In this document: one piece after another, positions 1-64,000 of the stretch | Layout: each line of letters opens with the position of its first letter | Numbering within the stretch: position 1 is the first letter of the stretch | Assembly: GCF_036971445.1 (NCBI RefSeq) | Contig: NC_091481.1 | Location: forward strand, 73,346,001 to 73,410,000 | Direction of reading: 5' to 3' | From: Narcine bancroftii | Taxonomy: Eukaryota | DNA length: 64,000 nt | Notes under the pieces: generated by a model | Told to the model about the DNA's origin: nothing | Database searches by the model: none | What the model saw: the letters and a program-made list of their open reading frames with translations, nothing else | Translations under genes and position numbers: made by a program

Positions 1-418
1 TCCATATTCTATAAATTGTGCTCTTCATGTCGCTGTATGAATGTGGGAGTAAAAGTCAAAACACGACCCTGGGGAAACTCAGCTGGTTCAGCACAATTAA
101 AGGGACGTCACCAACATTTCGGGCTTGACCCCTTCATCAAGGTTATACACAGGCTGCAGACTTTCGTGTTTTAATACTGAATGTTCGATATACCCTTGTT
201 ATACTGCTTATAGGAAAACCCTTCTCTGACAAGTATAATCTGACAAGTATACTTAATAAAACATTTAATAATATTTAAAGAGCTTTTGCAATCCAAAAAC
301 AATTTTTAAAAAAACAACCAAAACTCTGTTTCTCTTCTTGAAGCGTGCGTTTTTGCTCCCTTACAATATTTAGCATCTGCATTTTACTCTTGTGGTGCAT
401 TGGGTTAATTTATACTTG

Positions 419-725
419 TTTTTTTTTTTTTTGAAATTTTTTATTTTTCACACCATAAATCACAATAGCCATGATATACACTTTTTCTTTTCCACACATT
501 TACAGTGACTTTTTCTCCCTCCCCCCTCCCTCCTCCCACGCCACCCCCCCACCCCCCCCCCCTCTCATCCATTTTAGGTATACAATCTAGGTTGCATTAA
601 TTCAGTTAGACAATGTTGTCATTCAACAAAAATACACCAGAAATTCTACTGAGTCCATTCTTTTCTTTTCTTCTCCTTCCATCAACTTAGGTAATGTTTG
701 TTCCCGGTAGGTTTTCGCTATTGTT
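419..725 (-). mobile_element. L1-clade LINE 3' end (poly-A tail, G-rich 3'UTR)
   Basis: Poly-T run at ~419-432 followed by 'tttttatttttcacaccataaatcaca...ctcccccctccctcctccc'. The same head recurs at ~27340 and ~45710. Confidence 0.6.
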
Positions 726-1461
726 TTTATACTTGTTTTTAATGTGCTTTACCTCCTGTGAGGCTGCATCTGTATGTTGTGCTTGTGTGTGTGAGACAAA
801 TCCCCATTTGTGTGTGATGATGTTACTTCAAGATACTGGGCAAATCAGAGAATCTCACTGTGCTCTGAATTACGTGTCACTCCATTTAAATGTTCCCAAA
901 ATAGTCGAGTTTGGGGACCAATTATTTGGGTCAAATTTGGGGGGGGGGGGGTCGATGTTTACATGGATATTACTTTTGACCGCAATAAGTACCTGCGTCA
1001 CTCAAAGCGTCGGGATGGATAGAACTGAGAGGTAAATCCACAGTCAGGGCATTAGGAGCTCGGATGGGCGGGTGGCCAGGCCAAGAATCCGTGGTCAGAG
1101 TGCCAGGACCTCAGATGGGCGGACAGCCAAGGCCAGAAATAGGGAGTCGACCTTTTCATGGGTCATACAGAAATCACACGATTTTTGGCCAAAGGGGGTG
1201 TCGACTCTTACATGAGTGTAGACCCCATGTATACCGTATGTACTCGTAGAATGGTCTGATCTATTTCTAGACTATTTTTATTCTCGCTATGATGAAAGGA
1301 TCGGACCCGAAGCATCAACCATTCTTCTCTTCCACTGATGATGCTCGACCCACTGAGTTCCTCTGGCGAGTGCTTTTCCCTCAACTTTCAGCATCTGCCC
1401 TCTCCTGTGTGTGTCCGACTTTGATTGTACACTTGGCTGACAACCTTGACTTTCCTCACAG

Positions 1462-1600
1462 GGAGAGCTGAGCTACGAGGAGAGAGAATACGAGCCAGGT
1501 CAATATGCCACTGTGACTGTCAGTGGGAAACCATTCGATGAGGGTTCGGGTGAAGGAGTCGTGAAACTCCTCAAGTATCTTGGAGGAAGCAATGAAGAAG
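1462..1600 (+). CDS. HEBP1: Heme-binding protein 1 (SOUL/HBP family), internal coding exon (exon 2)
   Basis: Boundaries ctcacag|GGA...GAAG|gtactg, 139 nt. Translates [46 protein letters not shown], matching the HEBP1 pattern YEER...ATV...KPxDE...KYxGGxN. Exon 1 is not found in the window. Confidence 0.92.
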
Positions 1601-2159
1601 GTACTGAGAGTTGTGGTCAAGCTTTAAAAGTGAGGGGGAGGTTCAAGTTTATTCCCATCTGACTGTACATATAGAAGCAGACGAAACAGCGTTTCTCCAG
1701 ACCACGGTGCGCACACAAGGTGGTATAAAGGTATAATTATTTTTATTAATATTGAAATTTCACATCCAAAAATACAGAGAACTTGCAGATATTCATGAAG
1801 ATAGGTTACACTTAAATCATTTTGTCCAAGTCTCCCCACATTTTAATCAAACAGATTATATTGTGTTGATATTGTACAGAAAGAAAATCTAAACCCATGA
1901 CAAAGAAAGGAGGAGTTTGACCAAAAAATAAAGAAAAAGAAGACAGAAATCTTTTCAGTGATAAATGACCTAATCTCCACCTTCATCACAAATCAACGAT
2001 TATAAAAGTTACTCAAAAAGGGTCCCCACGGAGTTTGAAAATTTGCATTCAAATCAGACATTGATCATCTAATCTTCTCTAAATTGAAACATGATGTGAC
2101 GTCACGTAACCATTAATTTAAAATAAATATATGTAAATATTTGGGATAATTTATGCAGT

Positions 2160-2535
2160 TACAGGACACTGCTCATCAGTCTCACAGTCTGCGGGAAGAA
2201 GCTATTCCCCAGCCTGGCCATCCTGTACCTTCTTCCTCATGGTAGTGGGTCAGTGATACTGTTCGTTGGATGGAAAAGGTCCTCGATAATTCATTGACCC
2301 CTATTTAAGCAACGCTCAAGGAGACCCCAGGGATCCTCTTGGCCGTCTTGATGACCCTCTGTATTGACTCCCAGTCCAATACTTTGCAACTACTGTCCCA
2401 CACAGAGATGCAGTCGAACAGGACACTCTCGATTGTGTTGTGAAACGTTCTCAACCTCCTGAGTAAGTGTAGGCGTTGCTGCACCTTCCAGACTAATGAG
2501 GAGGTGTTGTGGGCCCAGGACAGTTTGTCCTTTAT
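2160..2535 (-). mobile_element. Rex1/Babar-like LINE 3' fragment
   Basis: Degenerate 'gggaagaagctattccccagcctggcc...gatgcagtcgaacaggacactctc...gtaggcgttgctgcaccttc'. Related pieces occur at ~23120-23600, 23820-24130, 33380-33980 and 50570-50860. Confidence 0.5.
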
Positions 2536-3758
2536 ATGTTCATGTGAATCACTGAATCGTCAACATCTCAATGTTCAGAACTGGAGAGCCACAGGCCTTG
2601 CCTTTACTGTGTCCATGCAGTTACAAAGGACAATCAAACATTCATCAACTGATTTTAAACTCAGCCAAAGCTTAGTGAAAAAGTTGGTCAAAGGGAGCAA
2701 GGATCAGGAAGGAAGTCTCCGAGTTTAGGATCTCACCAGCTGAAAGTGCTGTGGTTGATAGTGAAATCAGGACGGACAGAACATTGGGAGCAGGAGTCAG
2801 CCACTATGGCTGATCTGACCCTGGATTCAACTCGACCGACCCACCTGTTCCCCATAACCCTTAATTCCTTGAACTGTGCAAAAATCTACCTGACTGTCTG
2901 AGGTATATTTAATGAGGAAGCCTCCACATGGGCAGAGAATTCCACTGAGAGCAAGGAGGTGTGTGGTGTACGGCTTGGGAGGGAACGCGTCTGTGAATGT
3001 CCATCTGAGGAGCTGGAGTTGAGACAGATAAGGGGAGAGTGTATTCAAACACTTGAGATGCTGATGGGCTTGATGAGGACGTGTTGAAATCTTTTTGGGT
3101 CGGACGAGCGAGAGAATGCAGTCATTTCAAACAGGTGCCTAGAAATTTCTGGAACCTCTGGAATTCTCTGCCTCTGAGGCCAGTCCATTAGAGATCCTTA
3201 ACCCTTGGGACTCTGGGTAATTTTAACCTTTCATAATATACACTCCGGACTGGGTCGATGGGTAAACCTTGACAGTGTGAACACTGGAGACAGAGTATAG
3301 AACTTGTTTGTGGTCCCTGAACACAAAGGATTAAGAAGGAGGTAGAACAGTTTGAAAGCTCGAGGAGGTGAGGCTTGGTGGGACTGGCAGGGAAGAGGAT
3401 ATCAGCCCTGGTGGGGCAGGGTCTGGGAACCGAGAAACTTTCTCCCTGCTCCTGCTCCCATTTCCTCGTGTTTGCTCTCTCTTGAGGAGAATCCTGGAGA
3501 AAGGTGAGTTGGGATGCGGCAGTGGCCATCAGTGAGGGGTCAAGATCTCGTGTGAGATCCAGACCCATGGCACTACCTGAGTGGAGATTACACGCACCTT
3601 CTGGGTTTCAGGGTTTGTCCCACAACCTAGAGAACAGGTTACAGGAGAGTGGGGTTGGTGGCTGAATAACTCCCTCCTGCCAGAAGGGGAATGGTGGGCT
3701 GGGTCTGTTGGAGGTGGGGAGGGGAGATTGGAGCCTCACGCCTGTCGCTGTTCCCTAG

Positions 3759-3939
3759 GACTGCAGCTCGGGATGACTGCTCCAGTCAGTCTGAAAGTCC
3801 ATCCAAACGAGAGCGGGGAATTGCAGTCCAGCGTCGAGGCCCAGGTCCGCATTCCCAGCCAATTCCAGGACAATGTTCCTAAGCCGATGGACCCGAGTGT
3901 TGAGATCCAGTATCTGGAGGGCTTCACAGTCTATTCCAC
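3759..3939 (+). CDS. HEBP1: Heme-binding protein 1, exon 3
   Basis: Boundaries ttccctag|GA...TCCAC|gtgagt, 181 nt, phase 1 to 2. Translates (G)LQLGMTAPVSLKVHPNESGELQSSVEAQVRIPSQFQDNVPKPMDPSVEIQYLEGFTVYS(T), containing the SOUL-domain MTAPV motif. Confidence 0.93.
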
Positions 3940-5199
3940 GTGAGTGTGGTGAGGGTCACTGCTTGCTATCAGCCCAGAGGGGGCAGACCCAGCGGGGGCC
4001 AAGACAGTGGTAGTTGCCAGAGCCACCAGAGGATGATCAGCCAAGTCTGACCATCCACAGGTTGGGGCTGGGGTCCCTGGGCCACTGGTGTCTGGAGCTA
4101 AACCATGTGATGGTGGGTGGTCCAGAGATGATACCCCAGCCCCATCTGGGTCCCTGAACCTGAGTCTGCCCTCGATAAGGGGCAGAGGCTGCACCTGGTG
4201 AAGCCGAAGTTGGGAAGGTGGGGTGGTTGTATCTCTGGGCCACCAGACTGTCCAGCCGGGCTCTGGTCTCACTCAGGCATAGGATGGATTCCAGGTCCAG
4301 TCAGGGTCCAGCTGGACCCCAGGATAGGACTGAGAGCACGGTTGATGGGGTTCTGAATTTCCATGGCACCTCTCATGACCACTCAAATACTGACCAAGGC
4401 CAGTGTCTGTGTCCTATCCAATAGCCAGAGACCCCCTAAACATTCACATGGAAAGGATCAAAATTTCATAAATAAATTAGGACGTGGTCCCATCACATTT
4501 GCCCCTCCCACCGTGGGAAGCTCCCTCACTGCCTCTCTCATGGAGCTCCCTCAGTTCCATCCTGCCAGCAGTCAATGCTCCTTCACTGGATGGCCATTCA
4601 ATTATGAGCAGAATAGGACCATTCAGCCCATCAAGTCTGCTCCACAATTTGAATCATTGCTGATGTATTTTCCCTCTGCTGTTGCATCTGACCTCAATGC
4701 CAGGTTCAATACCTGCTTCAGCTGGTGTCAATGCCTAGGTGTCACAGTCCAGGGGAGAAACAAATCAACCAGGATGCCTGCTCTTAATTGTTGTCAAACA
4801 GGAGTATCTACAGACGCTGGGTTTGTAAGGCAATGCACAGACATGCTGGAGAAACTCAGTGGGTCACACAGCATCTATCGGAAATTAAGGCACTGAATGA
4901 AAAAGGAGAGGGCGGTGCCTCGACAAGGGCCAGGCCCAAGTGTTAGTCAACACACTGAAGTGCTGGAGAAACTCAGCAGCTCTTTTCAGCTTCTATAGGA
5001 GACAAAGATATTTCGCTGATGTTTCAGGCCTGAGCCCTCCAAGGGAATATCAGAAAAGGCAGAATCAGGAAAATATCAGAACGTCTCCGAATTCAAACAA
5101 TGGGGAAGAATCCAGACCAACAAAAGGTATGATCATGGACTTGTAGAAGGTAGAATTTATAATGTCTGTCCGAAAGGAGACCGGGAACAGAGAGACGAT

Positions 5200-5670
5200 G
5201 GGGGGGGGGGGGGGGTGTGGTGATGGGGTAGTTTACAGAGAAGTCGATGTTAATGCCATCCGGTTGGAGGGGACCCAGACGGAAGATGAGATGTTGTTCC
5301 TCTAATTTGCGGGTGGTCTTACTCTGGCCATGTATGAGACCATGGACGGACATGTTGGCAAAGGAATGGGATGGGATGGAGAATTGAAATGGGTGGCCAC
5401 TGGGAGATCCACGTTATTGCAGCTGACAGATTTCCTAGTCTTCATCCAGCCTCTCTGATGTAGAGGAGACTACAGCGGGAGCACCAGATGCAGTCGACGA
5501 CCCCTGCAGATTCACCAGTGAAATGTTGCTTCACTTGGAAGGACTGAATGGTGCAGAGGGAGGAGGAGTGGGCCCAAGTGGAGCATCTCCTGTGGTCACA
5601 GGAGTCGGTTCCAACCTTTCCTTTCCTGGATCCTGCGTGACCTGCTGAGTTTCTTCAGCACATTGGTGTG
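5200..5670 (-). mobile_element. Penelope-like element fragment (GIY-YIG endonuclease region)
   Basis: Reverse complement reads ...FQVKQHF...SAGVV.CIWCSRC...MSVHGL...TTRKLEEQHLIFRLG.LQP.GIN, the typical C-terminus of a PLE endonuclease. Confidence 0.7.
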
Positions 5671-5884
5671 TTGATTTTAATTATTACCCTGAGGATCAAC
5701 ACATTCACATCGTGAATGATTCTCACCACAGTCAAATATCTCGCTGTTACTCTGTGGTCATGAGACCCTTGTACCACTGCATCGGTCGTAGGTTTTGGAG
5801 AGGTCAGAGTGACTGGCTGCACTCAGCTCCCTTCGGCTGCTGAGGGTCTGCTCCATCATTCTCCCCTGTGGTTCATCCCTGCAG

Positions 5885-6092
5885 GCAGTTTGGTGGTTAC
5901 GCCAAGGAGGCCAATTATGTTGAGTTTGCGGGGAAGCTGCAGGAGGCACTAGGAGATGCGGCGCCCTTTCACCGAAACGTCTACCTCTGTGCTGGCTACG
6001 ACTCGCCCATGAAGCCCATCGGCAGGAGGAATGAAGTGTGGTTTTTGAAGAAGGAAGGCGGGAGTTCAGGTGCGCAGTTGAGCTCGCAGTGA
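5885..6092 (+). CDS. HEBP1: Heme-binding protein 1, last coding exon
   Basis: Acceptor ccctgcag|G CAG TTT GGT. Translates [56 protein letters not shown]...*, with SOUL motifs FGGY, AGYDSP and RRNEVW. Phase joins exon 3. Confidence 0.93.
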
Positions 6093-6130
6093 ATGGCGCT
6101 TCTGGACCTCGGAATATTCCGGTGGCAGGA

Positions 6131-6870
6131 TGTTACGAGCCCAGAGGACCCCAAAACCCAACAGCAACAGATATTCACCAAGACAAATGGTTACTTAAAC
6201 AAAAGTTGCTTTTAATTATCTTTAAACATAAAAACAGAATCAAACTTTATCTTATCATTATTAACTTACTTAACCTAACTTAACCTCCTTCTCATTCTAA
6301 GCGCACGTGGATGTAATGTGTGTGTGTAAGTTCAGAAAAGTTATTTGGTTCACAGTCCAATCTCACTTCTCACTCCTCCAAATTCACTGGTTGCAGGCAA
6401 CTCTTGTACTGTGCACAGAATTTAACATTTATAAAGTTCACCAGCCTTTGGTGCTTGAAAGCAAAATGATTACCACTCAGGAAGATTCTTGTCAGGTTTC
6501 AGACAGATTTTTTGTATGCTGGACACCCACAACTGATTCTTTTTAACCAGCCACTTTAGTGTCCTGCCGGAAAAGCTTGCCCCATAAGGGTTCTCCAGAT
6601 GATAACCTCTTTCAGGTCACCACAGAGTTCCTTTTTGTTTCACTTATTTCAAGTGAAACATTAGGCAGCCAGTCCTCTCTTGCATGAACCACAAAGGCTT
6701 TGACCAGGCTGAACTAAGCACTCACAACCTATCTTCCAAATGGGGTTTTCCACAAGCTTGCCAGATTGTCCTGTTCCAGTCCCAGCTGCTGCTGCTGAGC
6801 TGAATTCTCTCTCTCTCTCTCACTTAGAGAAAAGCCTGTTTGACTCCCTCTCTGCTTGCAAAACCAATTC
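6131..6870. mobile_element. LTR-like repeat (probable solo or partial LTR) starting 39 bp after the HEBP1 stop
   Basis: Abrupt start TGTTACGA with a TG terminus and a sharp change in composition. No coding signal. The right boundary is uncertain. Confidence 0.5.
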
Positions 6871-8944
6871 TCCCGTTGTTCTAGGTTAGGACCACAACTA
6901 GGTTTGTTGAATGCAGCCAGTTGCAAACGGAAATGGTGAGCACCTTGTTGGATGTGCTGGGTCAGACCCAGGAGATGACCCTGGTCCACCACCCAGCTCC
7001 CAGATGGTGACTTTCTATGGAAATTGTGCCCACCTCTCTGCTAGGACATCTCTTGGGTCAGGTATTGTCACATTGCAGCTGGTAGAGGAAGAAGGGTTCA
7101 TTCCATGAATGGTTCTGCGAGCCAACACAAACAGACACACAGCTGTACAAATTAGAAGAGCAAGAGCACATTACCATGAGTTATGTTATAGTGGAAAGAT
7201 TAGTATGTTGCAAGAGCAGTTCCTCAAAGGCCCGATGGCTGTCAGATAAAAACATTTTCTGTACAGATACAGTGAAACCCCATGTAATCTATTGCAGTCC
7301 CACTCTGATCTGGATAGAGGTCTGGCCTCTGCCATGTAGGAGAAGCATGGTGTCACTTTGGAGAAAGTAGATGCTCCCAGGAGCAAGTTGCTCCTTCTAG
7401 AGGAAGCCAGTGATGTCCACTGGCTTTCTCCAGAAGCAAGGCTGTTCACTGCAAATAGCAGAGGACTAGCACATGATCTCGATTCCTCTCCACAGGTGTA
7501 GACACGATTTCCCTCCTCTCTGTGGAGAGGGAAGTGTCGTTGACTGCTTCCACTGAGAGGGTTGAAGACTGTGGGAACCAGACTCCATGGCTTCTATCAC
7601 ATTGATTCTGGAGGTAGAAACAATGGAGATGAAGGAGTGCCAGCAGTTTGTTTCTGGGTACTCTGGGTCAGGACATCACCACTTCACCTGCCAATGTAGC
7701 CTTTCATGCACCACCTCAGTCCCATCACCAACTATTCCTGTTCAGCTAGAAATCTGAAACTCCTTCAAGGGTGACGAGAATGAACAAACAACAGAACTTT
7801 CTCTTTATAAATCAAATTAAAACAAGAGATAATAAATAATTATCAAGACATCAGCAATGTTCAAATGTGCTCCTGTTTTGGAGGGATAACAGCCTGTCTG
7901 AAAGGCACATAAAAGCCATAATGAGGTTCAGCCGAGGGCCCTGTGAACAATTTTGATTTCCCCTTGGCAGTGAGTAATGTCTTTCCACTAAAACCAATCC
8001 TCCCAACCAGTGGGACGGCTGATTGTGAAACCTTGCATCTACCACTTCTTTCGTCAATATTGACTGAGTTCAAGTTTAAAGCAAACTCAGTCCGATATAT
8101 TTCACCACTCTCCTCCCTCGTCAGTGCAAACTAACATCAGCACACTCTCCTGCACATTCCCTCTCTCCTCCCATTCCCTTCCTACCTCCCTCCCACTCCT
8201 TACTTTCTTCCCAGTCCCTTCCTGCATCCCTCCCTCTCCCTCCCATCATCACTCTCTCCCACTCCCTCTCAGTTCCTTCCTACCTCCTACTCCCTGCCTG
8301 GCTCCCTCCCACTCCCTTCATACCTCTCTCCCTCCTCCACATCCAGTCACCCTCGTCCATGCTCTGTTTCCTTCCCCTGGTCTATAGCAGGCTGCGGAGC
8401 CTCTGGGGCGATGAGCTGGAGCTGTGGTGAAACCATCTCTTGGTGGGCATCCCTACCTCTCCCTTCCAATGTGCCTTCATTATATTTTATCTTGGCCATG
8501 ATGATGTTCAGAAACCATTCTTCAGCCAGGTACCATTAGACGGTATCACTAGAGACACATCTTTCCACTGAAACACCACATCCAGAGGCTCCCCTTCTCT
8601 ATCTTGTAATAAACCCACTTTTGGCTTTAACTGTCTCCCTGAGAGATTGGGGAGATTGAGAAGAATCCAGAGGAAGGCTGGTGGGGTTCATCCCAACACC
8701 ACCACTGTTGTGACCATTCTACTGACACAATATCTTAGCCCAGAGTTGTGTGCTTGAGGACAATCCAGATCTCCTTCTCCAGACAGTATTAGGAATGCAA
8801 ATCCACATGAAGAGCTGTTGACTAACATGAGAGGGTTCCTTTGCAGGGTTTGGTATAAAGGACACGGACCACAGGTAACAAATAAAAATTTTGATACAAA
8901 CAGGCATGAAATGACACGTTAATATTTTTACTTGGAGATGGACA

Positions 8945-9560
8945 GTGTATCTACGTGTGCTGATGACACTAAATTGAGTCGTAAAGCAAATTGAGTGGAA
9001 AATGTGGAGAATCTATGGAGAGATATAGAAAGGTTAAGTGAATGGGCAAGGGTCTGCAGATAGTACAATGTTAGTAAAGGTGAGATCATCCACTTGGAAG
9101 GAAAAATAAGATCAGATTATTTACATGGTGAAAGATTGCAAAGTGCTGTTTTTCAGAGGGACTTGGGGGAGGGGGTGCATGAATCGCAAAAGGTTGGTTT
9201 TTGGGTGCAACAGGTCAACAGGGAGGGAAACGGGGTGTTGGCCTTCATTTCTGGATGGATGGAATTTAGGAGCAGGGAGGTTCTTCTGTAACTGTACAAG
9301 GTCTGGTGAGGCTGCATCTGGGAAACTGCATGCGGTTCTGGTGGTGCAGAGGGGATTTACCAGGTTGATTTCAGAGATGAGCGGGTTAACCTATGAGGAG
9401 AGATTGAGTCATCTGGGACTAGTTGCTGGAATTTGGAAGGATAAGAAGGAATCTTTTAAAACCATCTACTCATATGAAAGGGGTAGACAAGAAAGAGGCT
9501 GGAGGATTGTTTCCACTGGTGCGGGAGAACAGAACTAGTGGACACAGCCTCAAGATTCAG
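8945..9560 (+). mobile_element. CR1-clade LINE (HER1-like) RT 3' fragment
   Basis: Degenerate ADDTKL...DI..LSEWA..., then QRDLG...VQQV...ANG.LAFI, then QRGFTRLI..M.GL.YEERLS.LGL. Confidence 0.75.
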
Positions 9561-11895
9561 ATATATTATTCCTATGGACCCTGTGAGACTGGCTGAGTTC
9601 CTCCAGCATCTCTATTTATACTAGCTGCTGGGTCCAGAGAAATCAACCACAGTGGATCTCACTGACCAATCACTTCTGTCGTAACAAGAAGCTGCATTTA
9701 AAGAGTGTGCCTTCACCCTGAAACTTTAAACAGGATCTCAGCTGACATTGTTCACTGTGATCTTCCCTGACGATTATTCTGCCAATCATAACTGACAAAG
9801 CAATATCACAGCTTATTGCTTCATCTGCTGTGAGGGTGTTGCTTTCAAGAGGCGTAGAGGCCAAGGCACATGAAAAGCTTCCCACTCTGAACAACGTGGA
9901 GCAATTTGTATCTGTCGAACGGGGGCCGGATTTAATGCCTATAAGAGTCAAGGCAACTCCAGCCCACACTGGTTCTGTGGCATAGAATCAAGCAGGGACT
10001 GAGGATTCATCTGCAACAGGTACATCTGAAAGGTAACGACCTTTCTGATTTTGTTGGCGGTGTTTATTTGGGTGGAGGCTACAGGTGGTCACACTGGGGA
10101 TCGACCAGGTTGGTGGTGCCCACCATCGCTTCTTCATTGATCCAGTGTCCTGCGATGGCTATATCCCTCCCCTCCCCTGCTCATCTGTCCCACACCAACA
10201 TCCCCTGGAAGCAGAATGTCCCAGCCTCACTGCCCCATCTTCCTTCTTGTTCAGACCGTTACTGTCACGCTGCTCTCCAACATGCGCTACTGCTTCCTGT
10301 AGGGACTTCCTCTAACTGATTAGTGGGATGAGGGAAGCCAGGGACTTTGGTTCCTGGGCCAGTGATTGCATCTCCCTCTTCACAGAAGTCAGAGGTGAAA
10401 CAGGGCATGTATAACCAACTCAGTTTACCTTCTGACCACATATTAGCTTCGATTGCTTCTACCTAGCTCTGCGGCCCCATCGACCTCAGCCCCCACATCA
10501 GCTCCTTGCTGCTCCATACCCTCCTCCATACCCTTTTATAACTCTAGATGGAGTCGCCACAGTGACACCACAGTGGGCTTCCTCCCAACTCTCAGCAAAC
10601 AAACTCACCCAAAACTTTCCCTCCCCCCCCACCTAATATGCAGCATCTCGAGAAAGGGATCCTGGTGTAAAACGTTGACAGTCCATTTATCTCCGTGGAT
10701 GCTGGCTTGATGAGACCCACATCTTCCAGTTTGCTTCTTTTCCAGGACAAAACTAGGTACGATTGGCCCCCAGTTCCCTGACCGTTCATTCCCTCCATTA
10801 GAGAGACATGACTGCAGCGGAACACGAATGTCTGCACGTGGTGTGATTGTAGTTAATGCACAACATTGGTGCAGCCAGTCCCTCAGCGCCACTCCTCCCC
10901 CTGCCCATTGTCCCCTTCTCCCCTATTGTCCCCTTCTCCCCCCTTGACCCCTGCAGTGTGTACGCTGGAGTTCTACTTGGACACACATCCAGGACCTGGT
11001 GGAGCCACCAAGAAAGACATGGGCAGCAGACACATGGCCACACTGCGTGAAATCAAGTACCTAGCATGAAAGGAATTGCTGTTCCAGCGTTGCCACAGGG
11101 TTGTAATTCTTTGTCCTTTCTCCACGAGCACAGTTCAAGGAGGCAACTCACTGCAGTCCACAGGGGGAGAAAGGAAGGGCTTTTTTTTTCTCTTCTTCAG
11201 TTCTACTTCTCAACTGTATCCACCTCTTACCCATTAACTAGTGTGATCCTCCCTCTGCCCCTTCCTCCCTCCTCTCTTCCACCCCCTCTCCCCACCTTTT
11301 ATTTCAGCTTTTTTTCATACCTTGGCGAAGGGCTCAGGCCTGAAACGTTGGTTACCTTCTCTTCCTGTGATGCTAAGTGACCTGCCGAGTTTCTCCAGCA
11401 CGTTGGTGTATCGCAGGGGCAATGACCACGAAGTTGGCTGCAGCACCAACTTCCCACAGAGGGTGTATGTGGAAAACCTTTGATGGCTAAGCCTTCAGCG
11501 GCTTGGGTTTGAATTCTGCGGTTCCCTCCTGAAACCTTACCAATTCTCCTTCCTGCTCAAACGCCCCAATGTGGCTTGGTGTCAGATTTTGTTGAATGAT
11601 TCATCTCTGAAGCACACTATTTTGATGTCACATTAAAAGTATTTTTTCCTTGTATAGAACATTACAGAACAGTACGGGCCCTTCAGCCCATGATGTTTTG
11701 CTGACCTATAATACTATATAAATGCAGTTTGTTGTTACTCTTTCTGAATCCGTGTCAGGCTAATAATAATGATACAAAGGTTCCCATACTGAGTTCTGCC
11801 TTCTGAAACAATGCTTCTCCAGTGCTGGAATGGAAGGATAGGATATTGTAAGGGGGAAATCACATTCACTGACCCTTTACCAACCTTTGAACTCT

Positions 11896-12202
11896 TCACT
11901 GACCATTGACCCTTGACCTCTCCCTATTGCTGACGATTGATTGCCTCCTGACCGCTGGCCTCCTGCGGACAGTGTTGCGGGATTGGATGTGCGGTGAAGG
12001 GTGGTGGGAATTCTGATGACCGGTCTGCTTCCTTGGCACCTTCCTCGTCACCACGTGCTTGATCTTCACAGGATTTCCATATCCCACCTTGATGACAGCT
12101 CTCTCCAAGCCCGCCAGACTCTCAGTCAAATCTCCGAGTCGCTTCTTCAGAGCTTGAGCTTCTCGAAACAGATCGTCCAGTGCTTCAGAAAATGGCTGAA
12201 TC
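11896..12202 (-). CDS. Uncharacterised secreted coiled-coil protein, last exon
   Basis: Acceptor ctctctctcaccctccag|G ATT CAG. Translates (R)IQPFSEALDDLFREAQALKKRLGDLTESLAGLERAVIKVGYG...RVNGQ*. Phase 2 matches the preceding exon. Confidence 0.85.
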
Positions 12203-12299
12203 CTGGAGGGTGAGAGAGAGCTGGGGTCAGAGACATCAGGCAAGATAGCTGACATAGAACAGCAGAGTCCTGACTCCTTGAGGTTGAAAGCAATGACTC

Positions 12300-12680
12300 A
12301 TAAGAGAGAAGGTTTATTGACTAGGATCAGTGTAGACAAATGAGGGGAGATTTGATAGAGGTACAGTATATAAAATGATGAGGGGTACAGATAGAATAGA
12401 TGCAAACAGGCTTTATCATTGAGGTTGGGTGAAACAAGAACTGGGGGACATGGGTTAAGGGTGAAAGGAAAAAGTTTAGGGGGAACATGAGGAGGAACTT
12501 GGTCACACAGAGCGGTGGGAGTGTGGGATGAGCTGCCAGCTGAGGTGGTGAATGTGGACTCAACTTTAACATTTAAGAAGAATTTGGACAGGTATGGAGG
12601 CTATGAAATGGATACTAGGTGAAATAATTTGGCACAGACCAGATGGGTCAAAGGCCTGTTTCTGTGTTGTGTTCTCTGGT
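12300..12680 (+). mobile_element. CR1-clade LINE 3' end
   Basis: 'tgaggggagatttgatagaggtac...ggacatgggttaagggtgaaagg...gaggaacttggtcacacagagcggtgggagtgtgggatgagctgccagctgaggtggtg...ggcctgtttctgtgttgt' is the CR1 terminal motif. Confidence 0.75.
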
Positions 12681-13184
12681 TCTCTCATTTACACATTAAC
12701 TATGCTGGGAGTTTCTGTCTACCCTACCCTCTCAGAGTTCCAAATCCTCTGGGTGAAGAAACCTCTCGTTATCTCCTCTTCTGCTTTTCTTCGAGTTGTC
12801 CAAAGTCTGTGCTTTGTAGTTTTTAACTCCTTTCCAAGGAGAAATAAGCCCCTCTATTATCCAGACCCCTTCATTCAAAATCCCTTCCACCTCTTATGTT
12901 CTGAAGAAAATAACGGCTGCCTAACCAATCTTTCCTTGTTACTAAAATGTTTCCAGTCCTGCCAACATCTTTGTAAATCTCTAAGGCTGGGAAATCTGTC
13001 CGTGAACCTGTGCCAGGTTAAGCCTGCTCCAAGAAAATAGTTCATATTAAACACAGGACACAGGTCAGTGGTTCCCAGGCAATTTTAGTATTTCTTTAAA
13101 TAGTGAAAATTATGGGAACTGATCTTAATATAAAAATATTATAACCCCCCCCCCCAATTTCCCCCATCTCCTTTAGATCTCTCT

Positions 13185-13350
13185 GTCTCTCTCTCCCCTT
13201 TCCCTCCCTCTCTCCCCCTTTCCCTCCCTCTTTCCCACTTTCCCCTTCTCTCCCCTTTCCCTCCCTCTCTCCCCTTTCCCTCCCTCTCTCCCCTTTCCCT
13301 CCCTCTCTCCCCTTTCCCTCCCTCTCTCTCCCTTTCCCTCTCTCTTTCCT
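13185..13350. repeat. Polypyrimidine minisatellite, ~20-bp unit (ccctttccctccctctctc)n
   Basis: Tandem copies visible directly. Confidence 0.85.
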
Positions 13351-14077
13351 CATCATATCTAATTAACTCCTCCTCCTCCCCATTCTTCCCCCTTTCTCTC
13401 CCCAGCCTTTAAATCAGTCACCTGTATTTTTTTTACTCATACCTTGAAGAAGGGCTCAGACTGAAACGTCGGTAATACATCTTTACCTCCCACGCTGCGA
13501 GACTGGCTGAGTCCCTCCAGCATTTCTGGGTTTTGCCTACAATCACATTGTCTGCAGACTTTTGTGTTTCACAATATATCAAAATGCTTTTAAGCATTTA
13601 AACACAAAATTAATTGATTAATAATTCTTATTTTGTTCCTGGTGTTACTGAATAAATTTTTGTCGGCATGAGCAAGTTCTGCTGAATGGTCTGTGTCTAC
13701 GTTGTTTGATTCCGTGACTCTATCGCACATCTTTATGTCTCGTGATGATGGGAAGGCAGGGGTTGGTGGTCGTGAAGGGGTTGTGGAGAGAGACCTCCTT
13801 GGCTATTAAAGCTGTTGCATGAAATCCCCCTTTCTCTCCTCCCCTCTTCCCTCTCTTCCCCCTCTCCATCTTGCCCTCTCTCCCCCCCTCCACTGTCTAT
13901 TCTGTCTCCCTCCCTCTGTCACACCACCTCCTCCTCACTCCTTCACACTAGCACACTCCCTGTCGACACTCTCCCCTTTCACTGCAATCTTCCTCCTCTC
14001 CGCCTGCTGCTCTCCTTGCTTCATCCCCCTTCTTTCCCTCCACGTCCCCTCTCTCCCATCTCCCTTCCTCCTCCTAC

Positions 14078-14207
14078 CTGGAGTAGTCGGGCAGCACATC
14101 CTGAGGTTTGCTGAGCACGGTGTCCTTCACTTGTTTAAAGATTCTGTTTCCCCATTGGTTCAGGAGACGGGTGATGCTGCCGACCCCATTGATATTCACC
14201 CTGTCAG
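14078..14207 (-). CDS. Uncharacterised secreted coiled-coil protein, exon 3
   Basis: Boundaries ttttgcccag|CT GAC AGG GTG...TAC TCC AG|gtagga, 130 nt. Translates (A)DRVNINGVGSITRLLNQWGNRIFKQVKDTVLSKPQDVLPDYS(R). Confidence 0.85.
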
Positions 14208-14744
14208 CTGGGCAAAAGCACAGAGACACAAGGAAGTACACCACAGCAAAAATTCACCGCAACCTTCTCTGTAAAACAGAGTTCTCAACACCACGTAACG
14301 TTGGCCATTGTATTCCACCCCATTACACAACCAACAATCTTTCATCCCACTGACAATCCAATATTCTCCACATCTTGTAAACAATGCCCACTGTATTCTA
14401 CAACCAATTACACAACCAATGTTCTCTGCAACCCATCATTAGATCCATAGAACCTTACAGCACAGAAGCAGGCCCTTTGCCCCATCTAGTCTGTGACCTA
14501 GTCCAGTGGTTCTCTACCTTTTACATTCCACTCATATAACACCTTAAGTAATCCTTTATGCACCACAGACCACTATGGCATTCTGTGCTCTGTGGTTAGT
14601 AAGGGATTAAGGTAAAGGGGAGTGGAAAAAGGTTGAGAATAATAATAATAATCCCCCTAAAGATCTCACCTTTACCCTAAACCCACGGCCCCTGTTCTTG
14701 TCCCACCTAACCAGTTTGGTGAAAATGCCTGCTTGCATTGACTC

Positions 14745-15005
14745 TGAGTGTGTGTGTGGGTATGTGTGTGTGGGTGTGAGTGTTTGTGGGTGTGTTTATG
14801 GGTATGTATGAGTGTGTGTGTGGGTGTGAGTGCGTGTGTGGGGGTGTATGGGTATGTGTGAGTTAGTGTGTGTGGGTGTGAGTGTGGGTATGTGAGTGTA
14901 GGTGTGTATGGGTGGGGGTGGGTGTGGGTGTGAGTGTGTGTATGGGTGGGTGTGAGTGTGTATGGGTGGGTGTGTGGGTAGGTATGTGTGTGTGGGTGGA
15001 TGTGC
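14745..15005. repeat. Degenerate (GT)n/(GTGTGG)n microsatellite
   Basis: Visible directly. It accounts for the HT-rich ORFs in the track. Confidence 0.9.
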
Positions 15006-15047
15006 GGGAGGTTTGAAGCCAGGACATTTGCTGCTTGGCCATCCTAC

Positions 15048-15164
15048 CTCCTTCTCGGAAGTTCCATTTCCAGTGCTCACTGACTTGTTGCTTCTCACCC
15101 TGAGCCAATGAGAAGAGCAGCGTCAGGAATGCAAGGTGCAAACTCGTGCTGGGCACAGCCAACC
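15048..15164 (-). CDS. Uncharacterised secreted coiled-coil protein, exon 2 (signal peptide)
   Basis: Boundaries ctggtcttgcag|GG TTG...GAA GGA G|gtagga, 117 nt. Translates (G)LAVPSTSLHLAFLTLLFSLAQG-EKQQVSEHWKWNFREG. An alternative in-frame ATG lies at 15195 (accATG). Confidence 0.8.
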
Positions 15165-16339
15165 CTGCAAGACCAGAGTGAAGGGGGTTACACATGGTCC
15201 CACAGGTCAGAAGGAATGCACAGTCTTAATCTGGCTTCAAGGAGAGGGGGTTCCATATTCACCTCAGCAACTTGTAATGATGCTCAGAAGGCTATATGGC
15301 CCATTAGTTTCATCCTGGATTTTGGGATGTAATCCTATCGATCTGAAAACCAATGGTGAAAGTGGTCCTTTTTATGTTGGCTCAGGATAGACAGTAACTT
15401 CCCTGAGAGTGGATGTCTGGCCTGGAACTGGGGGTTTTGGACCAGAGCAGATGAGAACTGTCCCATGGAGAGAACTGGTCCACTTGAGAGTTCAGAGTCA
15501 GTCCCATGTGGAGGTTTGGGCCCCAGAACAGGAACAATCTGTGTTGCAGGGAGGGCTGACCAGTGAGGGGAGGCAGGGGTAGGCCTGTCCTTGGGGAAAG
15601 TGTTGGCTGCTGGAGAGGAGGGTGGGTTGATGGGGTTGGTACTGAGGATGGGGTTAATATTCCCTCTGCATGAACCATGGACCAGTCCCCCAGAGGTACC
15701 TCCATGACTCCATGTCTCTACCTCTGAGGAGCCCCTTCAGCCCGACCAATTCTGTCACTTCTCCCATGGTTGGTTCGTTTCAGTGAAGGACCTTTTTCCA
15801 ACCCACTGAAAGTACAAGGAGATGGAACAACAGAAATAAACCAGAGGGAGAAAGAATCCTGATTGGACAGGGGGATTTCCCGGAATCCTCGACTCCAGCA
15901 AGGCACAACATTCACTGAATCAACCTTCACTTCCCACCAACACTTCCAAAGGTTACCCACTGTTAGCAGTAGAATCCAACCGCAATGAAATAAGTGGGTT
16001 ATCATGCCACATAGAACAGGTGGTTCAGCCCATCAAATCCATGCTACCTATTTACACCGATCCCACCTTCACCCATTTTATTGTCTCAAATTACCACCCA
16101 CTCCACCCTGAATCTACCCATAGATTCAACAACATGTCATCACCTCATACTCCATCTGGATTACCTCCAACCAGATGACTATCTTCGACCTCTGGTTTCC
16201 GTCAGCCTCCACCTCTGTCACTCCCCTTCCCCTGTCTCCTTTCCTCCAGCTCTCCATTCACACAGCCACCCCCCTTTCCTCTTCTGCCCTCCTATCCATG
16301 TCCAATTAAGTTGGCTTTGCTTCTCCTGCCCTTTCTTCC

Positions 16340-17135
16340 CTGCCCTTTATCCACTTTTCTGCCAACTTACACCTTGACCACAAATTCACTTGGTCCATCT
16401 CTAACAAAACTCTCCCTTTTCTTGATCTCGCTGTGTCCATCTCGGGAGACAGCCTCTTGACAGAAATCTTGTACAAACCCACCAATTCCCACAACAACCT
16501 CAACTACATCTCTTCACACCCTGTCTGCTGCAAGGATTCCATTTTCTCAATTTGTCCATCTTTGTTGCATCTGCTCCCAGGATGAGGACTTCCATGCCAG
16601 ATAATCAAGGTGTCCTCTTTCTTCCAACAATGTGGCTTCCCCTCTATCACCATCAACTTGGCCCTCAGCTGCATATCCTCCATTACCCCCACATCTGGCT
16701 TGGTCCCCTCTGCCCCACACACAAGGTTAGGATTCCTCTTGTCCTTTCCTACCACCCCACTGGCCTCCTTGTCCAACACATCCTCAGCAATTTTCCACCA
16801 CCTACTACATAATCCCATCATCTGACACATCTTCACTTCTGCCCTCTCTGCCTTCAACTAGGAACTGCTCCATCCATGACTCCCTTGTCCACTCCTCCCT
16901 CCCCACCAATTGCCCCCTTGACACCTATTCCTGTGACCACAGGAAATGCTGCATTTGCACCTACACCTTCTCCCTCAGCACCATTCGGGGCCGAAACAGT
17001 CCTGTCAAGTGAAGCAACATTTCACGTGAATCTGTAGGGGTCATCGAATGTATCCAGTAATCCCATTGTGTTCTCCTCTCCATCAGAGAGACGGCACAGT
17101 CTAGAAGATCGCTTTGTTGAGCCCCTAGGCTCTGT
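16340..17135 (+). mobile_element. Penelope-like element fragment (RT C-terminus to GIY-YIG)
   Basis: Reads KFTWSISNKTLPFLDLAVSISGDSLLTEILYKPTNSH...SSHP..CKDSI, then TIRG.KQS.QVKQHF.CES.GVI. Confidence 0.8.
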
Positions 17136-17479
17136 CTACTCCAGTGGCACGGGGGGGTGTTCACTGAGAGATGGGGTGTGACTCCATCCTCACTCCGAAC
17201 AAAGGAGTGAGGCTGATGTTGAACTTTGCAACTTAGAAATTCCACACTAACAGGAAACAAAACCTGACTCCCCGCTGCTTTGGGAACTTAAATGATTTAG
17301 CAAAAGTAACATTTTGTAAAATAATTATTGATACATTAAACGACCTTTCTCTGCCTTTAAAAAATATCCTCAACGGCGGGTAAGTGATTCCACATCACCC
17401 TCCAATGCACACGGCAACACCTTCAACACCAGTACGTAAATCCAGTGTCCACCTTGCTGCCCAGCTTGAAATAGGTTAC

Positions 17480-17498
17480 CTGGAATTCTTGGCCTCAT
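17480..17498 (-). CDS. Uncharacterised secreted coiled-coil protein, putative first coding exon (MRPRIP-G)
   Basis: ATG AGG CCA AGA ATT CCA G|gtaacc. Phase 1 joins the 15164 exon and supplies a basic signal-peptide n-region. Another in-frame ATG lies upstream at 17540. Confidence 0.55.
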
Positions 17499-17734
17499 TG
17501 ATCCGTACTGCCTGGGAATGTGTTGAAGACTATGGAGCATCAAAGCTGTGTAGAGTCATGCGCCTCTTCCTCTCCCTCTCCTCTCCTCTGTCTCTTCACT
17601 TCTGAGAGCCTGTTCAGTGTTCCCTGCAGTTTGTTTTTCTGCTGGTGACGTGTGGAGTTGATTTCACTTTGAATTCCAGATGGTGAAAAGATGTGATTGT
17701 TAAAGTAGTTGAGAGCTTTATGATGCCGACTGGG

Positions 17735-18720
17735 CTAGGTGAATAGAGAGTGCGAACTTCCTGCAATGTGTGCAATGTTTGGTGAATGCACATTTCTGAC
17801 CACATTCTGCCCATTATACCCAGAGCCACGTCCCTGTGGACCAACAAGGACAGGATTCCCCTTGTCCTCACCTACCACCCCACCAACCGCATCCAACACA
17901 TGCTCCTCCGCCATTTCCACCACCACCAGACACATATCTGACCCCTCTTCTCCCTCTTTGCCTTCTGCAGTGGCCACCCCTCAATGACTTTCTTGTCTAC
18001 TTCTTCCTCCCCACCAATCCTGTGACCGCAGGAGATGCTCCACTTGGGCCCACACCTCCTCCCTCAGCACCATTCGGGGCCCCAAACAGACCTTCCAAGT
18101 GAAGCAATATTTCACTTGTGAATCTGCAGGGGTCATTGACTGCATCTGGTGCTCCTGCTGTGGTCTCCTCTCCATCGGAGAGACTCGGTGATTGCTTCAT
18201 TGACCACCTTCACTCTGTCCACTGCAATGATGCGGATCTCCCAGTGGCCACCCATTTCAACTCTCCACCCCATTCCCTCGCTGACATGTCTGTCCATGGT
18301 CTCATGTCCTGCCAGACTGAGACCACCCCGCAAATTGGAGGAACAACACCTCATCTGCTGGCCCCCCTCCTACCGGATGGTATTAACATCCTTTTCTCCA
18401 GTTTCCATTAGCTCCCCCTCCCCCACTCAACTATCCCTATGTCTCCTCCAGCCTTGTGTGTGTGTCTCTCTCTTTCTTCTTTCCCCAGCTCTGCTCTCAC
18501 ATCCCCTTCCCCAATCGATTCTCACCTTTCTTCTCTCCTGTCCCTCCCCAGCCTTTTACTTCAGGTGTCTGCCTGTTTTTTTTTCACACATACCTTGAAG
18601 GGCTCAGGCCAAAACATTGGTAATGTCCCTTTGCCCCAGTGAGTCTGGCTGAGTTCCTCCAGCAATTGTGTTTCCACTACAATCTCAGTATGTCCTGATT
18701 CTCATGTTTTACTTTGGGAC
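17735..18720 (+). mobile_element. Penelope-like element fragment with terminal pseudo-LTR
   Basis: Reads RIPLVLTYHP...TIRGPKQTFQVKQYFTCESAGVI.CIWCS.CGL...HFNSP.HSL.DMSVHGL...KLEEQHLI, then the tail 'cataccttgaagggctcagg...ctggctgagttcctccagc'. Confidence 0.8.
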
Positions 18721-20139
18721 ATTAACTGGATTGTGTTCATTCCGTCCAATATTTTGAATGGAAAGTCCCATCCGTAGCAGCACGGAACTCCCAATCACCA
18801 GAGTCTTGTCATTAAAGCAGCCTCCCGTCCTGAGTCTTGGCTGGCACTGCCCCTGGTAGGGCCACTCTTGCCCACCTTGGAATTTAAATGACAGGTCTGT
18901 CCCAGGAGGGTGCTGGGAACTGATGGCTCAGCCGTTGAGTTACTGGACAAGCCCAAAGATTGAGTTCATTCCCCACCAGGAGAGCCATGACATCGAATTC
19001 AATAATTTATAATGTAAGGCAGAACCGGTAATGGCAGCCTTGGGGGCTGTGGGTGTGGTGAGAGCTCACCTCATATGCCCAGCCAATACCCAGCTCAATG
19101 CTGTGAAGGGTGGGCAGCAGGACCAATCTTGCCAGTGATGCCTTCCCACCCGTTTCCAGGAAGAGATTAAACAGACTTAAAGAAATGTTAACATCTTCCA
19201 TGCAGGTGTTAGAAGCTGGAAGAATTGAGGGATGGAATTAAAATCTTTGATCTCCCAGATGTCCCGACCCATACAGCGCTTCCCATCACATCTCTCTGTG
19301 GCTTCTAGCTCCCGTACATCCAGTTCCTTCATCCTGTCCATAAACCCTTCTTTGGGTCCACATAGGCCCCACTTTGGGAAATAGTGGATATGATCCAAAG
19401 TGACTTTACAAACACCAACCTTTGGCACAATGGAGGGATGAAGAATTCGACCCCAACAGGCAGAATGGATGGGACGGGTAGAGAGGGGATAGGTGAATGG
19501 AGGATAAGATGAGACAGGAACATGGGGCAGACCCTTTGGCCCATCTTGCTCAGGCTGACCACCTACATTTACCAGTATGAGGTCATTCGCAATTTAAGTC
19601 CTTGTTAAACTTTGAGATCGTTGCTTCCCCCAACTTGAACAGTGTGTTCCACGTTCACATCATCCTCCTGTTGAAAGAAACCTGCAGATCCCCTCTTCTC
19701 CCTTCCCCTGAATATGTCCTCTAGTGTTATTTATACCTCTGTACAGGGAAAAGATTCCTACTATCTACCCTGGAGATGCTCCTCATGGTTCTGTACACCT
19801 CTGCTAGATCATTCACTCTCCAGGAGCACAGCCTATCTTGTTTCTCTTCCTCTGTGAAATCCTGCATCTCAGGGATCTCTCCCCCTCTCCCTGGTTAATG
19901 TCCTCCACACACTCTCCAATCAAATCCCTCTGGCCTGTGGCTAAACCAACATCTTACAATGTGGTATCATAACCTCCCCACTCTCATGGCAACCACATAC
20001 TAGTATGCTGGACGTATTCCACACACACATTATCTATGTTTGCAGCTGCTTATCAACATTTTCATTGCCTTTTTGAAAAATGTAATCATGGTCAGGCAAA
20101 GTGTGGGATGGATTCAGGGTGTGTGAGTGTAAAACATAT

Positions 20140-20470
20140 AGGGGAGTGTGTGTAGACACAAACATGTCTGTGGAACACAAACAGGGGACTGTGCATAGAT
20201 CTCATACAGGGGGCTGTGCGTGGAACATGTATAGGGAACTGTGTGTGGAACACGTACAGGGGACTGTGCGGACAGTGCATGCAACACATACGGGAAGTGT
20301 GTGTGGAATAAGTACAGGAGACTGTGTGAAGCAAGAACAGGGGACTGTGCGTGGATCACATACAGGGGTCTGTGCGAGGAACACCTATAGGGAACTGTGT
20401 GTGGTTCTCATACAGGGGGCTGTGCGGACACTGCATGGAACACGTACGAGGACTGTGTATGGAACACTTA
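20140..20470. repeat. ~25-bp minisatellite (ggaacacgtacaggggactgtgtgt-like)
   Basis: About a dozen diverged tandem copies are visible. Confidence 0.8.
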
Positions 20471-21039
20471 AACCTGGTTCATCGACAAACCATGCTGAGA
20501 GAAGAGTGGGGCTTTTGCTTTTGCTAAACTGTGGGTAGGAAACATCACTGTGTGTTGAAGTAATTACCAGCCTGTGATCCAGTCCACAACTCTGGAGCCT
20601 GCCAGGACACAATGACAAAGCTGTTTCATGTCATCAACACTTCACTTGATTTATTCTCTGTTTACCTTTTGATCATTGAATGTGGGCAGGAAGAATAGGC
20701 CCCAGGAGCCATTTGTTCAGACTGGTCATCCCTCACTCTGGGACAGGGGTGACTCTGTTCCTCCTCCCCACCTCTCCCCTCCCTTCCCCCTCCCCATCAT
20801 CCAATCTCGCCCGGGTCAAATGTGGACTGTGCAGAGATCAATCCAGATGCTGACCTCAAAACTACCCATTCCTGCTTCTAATCCTTATTTTGCTGCGTCC
20901 TCTTAATCTGGTTCTGATCCTGAACCCATATTTGAGGATAATCCCACACATGGCTGGTCCCACTCCTAACTGTATCCCTCTCCTGATCTCGATCCAACTC
21001 CTAACCTGATCCCATTCCCCAACGATGACCCATTCTCAT

Positions 21040-21540
21040 GGCCTAGTTCCTTAAGCAAGTTCTGGTCACCTCGTTATCAGAAGAATGTGGAAGCTATGGA
21101 GAGTGTTAAGAGGAGATTCACCAGGATGTTGCCTGGATTGGAAAATAAGTCTTATGAGGTAATATTAGCAGAGCTGGGATTTTTCTCCTTGGAGAGTAGA
21201 AGGATGAGAGGTCTACAAGATTCTGAGAGGCCTAGATAAGATGGACAGCCAGCGACTTTTTCCCAGGGTGAGAGTAGCAAGCACCAGAGAACATCTGTAC
21301 AAAGTGAAGTGAGGGAGATCAGGGGTAAATTTTTTAACACAGAGAGTTGCAGGGGCCTGGAATGCCTTGTCGGGGATGGTGGTGGATGCTGGAACATTAG
21401 AGACTCTTAGATAGATTCATGGATGAAAGAAAAACAGAGGTAGGGAGAGTTTAGTACTTTTTTTGGTAGGAATATACAAGTCAGCATAACATTGAGGGCT
21501 GAAGGGTCTGTACTATGCTGTAGCATTCTATGTTCTTACT
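21040..21540 (+). mobile_element. CR1-clade LINE 3' end
   Basis: Reads FWSP.Y.K.VEA.E....RRFTRMLPGLENKSYE..LAELG.FSLE.RRMRG. The same subfamily occurs at 51590-52060 on the minus strand. Confidence 0.8.
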
Positions 21541-24457
21541 CTGGGAACTCTGACCTGGTCTGGGTCAAAGTGGAACAACTCTCTGAGGTTCTCTCTACAG
21601 CACAACAGGAACTGCAGGGTTCATTTCTCCTCTGTGACACGAGACCAGATTTTGACCACTTGTGCTGGGATTACCCAACAGCTGGGTAGATGCCCAGTGC
21701 TTTCGCATCACCAAGACATTTTGGCCCTTTGCACGGAAGTGTAATTTCAAATTGAATACAGGCAGCCTGTAACAAACTTCAATGGAAAAATAGCGTGAAC
21801 GCAGTCCACGGTGTTTACAAACAAATTTTTGCAAATACTCAGCATCTGACAAGAGAAATACTTCAGGTCAGAGCTTTCATCTGAATCGTTTATAAACAGT
21901 CTAATTAGACATGTATTGCTTGTTGTTGTTCCCACTTCAGAGAACCAATAGATCCTGGATCCAGCAATCTACTCCCTTCGGTAACTGTGACAGCGATCCT
22001 CTGTCGACACTGGTTCCACCCAATGTGGTCATGTCTTTCCACAAATCACTAATCTATGCCCTCTTGGTAACACTCTCAGTTATCACTGCAATGAGGGAAT
22101 TGATTTAAGATCATCAGTTCTGTATTATTTTTCACTGCAGCATGGATTTATTGATTATCATTTTCAAAGTGATGGGAGGTTATCCACTCCCACCCCTCTT
22201 GTGCCAAAGCCCAGTGATCTGGGGTCTTTTTTTTGGACTGAATCTCTCTCCAGAGGTTTGTGAATTACTCGCAGATCTCCACGCCAGCGGCTGGACGTGA
22301 TGAGGTACAAATTCATGCTTTACTGTGTGGTGTGCTGTTAGACACACAGGGCATCACACGTTTCCATGGAACAGACAGCATTTCACATGTGTTGCACAGA
22401 TGTCTCCACCGGTTAGGGCAAGGGTTGCTTCCTGACTCCTGGCTTTGAAGTGATATCTCTGTGTAATGTGAAATGATCGAGTATGGCTCAGGGGGAGCCC
22501 CAACAGGAGGAGGGTCTCACCAGTGGGGCTCCATGCATCATCTTCCATCCACTCATTCACCACCAGCAGATCATCTCTTGCACTCACCGCCGCCTCCCTC
22601 GTTAAACCTCTCCCTCATCAAGACACCCTCTCCCACCAACACTGCCCTGGCTCCCTCACCCACGAATTCCCCCGCTCATTCTTCCCACAATGAATGATTC
22701 CCCCAGCAGATTACTCCCCCGGTGAATGACACCTTCAACCACTCCTTTCTACAATGAATACTCCCCTCGTGACTATCTTCCTGAAAGACACCCTCATCCG
22801 CCACCTCCCTCTCAAGCACGACCTGTTTCCCCAGCCTCCCTTTTGCTGACTCCTTCAGCCAGGAATCTGTGAAATTCTCCTCTCTCTGCCAAACCAAAGT
22901 TTCCTTTCTTTTGTTTTTGCAATTAAACATCTTCTGTCAAGTTTCAGTAGGTTGGATTTAGATATTTGGACCTTGTTTTTCCTCACTCTCCTGTTACAAA
23001 TCCCATTTTCCATCACCCAGACCTGACTCACTCATTGGCTTCAAGTCCACACAGGGGCCAATCTAAAGAACTTCAAAACACCTCCTTTATATTACACAAG
23101 CTATCAACATCAGTACAATCTCAGAATCAGGATTTATTGTCTTGACATGTCATGAAATTCATTGTTTGGCGGCAGCGTCACAGGGCAAACATTTATATAA
23201 ATCACCTTACAAAATAAATGAAAATAGTGCACTAAAAGTCAAAGTGAGGCTGTGTTCTTTGTTCATTCCGGAATCTGATGGCAGAGGGGAAGAAGCTGTC
23301 CTTGTTCTGTTGAGCGCTCATCTTTGGGCTCCTGTACCTTTTCCCCGATGGTGGCAGAGTGAAGAGGGCACAGCCTGGGTGGTGGGATCTTTGAGGATAG
23401 AAGTTGCTTTTTTAAGACACTGCCTCACAGAGACGACCTATATGGAGTAACGTCTGATGCCTGTGATGTCGCAGGCCGAGTGAACAACCTTCTGGAATTT
23501 TTTCCTGTCCTGAGAGTCGGCGCCTCCGTACCAGGCAGTGATGCAACCTGCCAGAATGCTCTCCACGGTACACCTGTAGCAGTTTTCAATCTTACCCCAA
23601 GCTCCATAATCAGTTCAGCACTTTTACTTCATGAGCTGCATTAAATGGTGAAACATTTTGCTGTTAACTTCTTGCTGGCGCTTGTGTGCTGCTTGTGTCA
23701 CTGGGGTTCCGTTGGGTTAGCATTGACAAGACCTCAGCTCTCAGGGTACGTCTGTCTCCTACAGAATGAAGAAACCCTACCGAATGTTACAAGCAAAGAC
23801 TGAAGTTAGCTGTTGGATGTGTGAGTTGTTCTGGCAGGTTGCATCAGAGGCGCCAACTCTGAGGACAAGAATGAACTCCAGAGGGTTGTTATCTCGGCCT
23901 GAGACATCACACCCCAGGCTTCACTGCATTGAGGACATCGACATGAGGCAATGTCTTAAAAAGCAGCCTCTATCCTCAAAGTCCCCCACCACTCAGACCA
24001 TGCCCTCTTTACTCTGCTACCAGGAACCTGAAGGCGAGCACTCAGTAGAACAAGGACAGCTTTTTCCTCTCTGCCATCAGATTACTGAAGGATCAATGAA
24101 CCATGGACACTAATTTCCCTTGACTTATCGTGCACATATTTTTGAAAGATGGTTTATATGAATGTTCCCCCCTGTGCCCACTCCTGTTGTCTGACACCTG
24201 TATGAACCTCACAATGTTGTGTTTGCCCTGTTCTAACTGATCTCTCTCTGTAACTCTACAGCTGTTCTAGGTATGGCTGGCCTGCTAGACAGTTTTCAAG
24301 ATGAACTTTCTCACTGTACTTCAATAGATGTGTCAATAAGCATGACCTTGCACTGAAAGTGTTATCAAAGGGGTAGTTGTAAGGTTCGGAGGTACATCTA
24401 TTTTCTGTTCACAGATCCCTTGTTCCAGGGATCATTGCACAATAAAGCTTCTCCTTA

Positions 24458-24823
24458 GCCCCTTTTAAATTGCAGCATCTGGGTTGACCTCCTTTTAAAT
24501 TGCAGGGGGCTCGACCAATTAAATTGCCAACCCAGTGATTTAAGGGGGATCCCACCCCCACAATGAAGCTTCATGCACTCACCGGATGTTCAGATGCTGG
24601 CTGCCAAGAGACACAAGCGCTGATGTCACCGGAATAAACAGGTCGGCCATTTTCCTGTTCAAATCACCTGTGGACGAGACCTAGGTAACTGGGTTCCCTA
24701 ACTACCTCTGAGGTAGGTCAGGGACCCTGTTGGATTCCAATGAGGTTGGACCCTTCCTAACTGGGCTGTTAACCTTGCAAATTGCCCAGTTAACCCTGTT
24801 TTACATGGCAGTTTGAAAGGGTC
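24458..24823. mobile_element. Non-autonomous PIF/Harbinger-like DNA transposon (MITE)
   Basis: Imperfect terminal inverted repeats gccccttttaaattgc and gcagtttgaaagggtc, flanked by TTA (24455-24457) and TAA (24824-24826), the TWA target typical of Harbinger. Confidence 0.55.
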
Positions 24824-26339
24824 TAATATTGTGTCTGCCATTCTCAATCTGGATAAACTGGTTGTGTTGAGGCCAAAGTCGGTTTCAGTGGGGCCTCTGT
24901 CTTACTAACTAGCACAAATGTTTTCCTGAAATCATGAAAACATTGCTGTCCCAGCTGTATTACAGCACATGGAATATTCACAATTCAATGAGTTCTTTTG
25001 AGTAATTAGCCAAAAAAATCGAAGACAGATGTTTTAGCAATTGAAGGGATAATCTAGAATCAGGATTGGGACCAGGGGGGAAAAAAGGAAGAAAATTCCA
25101 CTGTGTATATTTAATGAGAAAGGTTTGTATATATTTTGGTTGATATGGTTCACAGTATGAAAAATAAAAAATTATTAAAAAGGATTGGGACCATTGCTTT
25201 AGTTTTTATATACAGAATCTGGACTTAGGGCAGGAAAGTTTTGAAGACATGAAAAGGAATCAGGATGAATCAAGGAATTGGCAGACAGAGGTCCTGCACA
25301 AACTGACTGGAGATCCAAAGACGGGTACCCTTTGGAAGAAATAAAGTTGCGATAGGCTTGGGGAGATGGGATGTATGAGGGCAGAATTACTTGGAGAGGC
25401 AAATCCTCAAAGCCCTCATGGTTAAATAAAGCAGCCAACAGTGTCTAGTCCAGGGGTTCCAAGGCTCTGAGAAAGGAGCTTTCAACACAAAAACACATTA
25501 GGTTTCAGAGTAGAAAATAGATCAACATTTGGGGAGGTCAGAGAGTGTCCACCTGAAGATGAATGGACCTCAGAATAGTGAAGGAAGCAGGAATTATTTC
25601 CTCATCTAGTTGGAGAATGGAAAGAGGGAATACAAGGTGTGGTCCAATTTGTGGGTAGCCTGAACTTGGCAGTACACGAGGTCACGTGATAGACATGATT
25701 TGAGGATTTCAGCATGTGTTGCTTTCTCCTGCCATCTAGTGTTCAGCTGGTAAACATGGTCCCTGGGACACAAGGGGTGCATATGCTGGAGCCCAGAGCA
25801 ATGTACAATCTGCTGGACAACTCAGGGTGTCTGGGAATGTCTGTCTGTGTGTAGGGGAGGGGGAGTGACTGGACGTTTCAGGTAGAAACCCAGCATCAGG
25901 AACTCCTTTCCCTACACAGATGCAGCTCGACCTGCTGAATTCCTCCAGTAGACAGTTTATTGGTGTTAAGATGTTGACCTTGCATTAAATACATCAGTCA
26001 AGAGCTTGATTTGCCTGCTAAGCTGAATTAATCATTGTGAATCTTCCATAGTCACCCTCCTCCGATTTCACAGCCTCTCCCCATTACTTGGCATAGAATC
26101 CCCACTCTCCCAAAATTCACGCAGCCCTCCATAAATCCCCACATTTTGTTGAACATTTCTATCTTCTACGCCCTCTCTTGTTATAACAATTACAGCACGG
26201 AAACAGGCCAATTTGGCCCTTCTAGTCCGCAATGTTCCGTACCCTCCTCTAATCCCATTTACCAGCACATATCCCTCCATCCCCCTCCCATCCACATACT
26301 TATCCAACTCTTTTTGTCAGGAGATGGCTGTCAATTAAA

Positions 26340-26522
26340 ATTCTAAATCTAAGTGAAATAAATTGACTAGAGAAACCTGAACATTCTTTGAGGGTGGGAG
26401 GAAACTGGAGCCCCACGCTGTCATGGGGAGAACGTATAAACTCCTTACAAACAGCGCGAGATTTGAGCCCAGGTCACTGGTGAGTAATAATGCTGTGCTA
26501 ACCACTATAGTATCCGTGCCAC
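26340..26522 (-). mobile_element. tRNA-derived V-SINE (HE1-like)
   Basis: Reverse complement has a tRNA-like head followed by the V-domain 'aaggagtttatacgttctcccc...gtttcctcccac'. Confidence 0.65.
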
Positions 26523-27792
26523 CCTTTTACTCCTGTGGAGTCTGAAACCCAATGGGAAGAACGTGGGTTTTCTAACTTGAGGTACCCCCTACCCACCTCT
26601 CTCTGGTTCCTTCTCTTTTTTAATTATTCCGCTGTGGGACTGGGGAACTATCAGGTAGTTTCATTATTCACGATCATACGTTTCCCTTGAACCTTCCCCA
26701 CTCTCTGGTCTCAACACCAGCGTTCTTCCATTATCCTACCCCCTTCCCAGCTTCTTCCACCCCTTAATGCAGTTGGAATCCCCTTCCCACTCAAAAGGGT
26801 CACTGAGTTACATTTGCTTTTGGGTTAAGGGTAAAACAGGAAAAGAATATGGTGGAACATGAGGGGGAACTTCTTCACACACAGAATGGTGGGGATGTGG
26901 AATAAGCTGCCAGATGAAGTGGTGAAAGCGGGCTCAATTTTAAGATTTAAGAAACGTTTAGACAAGCACGTGGATAGGAGGGGTATAGAGGGCTATGGAC
27001 TGGGTGCAGGTCAGTGGGACCAGGCAGAAAAGTAGTTTGGCACAGACTAGAAGGGCTGTTTCTATTTGTGGTTTGTGAACACCCCGCGAAATAATCCAGA
27101 AAATATCCATCAGACACCAGTCATTTATAGAAAGCAGAAGTTTGAAGTTACTGAGAGTTCCGAACCGTGCAGGCGAATCTCCTGCCCTCATTACAGTGCT
27201 ACAACCTGGGCATTATTGGCTTGGCAGTTTAGTGGGGACTGGCAGGGATTCACTGAACATGCTAGTTGCTGCTTTGGCCAATGGCGAGTATTTACGTCTT
27301 CATTGATAAATATTGTTGATTTTTGCACAGTGGTAATTTTTTTTTATTTAAATTTTATTTTTCACACTATAAACCATATAGATCAAGATACATACATTTT
27401 CCTTCTTAAATATATACAGTGTCGTTTTCTCCCCCCCCTTCCCTCCTCCCCACAGTGGTAATAATTATGATGAAGACTCTAAGCGGCAAGGGGGCTGATG
27501 GTCAACCATCGAAGACAGGTGGAAGCGAAGAGCATCTGGAAGGACTGAGCAGGTCAGGCAGCATCGATGGGTTGAAATGATCAGTAAGGGTTTTGGCTTG
27601 GACCCTTTATCACTCTTTCTGATTCCACTGTTCCCATCTTCCAAGTCTCTGAATGGTGTATTCGTGACCCTGGGCAACTCTGATTTAGGTTGCATGAATT
27701 ATTTTCCAAGACAGCTCATGAGTCTGGGTGCAGGAGTCCTGGAAAGGGAGGTCAGTGTCTGAACCTGCAAGCATGAAATAAGTATCCGAGCC

Positions 27793-27841
27793 ATAGATCC
27801 GGTAACTCTCTTTTTCCTGTTCTTGTTGGAGGAATATGAGA
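27793..27841 (+). pseudogene. Putative decayed leader (signal peptide) exon of an Ig-superfamily receptor
   Basis: gagccATAG (a Kozak gccATGG with G>A), then DPVTLFFLFLLEEYE and a phase-1 donor A|gtaagt. It lies upstream of the Ig exon at 30325. Confidence 0.4.
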
Positions 27842-28167
27842 GTAAGTGAATCATGAATCAAGTTTATAAATATTTGGTTGGGTCACAACTGGTAGATTGG
27901 GCAAAAGATGAGAAGCTGCAGGTCATCCAGCATCCATGAGGAGAGATGGTTTGGAGTCTGGGCCCTTTTAGGAGACTAAAATGGGAAGATGAGATCACAA
28001 GCAACTTTGGAACTTTTCAAGTTTATTATCATCCAACTGTACATGTAGAACCAGACAAAACAGCATTTCTCCAGATCACGATGCATACTCAGACACACAC
28101 AATACACAGCACCTAATAATTATACACACCCACACAGTTATAGATATATATTGTAGATATATGGATT

Positions 28168-28386
28168 CAGTAAAAGCTCTGGTATTCAGCATCTATGGGG
28201 ATTGGTAGATGCTAGATAAGGTTCCAGCTGCTTGAGATTGCGTGTGGTGTGATTGGCGAACTGGCCACTCAGGGGCGCCAATTTGAAACATTTATATTTT
28301 TTACCTCTTTATTTTCCACAATTTTTTTTTTGCAGGTTGCTTGAGGCTACCAGTTGCACAAATTCCAGATAACAGGGGTTTTACTG
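28168..28386. mobile_element. Tc1/mariner-pogo (Tigger-like) MITE
   Basis: TIRs cagtaaaagctctggtatt and ataacaggggttttactg followed by TA. Related copies occur at ~29760-29962 and ~42280-42480. Confidence 0.6.
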
Positions 28387-30324
28387 TATGTAGATAAAGA
28401 TATCATTTAAAATAAAAATACATATTTATTTTAACTGATATCAGGATGAAGATTGGTGCAGATTGCAGTACAGGTACTTCCAGTTTCTGGTGGGTCTAGG
28501 GTGGGAGCACTGTGTTCGGTTCTGGCTGCCACACATTGGAAGGAAATGAATGCACGAGATGTTGCTGAGGAGATTGACCAGGATGTTGCCTGGGGTAAGT
28601 TGTTTCAGGAGAGGTTGGAGAGACTGGACTGCTTTTTTGGAGAAGGGGGTGGGATGGGGAGGATGTTGAACGTATACAAATTCCAAAGGGCAGAGGTTTA
28701 AGTGAGGAATAAGATTTGAGGGTTTTTGAAGACTTTGGTATCAATCTGAGAGTGATTGCATTGTGGATGAAGACTAAATTAAAATTATGTAAAAGAGAAT
28801 TTGAATCATCAAGGCAGAGTAGGTTACAGAATAATTATTGGTAAACAGGATAGGATCAATGGATACATGATGGCTGGCACAGACAGATGGGCCGCAGGGC
28901 CTGAGTCTCAGGATTGATTCATTGGAACGCTTCTCTTCAGCGATAAGGACAGAGCTCAAATCTGGTAAACACTGCTGGACACGAGGTATTTGGAATACTC
29001 CCCGGCTTTGGGTGATGCTGCGGAGCTGCTGCTTCAAGAGCTCCAGCAACCGGGGTTTGGACCTGACCTCTGGTGCTAACCTTTCTGGAGTTTGAACCTT
29101 CTCCCTTTGACCCTGTGGGAGTCACACATCGCGAAGGCCCACTGAGATTTACCCGAAAGTTGGCGGCAGTTAAGAGAACGAGGGGGTGTTGGATGGCTGA
29201 GAAAATAGTTTACAGGGCAATAAGTGGGAGATTGCTTTGAGAGGCAGCATTGATTAGATGGGCCAAATGTCTCATGGAATTCTGCAAAATATAGTAAATA
29301 TAGAATACAGAAACGTGCTGGAGAAACTCAATAGGTCACACAGCATCAACCCCTCCCCCACTCTTGGGAACCCTGTCAAAAATCTCCCTCCCCCCAGAAT
29401 GCACTGACAAGAATCTCTGCCCTCAGAACACACTGTCAAAAATCTCCCCCACCCACCCCCACCAGAGCACACTGCCAAGTCAACCACTGCTGAGACATCA
29501 ATCCATCTCGACCACTGCTCCCCTCGTTCATTCAAATCTCTCTATCCCTCGGAACGTTCTGCCTAGGGGGCTCAGAGTAGGTTCGTGGAAACCCCCCTCC
29601 CCCTCCTATACTTTTGTTTGGACACTTCCTGGCATTTTCTCATACTTTGATGAAGGGTACAAGCCCAAAATGTCAGTTCTGTATCTGTGCCTTTGCTACA
29701 TAAAGGACATTGTTTGACCTGCCGAGCTTCTCCAGCATTTTGTGTTTTTACAGAAGACACGTTAAGTAATCCCTATGTCCAGAATTCAAGCAACCAGCAA
29801 AAAAAAAATCGTGGAAAATAAATGGATAAAAATATATGGAAATTTAAAATTGATGCACCTTACCATTAGTTCTCCATACATACAACATGCAGTTTCAAGC
29901 AAACAGAAAACTCACTTCTCTGGCATCGACTGATACCTGTTGGTGCCAGGTACCAGGGTTTACTTCTTTTGCACAAAGCATTTGTTAAGGACTGGAAGGC
30001 ATCAGAAAGTGTGGACAAAAAAGAACTAGACAGTTATTTGAAAATTATCATTGATAAGATCCTGGAGAAAAGATGAGGTTCAGGATTAATGGGCCAGTTC
30101 TTTCAGAGAGCTGGTACGGACATGATGGCCAAAGGTCTCTCTGTGCTATGGGTTTCCATGGTCCTGTACCTCTGTATCCCACTGTATATACTCTGGTGTG
30201 CATTAGTGTAGCTAATGTGTTCATTTGTTTTTAAAAAATACTTTAGTCTATTCTACCCAGCTTCTGTTGAATATTTCACAATTCACACAAAGTGATTCAA
30301 TTAACCCAATATTTATTTTCTCAG

Positions 30325-30619
30325 CATTTGTAGAAGATTCCAAACCCCCTCTGAATGCGATTTTCTCATCACGAAGTTCAGCACTCGGAGACTCCACTGC
30401 ATTCACGTGTCACTCCTGAAGCTGATTGACCCGTATACTTCATGCCATATAAAGATGGCACAAATCTGCAGTTCACACAAGAAGTGGAAAATTGCTCATT
30501 CATGGCCTTCGAGATCAAACTTGTAACAGTCTATGATTCAGGAAATCACTTCTGCCAGTATCTGACCTCTGAGTCTAGGCTGTCAAAGTACGGTGATTAT
30601 GTGCAGCTGACTGTGACAG
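30325..30619 (+). pseudogene. Disrupted C2-type Ig-domain exon (LILR/OSCAR/IGSF1/FcRL-like)
   Basis: Phase-1 acceptor (30325 or 30334) and phase-1 donor ACAG|gtgagt. Reads SKPPLNAIFSSRSSALGDSTAFTCHS*S*, frameshift, then VYFMPYKDGTNLQ...AFEIKLVTVYDSGNHFCQY...SKYGDYVQLTVT. Both Ig cysteines and the DSGxxxC and LTVT motifs are present. Confidence 0.75.
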
Positions 30620-33379
30620 GTGAGTGACCCCCCCCCCTTGTCCTTGGGCACTGTTCCATTTGAGCTCAGTGTAATCTGCAGGGACTCCACCTCATTCTTC
30701 AGTGTAATCTGGAGGGACACCATCTCATTCTTCAGCTGTATACAACCATCCATGATCGACATTCAACAATTCCAGACCATCATCACTGCTCCAGAGGTAA
30801 AAATAACTTGCCTGTTACCATGCTGCATCTCCAACTTAAATAAATTTCTTACCCTGTTTAGTCATATCGCTAATATTATCAGTCAAAACCTCTTGTACTG
30901 ATTGTAATGGCAACTTTCCCATTGGAGCACTTGTGTGCTGTACAGATTTGCCTTCATGTCTTCTGATCATTGGTAATGACACCTGTACTTTCTTTCACCT
31001 CCGCTGTACTTACTGACCCTTGCCGATCATGTTTCCTCCAACCCCATCCTTCCCTTTACTTACTCGTTGCTTCCACTGTCATCCTGATCGCCATTCCATC
31101 TTTCCTCCCTTTACCCTCACACACATCTTCCCATATGATCTCTTCTTCCGTCAACTTCCCCTGGCTCTACACCCCCTTTATGCCTCCATTTATATCTCTC
31201 ATATATTTGGGTTGTAAAATAAGGTTACTGACCTGAAATGTTCCTCTCTCTGCGGCCTCTGCCTGATCTGCTGAGCATTTCCAGCATTTTCTGTTTTTAT
31301 TTCAGTTTTCACCACCCATGGTAACTTGTTGGTTTGCTGTGTTTTTTTTTAACCTCTGAAATTTGGTTCGGGTATGTTAGAGTGCTTGCCAGCTGCATTT
31401 AGAAAAGTTAAATCAGTCTGCCATAACCTCTGAGATCATGGATTCTAAATCATGCAAGTGGTTATAATTCAGTGTCCTCCACCACTTGTGTGTATTCCAC
31501 TACAATCACAGTATCTGCAGACTTTATCTCTTCCAGAGATAAATCAGCCTCCATCAGATGAAGTTCCTCTGCACCATAGTTTTAATCAGCTACTTTTTTT
31601 CATGTGACCTGTTATGAGCCCAAATAATGTCACTGAATATGAATTCTTCAGTATTTCAAATAAGATCTGTTTTAAAGTGTATGTATGTAACCTACTCTAA
31701 TTTTTAACCAATTTATCTCCCAAATACATCTACAAATATTCTATCACAGACCATGACCTTTCATTTGATATTCTCCCCAGGGTGAAATCTTCTCAACATC
31801 TGCCCTTTAGTGGGCCATCAGGATCTTGAATTTTTCTTTGACCTTTCTATTCTTGTAATAAGATCACCTCTCAATCTGGCATGGACTAACCATGAAGCAA
31901 AATAAGCTCGTCCTTAGGGCACCAAGGGAAGGGGGCACCACAGAGATTTTTTTCCCAGTCCCGGATTTACCAGGGTGCAGCTAAACAAGGACACCCCCCC
32001 CCCCAATAAATGGGGAAAACCCATATACAGGTTATGTAAAGAAAACTGAATTTTTAATCTATTATTTCACAGTCAGTGTTTATCCAGTCTTAATGTCTTG
32101 TCAGTTGGACAATGGAAGATCGAGGGGGAATCATTGTTGGGCTGTGGTTACGGCATCAATTGGCCTTAATCCAAGAATAGAGATCTAACTTCTTTAGGTG
32201 CTTGTGGCTGGGCATTCTGGGAATTTGCCTCATGAATCTCTTTGTCCTCTCTTCAATCCAACTTTATCTGTGAGAAACAGAAGTACCTTCACAGAATTTG
32301 CTCGAGACAAAAATTGAGAACAAAGAACTTTTATTATACTATTACAACAATGCAAAGTTGGGTGCTTCCCCTTACCCTGGGAATACACACAGATACTGAG
32401 GCTGACCCAACTTTTATACATTTCATTTCAGTACAGAGATACCTTCCCCCTAATATTCTTCTGCCTCCTGGATTGGTTTAGCATTAGGTAATTCTGCCCA
32501 CGTGGATTCTAACTTCCTATCAGTTTATGTGCCTTCCTGCAAACTTGTTAGCCAGGAAATATCATGTCTTTGTTCTTTACTCATTAATCAATCCCCAAGA
32601 CTTGCTAAAGCTATTTACTTGCTATCCTGTTTTGAAGATCCTTATTTTATTATACTTTTATAACCCTTCCTAACCCTTCCTCCCATTCCAGCATCCCTTC
32701 ACCCTGATTTAACCCATAATACTTCATTCTTAATTAGCACTTGCTTGACTCCTCACATTCCAGTATCCCTTACACTATCCTTCCCTCCGACAAGGGGAGT
32801 GAAACTGTGCACAGTATTCCAGTTGAGAGTAACTCTCTACACAATTGTAATAATATCACCCTGTTCGTAAATGCCAATCCTCTTGCAATAAAGTTCAAAA
32901 TGCCATTTGGCAAACAAGAAAAAACAGCAGATGCTGGAAAATGGGAGCAACACATAATCTGCTGGAGGAACTCAGCAGGTCAGACAGCATCCGTGGGAGA
33001 ATCTTTCAAAGAGAAGCCTTTCATGGAGACTTTCAGTAGGAACATCAGGACTTGCTCTGGCTGGCAGGCCTGGCCTTCAGGCAGAGCAGAGGTGGCTTTC
33101 ACTGAGTTATTCATTCTCCGGCAATATTTGTTTCAGTCCCTGAACCTGGATGAAACCCCCCCACCCCCTCAGTTCTTCTGAGCAAATGCACATTCGAGAA
33201 TGAGATGTTCAATAGTCTCATCTCCATCCTCCCAACAAAAAAACAAACTGTATTCACCATAAAAAATTATACACGAAGAAAAATAATGCAAAGGGTTTTT
33301 ATATTCTTGGTGTTGAATGTTTTATATTGCCATTTGGTCTTGACAGATGCTATAGCACTGCCAAATCAGGATTCTATAA

Positions 33380-33980
33380 GGCCACATTGAAGAAAGCACG
33401 TCAGCACCTCTACTTCCTCAGGAGTTTGCAGAGGTCTGGTATGACATTGGAAACCCTGGGTTATTTCTACCGACGTGTGTGGAAAGTGGTGCTGATTTGC
33501 TGCATTATGATCTGGAATTTGGACACCCACGCCCCCAAGCGTAAAGCCCCGCAAAAGGTAGTGGACACAGCCCAGGACATCACGGGCAAAACCCTCCCCA
33601 CCGTCGAGAGCATCTACAGGGAACGCAGCGATCATCAGAGACCCTCACCACCCGGCACACGCTCTGTTCTCGCTGCTGCCCCCCCGGGAAGGAGGTCTAC
33701 AACATGATCCCACTACTAGACACATCTTCCCCTCTTCACTTTCCATGGGGACTGCATTCTCCGTGACTCCCTCATCCACTGATCCCTCCCTACCAACTGC
33801 CCCCCTCTGGCACCTTCCCCTGTGGCCACAGTAAGTGCCATTCTTGCGCCCACACCTCCCTCACCACCATTCGAGGCCTTAAAACTCGCACCCCCAGGTT
33901 CATGAAGCTGCTATCCCTCCACTATCAGGCTCCTCAACAACAAATTCATTTAAGGGCTCTCACTCCTGCACTTTATTGTG
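33380..33980 (+). mobile_element. Rex1/Babar-like LINE 3' fragment interrupted by a 185-bp insert
   Basis: Reads KKARQHLYFLRSL.R.GM....L..FYR...QKVVDTAQDITGKTLPTVESIY and resumes after 33883 with 'actcgcacccccaggttc...ctccactatcaggctcctcaac'. Confidence 0.7.
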
Positions 33981-33984
33981 ATTT

Positions 33985-34392
33985 CCTTCCCCCCCTTCCC
34001 CCTCCTCCCCCCCTTCCCCCTCCTCCCCCCCCTTCCCCCTCCTCCCCCCCCTTCCCCCTCCTCCCCCCCCTTCCCCCTCCTCCCCCCCTTCCCCCTCCTC
34101 CCCCCCCTTCCCCCTCCTCCCCCCCCTTCCCCCTCCTCCCCCCCCCTTCCCCCTCCTCCCCCCCCCTTCCCCCTCCTCCCCCCCCCTTCCCCCTCCTCCC
34201 CCCCCCTTCCCCCTCCTCCCCCCCCCTTCCCCCTCCTCCCCCCCCCTTCCCCCTCCTCCCCCCCCCTTCCCCCTCCTCCCCCCCCCTTCCCCCTCCTCCC
34301 CCCCCCTTCCCCCTCCTCCCCCCCCCTTCCCCCTCCTCCCCCCCCTTCCCCCTCCTCCCCCCCCCTTCCCCCTCCTCCCCCCCCCCCCTCCT
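33985..34392. repeat. C-rich minisatellite (ccccccttccccctcctcc)n, G-quadruplex/i-motif prone
   Basis: About 400 bp of almost pure C/T, with a unit of ~20-21 bp. Confidence 0.95.
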
Positions 34393-34589
34393 CTGTACTG
34401 CACAGTCAGTTTTTAAAGTTTCTTTACAAGTATACACTGTGTGGTTTTTATACGAATGTGTTAATGCTGCCTGGCCCACATGTGACCTCAGGTGTGTCCC
34501 TCTGTGGTGGTGGGGGGGGGGTTCCCGCTTGCCCCCTTGCCCCCCCCCAACCCAACCCAACCACAGGCATCCTGAGCCAAGAACTAGGC

Positions 34590-34960
34590 CTGATGCCTTG
34601 GGCGGGGCCAGATCACGAGTGTAAATAATCAGTGGCGTCACATCGGCGTCGAGGCGGTTCAACCGGAAGCAGAAACAGCGATCGGGGTAAAGGTCGTTGC
34701 TAAGCTAAAGATGGCGGCCAGGTCGGCTGCTTGAGGCTGCGGCTGTTTTCGGACCGCGTTCACACTTATTTCGGCGGTGGGGGGGAGGAAGAAGGCGGTG
34801 CAAACATGGGACGGAGGTCGACCAGTTCCACCAAGAGCGGGAAGTTCATGAACCCGACCGACCAGGCCCGTGAGTGCGGGGGAGCCCGAGGCGAGGGTCG
34901 GGGGCGGCGAGGCCTGGGGCCTAGGCCTGGGGATCGCAGCAAAAGCGAAACTGAATTGTG
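34590..34960 (+). promoter_or_regulatory. WBP11: WBP11 CpG-island promoter / first exon
   Basis: CpG-dense. GC box gggcgggg at 34600, half-CRE cgtca at 34636, ETS ccggaag at 34663 and YY1-type aagatggcggc at 34708. No TATA box seen. Confidence 0.8.
34806..34869 (+). CDS. WBP11: WW domain-binding protein 11, coding exon 1
   Basis: MGRRSTSSTKSGKFMNPTDQA(R), the conserved WBP11 N-terminus. Donor C|gtgagt, 64 nt. Confidence 0.97.
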
Positions 34961-35049
34961 ATTAAAACGTCAGGACAAAGAAGGCTCGGTCGGTTTTAAT
35001 TTGACGCATTAGGATCCGCAGCTGGTGCTGAACCTCTTAATCTCCAATA

Positions 35050-36225
35050 AGTCAGAACGATGCTGCAGAAACTCAGCTGGGTCACACAGGGAACTTCATA
35101 GAGCAAAGATAAAGGGACATCACCCACGTTTCGGGCTTGAGCCCTTCATCAAGCTACGAACAACATGTAGGCAGACACCCAGTCAGTCCCCTGCAGTTGC
35201 TCCGTCTCTGCTGCATCTTCCCAAGATGAGATCCTCCAGTCCAGATCGTCTGAAATGTCCAGCTTCTTTCACATCCACCACCACCAACTCAGCTCTCACC
35301 CACATCTCCTCCATTTCCCACTCATCTGCCTTTACCCCCAGACATAACACTTGTCTATAACTACTATTCCACCAGCCTCCGCATCCAACACATTATTCTC
35401 TGTAATTTCTGCCACCTACAACATGATCCCACTACTAGACACATCTTCCCCTCTTCACTTTCCATGGGGACTGCATTCTCCGTGACTCCCTCATCCACTG
35501 ATCCCTCCCTACCAACTGCCCCCCTCTGGCACCTTCCCCTGTGGCCACAGAAAGTGCCATTCTTGCACCCACACCTCCCCCACCACCATTTGAGGCCTCA
35601 AACAGTCCTTTCAAGTGAAGAAATATTTCACTTGTGAATCCGTGGGAGTGATCTGGTGCTCCCATTGTGGCCTTCTCTGTATCACAGAGATTAGGTGTAG
35701 ACTGGAAGATCGCTTTGCTGAGCACCTTCATTCTGTCTGCATAGGGAGAGAGATCTCTCAGTGGCCAACCACTTCAATTCTGCCTCCCACTCATGTATCT
35801 GTCCATGGCCTCGTACTATCCCAGGAAGACCACTTGTAAATTGGAGGAAAACGTGATTTTTTGTCTGGGCATTCTCCAACCGAATGATATTAACATTGAC
35901 ATCCAGTTTCTGTTAACCAACTCTCCATTCTCCCTTCCCCCTTGTCTTCTTTGCCTTAGCTCTCCACCCCTTCCCTCTGTATTCACAGAGCCCTCTCTCC
36001 TTCCCTTATGCACCTACTACCTCTTGCCTTTGGGCCTGTGCTTCTCCCCCAGTTTGTTGGGGCACCTGCTGTCATTATTTTCTATACCTTGATGAAGGGC
36101 TCAAGCTCGAAACATTGGTCACGTATCGTTATATTTGCTATATAAAGTACACTGTTTGACCTGCTAAGTTTCTCCTGCATTGTTTTTACTTAAACCATGG
36201 TATCTGCAGATTTTCGTTGCACTTC
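35050..36225 (+). mobile_element. Penelope-like element with inverted terminal pseudo-LTR copies
   Basis: 35060-35175 is an imperfect reverse complement of 36060-36185. The interior reads FQVKKYFTCESVGVIWCSHCGLLCITEI.CRLEDRFAEHL (GIY-YIG). Confidence 0.8.
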
Positions 36226-36519
36226 CAGAGATGAAGGGGTGAATGTATGATAAGAGATTGAGGTGTCTGGGACTATATTCACAAGAATTTAGAAGAATGA
36301 GAGGGGATCTTATAGAAACAAAAAATTATGAAAGGCGTAGATAAAATAGAAGTAGGTAAGTTGTTTACATTGGTAGGGGCTTGGGGTTTATTCTTTGGAG
36401 TGTAGAATTAGGGACAATTTCATAGAGGTGAACAAAGTCACGAGAGGAATAGATTAGATGAACACAGAGTCTTTTGCCCACCAAACGGGAATCAGTAACC
36501 CGAGGTCATGTTTTAAAAA

Positions 36520-37830
36520 ATGTTTTTATTTATAATGTCGCAATATACCAAATCAATAAAGATATATTCAGACTTAGTACTTGTATGTACACAGTGACAT
36601 TTACCATTTTCTCCCCAGTCCCCTTCCCTCTCCACCCCCCCCAATTAACTATAGAAAAAGAAGGAAACAGAGCAGAAAGAAAAGAAGAAAAAGTGTGTCA
36701 TCTAAATAGTACATGTTTCACTCTTTCCATAAGTATAACATGTCTCATTAAGAGTTGGAGGTTTTAAATTGGCAGTTACTAATAAACTATACATGGGTCC
36801 CAAATTTGTTCATATTTGAGCGTAATTGTCTCTTAAATTATAGATAATTTTTTCTTATGGAATATACTTGTTCATTTCTATGTCCCACCGTTGTATTTTC
36901 AAAGGTGTTTCCATTTTCCAAGTTATCATTATACATTTTTTGCTGCTGCCTAATGCAATCATATTAAATCATTTTTGAGATCAATCTAATTTTAATTGTA
37001 ACTCTTTATCCTTTATATTGCTTAACAGAAAGATTTTTGGGTCTTTTGGTATCTTATTTTTTGTAATTGGATTTAATATTGAATTTAAATCCTCCCAAAA
37101 GTATTTTACTTTTGCACATGTCCAAATTGAATGTACTATTGTACCAATTTCTTGTTTACAATGGAAACTTTTATCAGATAGTGTAGGATTCCATTCTTTT
37201 AATTTTTGAGGTGTAACATATAGTCTATGGAGCCAGTTATATTGTATCATCCGATACCGAGCATTTATTGTGTTAGTCATGGTATGCGCGCATAGATCCA
37301 TCCAAGTTTCATTATTTATTTGTATATTTAAATCTTTTTTCCCAACGTTGTTTGGGTCTGTACATTACCTCATCTTTTCCCTTGTTTTGTAATTTGATAT
37401 ACATATTTATAATAAATTTTTTGACTATCAAAATGTCTGTAATTAAATATTCAAAGTAACTAACTTCAGGCAACCTTAAATATGTTTTTAATTGATAATA
37501 TGAAAATATTGAGCCATGGGATATTTCATATTTATCTTTTAGCTATTCAAATGTCAATAGAGTATTGCCCAGAAAGCAGTCTTTTATTCTTGTAATTCCT
37601 TTTCTTGACCATTCCTTAAAAAATATATTATTCATTGTAAAAGGAATTAATTGATTTATTTTAGTAACATATTTGATGTTTGGTAGATTATCATCTTTTT
37701 AATATATGATGTACAATTGGTAAATTGTTATGTTGCACTAGTTTCTCATTCCATTTATAGAGTAAGTGTTCAGAAACATTTTCCTCTAGTTTATATAGTT
37801 CTATCCTAAGCCAAGCCAGTTTTTCTCATA
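36520..37830 (-). mobile_element. L1-clade LINE 3' fragment
   Basis: ORF2 C-terminus INARYRMIQYNWLHRLYVTPQKL..WNPTLSD....CKQEIGT..H..WTC..V..FW (zinc-knuckle region), followed by the 3'UTR. Confidence 0.85.
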
Positions 37831-38735
37831 CCCAGAGGTCATAAGTTTAAGGTGAGGGGAAAAAATTTAACAGGAACCCAAGGTAACTTTTTTTTAACCC
37901 AGGGTGGTGAGTGCATGGAAGTGGTACTATTGAAGAGGTGGTGAGATGGTTGAAGCAGGTGATATTGCAATGTTTTAAGAAATGGGCTAAATGCAGGTCG
38001 GTGGGACCTTTTGGATATCGTTGGACCCAAGGGACTGTTTAGGGCCTGTTTCCGTGCTGTATGAATATGGCAATTAATTATTTGTAAATTTTTGCTCAGT
38101 GCTGTCTCTTGTGGTGTCTCCTGGTCTGTCTGTGTCTGTCTCTCTCAGAAGTTGATTTAAAAGAGGCAAATGCTTGAGTTCAGAGACTTTTCATTTGTGC
38201 ATTATTTTTAAATAAAGGTTTTTGGTCTGAAATACCAACTCCATTTCTGCCTGATGTTTAGTGTATTTCTGTCATTTTCTGGATTAATTTCACAAAAATA
38301 GCTGGTGTGCTCATTGTCACATTATGGGATTTTAGCAGCATGCTCTTCAGAAACTATCATATCACCATTTACGGAGCGGAAACAGGCTATGTTGGCCTTT
38401 CGAGTCTGCACCCTCTTCAGGCAATGGTCCCGGTAGATCAAGTCGATGGGGGAGGGGGCGAAGGGACACTCCATTGATCCTCTCTGCCACTCTTATGGAT
38501 TGATCTCTGATCCATTTCACCGCAGCAACTGTCCCCACTACGCTTACATTAGGTTTGTTTTGCTATAATACAACGATTTGTACTTCAATAATTGAACTGA
38601 TTTTAAAACTTGTTGGATGTCTTGAGGTTGTGAAAGGTAATTAGATTTTGCTCTGGAAAATTTATGAGGGGGATTGTTTTTTTCTTTTCCTTTCACCTTC
38701 CAATCTGATTCGCACTCTTTATCTTTATTAAACAG

Positions 38736-38767
38736 GAAAAGAGGCCAGGAAGCGGGAATTAAAAAAG
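38736..38767 (+). CDS. WBP11: WBP11 coding exon 2
   Basis: aacag|GA AAA GAG GCC AGG AAG CGG GAA TTA AAA AAG|gtaaga; KEARKRELKK; 32 nt. Confidence 0.95.
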
Positions 38768-39124
38768 GTAAGATGGGCATATTCATAGGATACATGTAAT
38801 ACAAACTTTTGCATGATGTATGTGCCATAATATTTTTGGTCAGAAAAGGGAGCAATGACATTAAATATTAAACTTCATTAAAGCCGTGGACCTATCAGCT
38901 CAGCAGGCCTTGTCAGGATGTTCCCTGCAGGTGAACAGTAGTTCTAATCTTCTCGCCCTGTTGACATGTCTCTTCAAACTTTTGGAAAGAAATTTTGCCT
39001 CTCATTTTTTAATTGTTTGCATTCTTAACCCTTCATATAATGTTCCATTGATTGTGTGATGGGTTTATTATGAAGAACCTTTTGTGAATCTTAGTCATTC
39101 CAAGCAGGGCTAATCACTTGCCTT

Positions 39125-39350
39125 GGTGGTATGGTAAGCGTAGTGGTTAGCGCAATGCCTTTACAGCGCCAGCAATTGGGACTGGACTGAGGTTCAAATC
39201 CTGCACTGTCCTTAAGGAGTTTGTACGTTCTCTGGTTTTCTCTAGAGGCTCTGGTTTCCTCCCACCGGGACTGTAGATTAATTGGGGGTAAATTGGAGGC
39301 ATGGACATGTGGGCTGAAATGGCCTGTTACAGAGCTGTATGTCTAAATAA
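39125..39350 (+). mobile_element. tRNA-derived V-SINE (HE1-like)
   Basis: A/B-box-like head 'gtagtggttagcgcaatgc...ggttcaaatcc' followed by 'aaggagtttgtacgttctc...ggtttcctcccac'. Other copies: 44665-44878 (+), 46625-46800 (-), 47520-47720 (+), 54383-54610 (+). Confidence 0.75.
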
Positions 39351-40405
39351 AATTAAAACATAATGTTGGAGAAACTCAGCAGGTCAAACTTTATACGACA
39401 AAGATAAAGGAACAGAACCAACATTTCATGCTTGAGCCCTTCATCAAAGTATGGACAAAATGTAGGCAGGCGCCTAGTTTGTTTTGAATATTTTACTTTT
39501 GATTTTCAAAGACTCACACAAAGTCAAACAAACAACACAATCTCTTTCTACAATAGTACATAACATACAGGGTCTATTTTTTCCCTCACCCCTCTCCTTT
39601 CCCTCCCATACCCTAATACAACAAAGAAAATATTATATAAATTAAACAAATACAAAGAACAGCATTTTGTTAAAGTCAAAAACATTTAAGGGAACTTTAG
39701 AAAAACCCAAAGTAACTTAAAATAAAAAAGTTAAGGAACAAAATACAAGAGCACGTTATTTGTGCCACAACCCACTTGACTGATTTCAATCCTTTCACTA
39801 CTGGCATGGATTGTTGCATTTCCTTTATTCAGAAGGGATATAATTATATCTGCGCACCAATGCATTGTATATAAGGTTGTCACATCCTAATGAAAGCACC
39901 ATATTTCTTCCTCGTATTGTATGTGATTTTCTCCAGGGGAATACAACTCTGCATTTCCATATTCCATCATGTAATATTTAGTTGGGAGACGGACTTCCAC
40001 GTGACCGCTATACACTTTCTGGCTACCGACAAGGCGACCTTCACAAACTGAATTAGGTGTTTGGATGGCAGGTGCCTGGTTCATTGGTTATGTACCTTTA
40101 CCTTTGTGATATAAAGTATACAAAGCACTTTGTCCTAATTTTCTCTCTGGTAGCTATTGAGTTGAAAGAAAGGAAAATCTAAAGAAGCAGTTGCCATCGT
40201 AGCATGGAGAGAGGAGAAACAAGAGTGATTGAGATGGGTGATTTAAAAAGACCATCCAGTGGATAGTTTCAGCTGCACGGTTTCTTGGCTCCTCATTGTG
40301 TTCGTTCAGTAAAGTTTCCAGCAATGTTTTTTTTAATTTATCTTCAAATCATTTGAATTTCTGTGGGAGTAGATTCCATGTTAAATGATGCTTTGTATTT
40401 AACAG

Positions 40406-40499
40406 AACAAGAAGCAGCGAATGATGGTGCGGGCAGCTGTGCTCAAGATGAAGGACCCCAAACAAATAATCAAGGACATGGAGAAACTGGATGAAATGG
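40406..40499 (+). CDS. WBP11: WBP11 coding exon 3
   Basis: NKKQRMMVRAAVLKMKDPKQIIKDMEKLDEM(E); AG/GT boundaries; 94 nt. Confidence 0.97.
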
Positions 40500-41001
40500 G
40501 TAAAGAACAATTGGTAAAATATTCCAGCAAAGAAGTACAGCACAATTTTATTAAGAATATATTAAGATATTTGGGTAACCCCATTATATTTTAATTATGT
40601 TACTGTCCAATTTAATTTTTGGAGTGAGATTGACAGCTGGATTGGATATCACAATATAACCCCTAATATTTCATTCTCAACAGCAACTATCATGCCATTT
40701 AAGTCTAATTCCCATTAAAATTTGAGTATCTGGCTCTATTTATTGGATGACTTAATGTTCCAGCTAGTTTTTATTTAGAATAAACAGCAAACTTTAAAAT
40801 CTGATCAGTATACATCTGGTTCATGGTCAGGAGACCACAAGGCTGCATCATGTTGTCAGGATGGGGTTTGGCTCATTGTTTTTGTTTGCAACAGAATTTT
40901 GATGGTATTTCATGTGCAAGTTTGATACTCGATTCTTTCAGTGCAAAGACGTTGGATTGGTATGCCAGTGTGAGATGACCTTTCCCTCCAATATTCTGCA
41001 G

Positions 41002-41198
41002 AGTTCAATCCTGTTCAGCAACCCCAGCTCAATGAGAAAGTATTGAAAGATAAGCGGAAAAAGCTCCGAGAGACTTTTGAGAGAATTCTACGTCTGTATG
41101 AGAAGGAAAATACAGATTTTTATAAGGAACTGCGAAAGCTTGAGACCGAATATGAACAGAAACGATCCCAACTCTGCCAGTTCTTTGATGCTGTCAAG
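41002..41198 (+). CDS. WBP11: WBP11 coding exon 4
   Basis: FNPVQQPQLNEKVLKDKRKKLRETFERILRLYEKENTDFYKELRKLETEYEQKRSQLCQFFDAVK; 197 nt. Confidence 0.97.
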
Positions 41199-41319
41199 GT
41201 GAGGATGAGTTGGAGCCTTTGTCTGCATTCAGAAATGTTTACATGTAAATTTGTTATATGGAATATTCCCGCTTTTCATTTCTGTTGAAGGTTACCATAA
41301 AATAGTGATATTTTTAATT

Positions 41320-42100
41320 GCTGCACCATTTCATCAGATGCAAGGATCGACAACAAGATAGACAACACTCTCCAAGGCAAATAGCGCCTTTGGAAGACTA
41401 CACAAAAGAGTCTGGAAAAACAACCAACTGAAAAACCTCACAAAGATTAGCGTATACAGAGCCGTTGTCATACCCACACTCCTGTTCGGCTCCGAATCAT
41501 GGGTCCTCTACCGGCATCACCTACGGCTCCTAGAACGCTTCCACCAGCGTTGTCTCCGCTCCATCCTCAAAATTCATTGGAGCGACTTCATCCCTAACAT
41601 CGAAGTACTCGAGATGGCAGAGGCCGACAGCATCGAGTCCACGCTGCTGAAGATCCAGCTGCGCTGGGTGGGTCACGTCTCCAGAATGGAGGACCATCGC
41701 CTTCCCAAGATCGTGTTATATGGCGAGCTCTCCACTGGCCACCGTGACAGAGGTGCACCAAAGAAAAGGTACAAGGACTGCCTAAAGAAATCTCTTGGTG
41801 CCTGCCACATTGACCACCGCCAGTGGGCTGATATTGCCTCAAACCATGCATCTTGGCGCCTCACAGTTCGGCGGGCAGCAACCTCCTTTGAAGAAGACCG
41901 CAGAGCCCACCTCACTGACAAAAGACAAAGGAGGAAAAACCCAACACCCTACCCCAACCAACCAATTTTCCCCTGCAACGGCTGCAACCGTGTCTGCCTG
42001 TCCCGCATCGGACTTGTCAGCCACAATCGAGCCTGCAGCTGACGTGGACCTTTACCCCTCCATAAATCTTCATCCGCGAAGCCAAGCCAAAGAAAAGAGA
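41320..42100 (+). mobile_element. RTE-clade LINE, 5'-truncated and young (AviRTE-like)
   Basis: Reads KANSAFGRLHKRVW...TKISVYRAVVIPTLLFGSESW...QLRWVGHVSRMEDHRLPKIVLYGEL...CNGCNRVCLSRIGLVSHNRAC, with 3' tail 'aaatcttcatccgcgaagccaagccaaagaaaaga'. CpGs are retained. Confidence 0.9.
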
Positions 42101-44354
42101 GCTTTGTACTTGTCATTCCCATATTTAATTTCCTTTTTTTTGGACCCTAGTTTTGTGCATTTCTCCGTTTCCCTCCATTGCCCTCACTTGCATTGTCAGA
42201 ATATCTCGTGTGCCCATTCTAAGTGACAAGGAATTGACTGGTGTATGAGCTGTGTATTTGAAATGAAGACCATGTTTGGTTAAAGCCCTGTTATCTGGGA
42301 TTCAAGCAATAGGCAAAAGAATTTGCAGAAAATAAATGGGTAAAAAAAATACGCGTCTAAAATTGGCATGCCTCGCCGTTAATTCTCCATTCACACAGCA
42401 CGCAGTCTCAAGCAACCGGGAAATTCCCTTATCCGGCATCTACCAATCCTTACAGGAGCTGGATACGAGGGAGTTTACTGAACTAATGCCGTCCCTGAAG
42501 ATAATACAGGGGTTCCCATAGTTACAGAAGATTGGAAATCTGACCATGCATTAGTTTTTAAAAGAATTTGTCAAGATAAGAAAATTAGTTACCAAAGTAA
42601 AATCATATTCTGGAGTTGTAGAACAGAGGTAGCAACTTGTTAATTCAAAAAGCAATCAGTCTTCAAAAACTGTTTCCACAAAGCCTCCCTGGAGGAATCA
42701 AACTGACCCAATGGTCTGTGTAAAAACACAGACAGCCAGTTCATGGCCAGAAGATACTCAAGAGATTTGCTTTGGAAACTGACAAGACAATCTCTCCTAT
42801 TGATATTTGTGAAATGATATCTGAAACTTCATATTGGATGTGTGACATTCATGTTCTTCTGGCTATGCATCCTGTAGATGATGATGGTTCTTTTCAGTCA
42901 GTTTGTGGGGTTTATATGCAACTCCTGAGAAAGGAACAGTGTATGCATAAATGGATTTTAGGTGAGTAGGGGGTTGCACAGATCCTCTCAACATCACCTC
43001 CTGGATCCAGCAGCATGGTGAGGTCCAAGACGGCTGGAGGAAGATCTGTTGCAGTGAATGGCCAGACCAAGCTTCGATGCACGGGATGCTCTTTTCACGC
43101 TTCGTGGCACATGTTTGCTTAGCTGGCTGTTGACCCTACAAGAGGGTTCGTCTGCCCTTTGACAGGTCTTGTTTTTCATCCTGCAGGGTTTCTAGCCACT
43201 CTCTGCACCAGGCAAGCCTGTTGGGGGAGCCGGTTTAATCTCTGACCATGCGACAGGTAGAACTGGGTTACATGGTACCAGTAGCACTCAGATGAGTGAC
43301 CCGACACCGCTTTCATGTTAATCACCTTGCAATGAAATTGTTCATTTCTGACTTACAGAAAAAATAATTTACAAACAGTTCTCAGGAACAGAATCCCAAT
43401 GAAACCTGTATTACTTTCCTCTGCTTTTTGCAGAGTTTTTAACATCAAGCTATTTATCTGGTCCTCTGGGTCAAAACACAAGCTGCTGTGGAATCTTGTC
43501 CTTGTACTTGGTGTTCCAGATGTGACTGCCTCTATGTTGGTGAGACCAACTGCAGACTAGGTGACCTGCCTGCAGTCACCATCCTAAGCTTCTGGTTGCA
43601 TGCCTTTTCACTTTTTCTTTCCAATCTCAAGTTGACCTGTCCATCCTCATCCTCACCGTTCTCCATTGTCACTATTCAACTATTCATATCCTGCCTATGT
43701 AGTCTACAACCCATTCACTTTTTCAATTGCATGCAACCTTTAGGCCTGTGTTTCCATCCGTTTTTCTGTTTGATTCACCCCCGGTCCTTCCATTTTTGTT
43801 TCCATTTCCATATCCACACCCCCCCCCCCCCACCCATTTTCATTCACATCCTGGTTCCCATGCATGTCACTGATGGATCGCTCCCTCATCTGATTCCAAC
43901 TATCCTTCATCTCTCCTTTAACATTTCCCATGATCATATTCCTAAACTGGTAACCTTTGTATCCCTGCTTATTGCCCCCTCCACCTCTAACTCCACCTTG
44001 TCTGCTTACATCTACCACTTGGCTGAGTTCCTCCAGCAGTCTGTCTTTGCTTCGGATTCCAGCACCTGCTGTCTCTGGTGTCTCGATCTGGTCATCTGAC
44101 CAGGGTAGAAAAACAATCTGATGGATAACTGTTCAGAATACTGTTCAAACTGATCTCTGGAACTGCCAGGCAGTTGGTGGTGAAACCCTGACAGTTTCAC
44201 ATTGGGTTTCTTTTAAGTAAAATAATTCTCAAAGCAAACAAAATAATGTGCGTTAAAGATTGTTGTCCTTTCGTGCCGGAGGATTGTGAAAATCCTGAGA
44301 GAAACACACAATCCAGAGGAACCTTTTGTAAGAATGTGTCTGCTTGTTTGACAG

Positions 44355-44488
44355 AATGCCCAACATGTGGAGGTGGAGAGTATTCCACTGCCAGATATGC
44401 CTCATGCACCATCAAACATCATGATTCAGGACATACCCCTCCCTGGAGCCCAGCCACCATCCATACTGAAGAAAACATCAGCTTATGG
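44355..44488 (+). CDS. WBP11: WBP11 coding exon 5
   Basis: NAQHVEVESIPLPDMPHAPSNIMIQDIPLPGAQPPSILKKTSAY(G); 134 nt. Confidence 0.97.
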
Positions 44489-46961
44489 GTGAGCAGTAAT
44501 GACATTGCTTGAGAAAAACTTGGACGAGTGGGTGAGAAAGGAATATTTAAAGCCAGAAACATTATAACTTTGGATATACAGCTGAGTATTTTCTAGTATC
44601 TTAATGCAGTGGGAAACAGTGTTTGTTGAGAGGGCCAGACTGACAATCCAACCACTTAAGCAGGGTTATTGTCGTGGTTAGTGCAATGCTGTTACAGCGC
44701 CAGCAACCGGAGTTCAAATCCGGCGCTGTCTGTTAGGAGTTTGTATGTTCTCCCCATGTCTGTGTGGGTTTCCTCCCACTTTTCAAAATGTACGGGGGTT
44801 GTAGGTTAATTGGGTGAAACGGGTTCATGAGCTGGAAGGCCCTGTTACTGTGCTGTGGGTCTAAATTTAAATTTAAACAAAGATAAAAGTCCTGGACCTT
44901 GCCAGTATTGTTTAGTTTGTGCTCTGATACTGGATATGTCTGAGAGTCAAGCAGCCGAGAGGTAATTTCCTGTGATTCTCAAGCATCCATAAACACTGTT
45001 TTAACAGCCTGTAAATCCAAAAGCAAAACACTGCAAATGTTGGAGATGAAAATTAAAATGGTGGAAGTGGTCTGTGGCGTGAGAAACGGAGTTAGTGTTT
45101 CACATTTAGCTGCTCATCAGAACCTGGATGTGGCTTAGATATCTGTCAAAATATAAACGTCTGTCATCACCTGGATGACATGCTATGATTTTGAAGCTGG
45201 AGAATCCACCTCAGTTGAGTGAGAAGTGCAGAAGGATTTGCCTGACATACTTAACAATGATAAGCTGGAGTACAAGACCACTTGCATGCTAAACCAATGA
45301 AAGCAGCATGGAACAGACAGCCAATCAATCATACATTTAATGTTCCAGGTCAAGGCTTGGAGGCCAAACATAGACAGATATTAAAGGTGGACAGTTCCAA
45401 TGCTAATTGGAAGAGGAGGTACCAAGAATGTGTCCATCCTCAATGAAGATAGGGCCTAGCTTGTGAACGTAAAAGGCCAAAAAATTAGCAGTTGTGTTCA
45501 GCCAGAATACTTCCTTTTGATTTCCTTTTGCTATCCTAACCATCAAAGAACACAGTCTTAAACCAATGTCATGCACTCCATGTGATATCAGGAAATAGTT
45601 GGGGGACGCTGAATATTGTAAGGGCTGAAGAACCAGACGCCTACCAGAGACTTGTGCTCCAGAACTAGCTACACCTCTACTCGAGTTGTTTCATGAAAGA
45701 TGCACTTTTTTTTGTAATTCTTTATTTATTGCACTATGAACCATATCAACCAATATATTTACAGATACATCTCTTTAAATATTCACAGTGACATTTTCTC
45801 TTTTTTTCCCCCATCCCTCCCTTTCCCCTTCCCACCCCCCCTCCAAAAGCAGTAAATATTGAACATATAAAATACAATAAAACAATATCTTTATACAAAA
45901 GGAATACAAACAAAAAAGACGCATCATCTACTTACACACATGAAATCTGATCATGTTTATCTTCTTATCATTTTAGGTGGTGATGGTCTGAGGCCTGCTC
46001 TTTCTGTTATGTTCCATATATGGTTCCCAGGTTTTTTCAAACATTGAAACTTTGTCTTTTAAATTATATGTGATTTTTTTTTTTCCAATGGGATACACTT
46101 AAAGTTGGTTATATATTCCGTTAATGTTTATAGTCATATAGTCCAACGTGGCCATCTTGTATCTTTATTTTCACTTCTTTTCTGCCTCTTCACCACCTCC
46201 ATCCCCTTTTTTTCCATTACTGTTTTTTAAGTTTTCCTTTTTAATCTCAATATATGACAACACGCTTTAGACATGAAATACCCCAACAATCCTCACAAGC
46301 AATAACCCTTTAACCCCAAATGAACCTCCCCTCCTTGGATTGCCCCATGTCCCTTGACGGCAACCACAACTCCCCTTTCCATTTGGTTTGCGAACTTACT
46401 CGCAAGCGTATGAAAGATACACTTGAAGCCATCTAAGTATGGCAAGTAGGGCCCGGGTATGCCCCACACACAAAAAACGTTGGACAAATCCAATCTGGCT
46501 AAATGTGACCCGGTCAATCTACCCACAATTATCAGCTAAGCTGTAGGCTGTCTTGCGGGAACTTGCTAAGCTCAATCAGCATTTGAGGGTGAGGATGTAA
46601 TTCATTTCCCACATTAAGCTTTTCTAAATTCAAATTTAGACATACAGCATGGTAACAGACCATTTTGGCCCACAAGCCCATGCCATCTCATTGATCTACA
46701 ACCCCCGGTACATTTTGAAGAGTGGGAGGAATCCAGAGCTCTCAGAGGAAACCCATGCAGACACGGGAAGAATGGACAGACAACTTACAGACAGTGCTGG
46801 ATGTCTGTCTTAATGAGACAAGTTGATGAAAAGGGCATGAAATGTTTTTAATATTAAGTACTTGGAATTGCAGACATCTATTTGGTTTGAGCAATACAAA
46901 GTGCCTTAGTTTTAGTGGGTCTTTTGTGGGAAAGTGCCATAATGATGTTTCTGTTCTACAG

Positions 46962-47161
46962 ACCACCCTCCAAACCTGTTACCCTCGTGCCCCTTCCTTC
47001 CTATGGGGTTCCGCGTTTGCCACCTGGTAAGAAACCACCTGGTCCTCCCCCGGGTCCTCCACCACCACAGGTGTTAGCACTTTATGCTCGCAGGATGGGC
47101 CCTCCTCCAGGTTTACCTCTGAAGGGAAAAGATGAAGATAATGTATATGATCCTGAAATAG
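46962..47161 (+). CDS. WBP11: WBP11 coding exon 6
   Basis: PPSKPVTLVPLPSYGVPRLPPGKKPPGPPPGPPPPQVLALYARRMG...VYDPEI; 200 nt; donor G|gtaaga. Confidence 0.95.
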
Positions 47162-47280
47162 GTAAGACATCTTATTTAGATGCTGATGGACCTGTTTTGT
47201 GGCTGTCCTCTTGTGTTGCTCTGGTACGATGGTGTTATTTTGAGAATGATTCTGCAGTGCTCCGGTTCTTTGCCTTTCAG

Positions 47281-47487
47281 CTATTCAGGATATGCAAGAG
47301 GAGGAGGAGGAGGAGGAGGAGGACAGTGGAGATGATTACAATGATGGCATGGAACAGGATCAAGCTGGAGATCGAGAGGATCAGGACGATGACAGCGATG
47401 ATTCAAAAGATAAAGACACTGAGGATGAAGACGATGATTTCCGCCATCGAGATGAAGATGATGACCACCTGGATGATGATAAACCAG
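47281..47487 (+). CDS. WBP11: WBP11 coding exon 7 (acidic)
   Basis: ctttcag|CT ATT CAG GAT ATG CAA GAG...GAT AAA CCA G|gtgcat; D/E-rich; 207 nt; phase 1-1. Confidence 0.9.
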
Positions 47488-48514
47488 GTGCATGATGGGT
47501 CGTTGATGGATAGATTTCACATTGTGGCACAGTTAGCTCAGTGCCAGAACAGCGCCAGCAATTGAGACCGGGGTTGGGATCCCGCGCTGTCTGTATGTTC
47601 TCCCCAGGTCTGTGTGGGTCTTACCTAGGGGCTCAAAACACATCGGGGGTTGTAGGTCAATTGGGCGCCGTGAGCTCGTGGGCCTAAAGTGCCTGTTACA
47701 GTGCTTTATGTTTAAATTTTTAAAAAAAATTAAATATTTGTGTTAAGTAGTGCTCTCAGTTCTCTTCACGTTGTCTGTGGAATGATGGAATTGACTGTGC
47801 TTTGTAGTAACATCTACATCACACTGTATATAAGGGCTCCAGTTCGTTGATGAATCCATGTTCAATAATACACACTAATGGGTACTTAACTGAAAATTGA
47901 GCCTGGAGCTGTTGCTTTGCAAGTGTCTGATATCTAGGCGTTCATTTTACGTTGACTGCAAAAGAACACAAAAACATAATAGGAGCAGGAGTCGGCCATT
48001 CAGCCCGCCAAGCCTGCTCTGCCATTGAATGAGATCATGGCTGATCTAATAGGCTCATCTTCACCTCAGTGCCTTTTCCCCATAATTCCCCTAGTATGTA
48101 AAAGTCTATCCACCCTTGTCTTAAATATATTTACTGATGTCATCTCAAGTGGTTTAATGGGCAAGGAATTCCATAGATTCACTACCCTTTTGGAAAAGCA
48201 TTTCGTCCTCATCTCTGTCCTAAATCGACTACCCTGGACCTTGAGGCTATGTCCCTCATTCAGCTAAATTCCAGCTGGTACAGTTCCAGATAACTCAATC
48301 TCTCCTCGTAGGCTAACCCTTTCATCTCTAGAAACAACCTGGTGAACCTCCTCTGCACTGTGTCCATCCTTCCTCAAAGCTCAAGTGGAAATTTACTTAC
48401 AAACCATTTGGGAAAAAAAACAGGGATTTGGTGGTTCTTTTTTATGGCTTGATTTCATTTTGGTTGCTTTTCACCAAACCTTTGAAATATTTTAATGGAA
48501 TATATTCTCCGTAG

Positions 48515-48616
48515 GTCGCATTGTGCGGTTTGCAGACGTGCAGGACAAGAGCAAGAAGAAAAAGAAAAACCTGAAGGAGCTGACTCCACTGCAGGCCATG
48601 ATGCTTCGAATGGCTG
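48515..48616 (+). CDS. WBP11: WBP11 coding exon 8 (PP1-binding RVxF-type motif)
   Basis: (G)RIVRFADVQDKSKKKKKNLKELTPLQAMMLRMA(G); 102 nt; donor G|gtgagt. Confidence 0.96.
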
Positions 48617-49095
48617 GTGAGTACAAATGCCCTTCCTTGGAGGCAGTGTAGATCCACACTGATGTTCCACTGCAGGCCATGATGCTTCGAATGGCTGGTG
48701 AGTACAAATGCCCTTCCTTGGAGGCAGTGTAGACCCACACTGATGTTCCACTGAGGGGCCATGCTGCTTCGAATTGCTGGTGAGTACAAATGCCCTTCCT
48801 TGGAGGCAGTGTAGATCCACACTGATGTTCCACTGCAGGCCATGATGCTTCGAATGGCTGGTGAGTACAAATGCCCTTCCTTGGAGGCAGTGTAGATCCA
48901 CACTGATGTTCCACTGCAGGCCATGATGCTTCGAATGGCTGGTGAGTACAAATGCCCTTCCTTGGAGGCAGTGTAGATCCACACTGATGTTCCACTGCAG
49001 GCCATGATGCTTCGAATGGCTGGTGAGTACAAATGCCCTTCCTTGGAGGCAGTGTAGATCCACACTGATGTTCCACTGAGGGGCCATGCTGCTTC
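48586..49095 (+). repeat. 81-bp tandem array (6 full copies + 1 partial) spanning the exon 8 / intron 8 junction of WBP11
   Basis: Units start at 48586, 48667, 48748 (82-bp variant), 48830, 48911, 48992 and 49073 (partial). Unit: ccactgcaggccatgatgcttcgaatggctg|gtgagtacaaatgcccttccttggaggcagtgtagatccacactgatgtt. Confidence 0.97.
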
Positions 49096-50935
49096 AGATT
49101 GGGATAAAGCAGATGGTGGTGTGCAGATTAATTGTCCAAGTCGTCTTGGCAGCTACTTAAGGAACTTTTGCTGTTGATCCTTTGACCAGTGAGTTTGGGA
49201 AAGTCCTAGTGTTGGGGGCATTTAAAAGACTCTTAGGCAAATGGATGAAAAAATATAGAGGGTTATGAGGTTGGGAGGGTTCAGTTTTATTTGGTAGAAA
49301 CATCTAGATTGGCACAATAGACCGAAGGGCCTGTTCTTTGCTGTAGTGTTCTGTGTTCTAACTTCAAGTAGGGATGCAGGAGCTGACCATAGAGCTCTAT
49401 ATTCTGATATGTCTCAGACTAATTATAATTACTATTCGACAGAGGTGTTTTCATTTAAATATGTGCATTTTTATCCCATTCACTTCTTGTCTCCTGCTGA
49501 TTGTTAGAATTGGAGACTGGAATCTTGTAGAATTTCGGGTCTATGTATTTTATTTAAAACTAATGTTAGAGAGGTAACAAGAATCACTTGAATAGTGTTC
49601 TCACACCTACAATAATTGGTTTTGTTGAGTGTGTGAAGTTTGAAGATTGGGTGTTGATTAAAGGAGCAACTGGGTGTGATTGATTGAGTTCCTTTTGGAT
49701 CAATGCTGGGCCTGGTCTATTTACCACCCATGAAGATGATGTAGAACGTGGGAACAAATATAACATGTTTGAATTTCGTCAGTACAAAGCTGGTTGGAAA
49801 ATATCCTCGTAGGATGCAGGCATGGAGAATTGGGAATGTGTGATGTAGAAAAATTGGGGGGGGAGGGGGGGAATGAAAAAATATGTTTTACAAAGTGACA
49901 GGACCAGTGAAAGTTAATCAGTTGGATTCGGGAGTCCTATATTCACAGAAAGTTAATCTGCAATATTGCAAGGGACCTTGGAATACCATAGGAGGTAATG
50001 TGCAGGGCTCTGCTGAGACCCAGGACATAGCCTTAAAATATCGCTTGGTGTTGAGAAAGTTCTTCATTTGGAGGCTTTGTTCTTTCAGTACATGCATGTC
50101 AGAAATATGTCCTGGGGAATATGGGAAAGTGGAGTTGACTGGAAACTCTACCCGTAGTTTATGGAACAGTGGAGCAGATTGAAGACTTTGTATGGCAAGC
50201 AACTTCTCTGTCCTGTGTTCTTATCTCTGAGCTAGTCAGCAACACTGGGTAGGCAATAACTTTCCAATTTTTTAAAAGTAATTTCCCGACATGCATGTGA
50301 AGTTTGTATTTGTCACTCTCTCCTGGTATTCTCTGATGAAGGATTTCAGGACAGGGATATTGTTACTCTGTGGAATTTGTTTTTCAGGCTTGTTTTGGGT
50401 CTTTTAACTCTTGGGTCATTGCTTTTATGTTTTTCAAGTTTATTATTATCATACAATTTTATAAGAAAAAGCTGGACAAAACGGCATTTTGGTCCTTGGT
50501 GTAAAATCATACAAACACATATAGAGACATATTTACAAGTGATTTATAAAATAAGTAAATATTGTTAAATAAATAGAGTCTCGGAGGGATTGTATGACCT
50601 TGTCATTCAGCATTCTCACTGCCCGTTCCTCAGCTGGCTCTGATCCTCCTGTATCTCTTCCCCGACGGGAGTAGCTGGAAAATGCTGTGTGCATGGTGGA
50701 AGGGTCTTCATTGATTTTGCGCACCCGCTTCAGTCAATGATCCTGGTAGATCATGTCGATATGGGTGGGGGAGGGGGTGGGGGGGAGGTAGGGAGACTCC
50801 AGTGATCCTCTCTGCCACTCTCTACACCAGCCGTACCACACTGTTGGCCAGGATGCCCTAAATAGACCTGCCTTGTCTTTCTAGAGGACTGTGGTGAATG
50901 GTGAAATGAAAATGCAGTGTCTTTTTTCCCAACAG

Positions 50936-51211
50936 GTCAAGATTTCCCAGACGAGGAGGAAGAGGAGGAGCCCAGCACCGAGGGGGCCACTGAAGAGGAG
51001 AAGATGGACACTGAAGAGCAGAGTCATGAAAAACGACAGCTTGAAGAAACACAGCCAGAAGGTCCACAGGTCCCACCGCCAACTCAGATGCCTCCTAGGG
51101 CACCAATGCAAGCTCCACCAATGCCTGGGCCTCCTCCACTTGGACCTCCACCTGCACCTCCACTGAGACCCCCCGGACCACCATCTGGTCTACCACCAGG
51201 GCCACCCCCAG
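50936..51211 (+). CDS. WBP11: WBP11 coding exon 9
   Basis: (G)QDFPDEEEEEEP...QAPPMPGPPPLGPPPAPPLRPPGPPSGLPPGPPP(G); 276 nt. Confidence 0.96.
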
Positions 51212-51589
51212 GTAAGAAACAGGAATAAAGTGACGTCTAAGCTTGAAATACAGTGGGAATAAAATAATTGGGTCATCCTGTTGACACAGTCAACCCTGCC
51301 AAATGAACATCAAGCTGTGAGTTTGCACCGACTGCCTTGCTAGGAGAGAGTGCTTTAAGTTTCTCATCCGAACACAAGTCGAACTGACTTGTTATTAGTG
51401 GAGCAGGGTGATGGATGTTGAAGCTTTGAATCTAACCTGCAGACAGTGAGAACTAGTCAGCACATCTTGATCCAAACCAGTAAATGAATCCCATTCTTGG
51501 AGAGACATGGGAGACTGCAAACGCTAGAATCTGGAGCATCGTACGATCTGCTGGAGGAACTGGGGGATGAGCAGCACACAGTCAGACTC

Positions 51590-52060
51590 CACCACCCTGG
51601 CAAGGCATTCCAGGCACCCACAAACCTTGTGTATTTAAAAAAACCTTACCCTTGACGGTGCCTCCCTTCACTTTGTGGAGATGTCCCCTGGTGTTTGCTA
51701 TTCCTGCCCTGAGGAAAAAGATGCTGGGTGTCCACCTTATCTGTACCTCTCAGAATCTTGCAGACACCTATTAAGTTTCCTCTCATCTTTCTTCGCTCCA
51801 AAGAGAAAAGTCCTAGCTCTGCCAACCTTGCTTCAAAAGACTTATTTTCCAATTCAGGCAGCATCCTGGTAAATCTCCTCTGCACCTTTTCCACAGCTTC
51901 CACATCATTCCTATAATGAAGTGACCAGAACTGAACACAATACTCTAAGTGTGGTCTCATCACAGATTTGTAGAATTGCAACATGACCTCCCAACTCTTG
52001 AACACAATCCCCCATTAATGAAGTCCAGCGTCCCATAGGCCTTATCTATCCATCAACCTG
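51590..52060 (-). mobile_element. CR1-clade LINE 3' fragment
   Basis: FKSWEVMLQFYKSVMRPHLEYCVQFWSLHYRNDVEAVEKVQRRFTRMLPELENKSFEARLAELGLFSLERRKMRG. Confidence 0.9.
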
Positions 52061-52854
52061 CATGCGATTTAAAAAAAAATTTAATCAACACATATAGAAT
52101 TATAATAACAAACAGTGGTAAATAACCATAATATAGTGTTAACAAAACTAAAAACTAATTTAAAATTTAAAAAAAATCCTTCCATCCCCCAAACTTAATC
52201 CAATCCCATAACCAAACTACATAATATCTTTACTGCATGATATTTAATTCAGATTGCATCAGACGACACTCAGAGATCCCAGAAATATCATAAAATTGTT
52301 ATTCTTTCAGGGAAAACTTCACTGGTCAGGAGAATTTTTTTTTAAATTATAATTTTAACCTCATAATTCTAGCATATGGGCTCCAAATTTGTAGAAATAA
52401 GGAATATTTTCCCCTCAAATTGAAAGTAATTTTTTTTCTAAAGGAATACAACTTTGACTCTCTGTATGCCATATGTCTAATGTTAATGAAACATCAGATT
52501 TCCATGTTACAGCAATATATTTTCTTGCTATTACTAAACCTAACTTAACAAATTTTAATTGAGAATCTGACAACAATAATTGAGGAATAACACTTTCAAA
52601 ATTTCCTAACCACAATAATTCAGGATTTAATGGAAAAATCACTCCAGTAATTCATTGACTTATGTTCTAGATTCCCTGATGCCTCTTATTTAAGAATAGA
52701 TTCCAGCATTTTCCATACTACTGGCTTTAGGCTAATTGGTCTACAGTTCCCTGTTTTCTCCCCTCAAACAACGGAGTGATTGCGTTGGTCTAAAATGTGG
52801 CAACCATTCTCGACTTTGCATGGTCCGACTGTGATTGGATACATTTCATTCCAG

Positions 52855-53037
52855 GGGCACCTCCATTCATAAGACCGCCAGGGTTACCTGGAATCAGAGG
52901 ACCGATTCCAAGATTGCTTCCCCCCGGACCACCGCCTGGGCGACCTCCAGGCCCACCACCGGGGCCCCCACCAGGCCTGCCCCCAGGCCCACCACCTAGA
53001 GGACCTCCGCCCAGGTTGCCACCACCTGCACCCCCAG
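52855..53037 (+). CDS. WBP11: WBP11 coding exon 10
   Basis: APPFIRPPGLPGIRGPIPRLLPPGPPPGRPPGPPPGPPPGLPPGPPPRGPPPRLPPPAPP(G); 183 nt. Confidence 0.97.
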
Positions 53038-53517
53038 GTAAGTAATATGGAGGCGGGGGGGGGGAGGAAGAGGAGGGGAGGGGAGAGATGGGGAGAAGGC
53101 TTCTTCACTGCCAGCTTGTCTCCCCCTTTGTCTACCCCCCACCCCCTTCGACAACTTAAAACTTGTTTTCTCTCCTTCGGGTCTTTGTCCCGAATGTTTC
53201 TCCTTCTGCAGATGCTGCTTGATCTAAAGTGTCTTGAGCATTTTGTGCCTTTGTTTCCGATTTACAGCAGCTTTTTGTTTTAATTTTTTAGATATTGGAA
53301 ATATAATGATTGTGGAGACCAACATCTGAAATATTAAATGAGAAAGGAAGTTTATCGACAATTATATTTTAGTTTTGATTGTATTTTGTCCTTCTTATCA
53401 TGAATGCAGCATGCATTGTTTGACAGATTTTTTTTAAACTACAGTTTTTTTTTGTTCTTGATGGAAAGTAATAATTCATTGATTTTTCTGAAGTTGTTTA
53501 AATATTCCACTCCCCAG

Positions 53518-53933
53518 GTATCCCACCACCCCGGCCAGGTATGATACGCCCACCGCTGGCTCCTCCACTTGGGCCTGCACCACCAGGATTATTCCCTCCA
53601 GGCCCAGTGCCAAACCCTGGTGTCCTCAGTGCACCACCGAGTCTCATCCAGCGTCCAAAGATGGACGAGAATGTCACCACCATCGAGAAGAAAGCAATCG
53701 CCACGATAAGTGCAAAGCCCCAAATCACCAATCCAAAGGCAGAGATCACTCGCTTTGTGCCCACTGCCCTGAGAGTTAAACGGGAAAGCAAGAGTCAGGT
53801 GCCACTGAAGAAAGGCGAGGAAGAGATTGTTGCCCCGACAAAGCCCGTACCAAAAGCTTCACCTGCTGTCTCAATCCAAACTAAGGATGACATATATGAG
53901 TCTTTCATGAAAGAAATGGAAGGTCTTTTATAA
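53518..53933 (+). CDS. WBP11: WBP11 last coding exon
   Basis: IPPPRPGMIRPPLAPPLGPAPPGLFPP...ATISAKPQITNPKAEITRFVPTALRV...QTKDDIYESFMKEMEGLL*. The total spliced CDS is 1905 nt (634 aa). Confidence 0.97.
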
Positions 53934-54650
53934 CTACTCAGACTTGGCCCCTTGTCGTCTCGTCTTAGACTTTCATCCTCTCAGCAATTTTTCTTTTGAG
54001 ATATGAATACTGTATGTTCAACCCAAGTTTGTTTTGTTTAAAAAACCCTCACTCCTGTCATATGAATGCTTGAATTTTGCAGTTGAGGACAGACCCTCAC
54101 TTTGTGAGCTTTCAACAATATGGCTAAAAATCAGACACACACTGCTGCCCATTGGCAAATAGTGGTTAAAAGACCAATATAAATCATTTGTTATGGTCGT
54201 TGGTAAGAATAAGCATTGGGGCATCGTGACCAGAACGTAAAGGATAGTTCCTTCATTGGAAAAGCTGTCAGCATGGAGTTGTAGAATCAACTTTTTGCAA
54301 AAAATGCTGGGAGAAATGATTGCATTTGTGTGCAGCAACAACAGGAGTTCCCAGTGGTAAGTGTTTTATCCTTTAGCATTCAAGGCAGCATGGTTGGCAT
54401 TGCAGTTAGCGCAATGCTATTAGAGCCAGTGACTCAGGTTCAAATCTGGTGCTGTCTGGTACATTCTCCCCACGTCTGCATGGATTTCCTCCGGGTGCTC
54501 CAGCTTCCTCCCACCTTTCAAAAAAATATGAGGGTTGTAGGTTAATTAATATATTTGGGCAGTATGGGCTCGTGGACTGGAAGGGCATGTAACTGTGCTG
54601 TATGTCTAAATGCTTCGAGTATGAGAAAGTAGTTCAGATTATATCATCTT

Positions 54651-54656
54651 AATAAA
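54651..54656 (+). terminator. Candidate WBP11 polyadenylation signal AATAAA
   Basis: First canonical AATAAA noticed after the stop codon, followed by T-rich sequence. A longer 3'UTR is also possible. Confidence 0.4.
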
Positions 54657-56899
54657 ATTGCTTTTTGATGCAATTATTAGACGTCAACTTGATAAGAAGA
54701 GGGGAATTCTCCTATTGAGCTTTACTAAAACTACTATCTACAATTCTTCCCAATGTTGTGTGTGTGTGTATATAGTACGTGGCATGATGAGGAAAACGGT
54801 GCTGTGAACTTGGCACACGGAGATTCCTGTACTGTCCCTGCCCATCATTTATATATATAAGTGGTATCTCTCGTCTTCCTGGAAACTAATGCTGTTCTCT
54901 TTCTGTTTTCATACATTAACCATTTTGGTTATGTATCTGTACTAGTGAAGACAGCAGTAGAAATGGAATGATACTGGTTAGATTTCTCTTGTTGCATTAA
55001 TTCGAGGAATCCCTTTAAAATTTTTTTGAAAATTGAAAAATATTAACATAAGTCATTTTACATCAGAACGCAGTGTGATATCAAAAAATCTGGTGTTTAA
55101 TTTTATTTAGATTTTCCATGGAAAAGGAAGACATTTTCATTCAGATTTGGGAAGATAATTTTGAAAACTATATCCTCGGTGTAATTTTGTTTGCATATCT
55201 GTTACAATTGCTGAGAAAATGTTTCTATTGACACCTACACATAAAACTAGTTTCCATGTTGTTTGACATCCTGCATTACATAAGTTTCAGGCATGGATTT
55301 TTAAACGCATCCCAGTGTTGTCGTCACCTCCATTTAATGTTCTGATGTATTCTAGGGAAAAGGAAATGAACTAATGAATAATGTTGTTCTTATGCAGCAC
55401 TAATTTATCATAAAGTGCTGTAATACCTGTAAGCACCAATATTTCAGCCAACCGTGATAGATTTCAAAACATTCTGCAGATGCACCTGCTTTAAGCCAAT
55501 GTTGTATAAAACTAGAAGTTTCCTGGTTACATGTTATGGAAATGGATGGCAACACAATTTCATCTAATATTCCAAGTACAGGAATTTTAAAAGTATTCAT
55601 TGAGGTGAGTTATTGTACTTTTGATTCGGATGAAGTAAACAGAATTGGTTCAATGATCTCTTGCTTTTATTTATAATTAATGTGATATTACCACCTCCAT
55701 GCTAATTGACTGCCACATTTCCTTCGTTACAACATACTGTGCATAAACATCAGTGGCTCTAATGCACTTCCAGATGAACTGAACGCGTGTGAAAGACGCA
55801 TTTGAAATGAATCTGCCTTTTTATCCAAGTGTTCCTGGTTGTTTTAACTGCTCCCAACAATCCACTTGGGATAGCTAGAATTTTGTTTAATGCAATGTGC
55901 ATTCATGTTTTGGCCAGATGCTTCTATCAGCAAATGTTTATTTTACAGCATTTTGTGTTGAATGGGAAATGAAAGAAAGTTGTTATAGTTGGATAGTACT
56001 GCAAGAACATAGGAAATTAGTATAGGACAAGGCCATTTGGCCCTTTAAACTTCCCCCACCTTTCATTAATTGCTGTACTTCAACTGTAGCAATTCTCTTC
56101 ATGTTCAGAAAACTATTAATTGAGGTTTTGAATAAACTCAACAATTGAGCCTCCACAGCTCTTTGCTGAGGGAATTCCAAAGGTTCTGTATTAAGAAATT
56201 TCTAATGTGGCCTGAAACTGTCTCCCAGGTCAGAGACTCCTCAGCTGGAGGAAGATCTTCCCTGCATTTTTCATGTCAAGAATATTGCTCTTTCAATGAG
56301 ATCACCTCTCATTCTGAACTCAATGGAATACAGTGCCAGCTTACAAAATCTGGCAATATCCACCATCCCTGGAACTAGTCTACAAAATCTTATTTGCACT
56401 CCGATGGCAAGAATATTCTTGGGTAAGAACAAAAGTATGCCTAATACCACATACTAGTATCACCATTTGCAATAGGATAAGCATACTCCTGCATTCAAAT
56501 CCTTTTTTAATAAAGGCCAATATATCATTTGCTCTCAATCATTTCTCACTGGAATTTTATAGATGAGGGGTTCTTATAGAAATGTATGCAAGGCGTAAAT
56601 AAGATAGGTAAGTTGTTCCCATTGGTGGGGGAAAACAGAACAGGGGACATAGCCTCAAGATCTGGGGTAGAAGAAAAGGATAGAGATGAGGAGGAACTGC
56701 TTTTCCCTGAGGGGGGTGAATCTGTGGAATTTGCTACCCATTGAAGCAATGGAGGCAACCTCAGTAAATATATTTAAGACTGGATAGAATTTTACAGAGT
56801 AGGGAAATTAAAAGATATGGGGAAAAGGAAGGTCAATGGAGATGAGCCATGATCTTATTGAATGGTGGAGCAATATTCCGAGTATAACAGCCACTTATT

Positions 56900-59620
56900 A
56901 ATTTTAAAAAATATAATTATCATGTGAAACATGTAATTTTTTCCATTATTAAACAATATTTCATCTCATTATTCCATCTATTAATATCAATCATATTTGT
57001 ATCTTTCCACGTAATAGCAATACATTTTTCCACTACGGATAAAGCTAAATATACAAAAGCAAGCTGAAACTTATCTAATCCCAAGCCTTTCAGAGGTTGC
57101 AAACTACCCAATAAAAATACTGTTGGATCTAAAACTATTTCAATCTTATACAGATATTCTAAAAACGATTGAATTTTCTTCCAAAAAGATTGCATATGTA
57201 TACATGACCAAAGAGCATGAAAAAAAAGTTCCAACTGTATCACCACATCTAAAACACAAGTCTGATTCATTAGAACCATATTTTTTTAAATTTTTCAGGT
57301 GTCAAATATAATTGATGTAAAAAATTGTAATTAATCATTGCAGAACGTGCATTTATCAATCTAGTTACACTATCATAACAAATATCTAACCAATCTTCTT
57401 CAGAAAAAGTAAAACCAATATCCGTTTCCCATTTAATTTTAGATCTATCGCAACCCTTTTTATCCATACCATCCTGTAATATTTGATACATAAATGAAAT
57501 ATAACCCTTCTCTGGTACTTTCATAAGGGAAGTCTCAAATTTAGTTATTTTAGGTAAAATCATATCTCTACCAAACATACATTTTACCAAAGATCGAATT
57601 TGATAATAAAGAAATAAAGAATTCTTATCAATACCAAAATCTTCCCTCATCTGATTAAAAGATAAAAACTTACCCTCTTTAAAACAATCTCCCAAATTTT
57701 CCACACCTTTAAATCTCCAATGCAATAAACCTTGATTATGTATTGAAAAAGAAATAAGTTGATTATTATACAACGGAGTCAAAGCCAATAATTTACCCCT
57801 AGAAGCTATCATTTTACTTTATCCTTTCTTTCTTTGGCTTGGCTTCGCGGACGAAGATTTATGGAGGGGGTAAAAAGTCCACGTCAGCTGCAGGCTCGTT
57901 TGTGGCTGACAAGTCCGATGCGGGACAGGCAGACACGGTTGCAGCGGTTACTTCATTAAATGTTTTAATATAGGCACATTATATTGTTGTAACAAATTCA
58001 TATTCCACCTAAACAAAAACTGATGTATTTCAAATTCAGAAATACTTGCCATCTCAATTTTAGCCCAACTAGGAGGCCGTACCAAATCCATCAATAAACA
58101 AATAAATTTAAGTTGGCTGTCTCATAATAATTTTGAAAACGTGGTAAACGTAATCCCCCTAACTCATATTTCCAAGTTAATTTATTCAAAGCTACTCTCG
58201 AAAATTTACCCCTCCATAAAAACTCCCTAACCATTTTATTTAAATCTCAAAAAAAAATTATCAAGTAAATACGGAATAGATTGAAATAAATATTGTATAC
58301 GCGGAAAGATATTAATCTTAATTGTATTTATCCTTCCCATTAAATTAATAGGTAAATCTTTCAATTTAATCAAATCAGTTTTAATTTTTTAAATTAACGG
58401 AGCATAATTTAATTTATATAAAGATTGATCATTAACATTCAAAATTACACCCAGATATTTAATTCGATCAGTCCATTTCAAATTAATAATATTCTTATAA
58501 ACTGAATAATCTCCTTCACTTACCGGTAATATTTCACTTTTTTCCCAATTAACTTTATATCCAGAAGACATCCATATTATATTAAATATTCCTTCAAGTG
58601 CAAAAGTGACTGAGCTGGGTTTGTTAAATACACCAATACATCATCAGCAAATAAATTAATTTTATATTCCTCATCTTTCATACTTTGTATCTGTGTATTT
58701 TGTCTTATCAACTGTGCTAAAGGTTCAATCACTAACACAAACAAAGCTGGTGATAAAGGACAACCTTGACGAGTTGATCGAGTTAACTTAAAAGATTCTG
58801 AAATCAAACCATTCGTCAATACTCTAGCTACCGGTTTACTATATAGAGCCCTAATCCAACCAATAAAAGAAGGACCAAACTTAAATTTCTCCAAAACTTT
58901 AAACAAAAAATTCCATTCAACTCTATCAAATGCTTTTTCTGCATCTAAGGATATCACCATTGGATGATCTAAAGATTGTTGAAATCTATTAATCAAATAA
59001 TCACTCGCAAAATATTATCTGAAGCATATCTATTCTCTATAAAACCTGTTTGGTCAATATGTATCAACTTTGGTAAAAAAATTAGCCAATCTATTCGCTA
59101 ATACTTTAGCTATTATTTTATAATCTACATTTAACAACGAAATTGTCTATATGAAGATACCTTCAAAGGATCTCTATCTTTTTTAGGAATTACTGTAATG
59201 AAAGCACTAGAACAAGACTCAGAAAAATCATAATATTCTCCAACTTGACGTAATACATCCCCAAACACTGTAGATAAATCATCATTAAAAATTTTATAAA
59301 ATTCAACCGAAAATCCATCATCACCAGGCGATTTACCATTTGGCATTTCCAGCATAACCATTTTAATTTCTGAATCAGTAAATGGTTCTTCTAACTCCTG
59401 TTTATCTCCATCCTCTAATATCGGTAAATTCAACTGTGATTAAAAAAAAAATCAATTGATCCAGTTTCCTGTTTTCCTTCAGATATATATAACTTTTTAG
59501 AAAATGAATAAAATTCATCATTAATCTCACGAGGTTTATACGTAATAAGAGAATTCTGTCTAACAGCATTAAGACAGTGAGACTGTTGAATAATCCTAGA
59601 AACCCCTGAATTATTTTTAT
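56900..59620 (-). mobile_element. L1-clade LINE ORF2, 5'-truncated and disrupted
   Basis: Reads GKSPGDDGFSVEFYK...IPKKDRDP...SYR; SLDAEKAFDRVEW; TRQGCPLSPALF; LFADDVLVY; SGYKVNWEKSE; then a C-terminal zinc-knuckle region. Several stops and frameshifts. Confidence 0.93.
57825..57949 (-). mobile_element. RTE 3' terminal fragment nested inside the L1
   Basis: Reverse complement is nearly identical to 41977-42100 (tail aaatcttcgtccgcgaagccaagccaaagaaagaaa). Confidence 0.9.
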
Positions 59621-59809
59621 ATATTATTTTATTTATATGTTGTTTGTATGTAGGGTGTACCATGGCCTGGAGAGATGCTGTTTCATCAGGTATTTGTACA
59701 ATCAGATGATGATAAATGAAGTTGAACTGGGGCAATTTTCTGTTATTGTTTCTTGCATTTGCATTCTATCTTGGCTTTTAAACAAAATACTGATTTATTG
59801 GTGCTCTTA

Positions 59810-60570
59810 GAACCATAGAACATTACAGCACAGAAAACAGGCCATTCAGCCCTTTTAGTCTGTGCTGACTACCACTCCGCTAGTTCCACTGTTGGTAGTG
59901 ATCAGCCATGATCTGTAAAATGGTGGTGCTGGCTCGACGGGCCGAAGGGCCTACTCCAGCTCCTATTGTCTATCCCGTCCAATCTATTCTTAAAACTTCC
60001 ACAATTCTCTGAGTGAAGAATTTCCCCCTAATGTTCCCCCTAAACTTTTCCCCTTTCAGCTTAAAACCGTGTCCTCTCATTTTTATCTCCCCCAATCTGT
60101 GGAAAAAGCCTACTTGCATCCACTCGGTCTATACTCTCATAATCTTGAAAACGTCTTATGAAATCTCCCTTCATTTCTTCTTCACCCCAAGGAATAAAGT
60201 CCTAACCTGTTTAATCTTTCGCTATAACTCAATTCCTGTAACCCTACATCCTAGTAAATCTTCTCTGCACTCTTTCAATCTTATTGATAGCCTGGGCAAC
60301 CAGAACTGCCCACTAAATACTCCAGATTTGTCCTCGCCGACGTCTTAAACAACTTCAATGTAACATCCCAACTCCTCTACTCAATACTTTGATTTATAAG
60401 GGCTAAGATGCCAAAAGCTTTCTTGACATCCCCGTCCATCTGCAACACCCCTTCAGGGTACAATATATCTATATCCCCAGATCTCTCTGCTCCTCCACAC
60501 TCCTCGGTGCCCTATTCCTACCTTGGTTTGCCTTTCCAAATTGCAGCACCTCACACTTAAACTCCATTTG
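59810..60570 (-). mobile_element. CR1-clade LINE 3' fragment
   Basis: Begins 'tagaaccatagaacattacagcacagaaaacaggccattcagccc', the reverse complement of the CR1 tail, followed by degenerate RT C-terminal sequence. Confidence 0.7.
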
Positions 60571-60849
60571 CTGAGTTTCTCCAGGAGTTTGCTTTTTATT
60601 CCCTATAACATCACAGTCTCTTATGCAGGTCCGGATTAAGGCCAATTGATGCTGTAACCACAGCCCAACAATGGGTTCCCCCTGGACCTAACTGTCAAGA
60701 CATTAAGACTCGAGAAACGCTGAACGTGAAATAATAGATTAAAAAATTCCGTTTTCTTCCAGGCCAGACCCCGCCTCGATATTAAATCGAACCTGGAGAT
60801 GGGTTTTCTCCATTTATTGTGGGTTCAGCTGCACCCAGGTGAATCCGGA

Positions 60850-61265
60850 AAACTCTGGGGTGCCCGAAACACGAGCTTATTTGGCTTCATGGTTAATCTT
60901 GTCATGGGCCTTTGGTCAGAATTTACCGCGCTCTTGGTTTGACCCGGACCCGTGAGGGGACAGTCGTTCCCGGACCAGCCGCCTGCCCCAGGGCATGCCG
61001 GGATACCAGCCCAGCGGTCCGCGGGGCACGCTGGGATCACTATGGCAACCGGGTCGCCAACATGGAGCCGCTGGGCCGGGTGGGTGCGGGTCCCGCACGT
61101 TTCAGTCGGGAGAATCGGCTCGAGCGGAAGGGAAAGCCGTTCTGACAGCGTGAACGTGGGTGCCCGGGGCCCCCGTGCGAGATGCTGCAGCCAGTCCGCG
61201 CCCACCGCGTCGGGCCTGAGGCCTTGCTCAAGGAGGCAGCGAAAAGCACGAACCCCCGCACACTC
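60850..61265 (+). promoter_or_regulatory. CpG-island promoter with RFX X-box (ATCACTATGGCAAC, 61036-61049)
   Basis: CpG-dense island. The 14-mer fits the X-box consensus RTHNYYWTRRNRAC at every position and ends 12 bp upstream of cgccaacATGG. Confidence 0.65.
61062..61079 (+). CDS. Unidentified acidic protein, putative coding exon 1 (MEPLGR)
   Basis: Strong Kozak aacATGG and donor CGG|gtgggt. Phase 0 joins the exon at 62517. Confidence 0.55.
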
Positions 61266-61266
61266 C

Positions 61267-61366
61267 GGGGGGGGGGGAGGGGAGGGGAGGGGGGGAGGGG
61301 AGGGGGGGAGGGGAGGGGGGGAGGGGAGGGGGGGAGGGGAGGGGGGGAGGGGAGGGGAGGGGGGGA
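61267..61366. repeat. G-rich tract (ggggaggggggga)n, G-quadruplex prone
   Basis: About 100 bp of G/A only. Confidence 0.9.
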
Positions 61367-62516
61367 GTTCGAGCGCAATGCTCGGCAAACTCAGCAGGTC
61401 AAACGGAGTCTTTCATCAAGGCTCTGTAGAGAGCAAAAAGCAGGCAGGCATCAGAATTAAAGACCAGGGCAAGAATTGGAGGGAGAAGAGTCCAGACCAG
61501 CAGACAAAGGGCTTAATTGGATATGTTCAGGGGAGGGTGAGAATTGATTTTGGCCCTGTGGTCGGTCATGTGTCTTGACCTCCTGTGGATGCGATGGGAC
61601 TCCGGCATCTCTTATGTTTTTACTACAACCACTGTGTCCGCAGACTTTCGTGTGTCACACCATATTCAGTATTGAGTCCAGAAGGGTGTAACTGTGCTGA
61701 GACAGGTCTGTTCCTCAAACTCACATTGCACCCAGTATATGAAGCCATAGACTAATAGTTAAAGTGTAATACTAATAATTAAAGTGGTCGGGAATGGGAA
61801 TTTTCCTGTGCAAATTAAATGCAGGTGTTCCCAAACGAGTCATTGGGTTTCTTCAACGTCCAGGAGAGCACGTGGTGAACTGGCCTCCTGAATGTTTCCA
61901 GGGTTTTCTGTTTTTATTTTAGTTTTGCATCATCTGCAGTTTTTTTAAAACCTTTTTTAAGCTTAATTCTCAATTCCTGCACCAGAAACCTAAACACTAA
62001 TTTTACACCAACTCAGCCAGGTTAACTCCAGACCCTCTGTTGTGTCAGATGGATGTGAAAAATCCTTCATCACATCGGAATCAATATAAAAGGATATCAA
62101 GAGCCCATTGTATCCATGTTAGGCCATGAAAGGTTACTTCAGCTAATCCTACAAAATTTTAAACAATCTCAGTGGCTCTACACATTTTGAGTAGCCTTCA
62201 GGCTGAGAAAACTGGAATACAAAGGGATAGCTTTGATGTGGTTTTCAGTGAGAAGTTACACTGGGGCCTTTACTAAGCACTTGAGTAACTCAAAACAGCT
62301 TCACCAGAAACTAAGCCAACATATGGCAATTACAAATCTTCAGCAAAGCACAGCGTCCAAGTTCACACCCCTCAGTAGTGTTTGAAGGCTGAGACTGACT
62401 TTTGTAGTGATCAAGACACCATTGAACTTGAATCTTTTCATATTTGAAATGTTCTAGTTGATTCTTGTACAAACATTGATGCAAACTTTTGACATATTAA
62501 TTTTCTTCTCTTACAG

Positions 62517-62553
62517 CAACAGTCAGAGACAAACCAAGCCCACCTGAGGGAAG
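62517..62553 (+). CDS. Unidentified acidic protein, exon 2
   Basis: ttttcttctcttacag|CAACAG...GAAG|gtgagt; QQSETNQAHLRE; 37 nt. Confidence 0.65.
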
Positions 62554-62899
62554 GTGAGTATCACTGTGTAAACCTAGAGGTGCAAGACTGTGTTTGATCT
62601 TTGTATTTCTTTCTTACAGATGGTAACTATATTTCTGGATTTAATTACTGACTCCATGATGCTTCTTGTTACACTTCATTACAATAATGTTGCACCATTG
62701 ACTGTTATGATGCTTGGGGAAGTCACAAGGTTGTCAAACAATTTGTAAAGCATGATCTTTTCACCTACTGTGCAACTTTTACTGCAATGTTTAGTGATTT
62801 TTCACATATCCTTTATGTGGACAGCATGAAGTGTTTGCTTTAAAGCTCATTGTGAAAGAATTATTTTTTTTTTTCTCACCTTCCTCCAACCAACTGAAG

Positions 62900-63013
62900 A
62901 AAGAAATGAGGCTGAAGTTGAGGCTGGGGGAGGTCCACAGATGCTGACGATTGAGGGACCTGGTGATGGTGCCCTTGGGCAGCCGGACACTGCTAAAGGA
63001 ACATGGGAGAAAG
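62900..63013 (+). CDS. Unidentified acidic protein, exon 3
   Basis: Polypyrimidine tract then ctgaag|AA AGA AAT GAG...GAG AAA G|gtgaga. Reads (E)RNEAEVEAGGGPQMLTIEGPGDGALGQPDTAKGTWEK; 114 nt; phase 1-1. Confidence 0.6.
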
Positions 63014-63780
63014 GTGAGAGTCTGAATGATCCTCTGATCGGCCATTTGATGCAAGAGGAAAGCAATGGACAAGTACGGCCAATTGCCTACAACAAAAAAA
63101 TTGGTGGAGATACTCAGTGGGTCAAGCAGTGTCTGCACCCATTTACCGATTTCATAAACTTATTGTGATCCTTGGTTCTAATAGTCATAGAGCGCATAAA
63201 TAAACCCTGTAGCTCACAGGAGCCTTGCAAAGAATCCAGTATTTATTCTTGCCACATTTCTGTCAACTTGCCCAGGATTCTACCACTCAGCCACATGCTC
63301 AGGATAACCTGGAGAAATCCATGCAGTCACAGGGAGAATGTACAAACCCCCACAGAGAGACCACAAGATTAACTGTTGGTTGCTGTAGTGTGAAGCTGCA
63401 TCTCTACTCATGTACCACTATTCTATTACCTTACACACTGATTACTACATCTGAGGCTAACGAGTTCTTTATGGGGAATCCAGGGCATTGAAAGGAATTG
63501 TGGTAATGCTAATTATTCTGTCTCATTCTGCACAGGTAGATTTCAGATTTATTGTACATACATGACACCACATACAACCCTGTGATTCTTTTTCCTGTGG
63601 GCCAGGCAGAATTATCGCTTATTGCTGTACACCCAAGGGGAGAAAAAGGGAGTGAGGGACACCAACAATAGTCATGGGGCAATTTTTGTTGGCATGCAAT
63701 TTATTTTCAAGCTGGAAGTTTAGCCAAAATGTTCTTCATTTCTAGCGGAAAGAATAACACAGTTTTGTTTCTCTTTGTAG

Positions 63781-63969
63781 GTTCAGAGATCGTTGATGAA
63801 TCAGCAGAAGAGAGAGAGCAAGTGGACGTAATCGAAACAGTGAAAGATGATGAGGTGAAGGAAATGTCTCTGATATCTAGCAGCGAAGTAGCTTCCCAAG
63901 AAATGCAAGTGTCTAAAAGTGAAGAAACATCAATTTTTGAGAAACAAAGTGAAATGAGCAGAAATATAG
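63781..63969 (+). CDS. Unidentified acidic protein, exon 4 (gene continues beyond the window)
   Basis: ttctctttgtag|GT TCA GAG...AAT ATA G|gtatgt. Reads (G)SEIVDESAEEREQVDVIETVKDDEVKEMSLISSSEVASQEMQVSKSEETSIFEKQSEMSRNI; 189 nt; phase 1-1. Confidence 0.75.
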
Positions 63970-64000
63970 GTATGTTTGTCTTTGAGTAAAAAAAAATAAA

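Follow-up and report, generated by a model that had tools for sequence, protein, structure and literature searches.

A four-exon gene for an uncharacterised, predicted secreted coiled-coil protein with a basic tail between HEBP1 and WBP11 in the electric ray Narcine bancroftii

The 64,000-nucleotide stretch of the Narcine bancroftii genome analysed here (the window) carries a real gene on its minus strand, as comparison with homologous proteins confirms, and phylogeny identifies its product as the orthologue of zebrafish si:ch211-243a20.3 (UniProt A2BID0), in clade A of its family. The reading that we favour, with slightly more confidence than doubt, is that of a secreted, trimeric protein of the bone, scale, tendon and dermal matrix, where its polycationic tail would bind sulphated glycans or acidic proteins. 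Few secreted proteins of vertebrates are conserved from shark to bird and yet, like this one, lack a Pfam model, a name or any functional study that we could find. If mammals lack the family, work centred on mouse and human would have missed it, and its likely location in bone, scale or dermal matrix would provide a handle on matrix components lost at the origin of mammals.

Gene structure and genomic context

The features of the locus are as follows.

17480..17498, minus strand: exon 1, coding part, 19 nt from the ATG at 17498 to a GT donor
15154..15156, minus strand: GTG (Val10), at the place where translation normally starts in the family
15048..15164, minus strand: exon 2, 117 nt, with a hydrophobic signal-peptide-like segment (residues 17-27) and the conserved W40-G45 motif
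14078..14207, minus strand: exon 3, 130 nt, with predicted amphipathic helix 1 (about residues 51-78) and a conserved Pro-containing linker (L84-P85 invariant)
11896..12202, minus strand: exon 4, 307 nt, with coiled coil, basic tail and TGA stop
12094..12192, minus strand: leucine heptad coiled coil, residues 93-125, with 3-4 hydrophobic spacing in 101 homologues
11899..12072, minus strand: basic tail, predicted disordered, residues 133-190, with 11 Arg, 4 Lys, 5 His and 1 Glu
11298..11303, minus strand: candidate polyadenylation signal, the first AATAAA downstream of the stop
1450..6092, plus strand: exons of the neighbour HEBP1, tested in two pieces (1450-1599 and 5844-6089)
40974..41201, plus strand: tested exon of the neighbour WBP11

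Joined, the four exons (19 + 117 + 130 + 307 nt) give 573 nt, a 190-residue reading frame plus TGA, with GT donors at 3/3 and CAG acceptors at 3/3 junctions and pyrimidine tracts of 78-83%. For exon 3 by itself, identities to proteins of rays and skates are 100, 86 and 79%; exons 3 and 4 are aligned by proteins from shark to bird, and exon 2 by batoid and several shark proteins, the alignments breaking in each case at the junctions listed, while exons 2-4 match the N. bancroftii RefSeq model plus shark and ray proteins. Hence, the reading frame is not a product of chance, and the exons, splice sites and frame of the original prediction are borne out, the junctions in this species being supported by alignment to relatives.

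The location between HEBP1 and WBP11, also predicted at the outset, holds as well. The first neighbour matches HEBP1 at E 3e-9 as opposed to 0.03 for HEBP2, within the Pfam SOUL family, and the second matches WBP11 at E 7.8e-32, the whole WBP11 gene presumably spanning about 34800-53930, as judged from the open reading frames and the termini of the WBP11 protein. The chicken orthologue model was formerly filed as an HEBP1 isoform, and zebrafish si:ch211-243a20.3 has emp1 at 21 kb and atf7ip at 211 kb; window, chicken name and zebrafish coordinates thus place the ray gene in the HEBP1/EMP1/ATF7IP/WBP11 block of clade A, four genes that we take to form a single block in human too.

Start of translation

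The start is the weakest part of the gene model. A purine at -3 is absent from both exon-1 ATGs, at 17498 and at 17540, the latter being an in-frame alternative that would give 204 residues, and a short out-of-frame ATG lies at 17559. Independent support for exon 1 is provided by its last 8 codons, whose best ungapped match (score 17, the next being 9) is a 279-residue Mobula protein, P0005, at the exactly collinear position. Further upstream, 17746-17579 yields a weak Mobula match (E 0.02), and exon 1 is probably prolonged by a 5' UTR reaching towards about 17750. Met occupies the usual start column in 7/7 shark and ray proteins listed, and the two further Met of Mobula correspond in the ray to ACG at 15147 and TTG at 15141. 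The usual start codon has been lost in the ray, where translation probably starts in exon 1.

The RefSeq model of the gene (P0004) has a different first exon (16440-16372) and an exon 3 longer by 15 residues. Since this insertion is absent from relatives, and the window has no AG at the acceptor of the longer exon, the four-exon model fits better. The RefSeq first exon was rejected as less likely; its region is one that we take to be a retroelement remnant, for which Pfam gave no confirmation. The model proposed here would correct the RefSeq prediction and points to start-codon turnover in the electric ray. The GTG at the usual Met, the weak context of both ATGs and the out-of-frame ATG could also signal a ray copy decaying, within a functional family, after loss of its start codon. 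We regard such decay as very improbable, as the 573 nt contain neither stop nor frameshift, the splice sites are intact, 26/28 conserved clade A columns are kept (25-28 in the others) and the ray branch length is 0.16 against 0.21 for Mobula.

Orthology and distribution of the family

Clade A comprises 35 of the 59 rows of an IQ-TREE phylogeny, with support 100/100, in which the window protein was represented by P0004. The resemblance to si:dkey-282h22.5 noted from the sequence reflects membership of the same family; orthology to it was ruled out, because that protein (P0162) falls in clade C as a paralogue, just as si:ch211-76l23.4 is the clade B paralogue, and the window protein has neither the invariant Cys of clade C nor its N-L-T sequon before helix 1. 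Clades B and C share the architecture, linker and coil of the ray protein (coil identity 47-56%) and differ from clade A in their helix-1 signature, in Phe at two coil core positions and in an N-glycosylation sequon, N-x-T occurring in 12/13 clade B, 14/15 clade C and 1/73 clade A rows; the invariant Cys (15/15 rows) is confined to clade C. Zebrafish si:ch211-243a20.3 and chicken LOC417962 are uncharacterised orthologues bearing database placeholder names, with the same clade, core and genomic block as the ray gene, whose copy differs in its shifted start.

Orthologues are found in cartilaginous and ray-finned fishes, lungfish, amphibians, reptiles and birds, the tetrapod set comprising frogs, newts, lizards, snakes, turtles, alligator and birds. 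The supposed ancient jawed-vertebrate origin is therefore upheld by orthologues from sharks to birds, and the family is not confined to fishes. A search with a tetrapod profile returned no mammal among 73 named matches, so that the suspected absence from mammals agrees with the data and the family is apparently missing there; a literature search, with supplements outside its scope, found nothing on loss in mammals. No clade B member was seen in tetrapods. The family looks low-copy, and no lineage expansions were seen in the tree.

Protein architecture and predicted assembly

Residues 17-27 form the single hydrophobic segment of the protein, with a hydropathy peak of 2.43; the signal-peptide-like N-terminus claimed originally is thus recovered, and the segment is predicted to route the protein to the secretory pathway. 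The mature chain has no cysteines, as anticipated, and a pI of 11.1. Its conserved helical core of 90 residues includes the W40-G45 motif, whose W, R and G are kept in 71/73 clade A rows, and helix 1, which corresponds to AlphaFold helix 42-69 in the skate orthologue, and ends in the leucine coiled coil. The proposed coiled coil is supported by the heptad pattern across the homologues (core positions 93, 97, 100, 104, 107, 111, 114, 118, 121 and 125) and by helix 84-119 in the structure model of P0006.

Comparison with known families agrees with the view of the family as uncharacterised. When Pfam was searched with 3 exon pieces, 3 proteins from batoids and 5 further homologues, nothing scored above a curated cut-off; PDB sequence searches with two profiles returned generic coiled coils only (best E 0.32 and 0.0094). 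The models contain helices only, Foldseek found no match at E 0.001, and the best hit of a VIA fold search (Z 5.6, rmsd 1.9, 45 aligned) was to generic long helices. A protein atlas yielded solely the family's own unnamed clusters, and the chicken core likewise matched none that bears a name. Literature searches under full gene names, supplements excluded, returned no paper, and neither a functional study nor a solved structure of the family came to light.

The coiled coil is predicted to self-assemble as a trimer. A three-copy model of residues 24-124 of the skate orthologue reached a median score of 0.42, against 0.03 for the best of 3 controls, with at least 78% of contacts shared between runs, a pLDDT of at least 51 and an interface at the heptad core positions, although one of the three runs scored 0.20. 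The score mark, reached by 21/30 proteins solved as pairs and 0/23 solved as single chains, was calibrated on two copies and applied here to three, and among eukaryotic proteins without an older solved relative only 1/7 passed; the modelling covered three-copy assemblies only. A motif [RK]-h-x-x-h-E at g-a-d-e positions, present in 32/73 clade A, 13/13 clade B and 14/15 clade C rows, resembles the RhxxhE trimerisation motif (PMC5940361). The strict form occurs in only 31/73 clade A rows, and the window protein has Ser instead of Arg at the first position.

The basic tail

The Arg/Lys/His-rich composition first noticed in the tail is confirmed. Its net charge ranges from +5 to +24 and is positive in 47/47 rows, and it has no secondary structure in either of two structure models. 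Mean clade A identity to the window protein is 20% in the tail, 54% in the core and 50% in the coil; in these alignments, the tail retains positive charge rather than sequence.

Dibasic sites bear on a further possibility, that of a secreted paracrine ligand or prohormone cut at K108-R110 or at the Arg cluster near 168-170, a piece of which (for example, conserved residues 38-107) would act on a receptor; an uncleaved trimeric ligand is a possible variant. The Lys/Arg pair at 109-110, which could be a cleavage site, is kept in 25/27 clade A rows and Arg pairs at 168-170 in 16-18/27; small size, lack of cysteine, the very highly conserved W-Y-R-x-G and expression that changes with thyroid status and regeneration would also suit such a role. 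On the other hand, site 109-110 is dibasic in just 1/13 clade B and 1/15 clade C rows; it sits in the middle of a helix, at positions flanking the heptad core, a usual place for Lys/Arg. The other tail sites are kept in only 4-6/27 clade A rows, the window protein has no strict R-x-[KR]-R, clade A rows have no conserved furin motif or G-[KR]-[KR] amidation signal, and conservation spans 90 residues, not one short peptide. Hence, we consider a ligand or prohormone unlikely.

Expression and alternative roles

Expression evidence was drawn from zebrafish, other teleosts and chicken, in papers chosen for skeleton and skin, which biases the tissue picture. In zebrafish skeletal matrix, A2BID0 was detected by 2 unique peptides in 11/23 samples, including 5/5 caudal fin and 3/3 adult head samples (PMC3946537 supplement), where one peptide row gives a PEP of 0.14. 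Expression of its gene rises during scale regeneration (log2FC 1.37, padj 0.048; PMC8780716); the gene is also listed for iridophores and is a marker of a cluster mixing pigment-cell and fibroblast genes. One of the five supplement sets searched, that of PMC8748784, holds no mention.

Mixed assembly of clade A, B and C chains in one coiled coil, in place of homotrimers, would fit the common heptad register and complementary core (Val/Leu in A, Phe in B and C at two positions), as well as a clade C Cys suited to an inter-chain bond. The clade A and C genes si:ch211-243a20.3 and si:dkey-282h22.5 both rise in intermuscular bones (PMC11689531 Tables S11 and S13) and are both listed for hypodermis (PMC10495112). 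Against this, clade B is unseen in tetrapods, its zebrafish gene appears under basal epidermis and scale-forming cells and changes the opposite way in a runx2b table, and the homotrimer model already passes; a heteromer seems to us quite improbable.

Skin expression in zebrafish, a listing in the oviduct mucosa of the hen and the high pI might instead indicate a cationic host-defence protein of skin and mucosa, whose tail, free or displayed on the trimer, kills microbes. However, the tail is not predicted as an amphipathic helix, the family looks low-copy, with no lineage expansions apparent in the tree, its core evolves slowly, and the zebrafish protein was recovered from skeletal matrix, all of which makes host defence improbable.

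Proposed mechanism

Of the three functions originally proposed, matrix or heparin binding is the best supported. The case for a prohormone or an antimicrobial precursor is less strong, since the tail's dibasic sites are mostly unconserved and the best conserved site lies inside the predicted coiled-coil interface region. For a matrix protein, translation in the ray would begin in exon 1, and the hydrophobic segment would direct the chain into the secretory pathway, with a cut predicted from hydropathy near A27-G29; the sequon conserved in clades B and C is as expected of secretory-pathway proteins. Residues 93-125 of the chains would then associate in parallel as a coiled coil, with a second zone of contact provided by helix 1. 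The three disordered tails, each of about +14 net charge, could hold polyanions, and a specific partner-binding surface may be formed by two invariant motifs, W-Y-R-x-G and L-P-x-Y. Retention in mineralising and fibrous matrix, as organiser or matricellular signal, would complete the process, as the zebrafish data suggest.

More tentatively, we suggest that three secreted coiled-coil members arose in early vertebrate genome duplications, that their homo- or heterotrimers organise the matrix of dermal skeleton, scale and tendon or signal through a receptor, and that all were lost on the mammalian stem. If true, the family would be a missing component of the non-mammalian skin and skeleton programme.

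Comparison with known systems

Tetranectin (CLEC3B) and CLEC3A are, according to PMC13359685, secreted homotrimers held together by a triple coiled coil, which function in matrix and mineralising tissue and bind heparin through a basic segment. The ray protein resembles them, in working principle only, through its predicted three-stranded coiled coil and basic segment; unlike them, it carries this segment at the C-terminus and has no C-type lectin domain or its cysteines, as judged from Pfam and the all-helical models. Tetranectin/CLEC3 chains in the PDB gave no sequence match at E up to 10. Matrilins and COMP/thrombospondins likewise use a short leucine coiled coil to oligomerise a secreted matrix protein, but the ray protein, of about 160 residues when mature, has none of their vWA, EGF or type-3 repeat domains. 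Actinodins offer another parallel, as small secreted non-collagenous proteins of the fin skeleton that are absent from mammals. These are built of repeats and, to our knowledge, were lost in all tetrapods, whereas the family described here has no repeats and has been kept in amphibians, reptiles and birds.

Gene structure and neighbourhood

The four minus-strand exons 17498-17480, 15164-15048, 14207-14078 and 12202-11896 join, as originally predicted, into an open frame of 190 codons with GT donors and CAG acceptors, and their junctions coincide with breaks in homologous proteins aligned to the window. The flanking genes are likewise those named at the outset, HEBP1 and WBP11, both on the plus strand. 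The gene is already predicted in RefSeq and its existence is thus on record: among five candidates, three proteins match the exon-3 peptide, namely the Narcine bancroftii RefSeq 'uncharacterized protein' (100% identity) and those of Mobula (86%) and Rhinoraja (79%). In a cluster of 7 unnamed proteins of batoids, encoded on assembled ~1-kb contigs, exons 2-4 are contiguous, which implies that spliced transcripts may well occur in a relative.

The RefSeq model (P0004) places the first exon at 16440-16372 and lengthens exon 3 by 15 residues that are absent from relatives. In the window, the acceptor of this extension (14208-14253, minus strand) lacks AG, and the donor region at the aligned end of the RefSeq first exon (16372-16440, minus strand) differs from a clean GT junction; these mismatches probably stem from prediction error or assembly difference. 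Intron 1 also contains broken frames (16310-16812, plus strand), without a Pfam match, which may be the remnant of a Penelope-like retroelement, and a degenerate 25/50-bp tandem array lies upstream of the gene at 20170-20464.

Each of the seven listed proteins from sharks and rays has a Met aligned with Val10 of the window protein. The Val10 codon is GTG in Narcine, where ACG and TTG align with two further Met of Mobula (15141-15156, minus strand); hence, the part of exon 2 predicted to encode the signal peptide has no ATG. The following ATGs were found instead:

17498, minus strand: in-frame ATG in exon 1, giving 190 aa
17540, minus strand: in-frame ATG in exon 1, giving 204 aa
17559, minus strand: out-of-frame ATG opening a 9-codon upstream frame

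Neither in-frame ATG has a purine at -3. The alignment points to start-codon turnover in the ray, with three Met of Mobula replaced and ATGs offered by exon 1. Exon 1 looks real, because the best score of its last eight codons (17, next 9) falls on the collinear position of the Mobula extended model; Scyliorhinus showed no comparable signal. Nor does the ray copy look decayed, since it keeps 26 of 28 conserved clade-A columns (25-28 in 27 others) and its branch in the tree is not long.

Other features of the window are:

41362-42042: LINE-like frame within WBP11
48585-49095: tandem array inside a WBP11 intron (81 bp, 6.3 copies, 96% identity), open in three minus-strand frames
56900-59800, minus strand: LINE in fragments, carrying a reverse transcriptase domain (RVT_1, E 2.5e-22)
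62830-63168 and 63672-63989, plus strand: two exon-like frames, one acidic, downstream of WBP11

The exon-like frames, unmatched in Pfam and PDB, may belong to a further gene downstream of WBP11; a GC-rich stretch lies upstream of them at about 60900-61500.

Family, clades and synteny

A batoid profile retrieved 158 proteins, and the best 120 of these include sharks, chimaera, lungfish, gar, bowfin and teleosts, named, where at all, si:ch211-243a20.3 or si:ch211-76l23.4. With an E limit of 0.001, an exhaustive search returned 226 representatives (best 150 listed), and the 30 proteins looked up by name come from birds, lizards, alligator, frogs, newt, sharks and fishes. The search with a tetrapod profile produced 92 matches, all listed and 73 named; in this word-seeded search of protein databases, aimed at clade A, none of the 73 is mammalian, in line with the suggested absence from mammals. 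For each of the 19 unnamed matches, the nearest protein is from a bird, lizard, frog, skate or fish. Jawless fish are missing among the named matches of the protein-database profile searches. Orthologues carry placeholder names in databases, and a literature search on gene names, identifiers, synteny and mammalian loss found no description, structure or function for the family.

The midpoint-rooted tree (59 rows, 182 columns) resolves clade A (support 100/100), which unites the ray, 243a20.3 and tetrapods; clade B, or 76l23.4 (96/85), seen in sharks and ray-finned fishes; and clade C, or 282h22.5 (98/94), with shark, teleosts, frog and birds. The proposed likeness to the si:dkey-282h22.5 type must thus be revised, since the ray groups with 243a20.3 and 282h22.5 falls in a separate clade. 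Fine branching is unreliable, because the lungfish is placed with ray-finned fishes. Clade C comprises at least two teleost sub-clades and is also kept in birds and alligator; its proteins, P0134, P0150, P0162 and P0286 among them, have a single invariant Cys adjoining an N-glycosylation sequon, and clade C may be a version of this coiled coil whose chains are joined by a disulphide.

The chicken orthologue LOC417962 was formerly catalogued under the name 'heme-binding protein 1 isoform X2', which suggests that it adjoins HEBP1. The chicken protein (P0152), so named in an older RefSeq entry, yet lacks a SOUL domain; the name is a misannotation arising from neighbouring genes. Human HEBP1, GSG1, EMP1, ATF7IP and WBP11 all lie on 12p, with GSG1L and ATF7IP2 as their 16p paralogues. 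In a zebrafish table of PMC8780716, emp1 and atf7ip lie 21 kb and 211 kb from 243a20.3 on zebrafish chromosome 1, and gsg1l and atf7ip2 lie 73 kb and 1.8 Mb from 76l23.4 on chromosome 3. Taken together, these neighbours and the human paralogy indicate that clades A and B probably arose in the genome duplications of early vertebrates.

Protein architecture and self-assembly

The only hydrophobic segment of the window protein (residues 17-27, mean hydropathy 2.43) belongs to a predicted N-terminal signal peptide. The mature chain (pI 11.1, ~18.6 kDa) is free of Cys, and its hydrophobic residues are spaced in 3-4 heptads, both as first described. To the window protein, 27 clade-A proteins are on average 54% identical over residues 30-89, 50% over 90-127 and 20% in the tail, where net charge is nonetheless +5 to +24 in 47/47 rows. 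Pfam, PDB-sequence and fold searches gave no significant match for the family. In AlphaFold predictions for the skate orthologue (mean pLDDT 67 and 71, pTM about 0.3), two long helices flank a linker that contains Pro, and the tail is without structure.

Three copies of skate residues 24-124 scored 0.20, 0.44 and 0.42 (median 0.42; best control 0.03), with at least 78% of contacts agreeing between runs and pLDDT of at least 51. In calibration, which covered two copies only, 21 of 30 proteins solved as pairs passed the mark and 0 of 23 solved as single chains did; among eukaryotes 17 of 29 pairs and 0 of 30 single chains passed, but only 1 of the 7 that lack an older solved relative. The predicted interface combines the heptad core with helix-1 residues. 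The model supports self-association of the coiled coil, short of proving a trimer.

Expression of orthologues

The papers were chosen for skeleton and skin, to which the tissue picture is thus limited. Two unique peptides represent the zebrafish 243a20.3 protein (A2BID0), which was detected in 11 of the 23 skeletal extracts: fin 5/5, adult head 3/3, later vertebral 3/6, larval 0/6 and juvenile head 0/3; the single peptide row seen has a PEP of 0.14, and the text of the paper does not mention the protein (PMC3946537). In intermuscular bone of both kinds, expression of 243a20.3 and 282h22.5 is raised; the tails of runx2b mutants show altered expression of all three paralogues (log2FC 1.43, 2.40 and -1.65, the signs being relative to one another only) (PMC11689531). 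In regenerating scales 243a20.3 is up (padj 0.048) and its paralogues are unchanged (PMC8780716). Clade A and C genes are listed for hypodermis, the clade A gene also for iridophores and the clade B gene for basal and scale-forming cells; the clade A gene marks cluster 42, a mixture of fibroblast and pigment-cell genes (PMC10495112). The chicken gene is down in hen oviduct mucosa after mating (PMC4625885), and the supplements of PMC8748784 do not mention family genes.

A putative matrix protein and its analogues

We regard the product as a putative secreted coiled-coil protein of the matrix that has no globular domain. The gene structure, the conservation pattern and the range across database proteins are shown here, and the signal peptide, both helices and coiled-coil self-assembly are predictions. 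The window protein would be secreted, the three basic tails of an assembly would bind polyanions, its invariant N-terminal motifs might engage a specific partner, and the assembly might serve mineralising and fibrous matrix. The main rival is a paracrine ligand, processed or unprocessed: a Lys/Arg pair occupies positions 109-110 in 25 of 27 clade-A rows, against 1 of 13 clade B and 1 of 15 clade C rows.

A [RK]-h-x-x-h-E motif at the coil end (32/73 A, 13/13 B and 14/15 C rows, one clade B row probably being a mis-binned clade-A protein) is similar to the RhxxhE trimer motif (PMC5940361); the ray has Ser at the first position. The working principle would be that of the trimerising, heparin-binding part of tetranectin (PMC13359685), minus the lectin domain; the ray protein is not a member of the tetranectin family.
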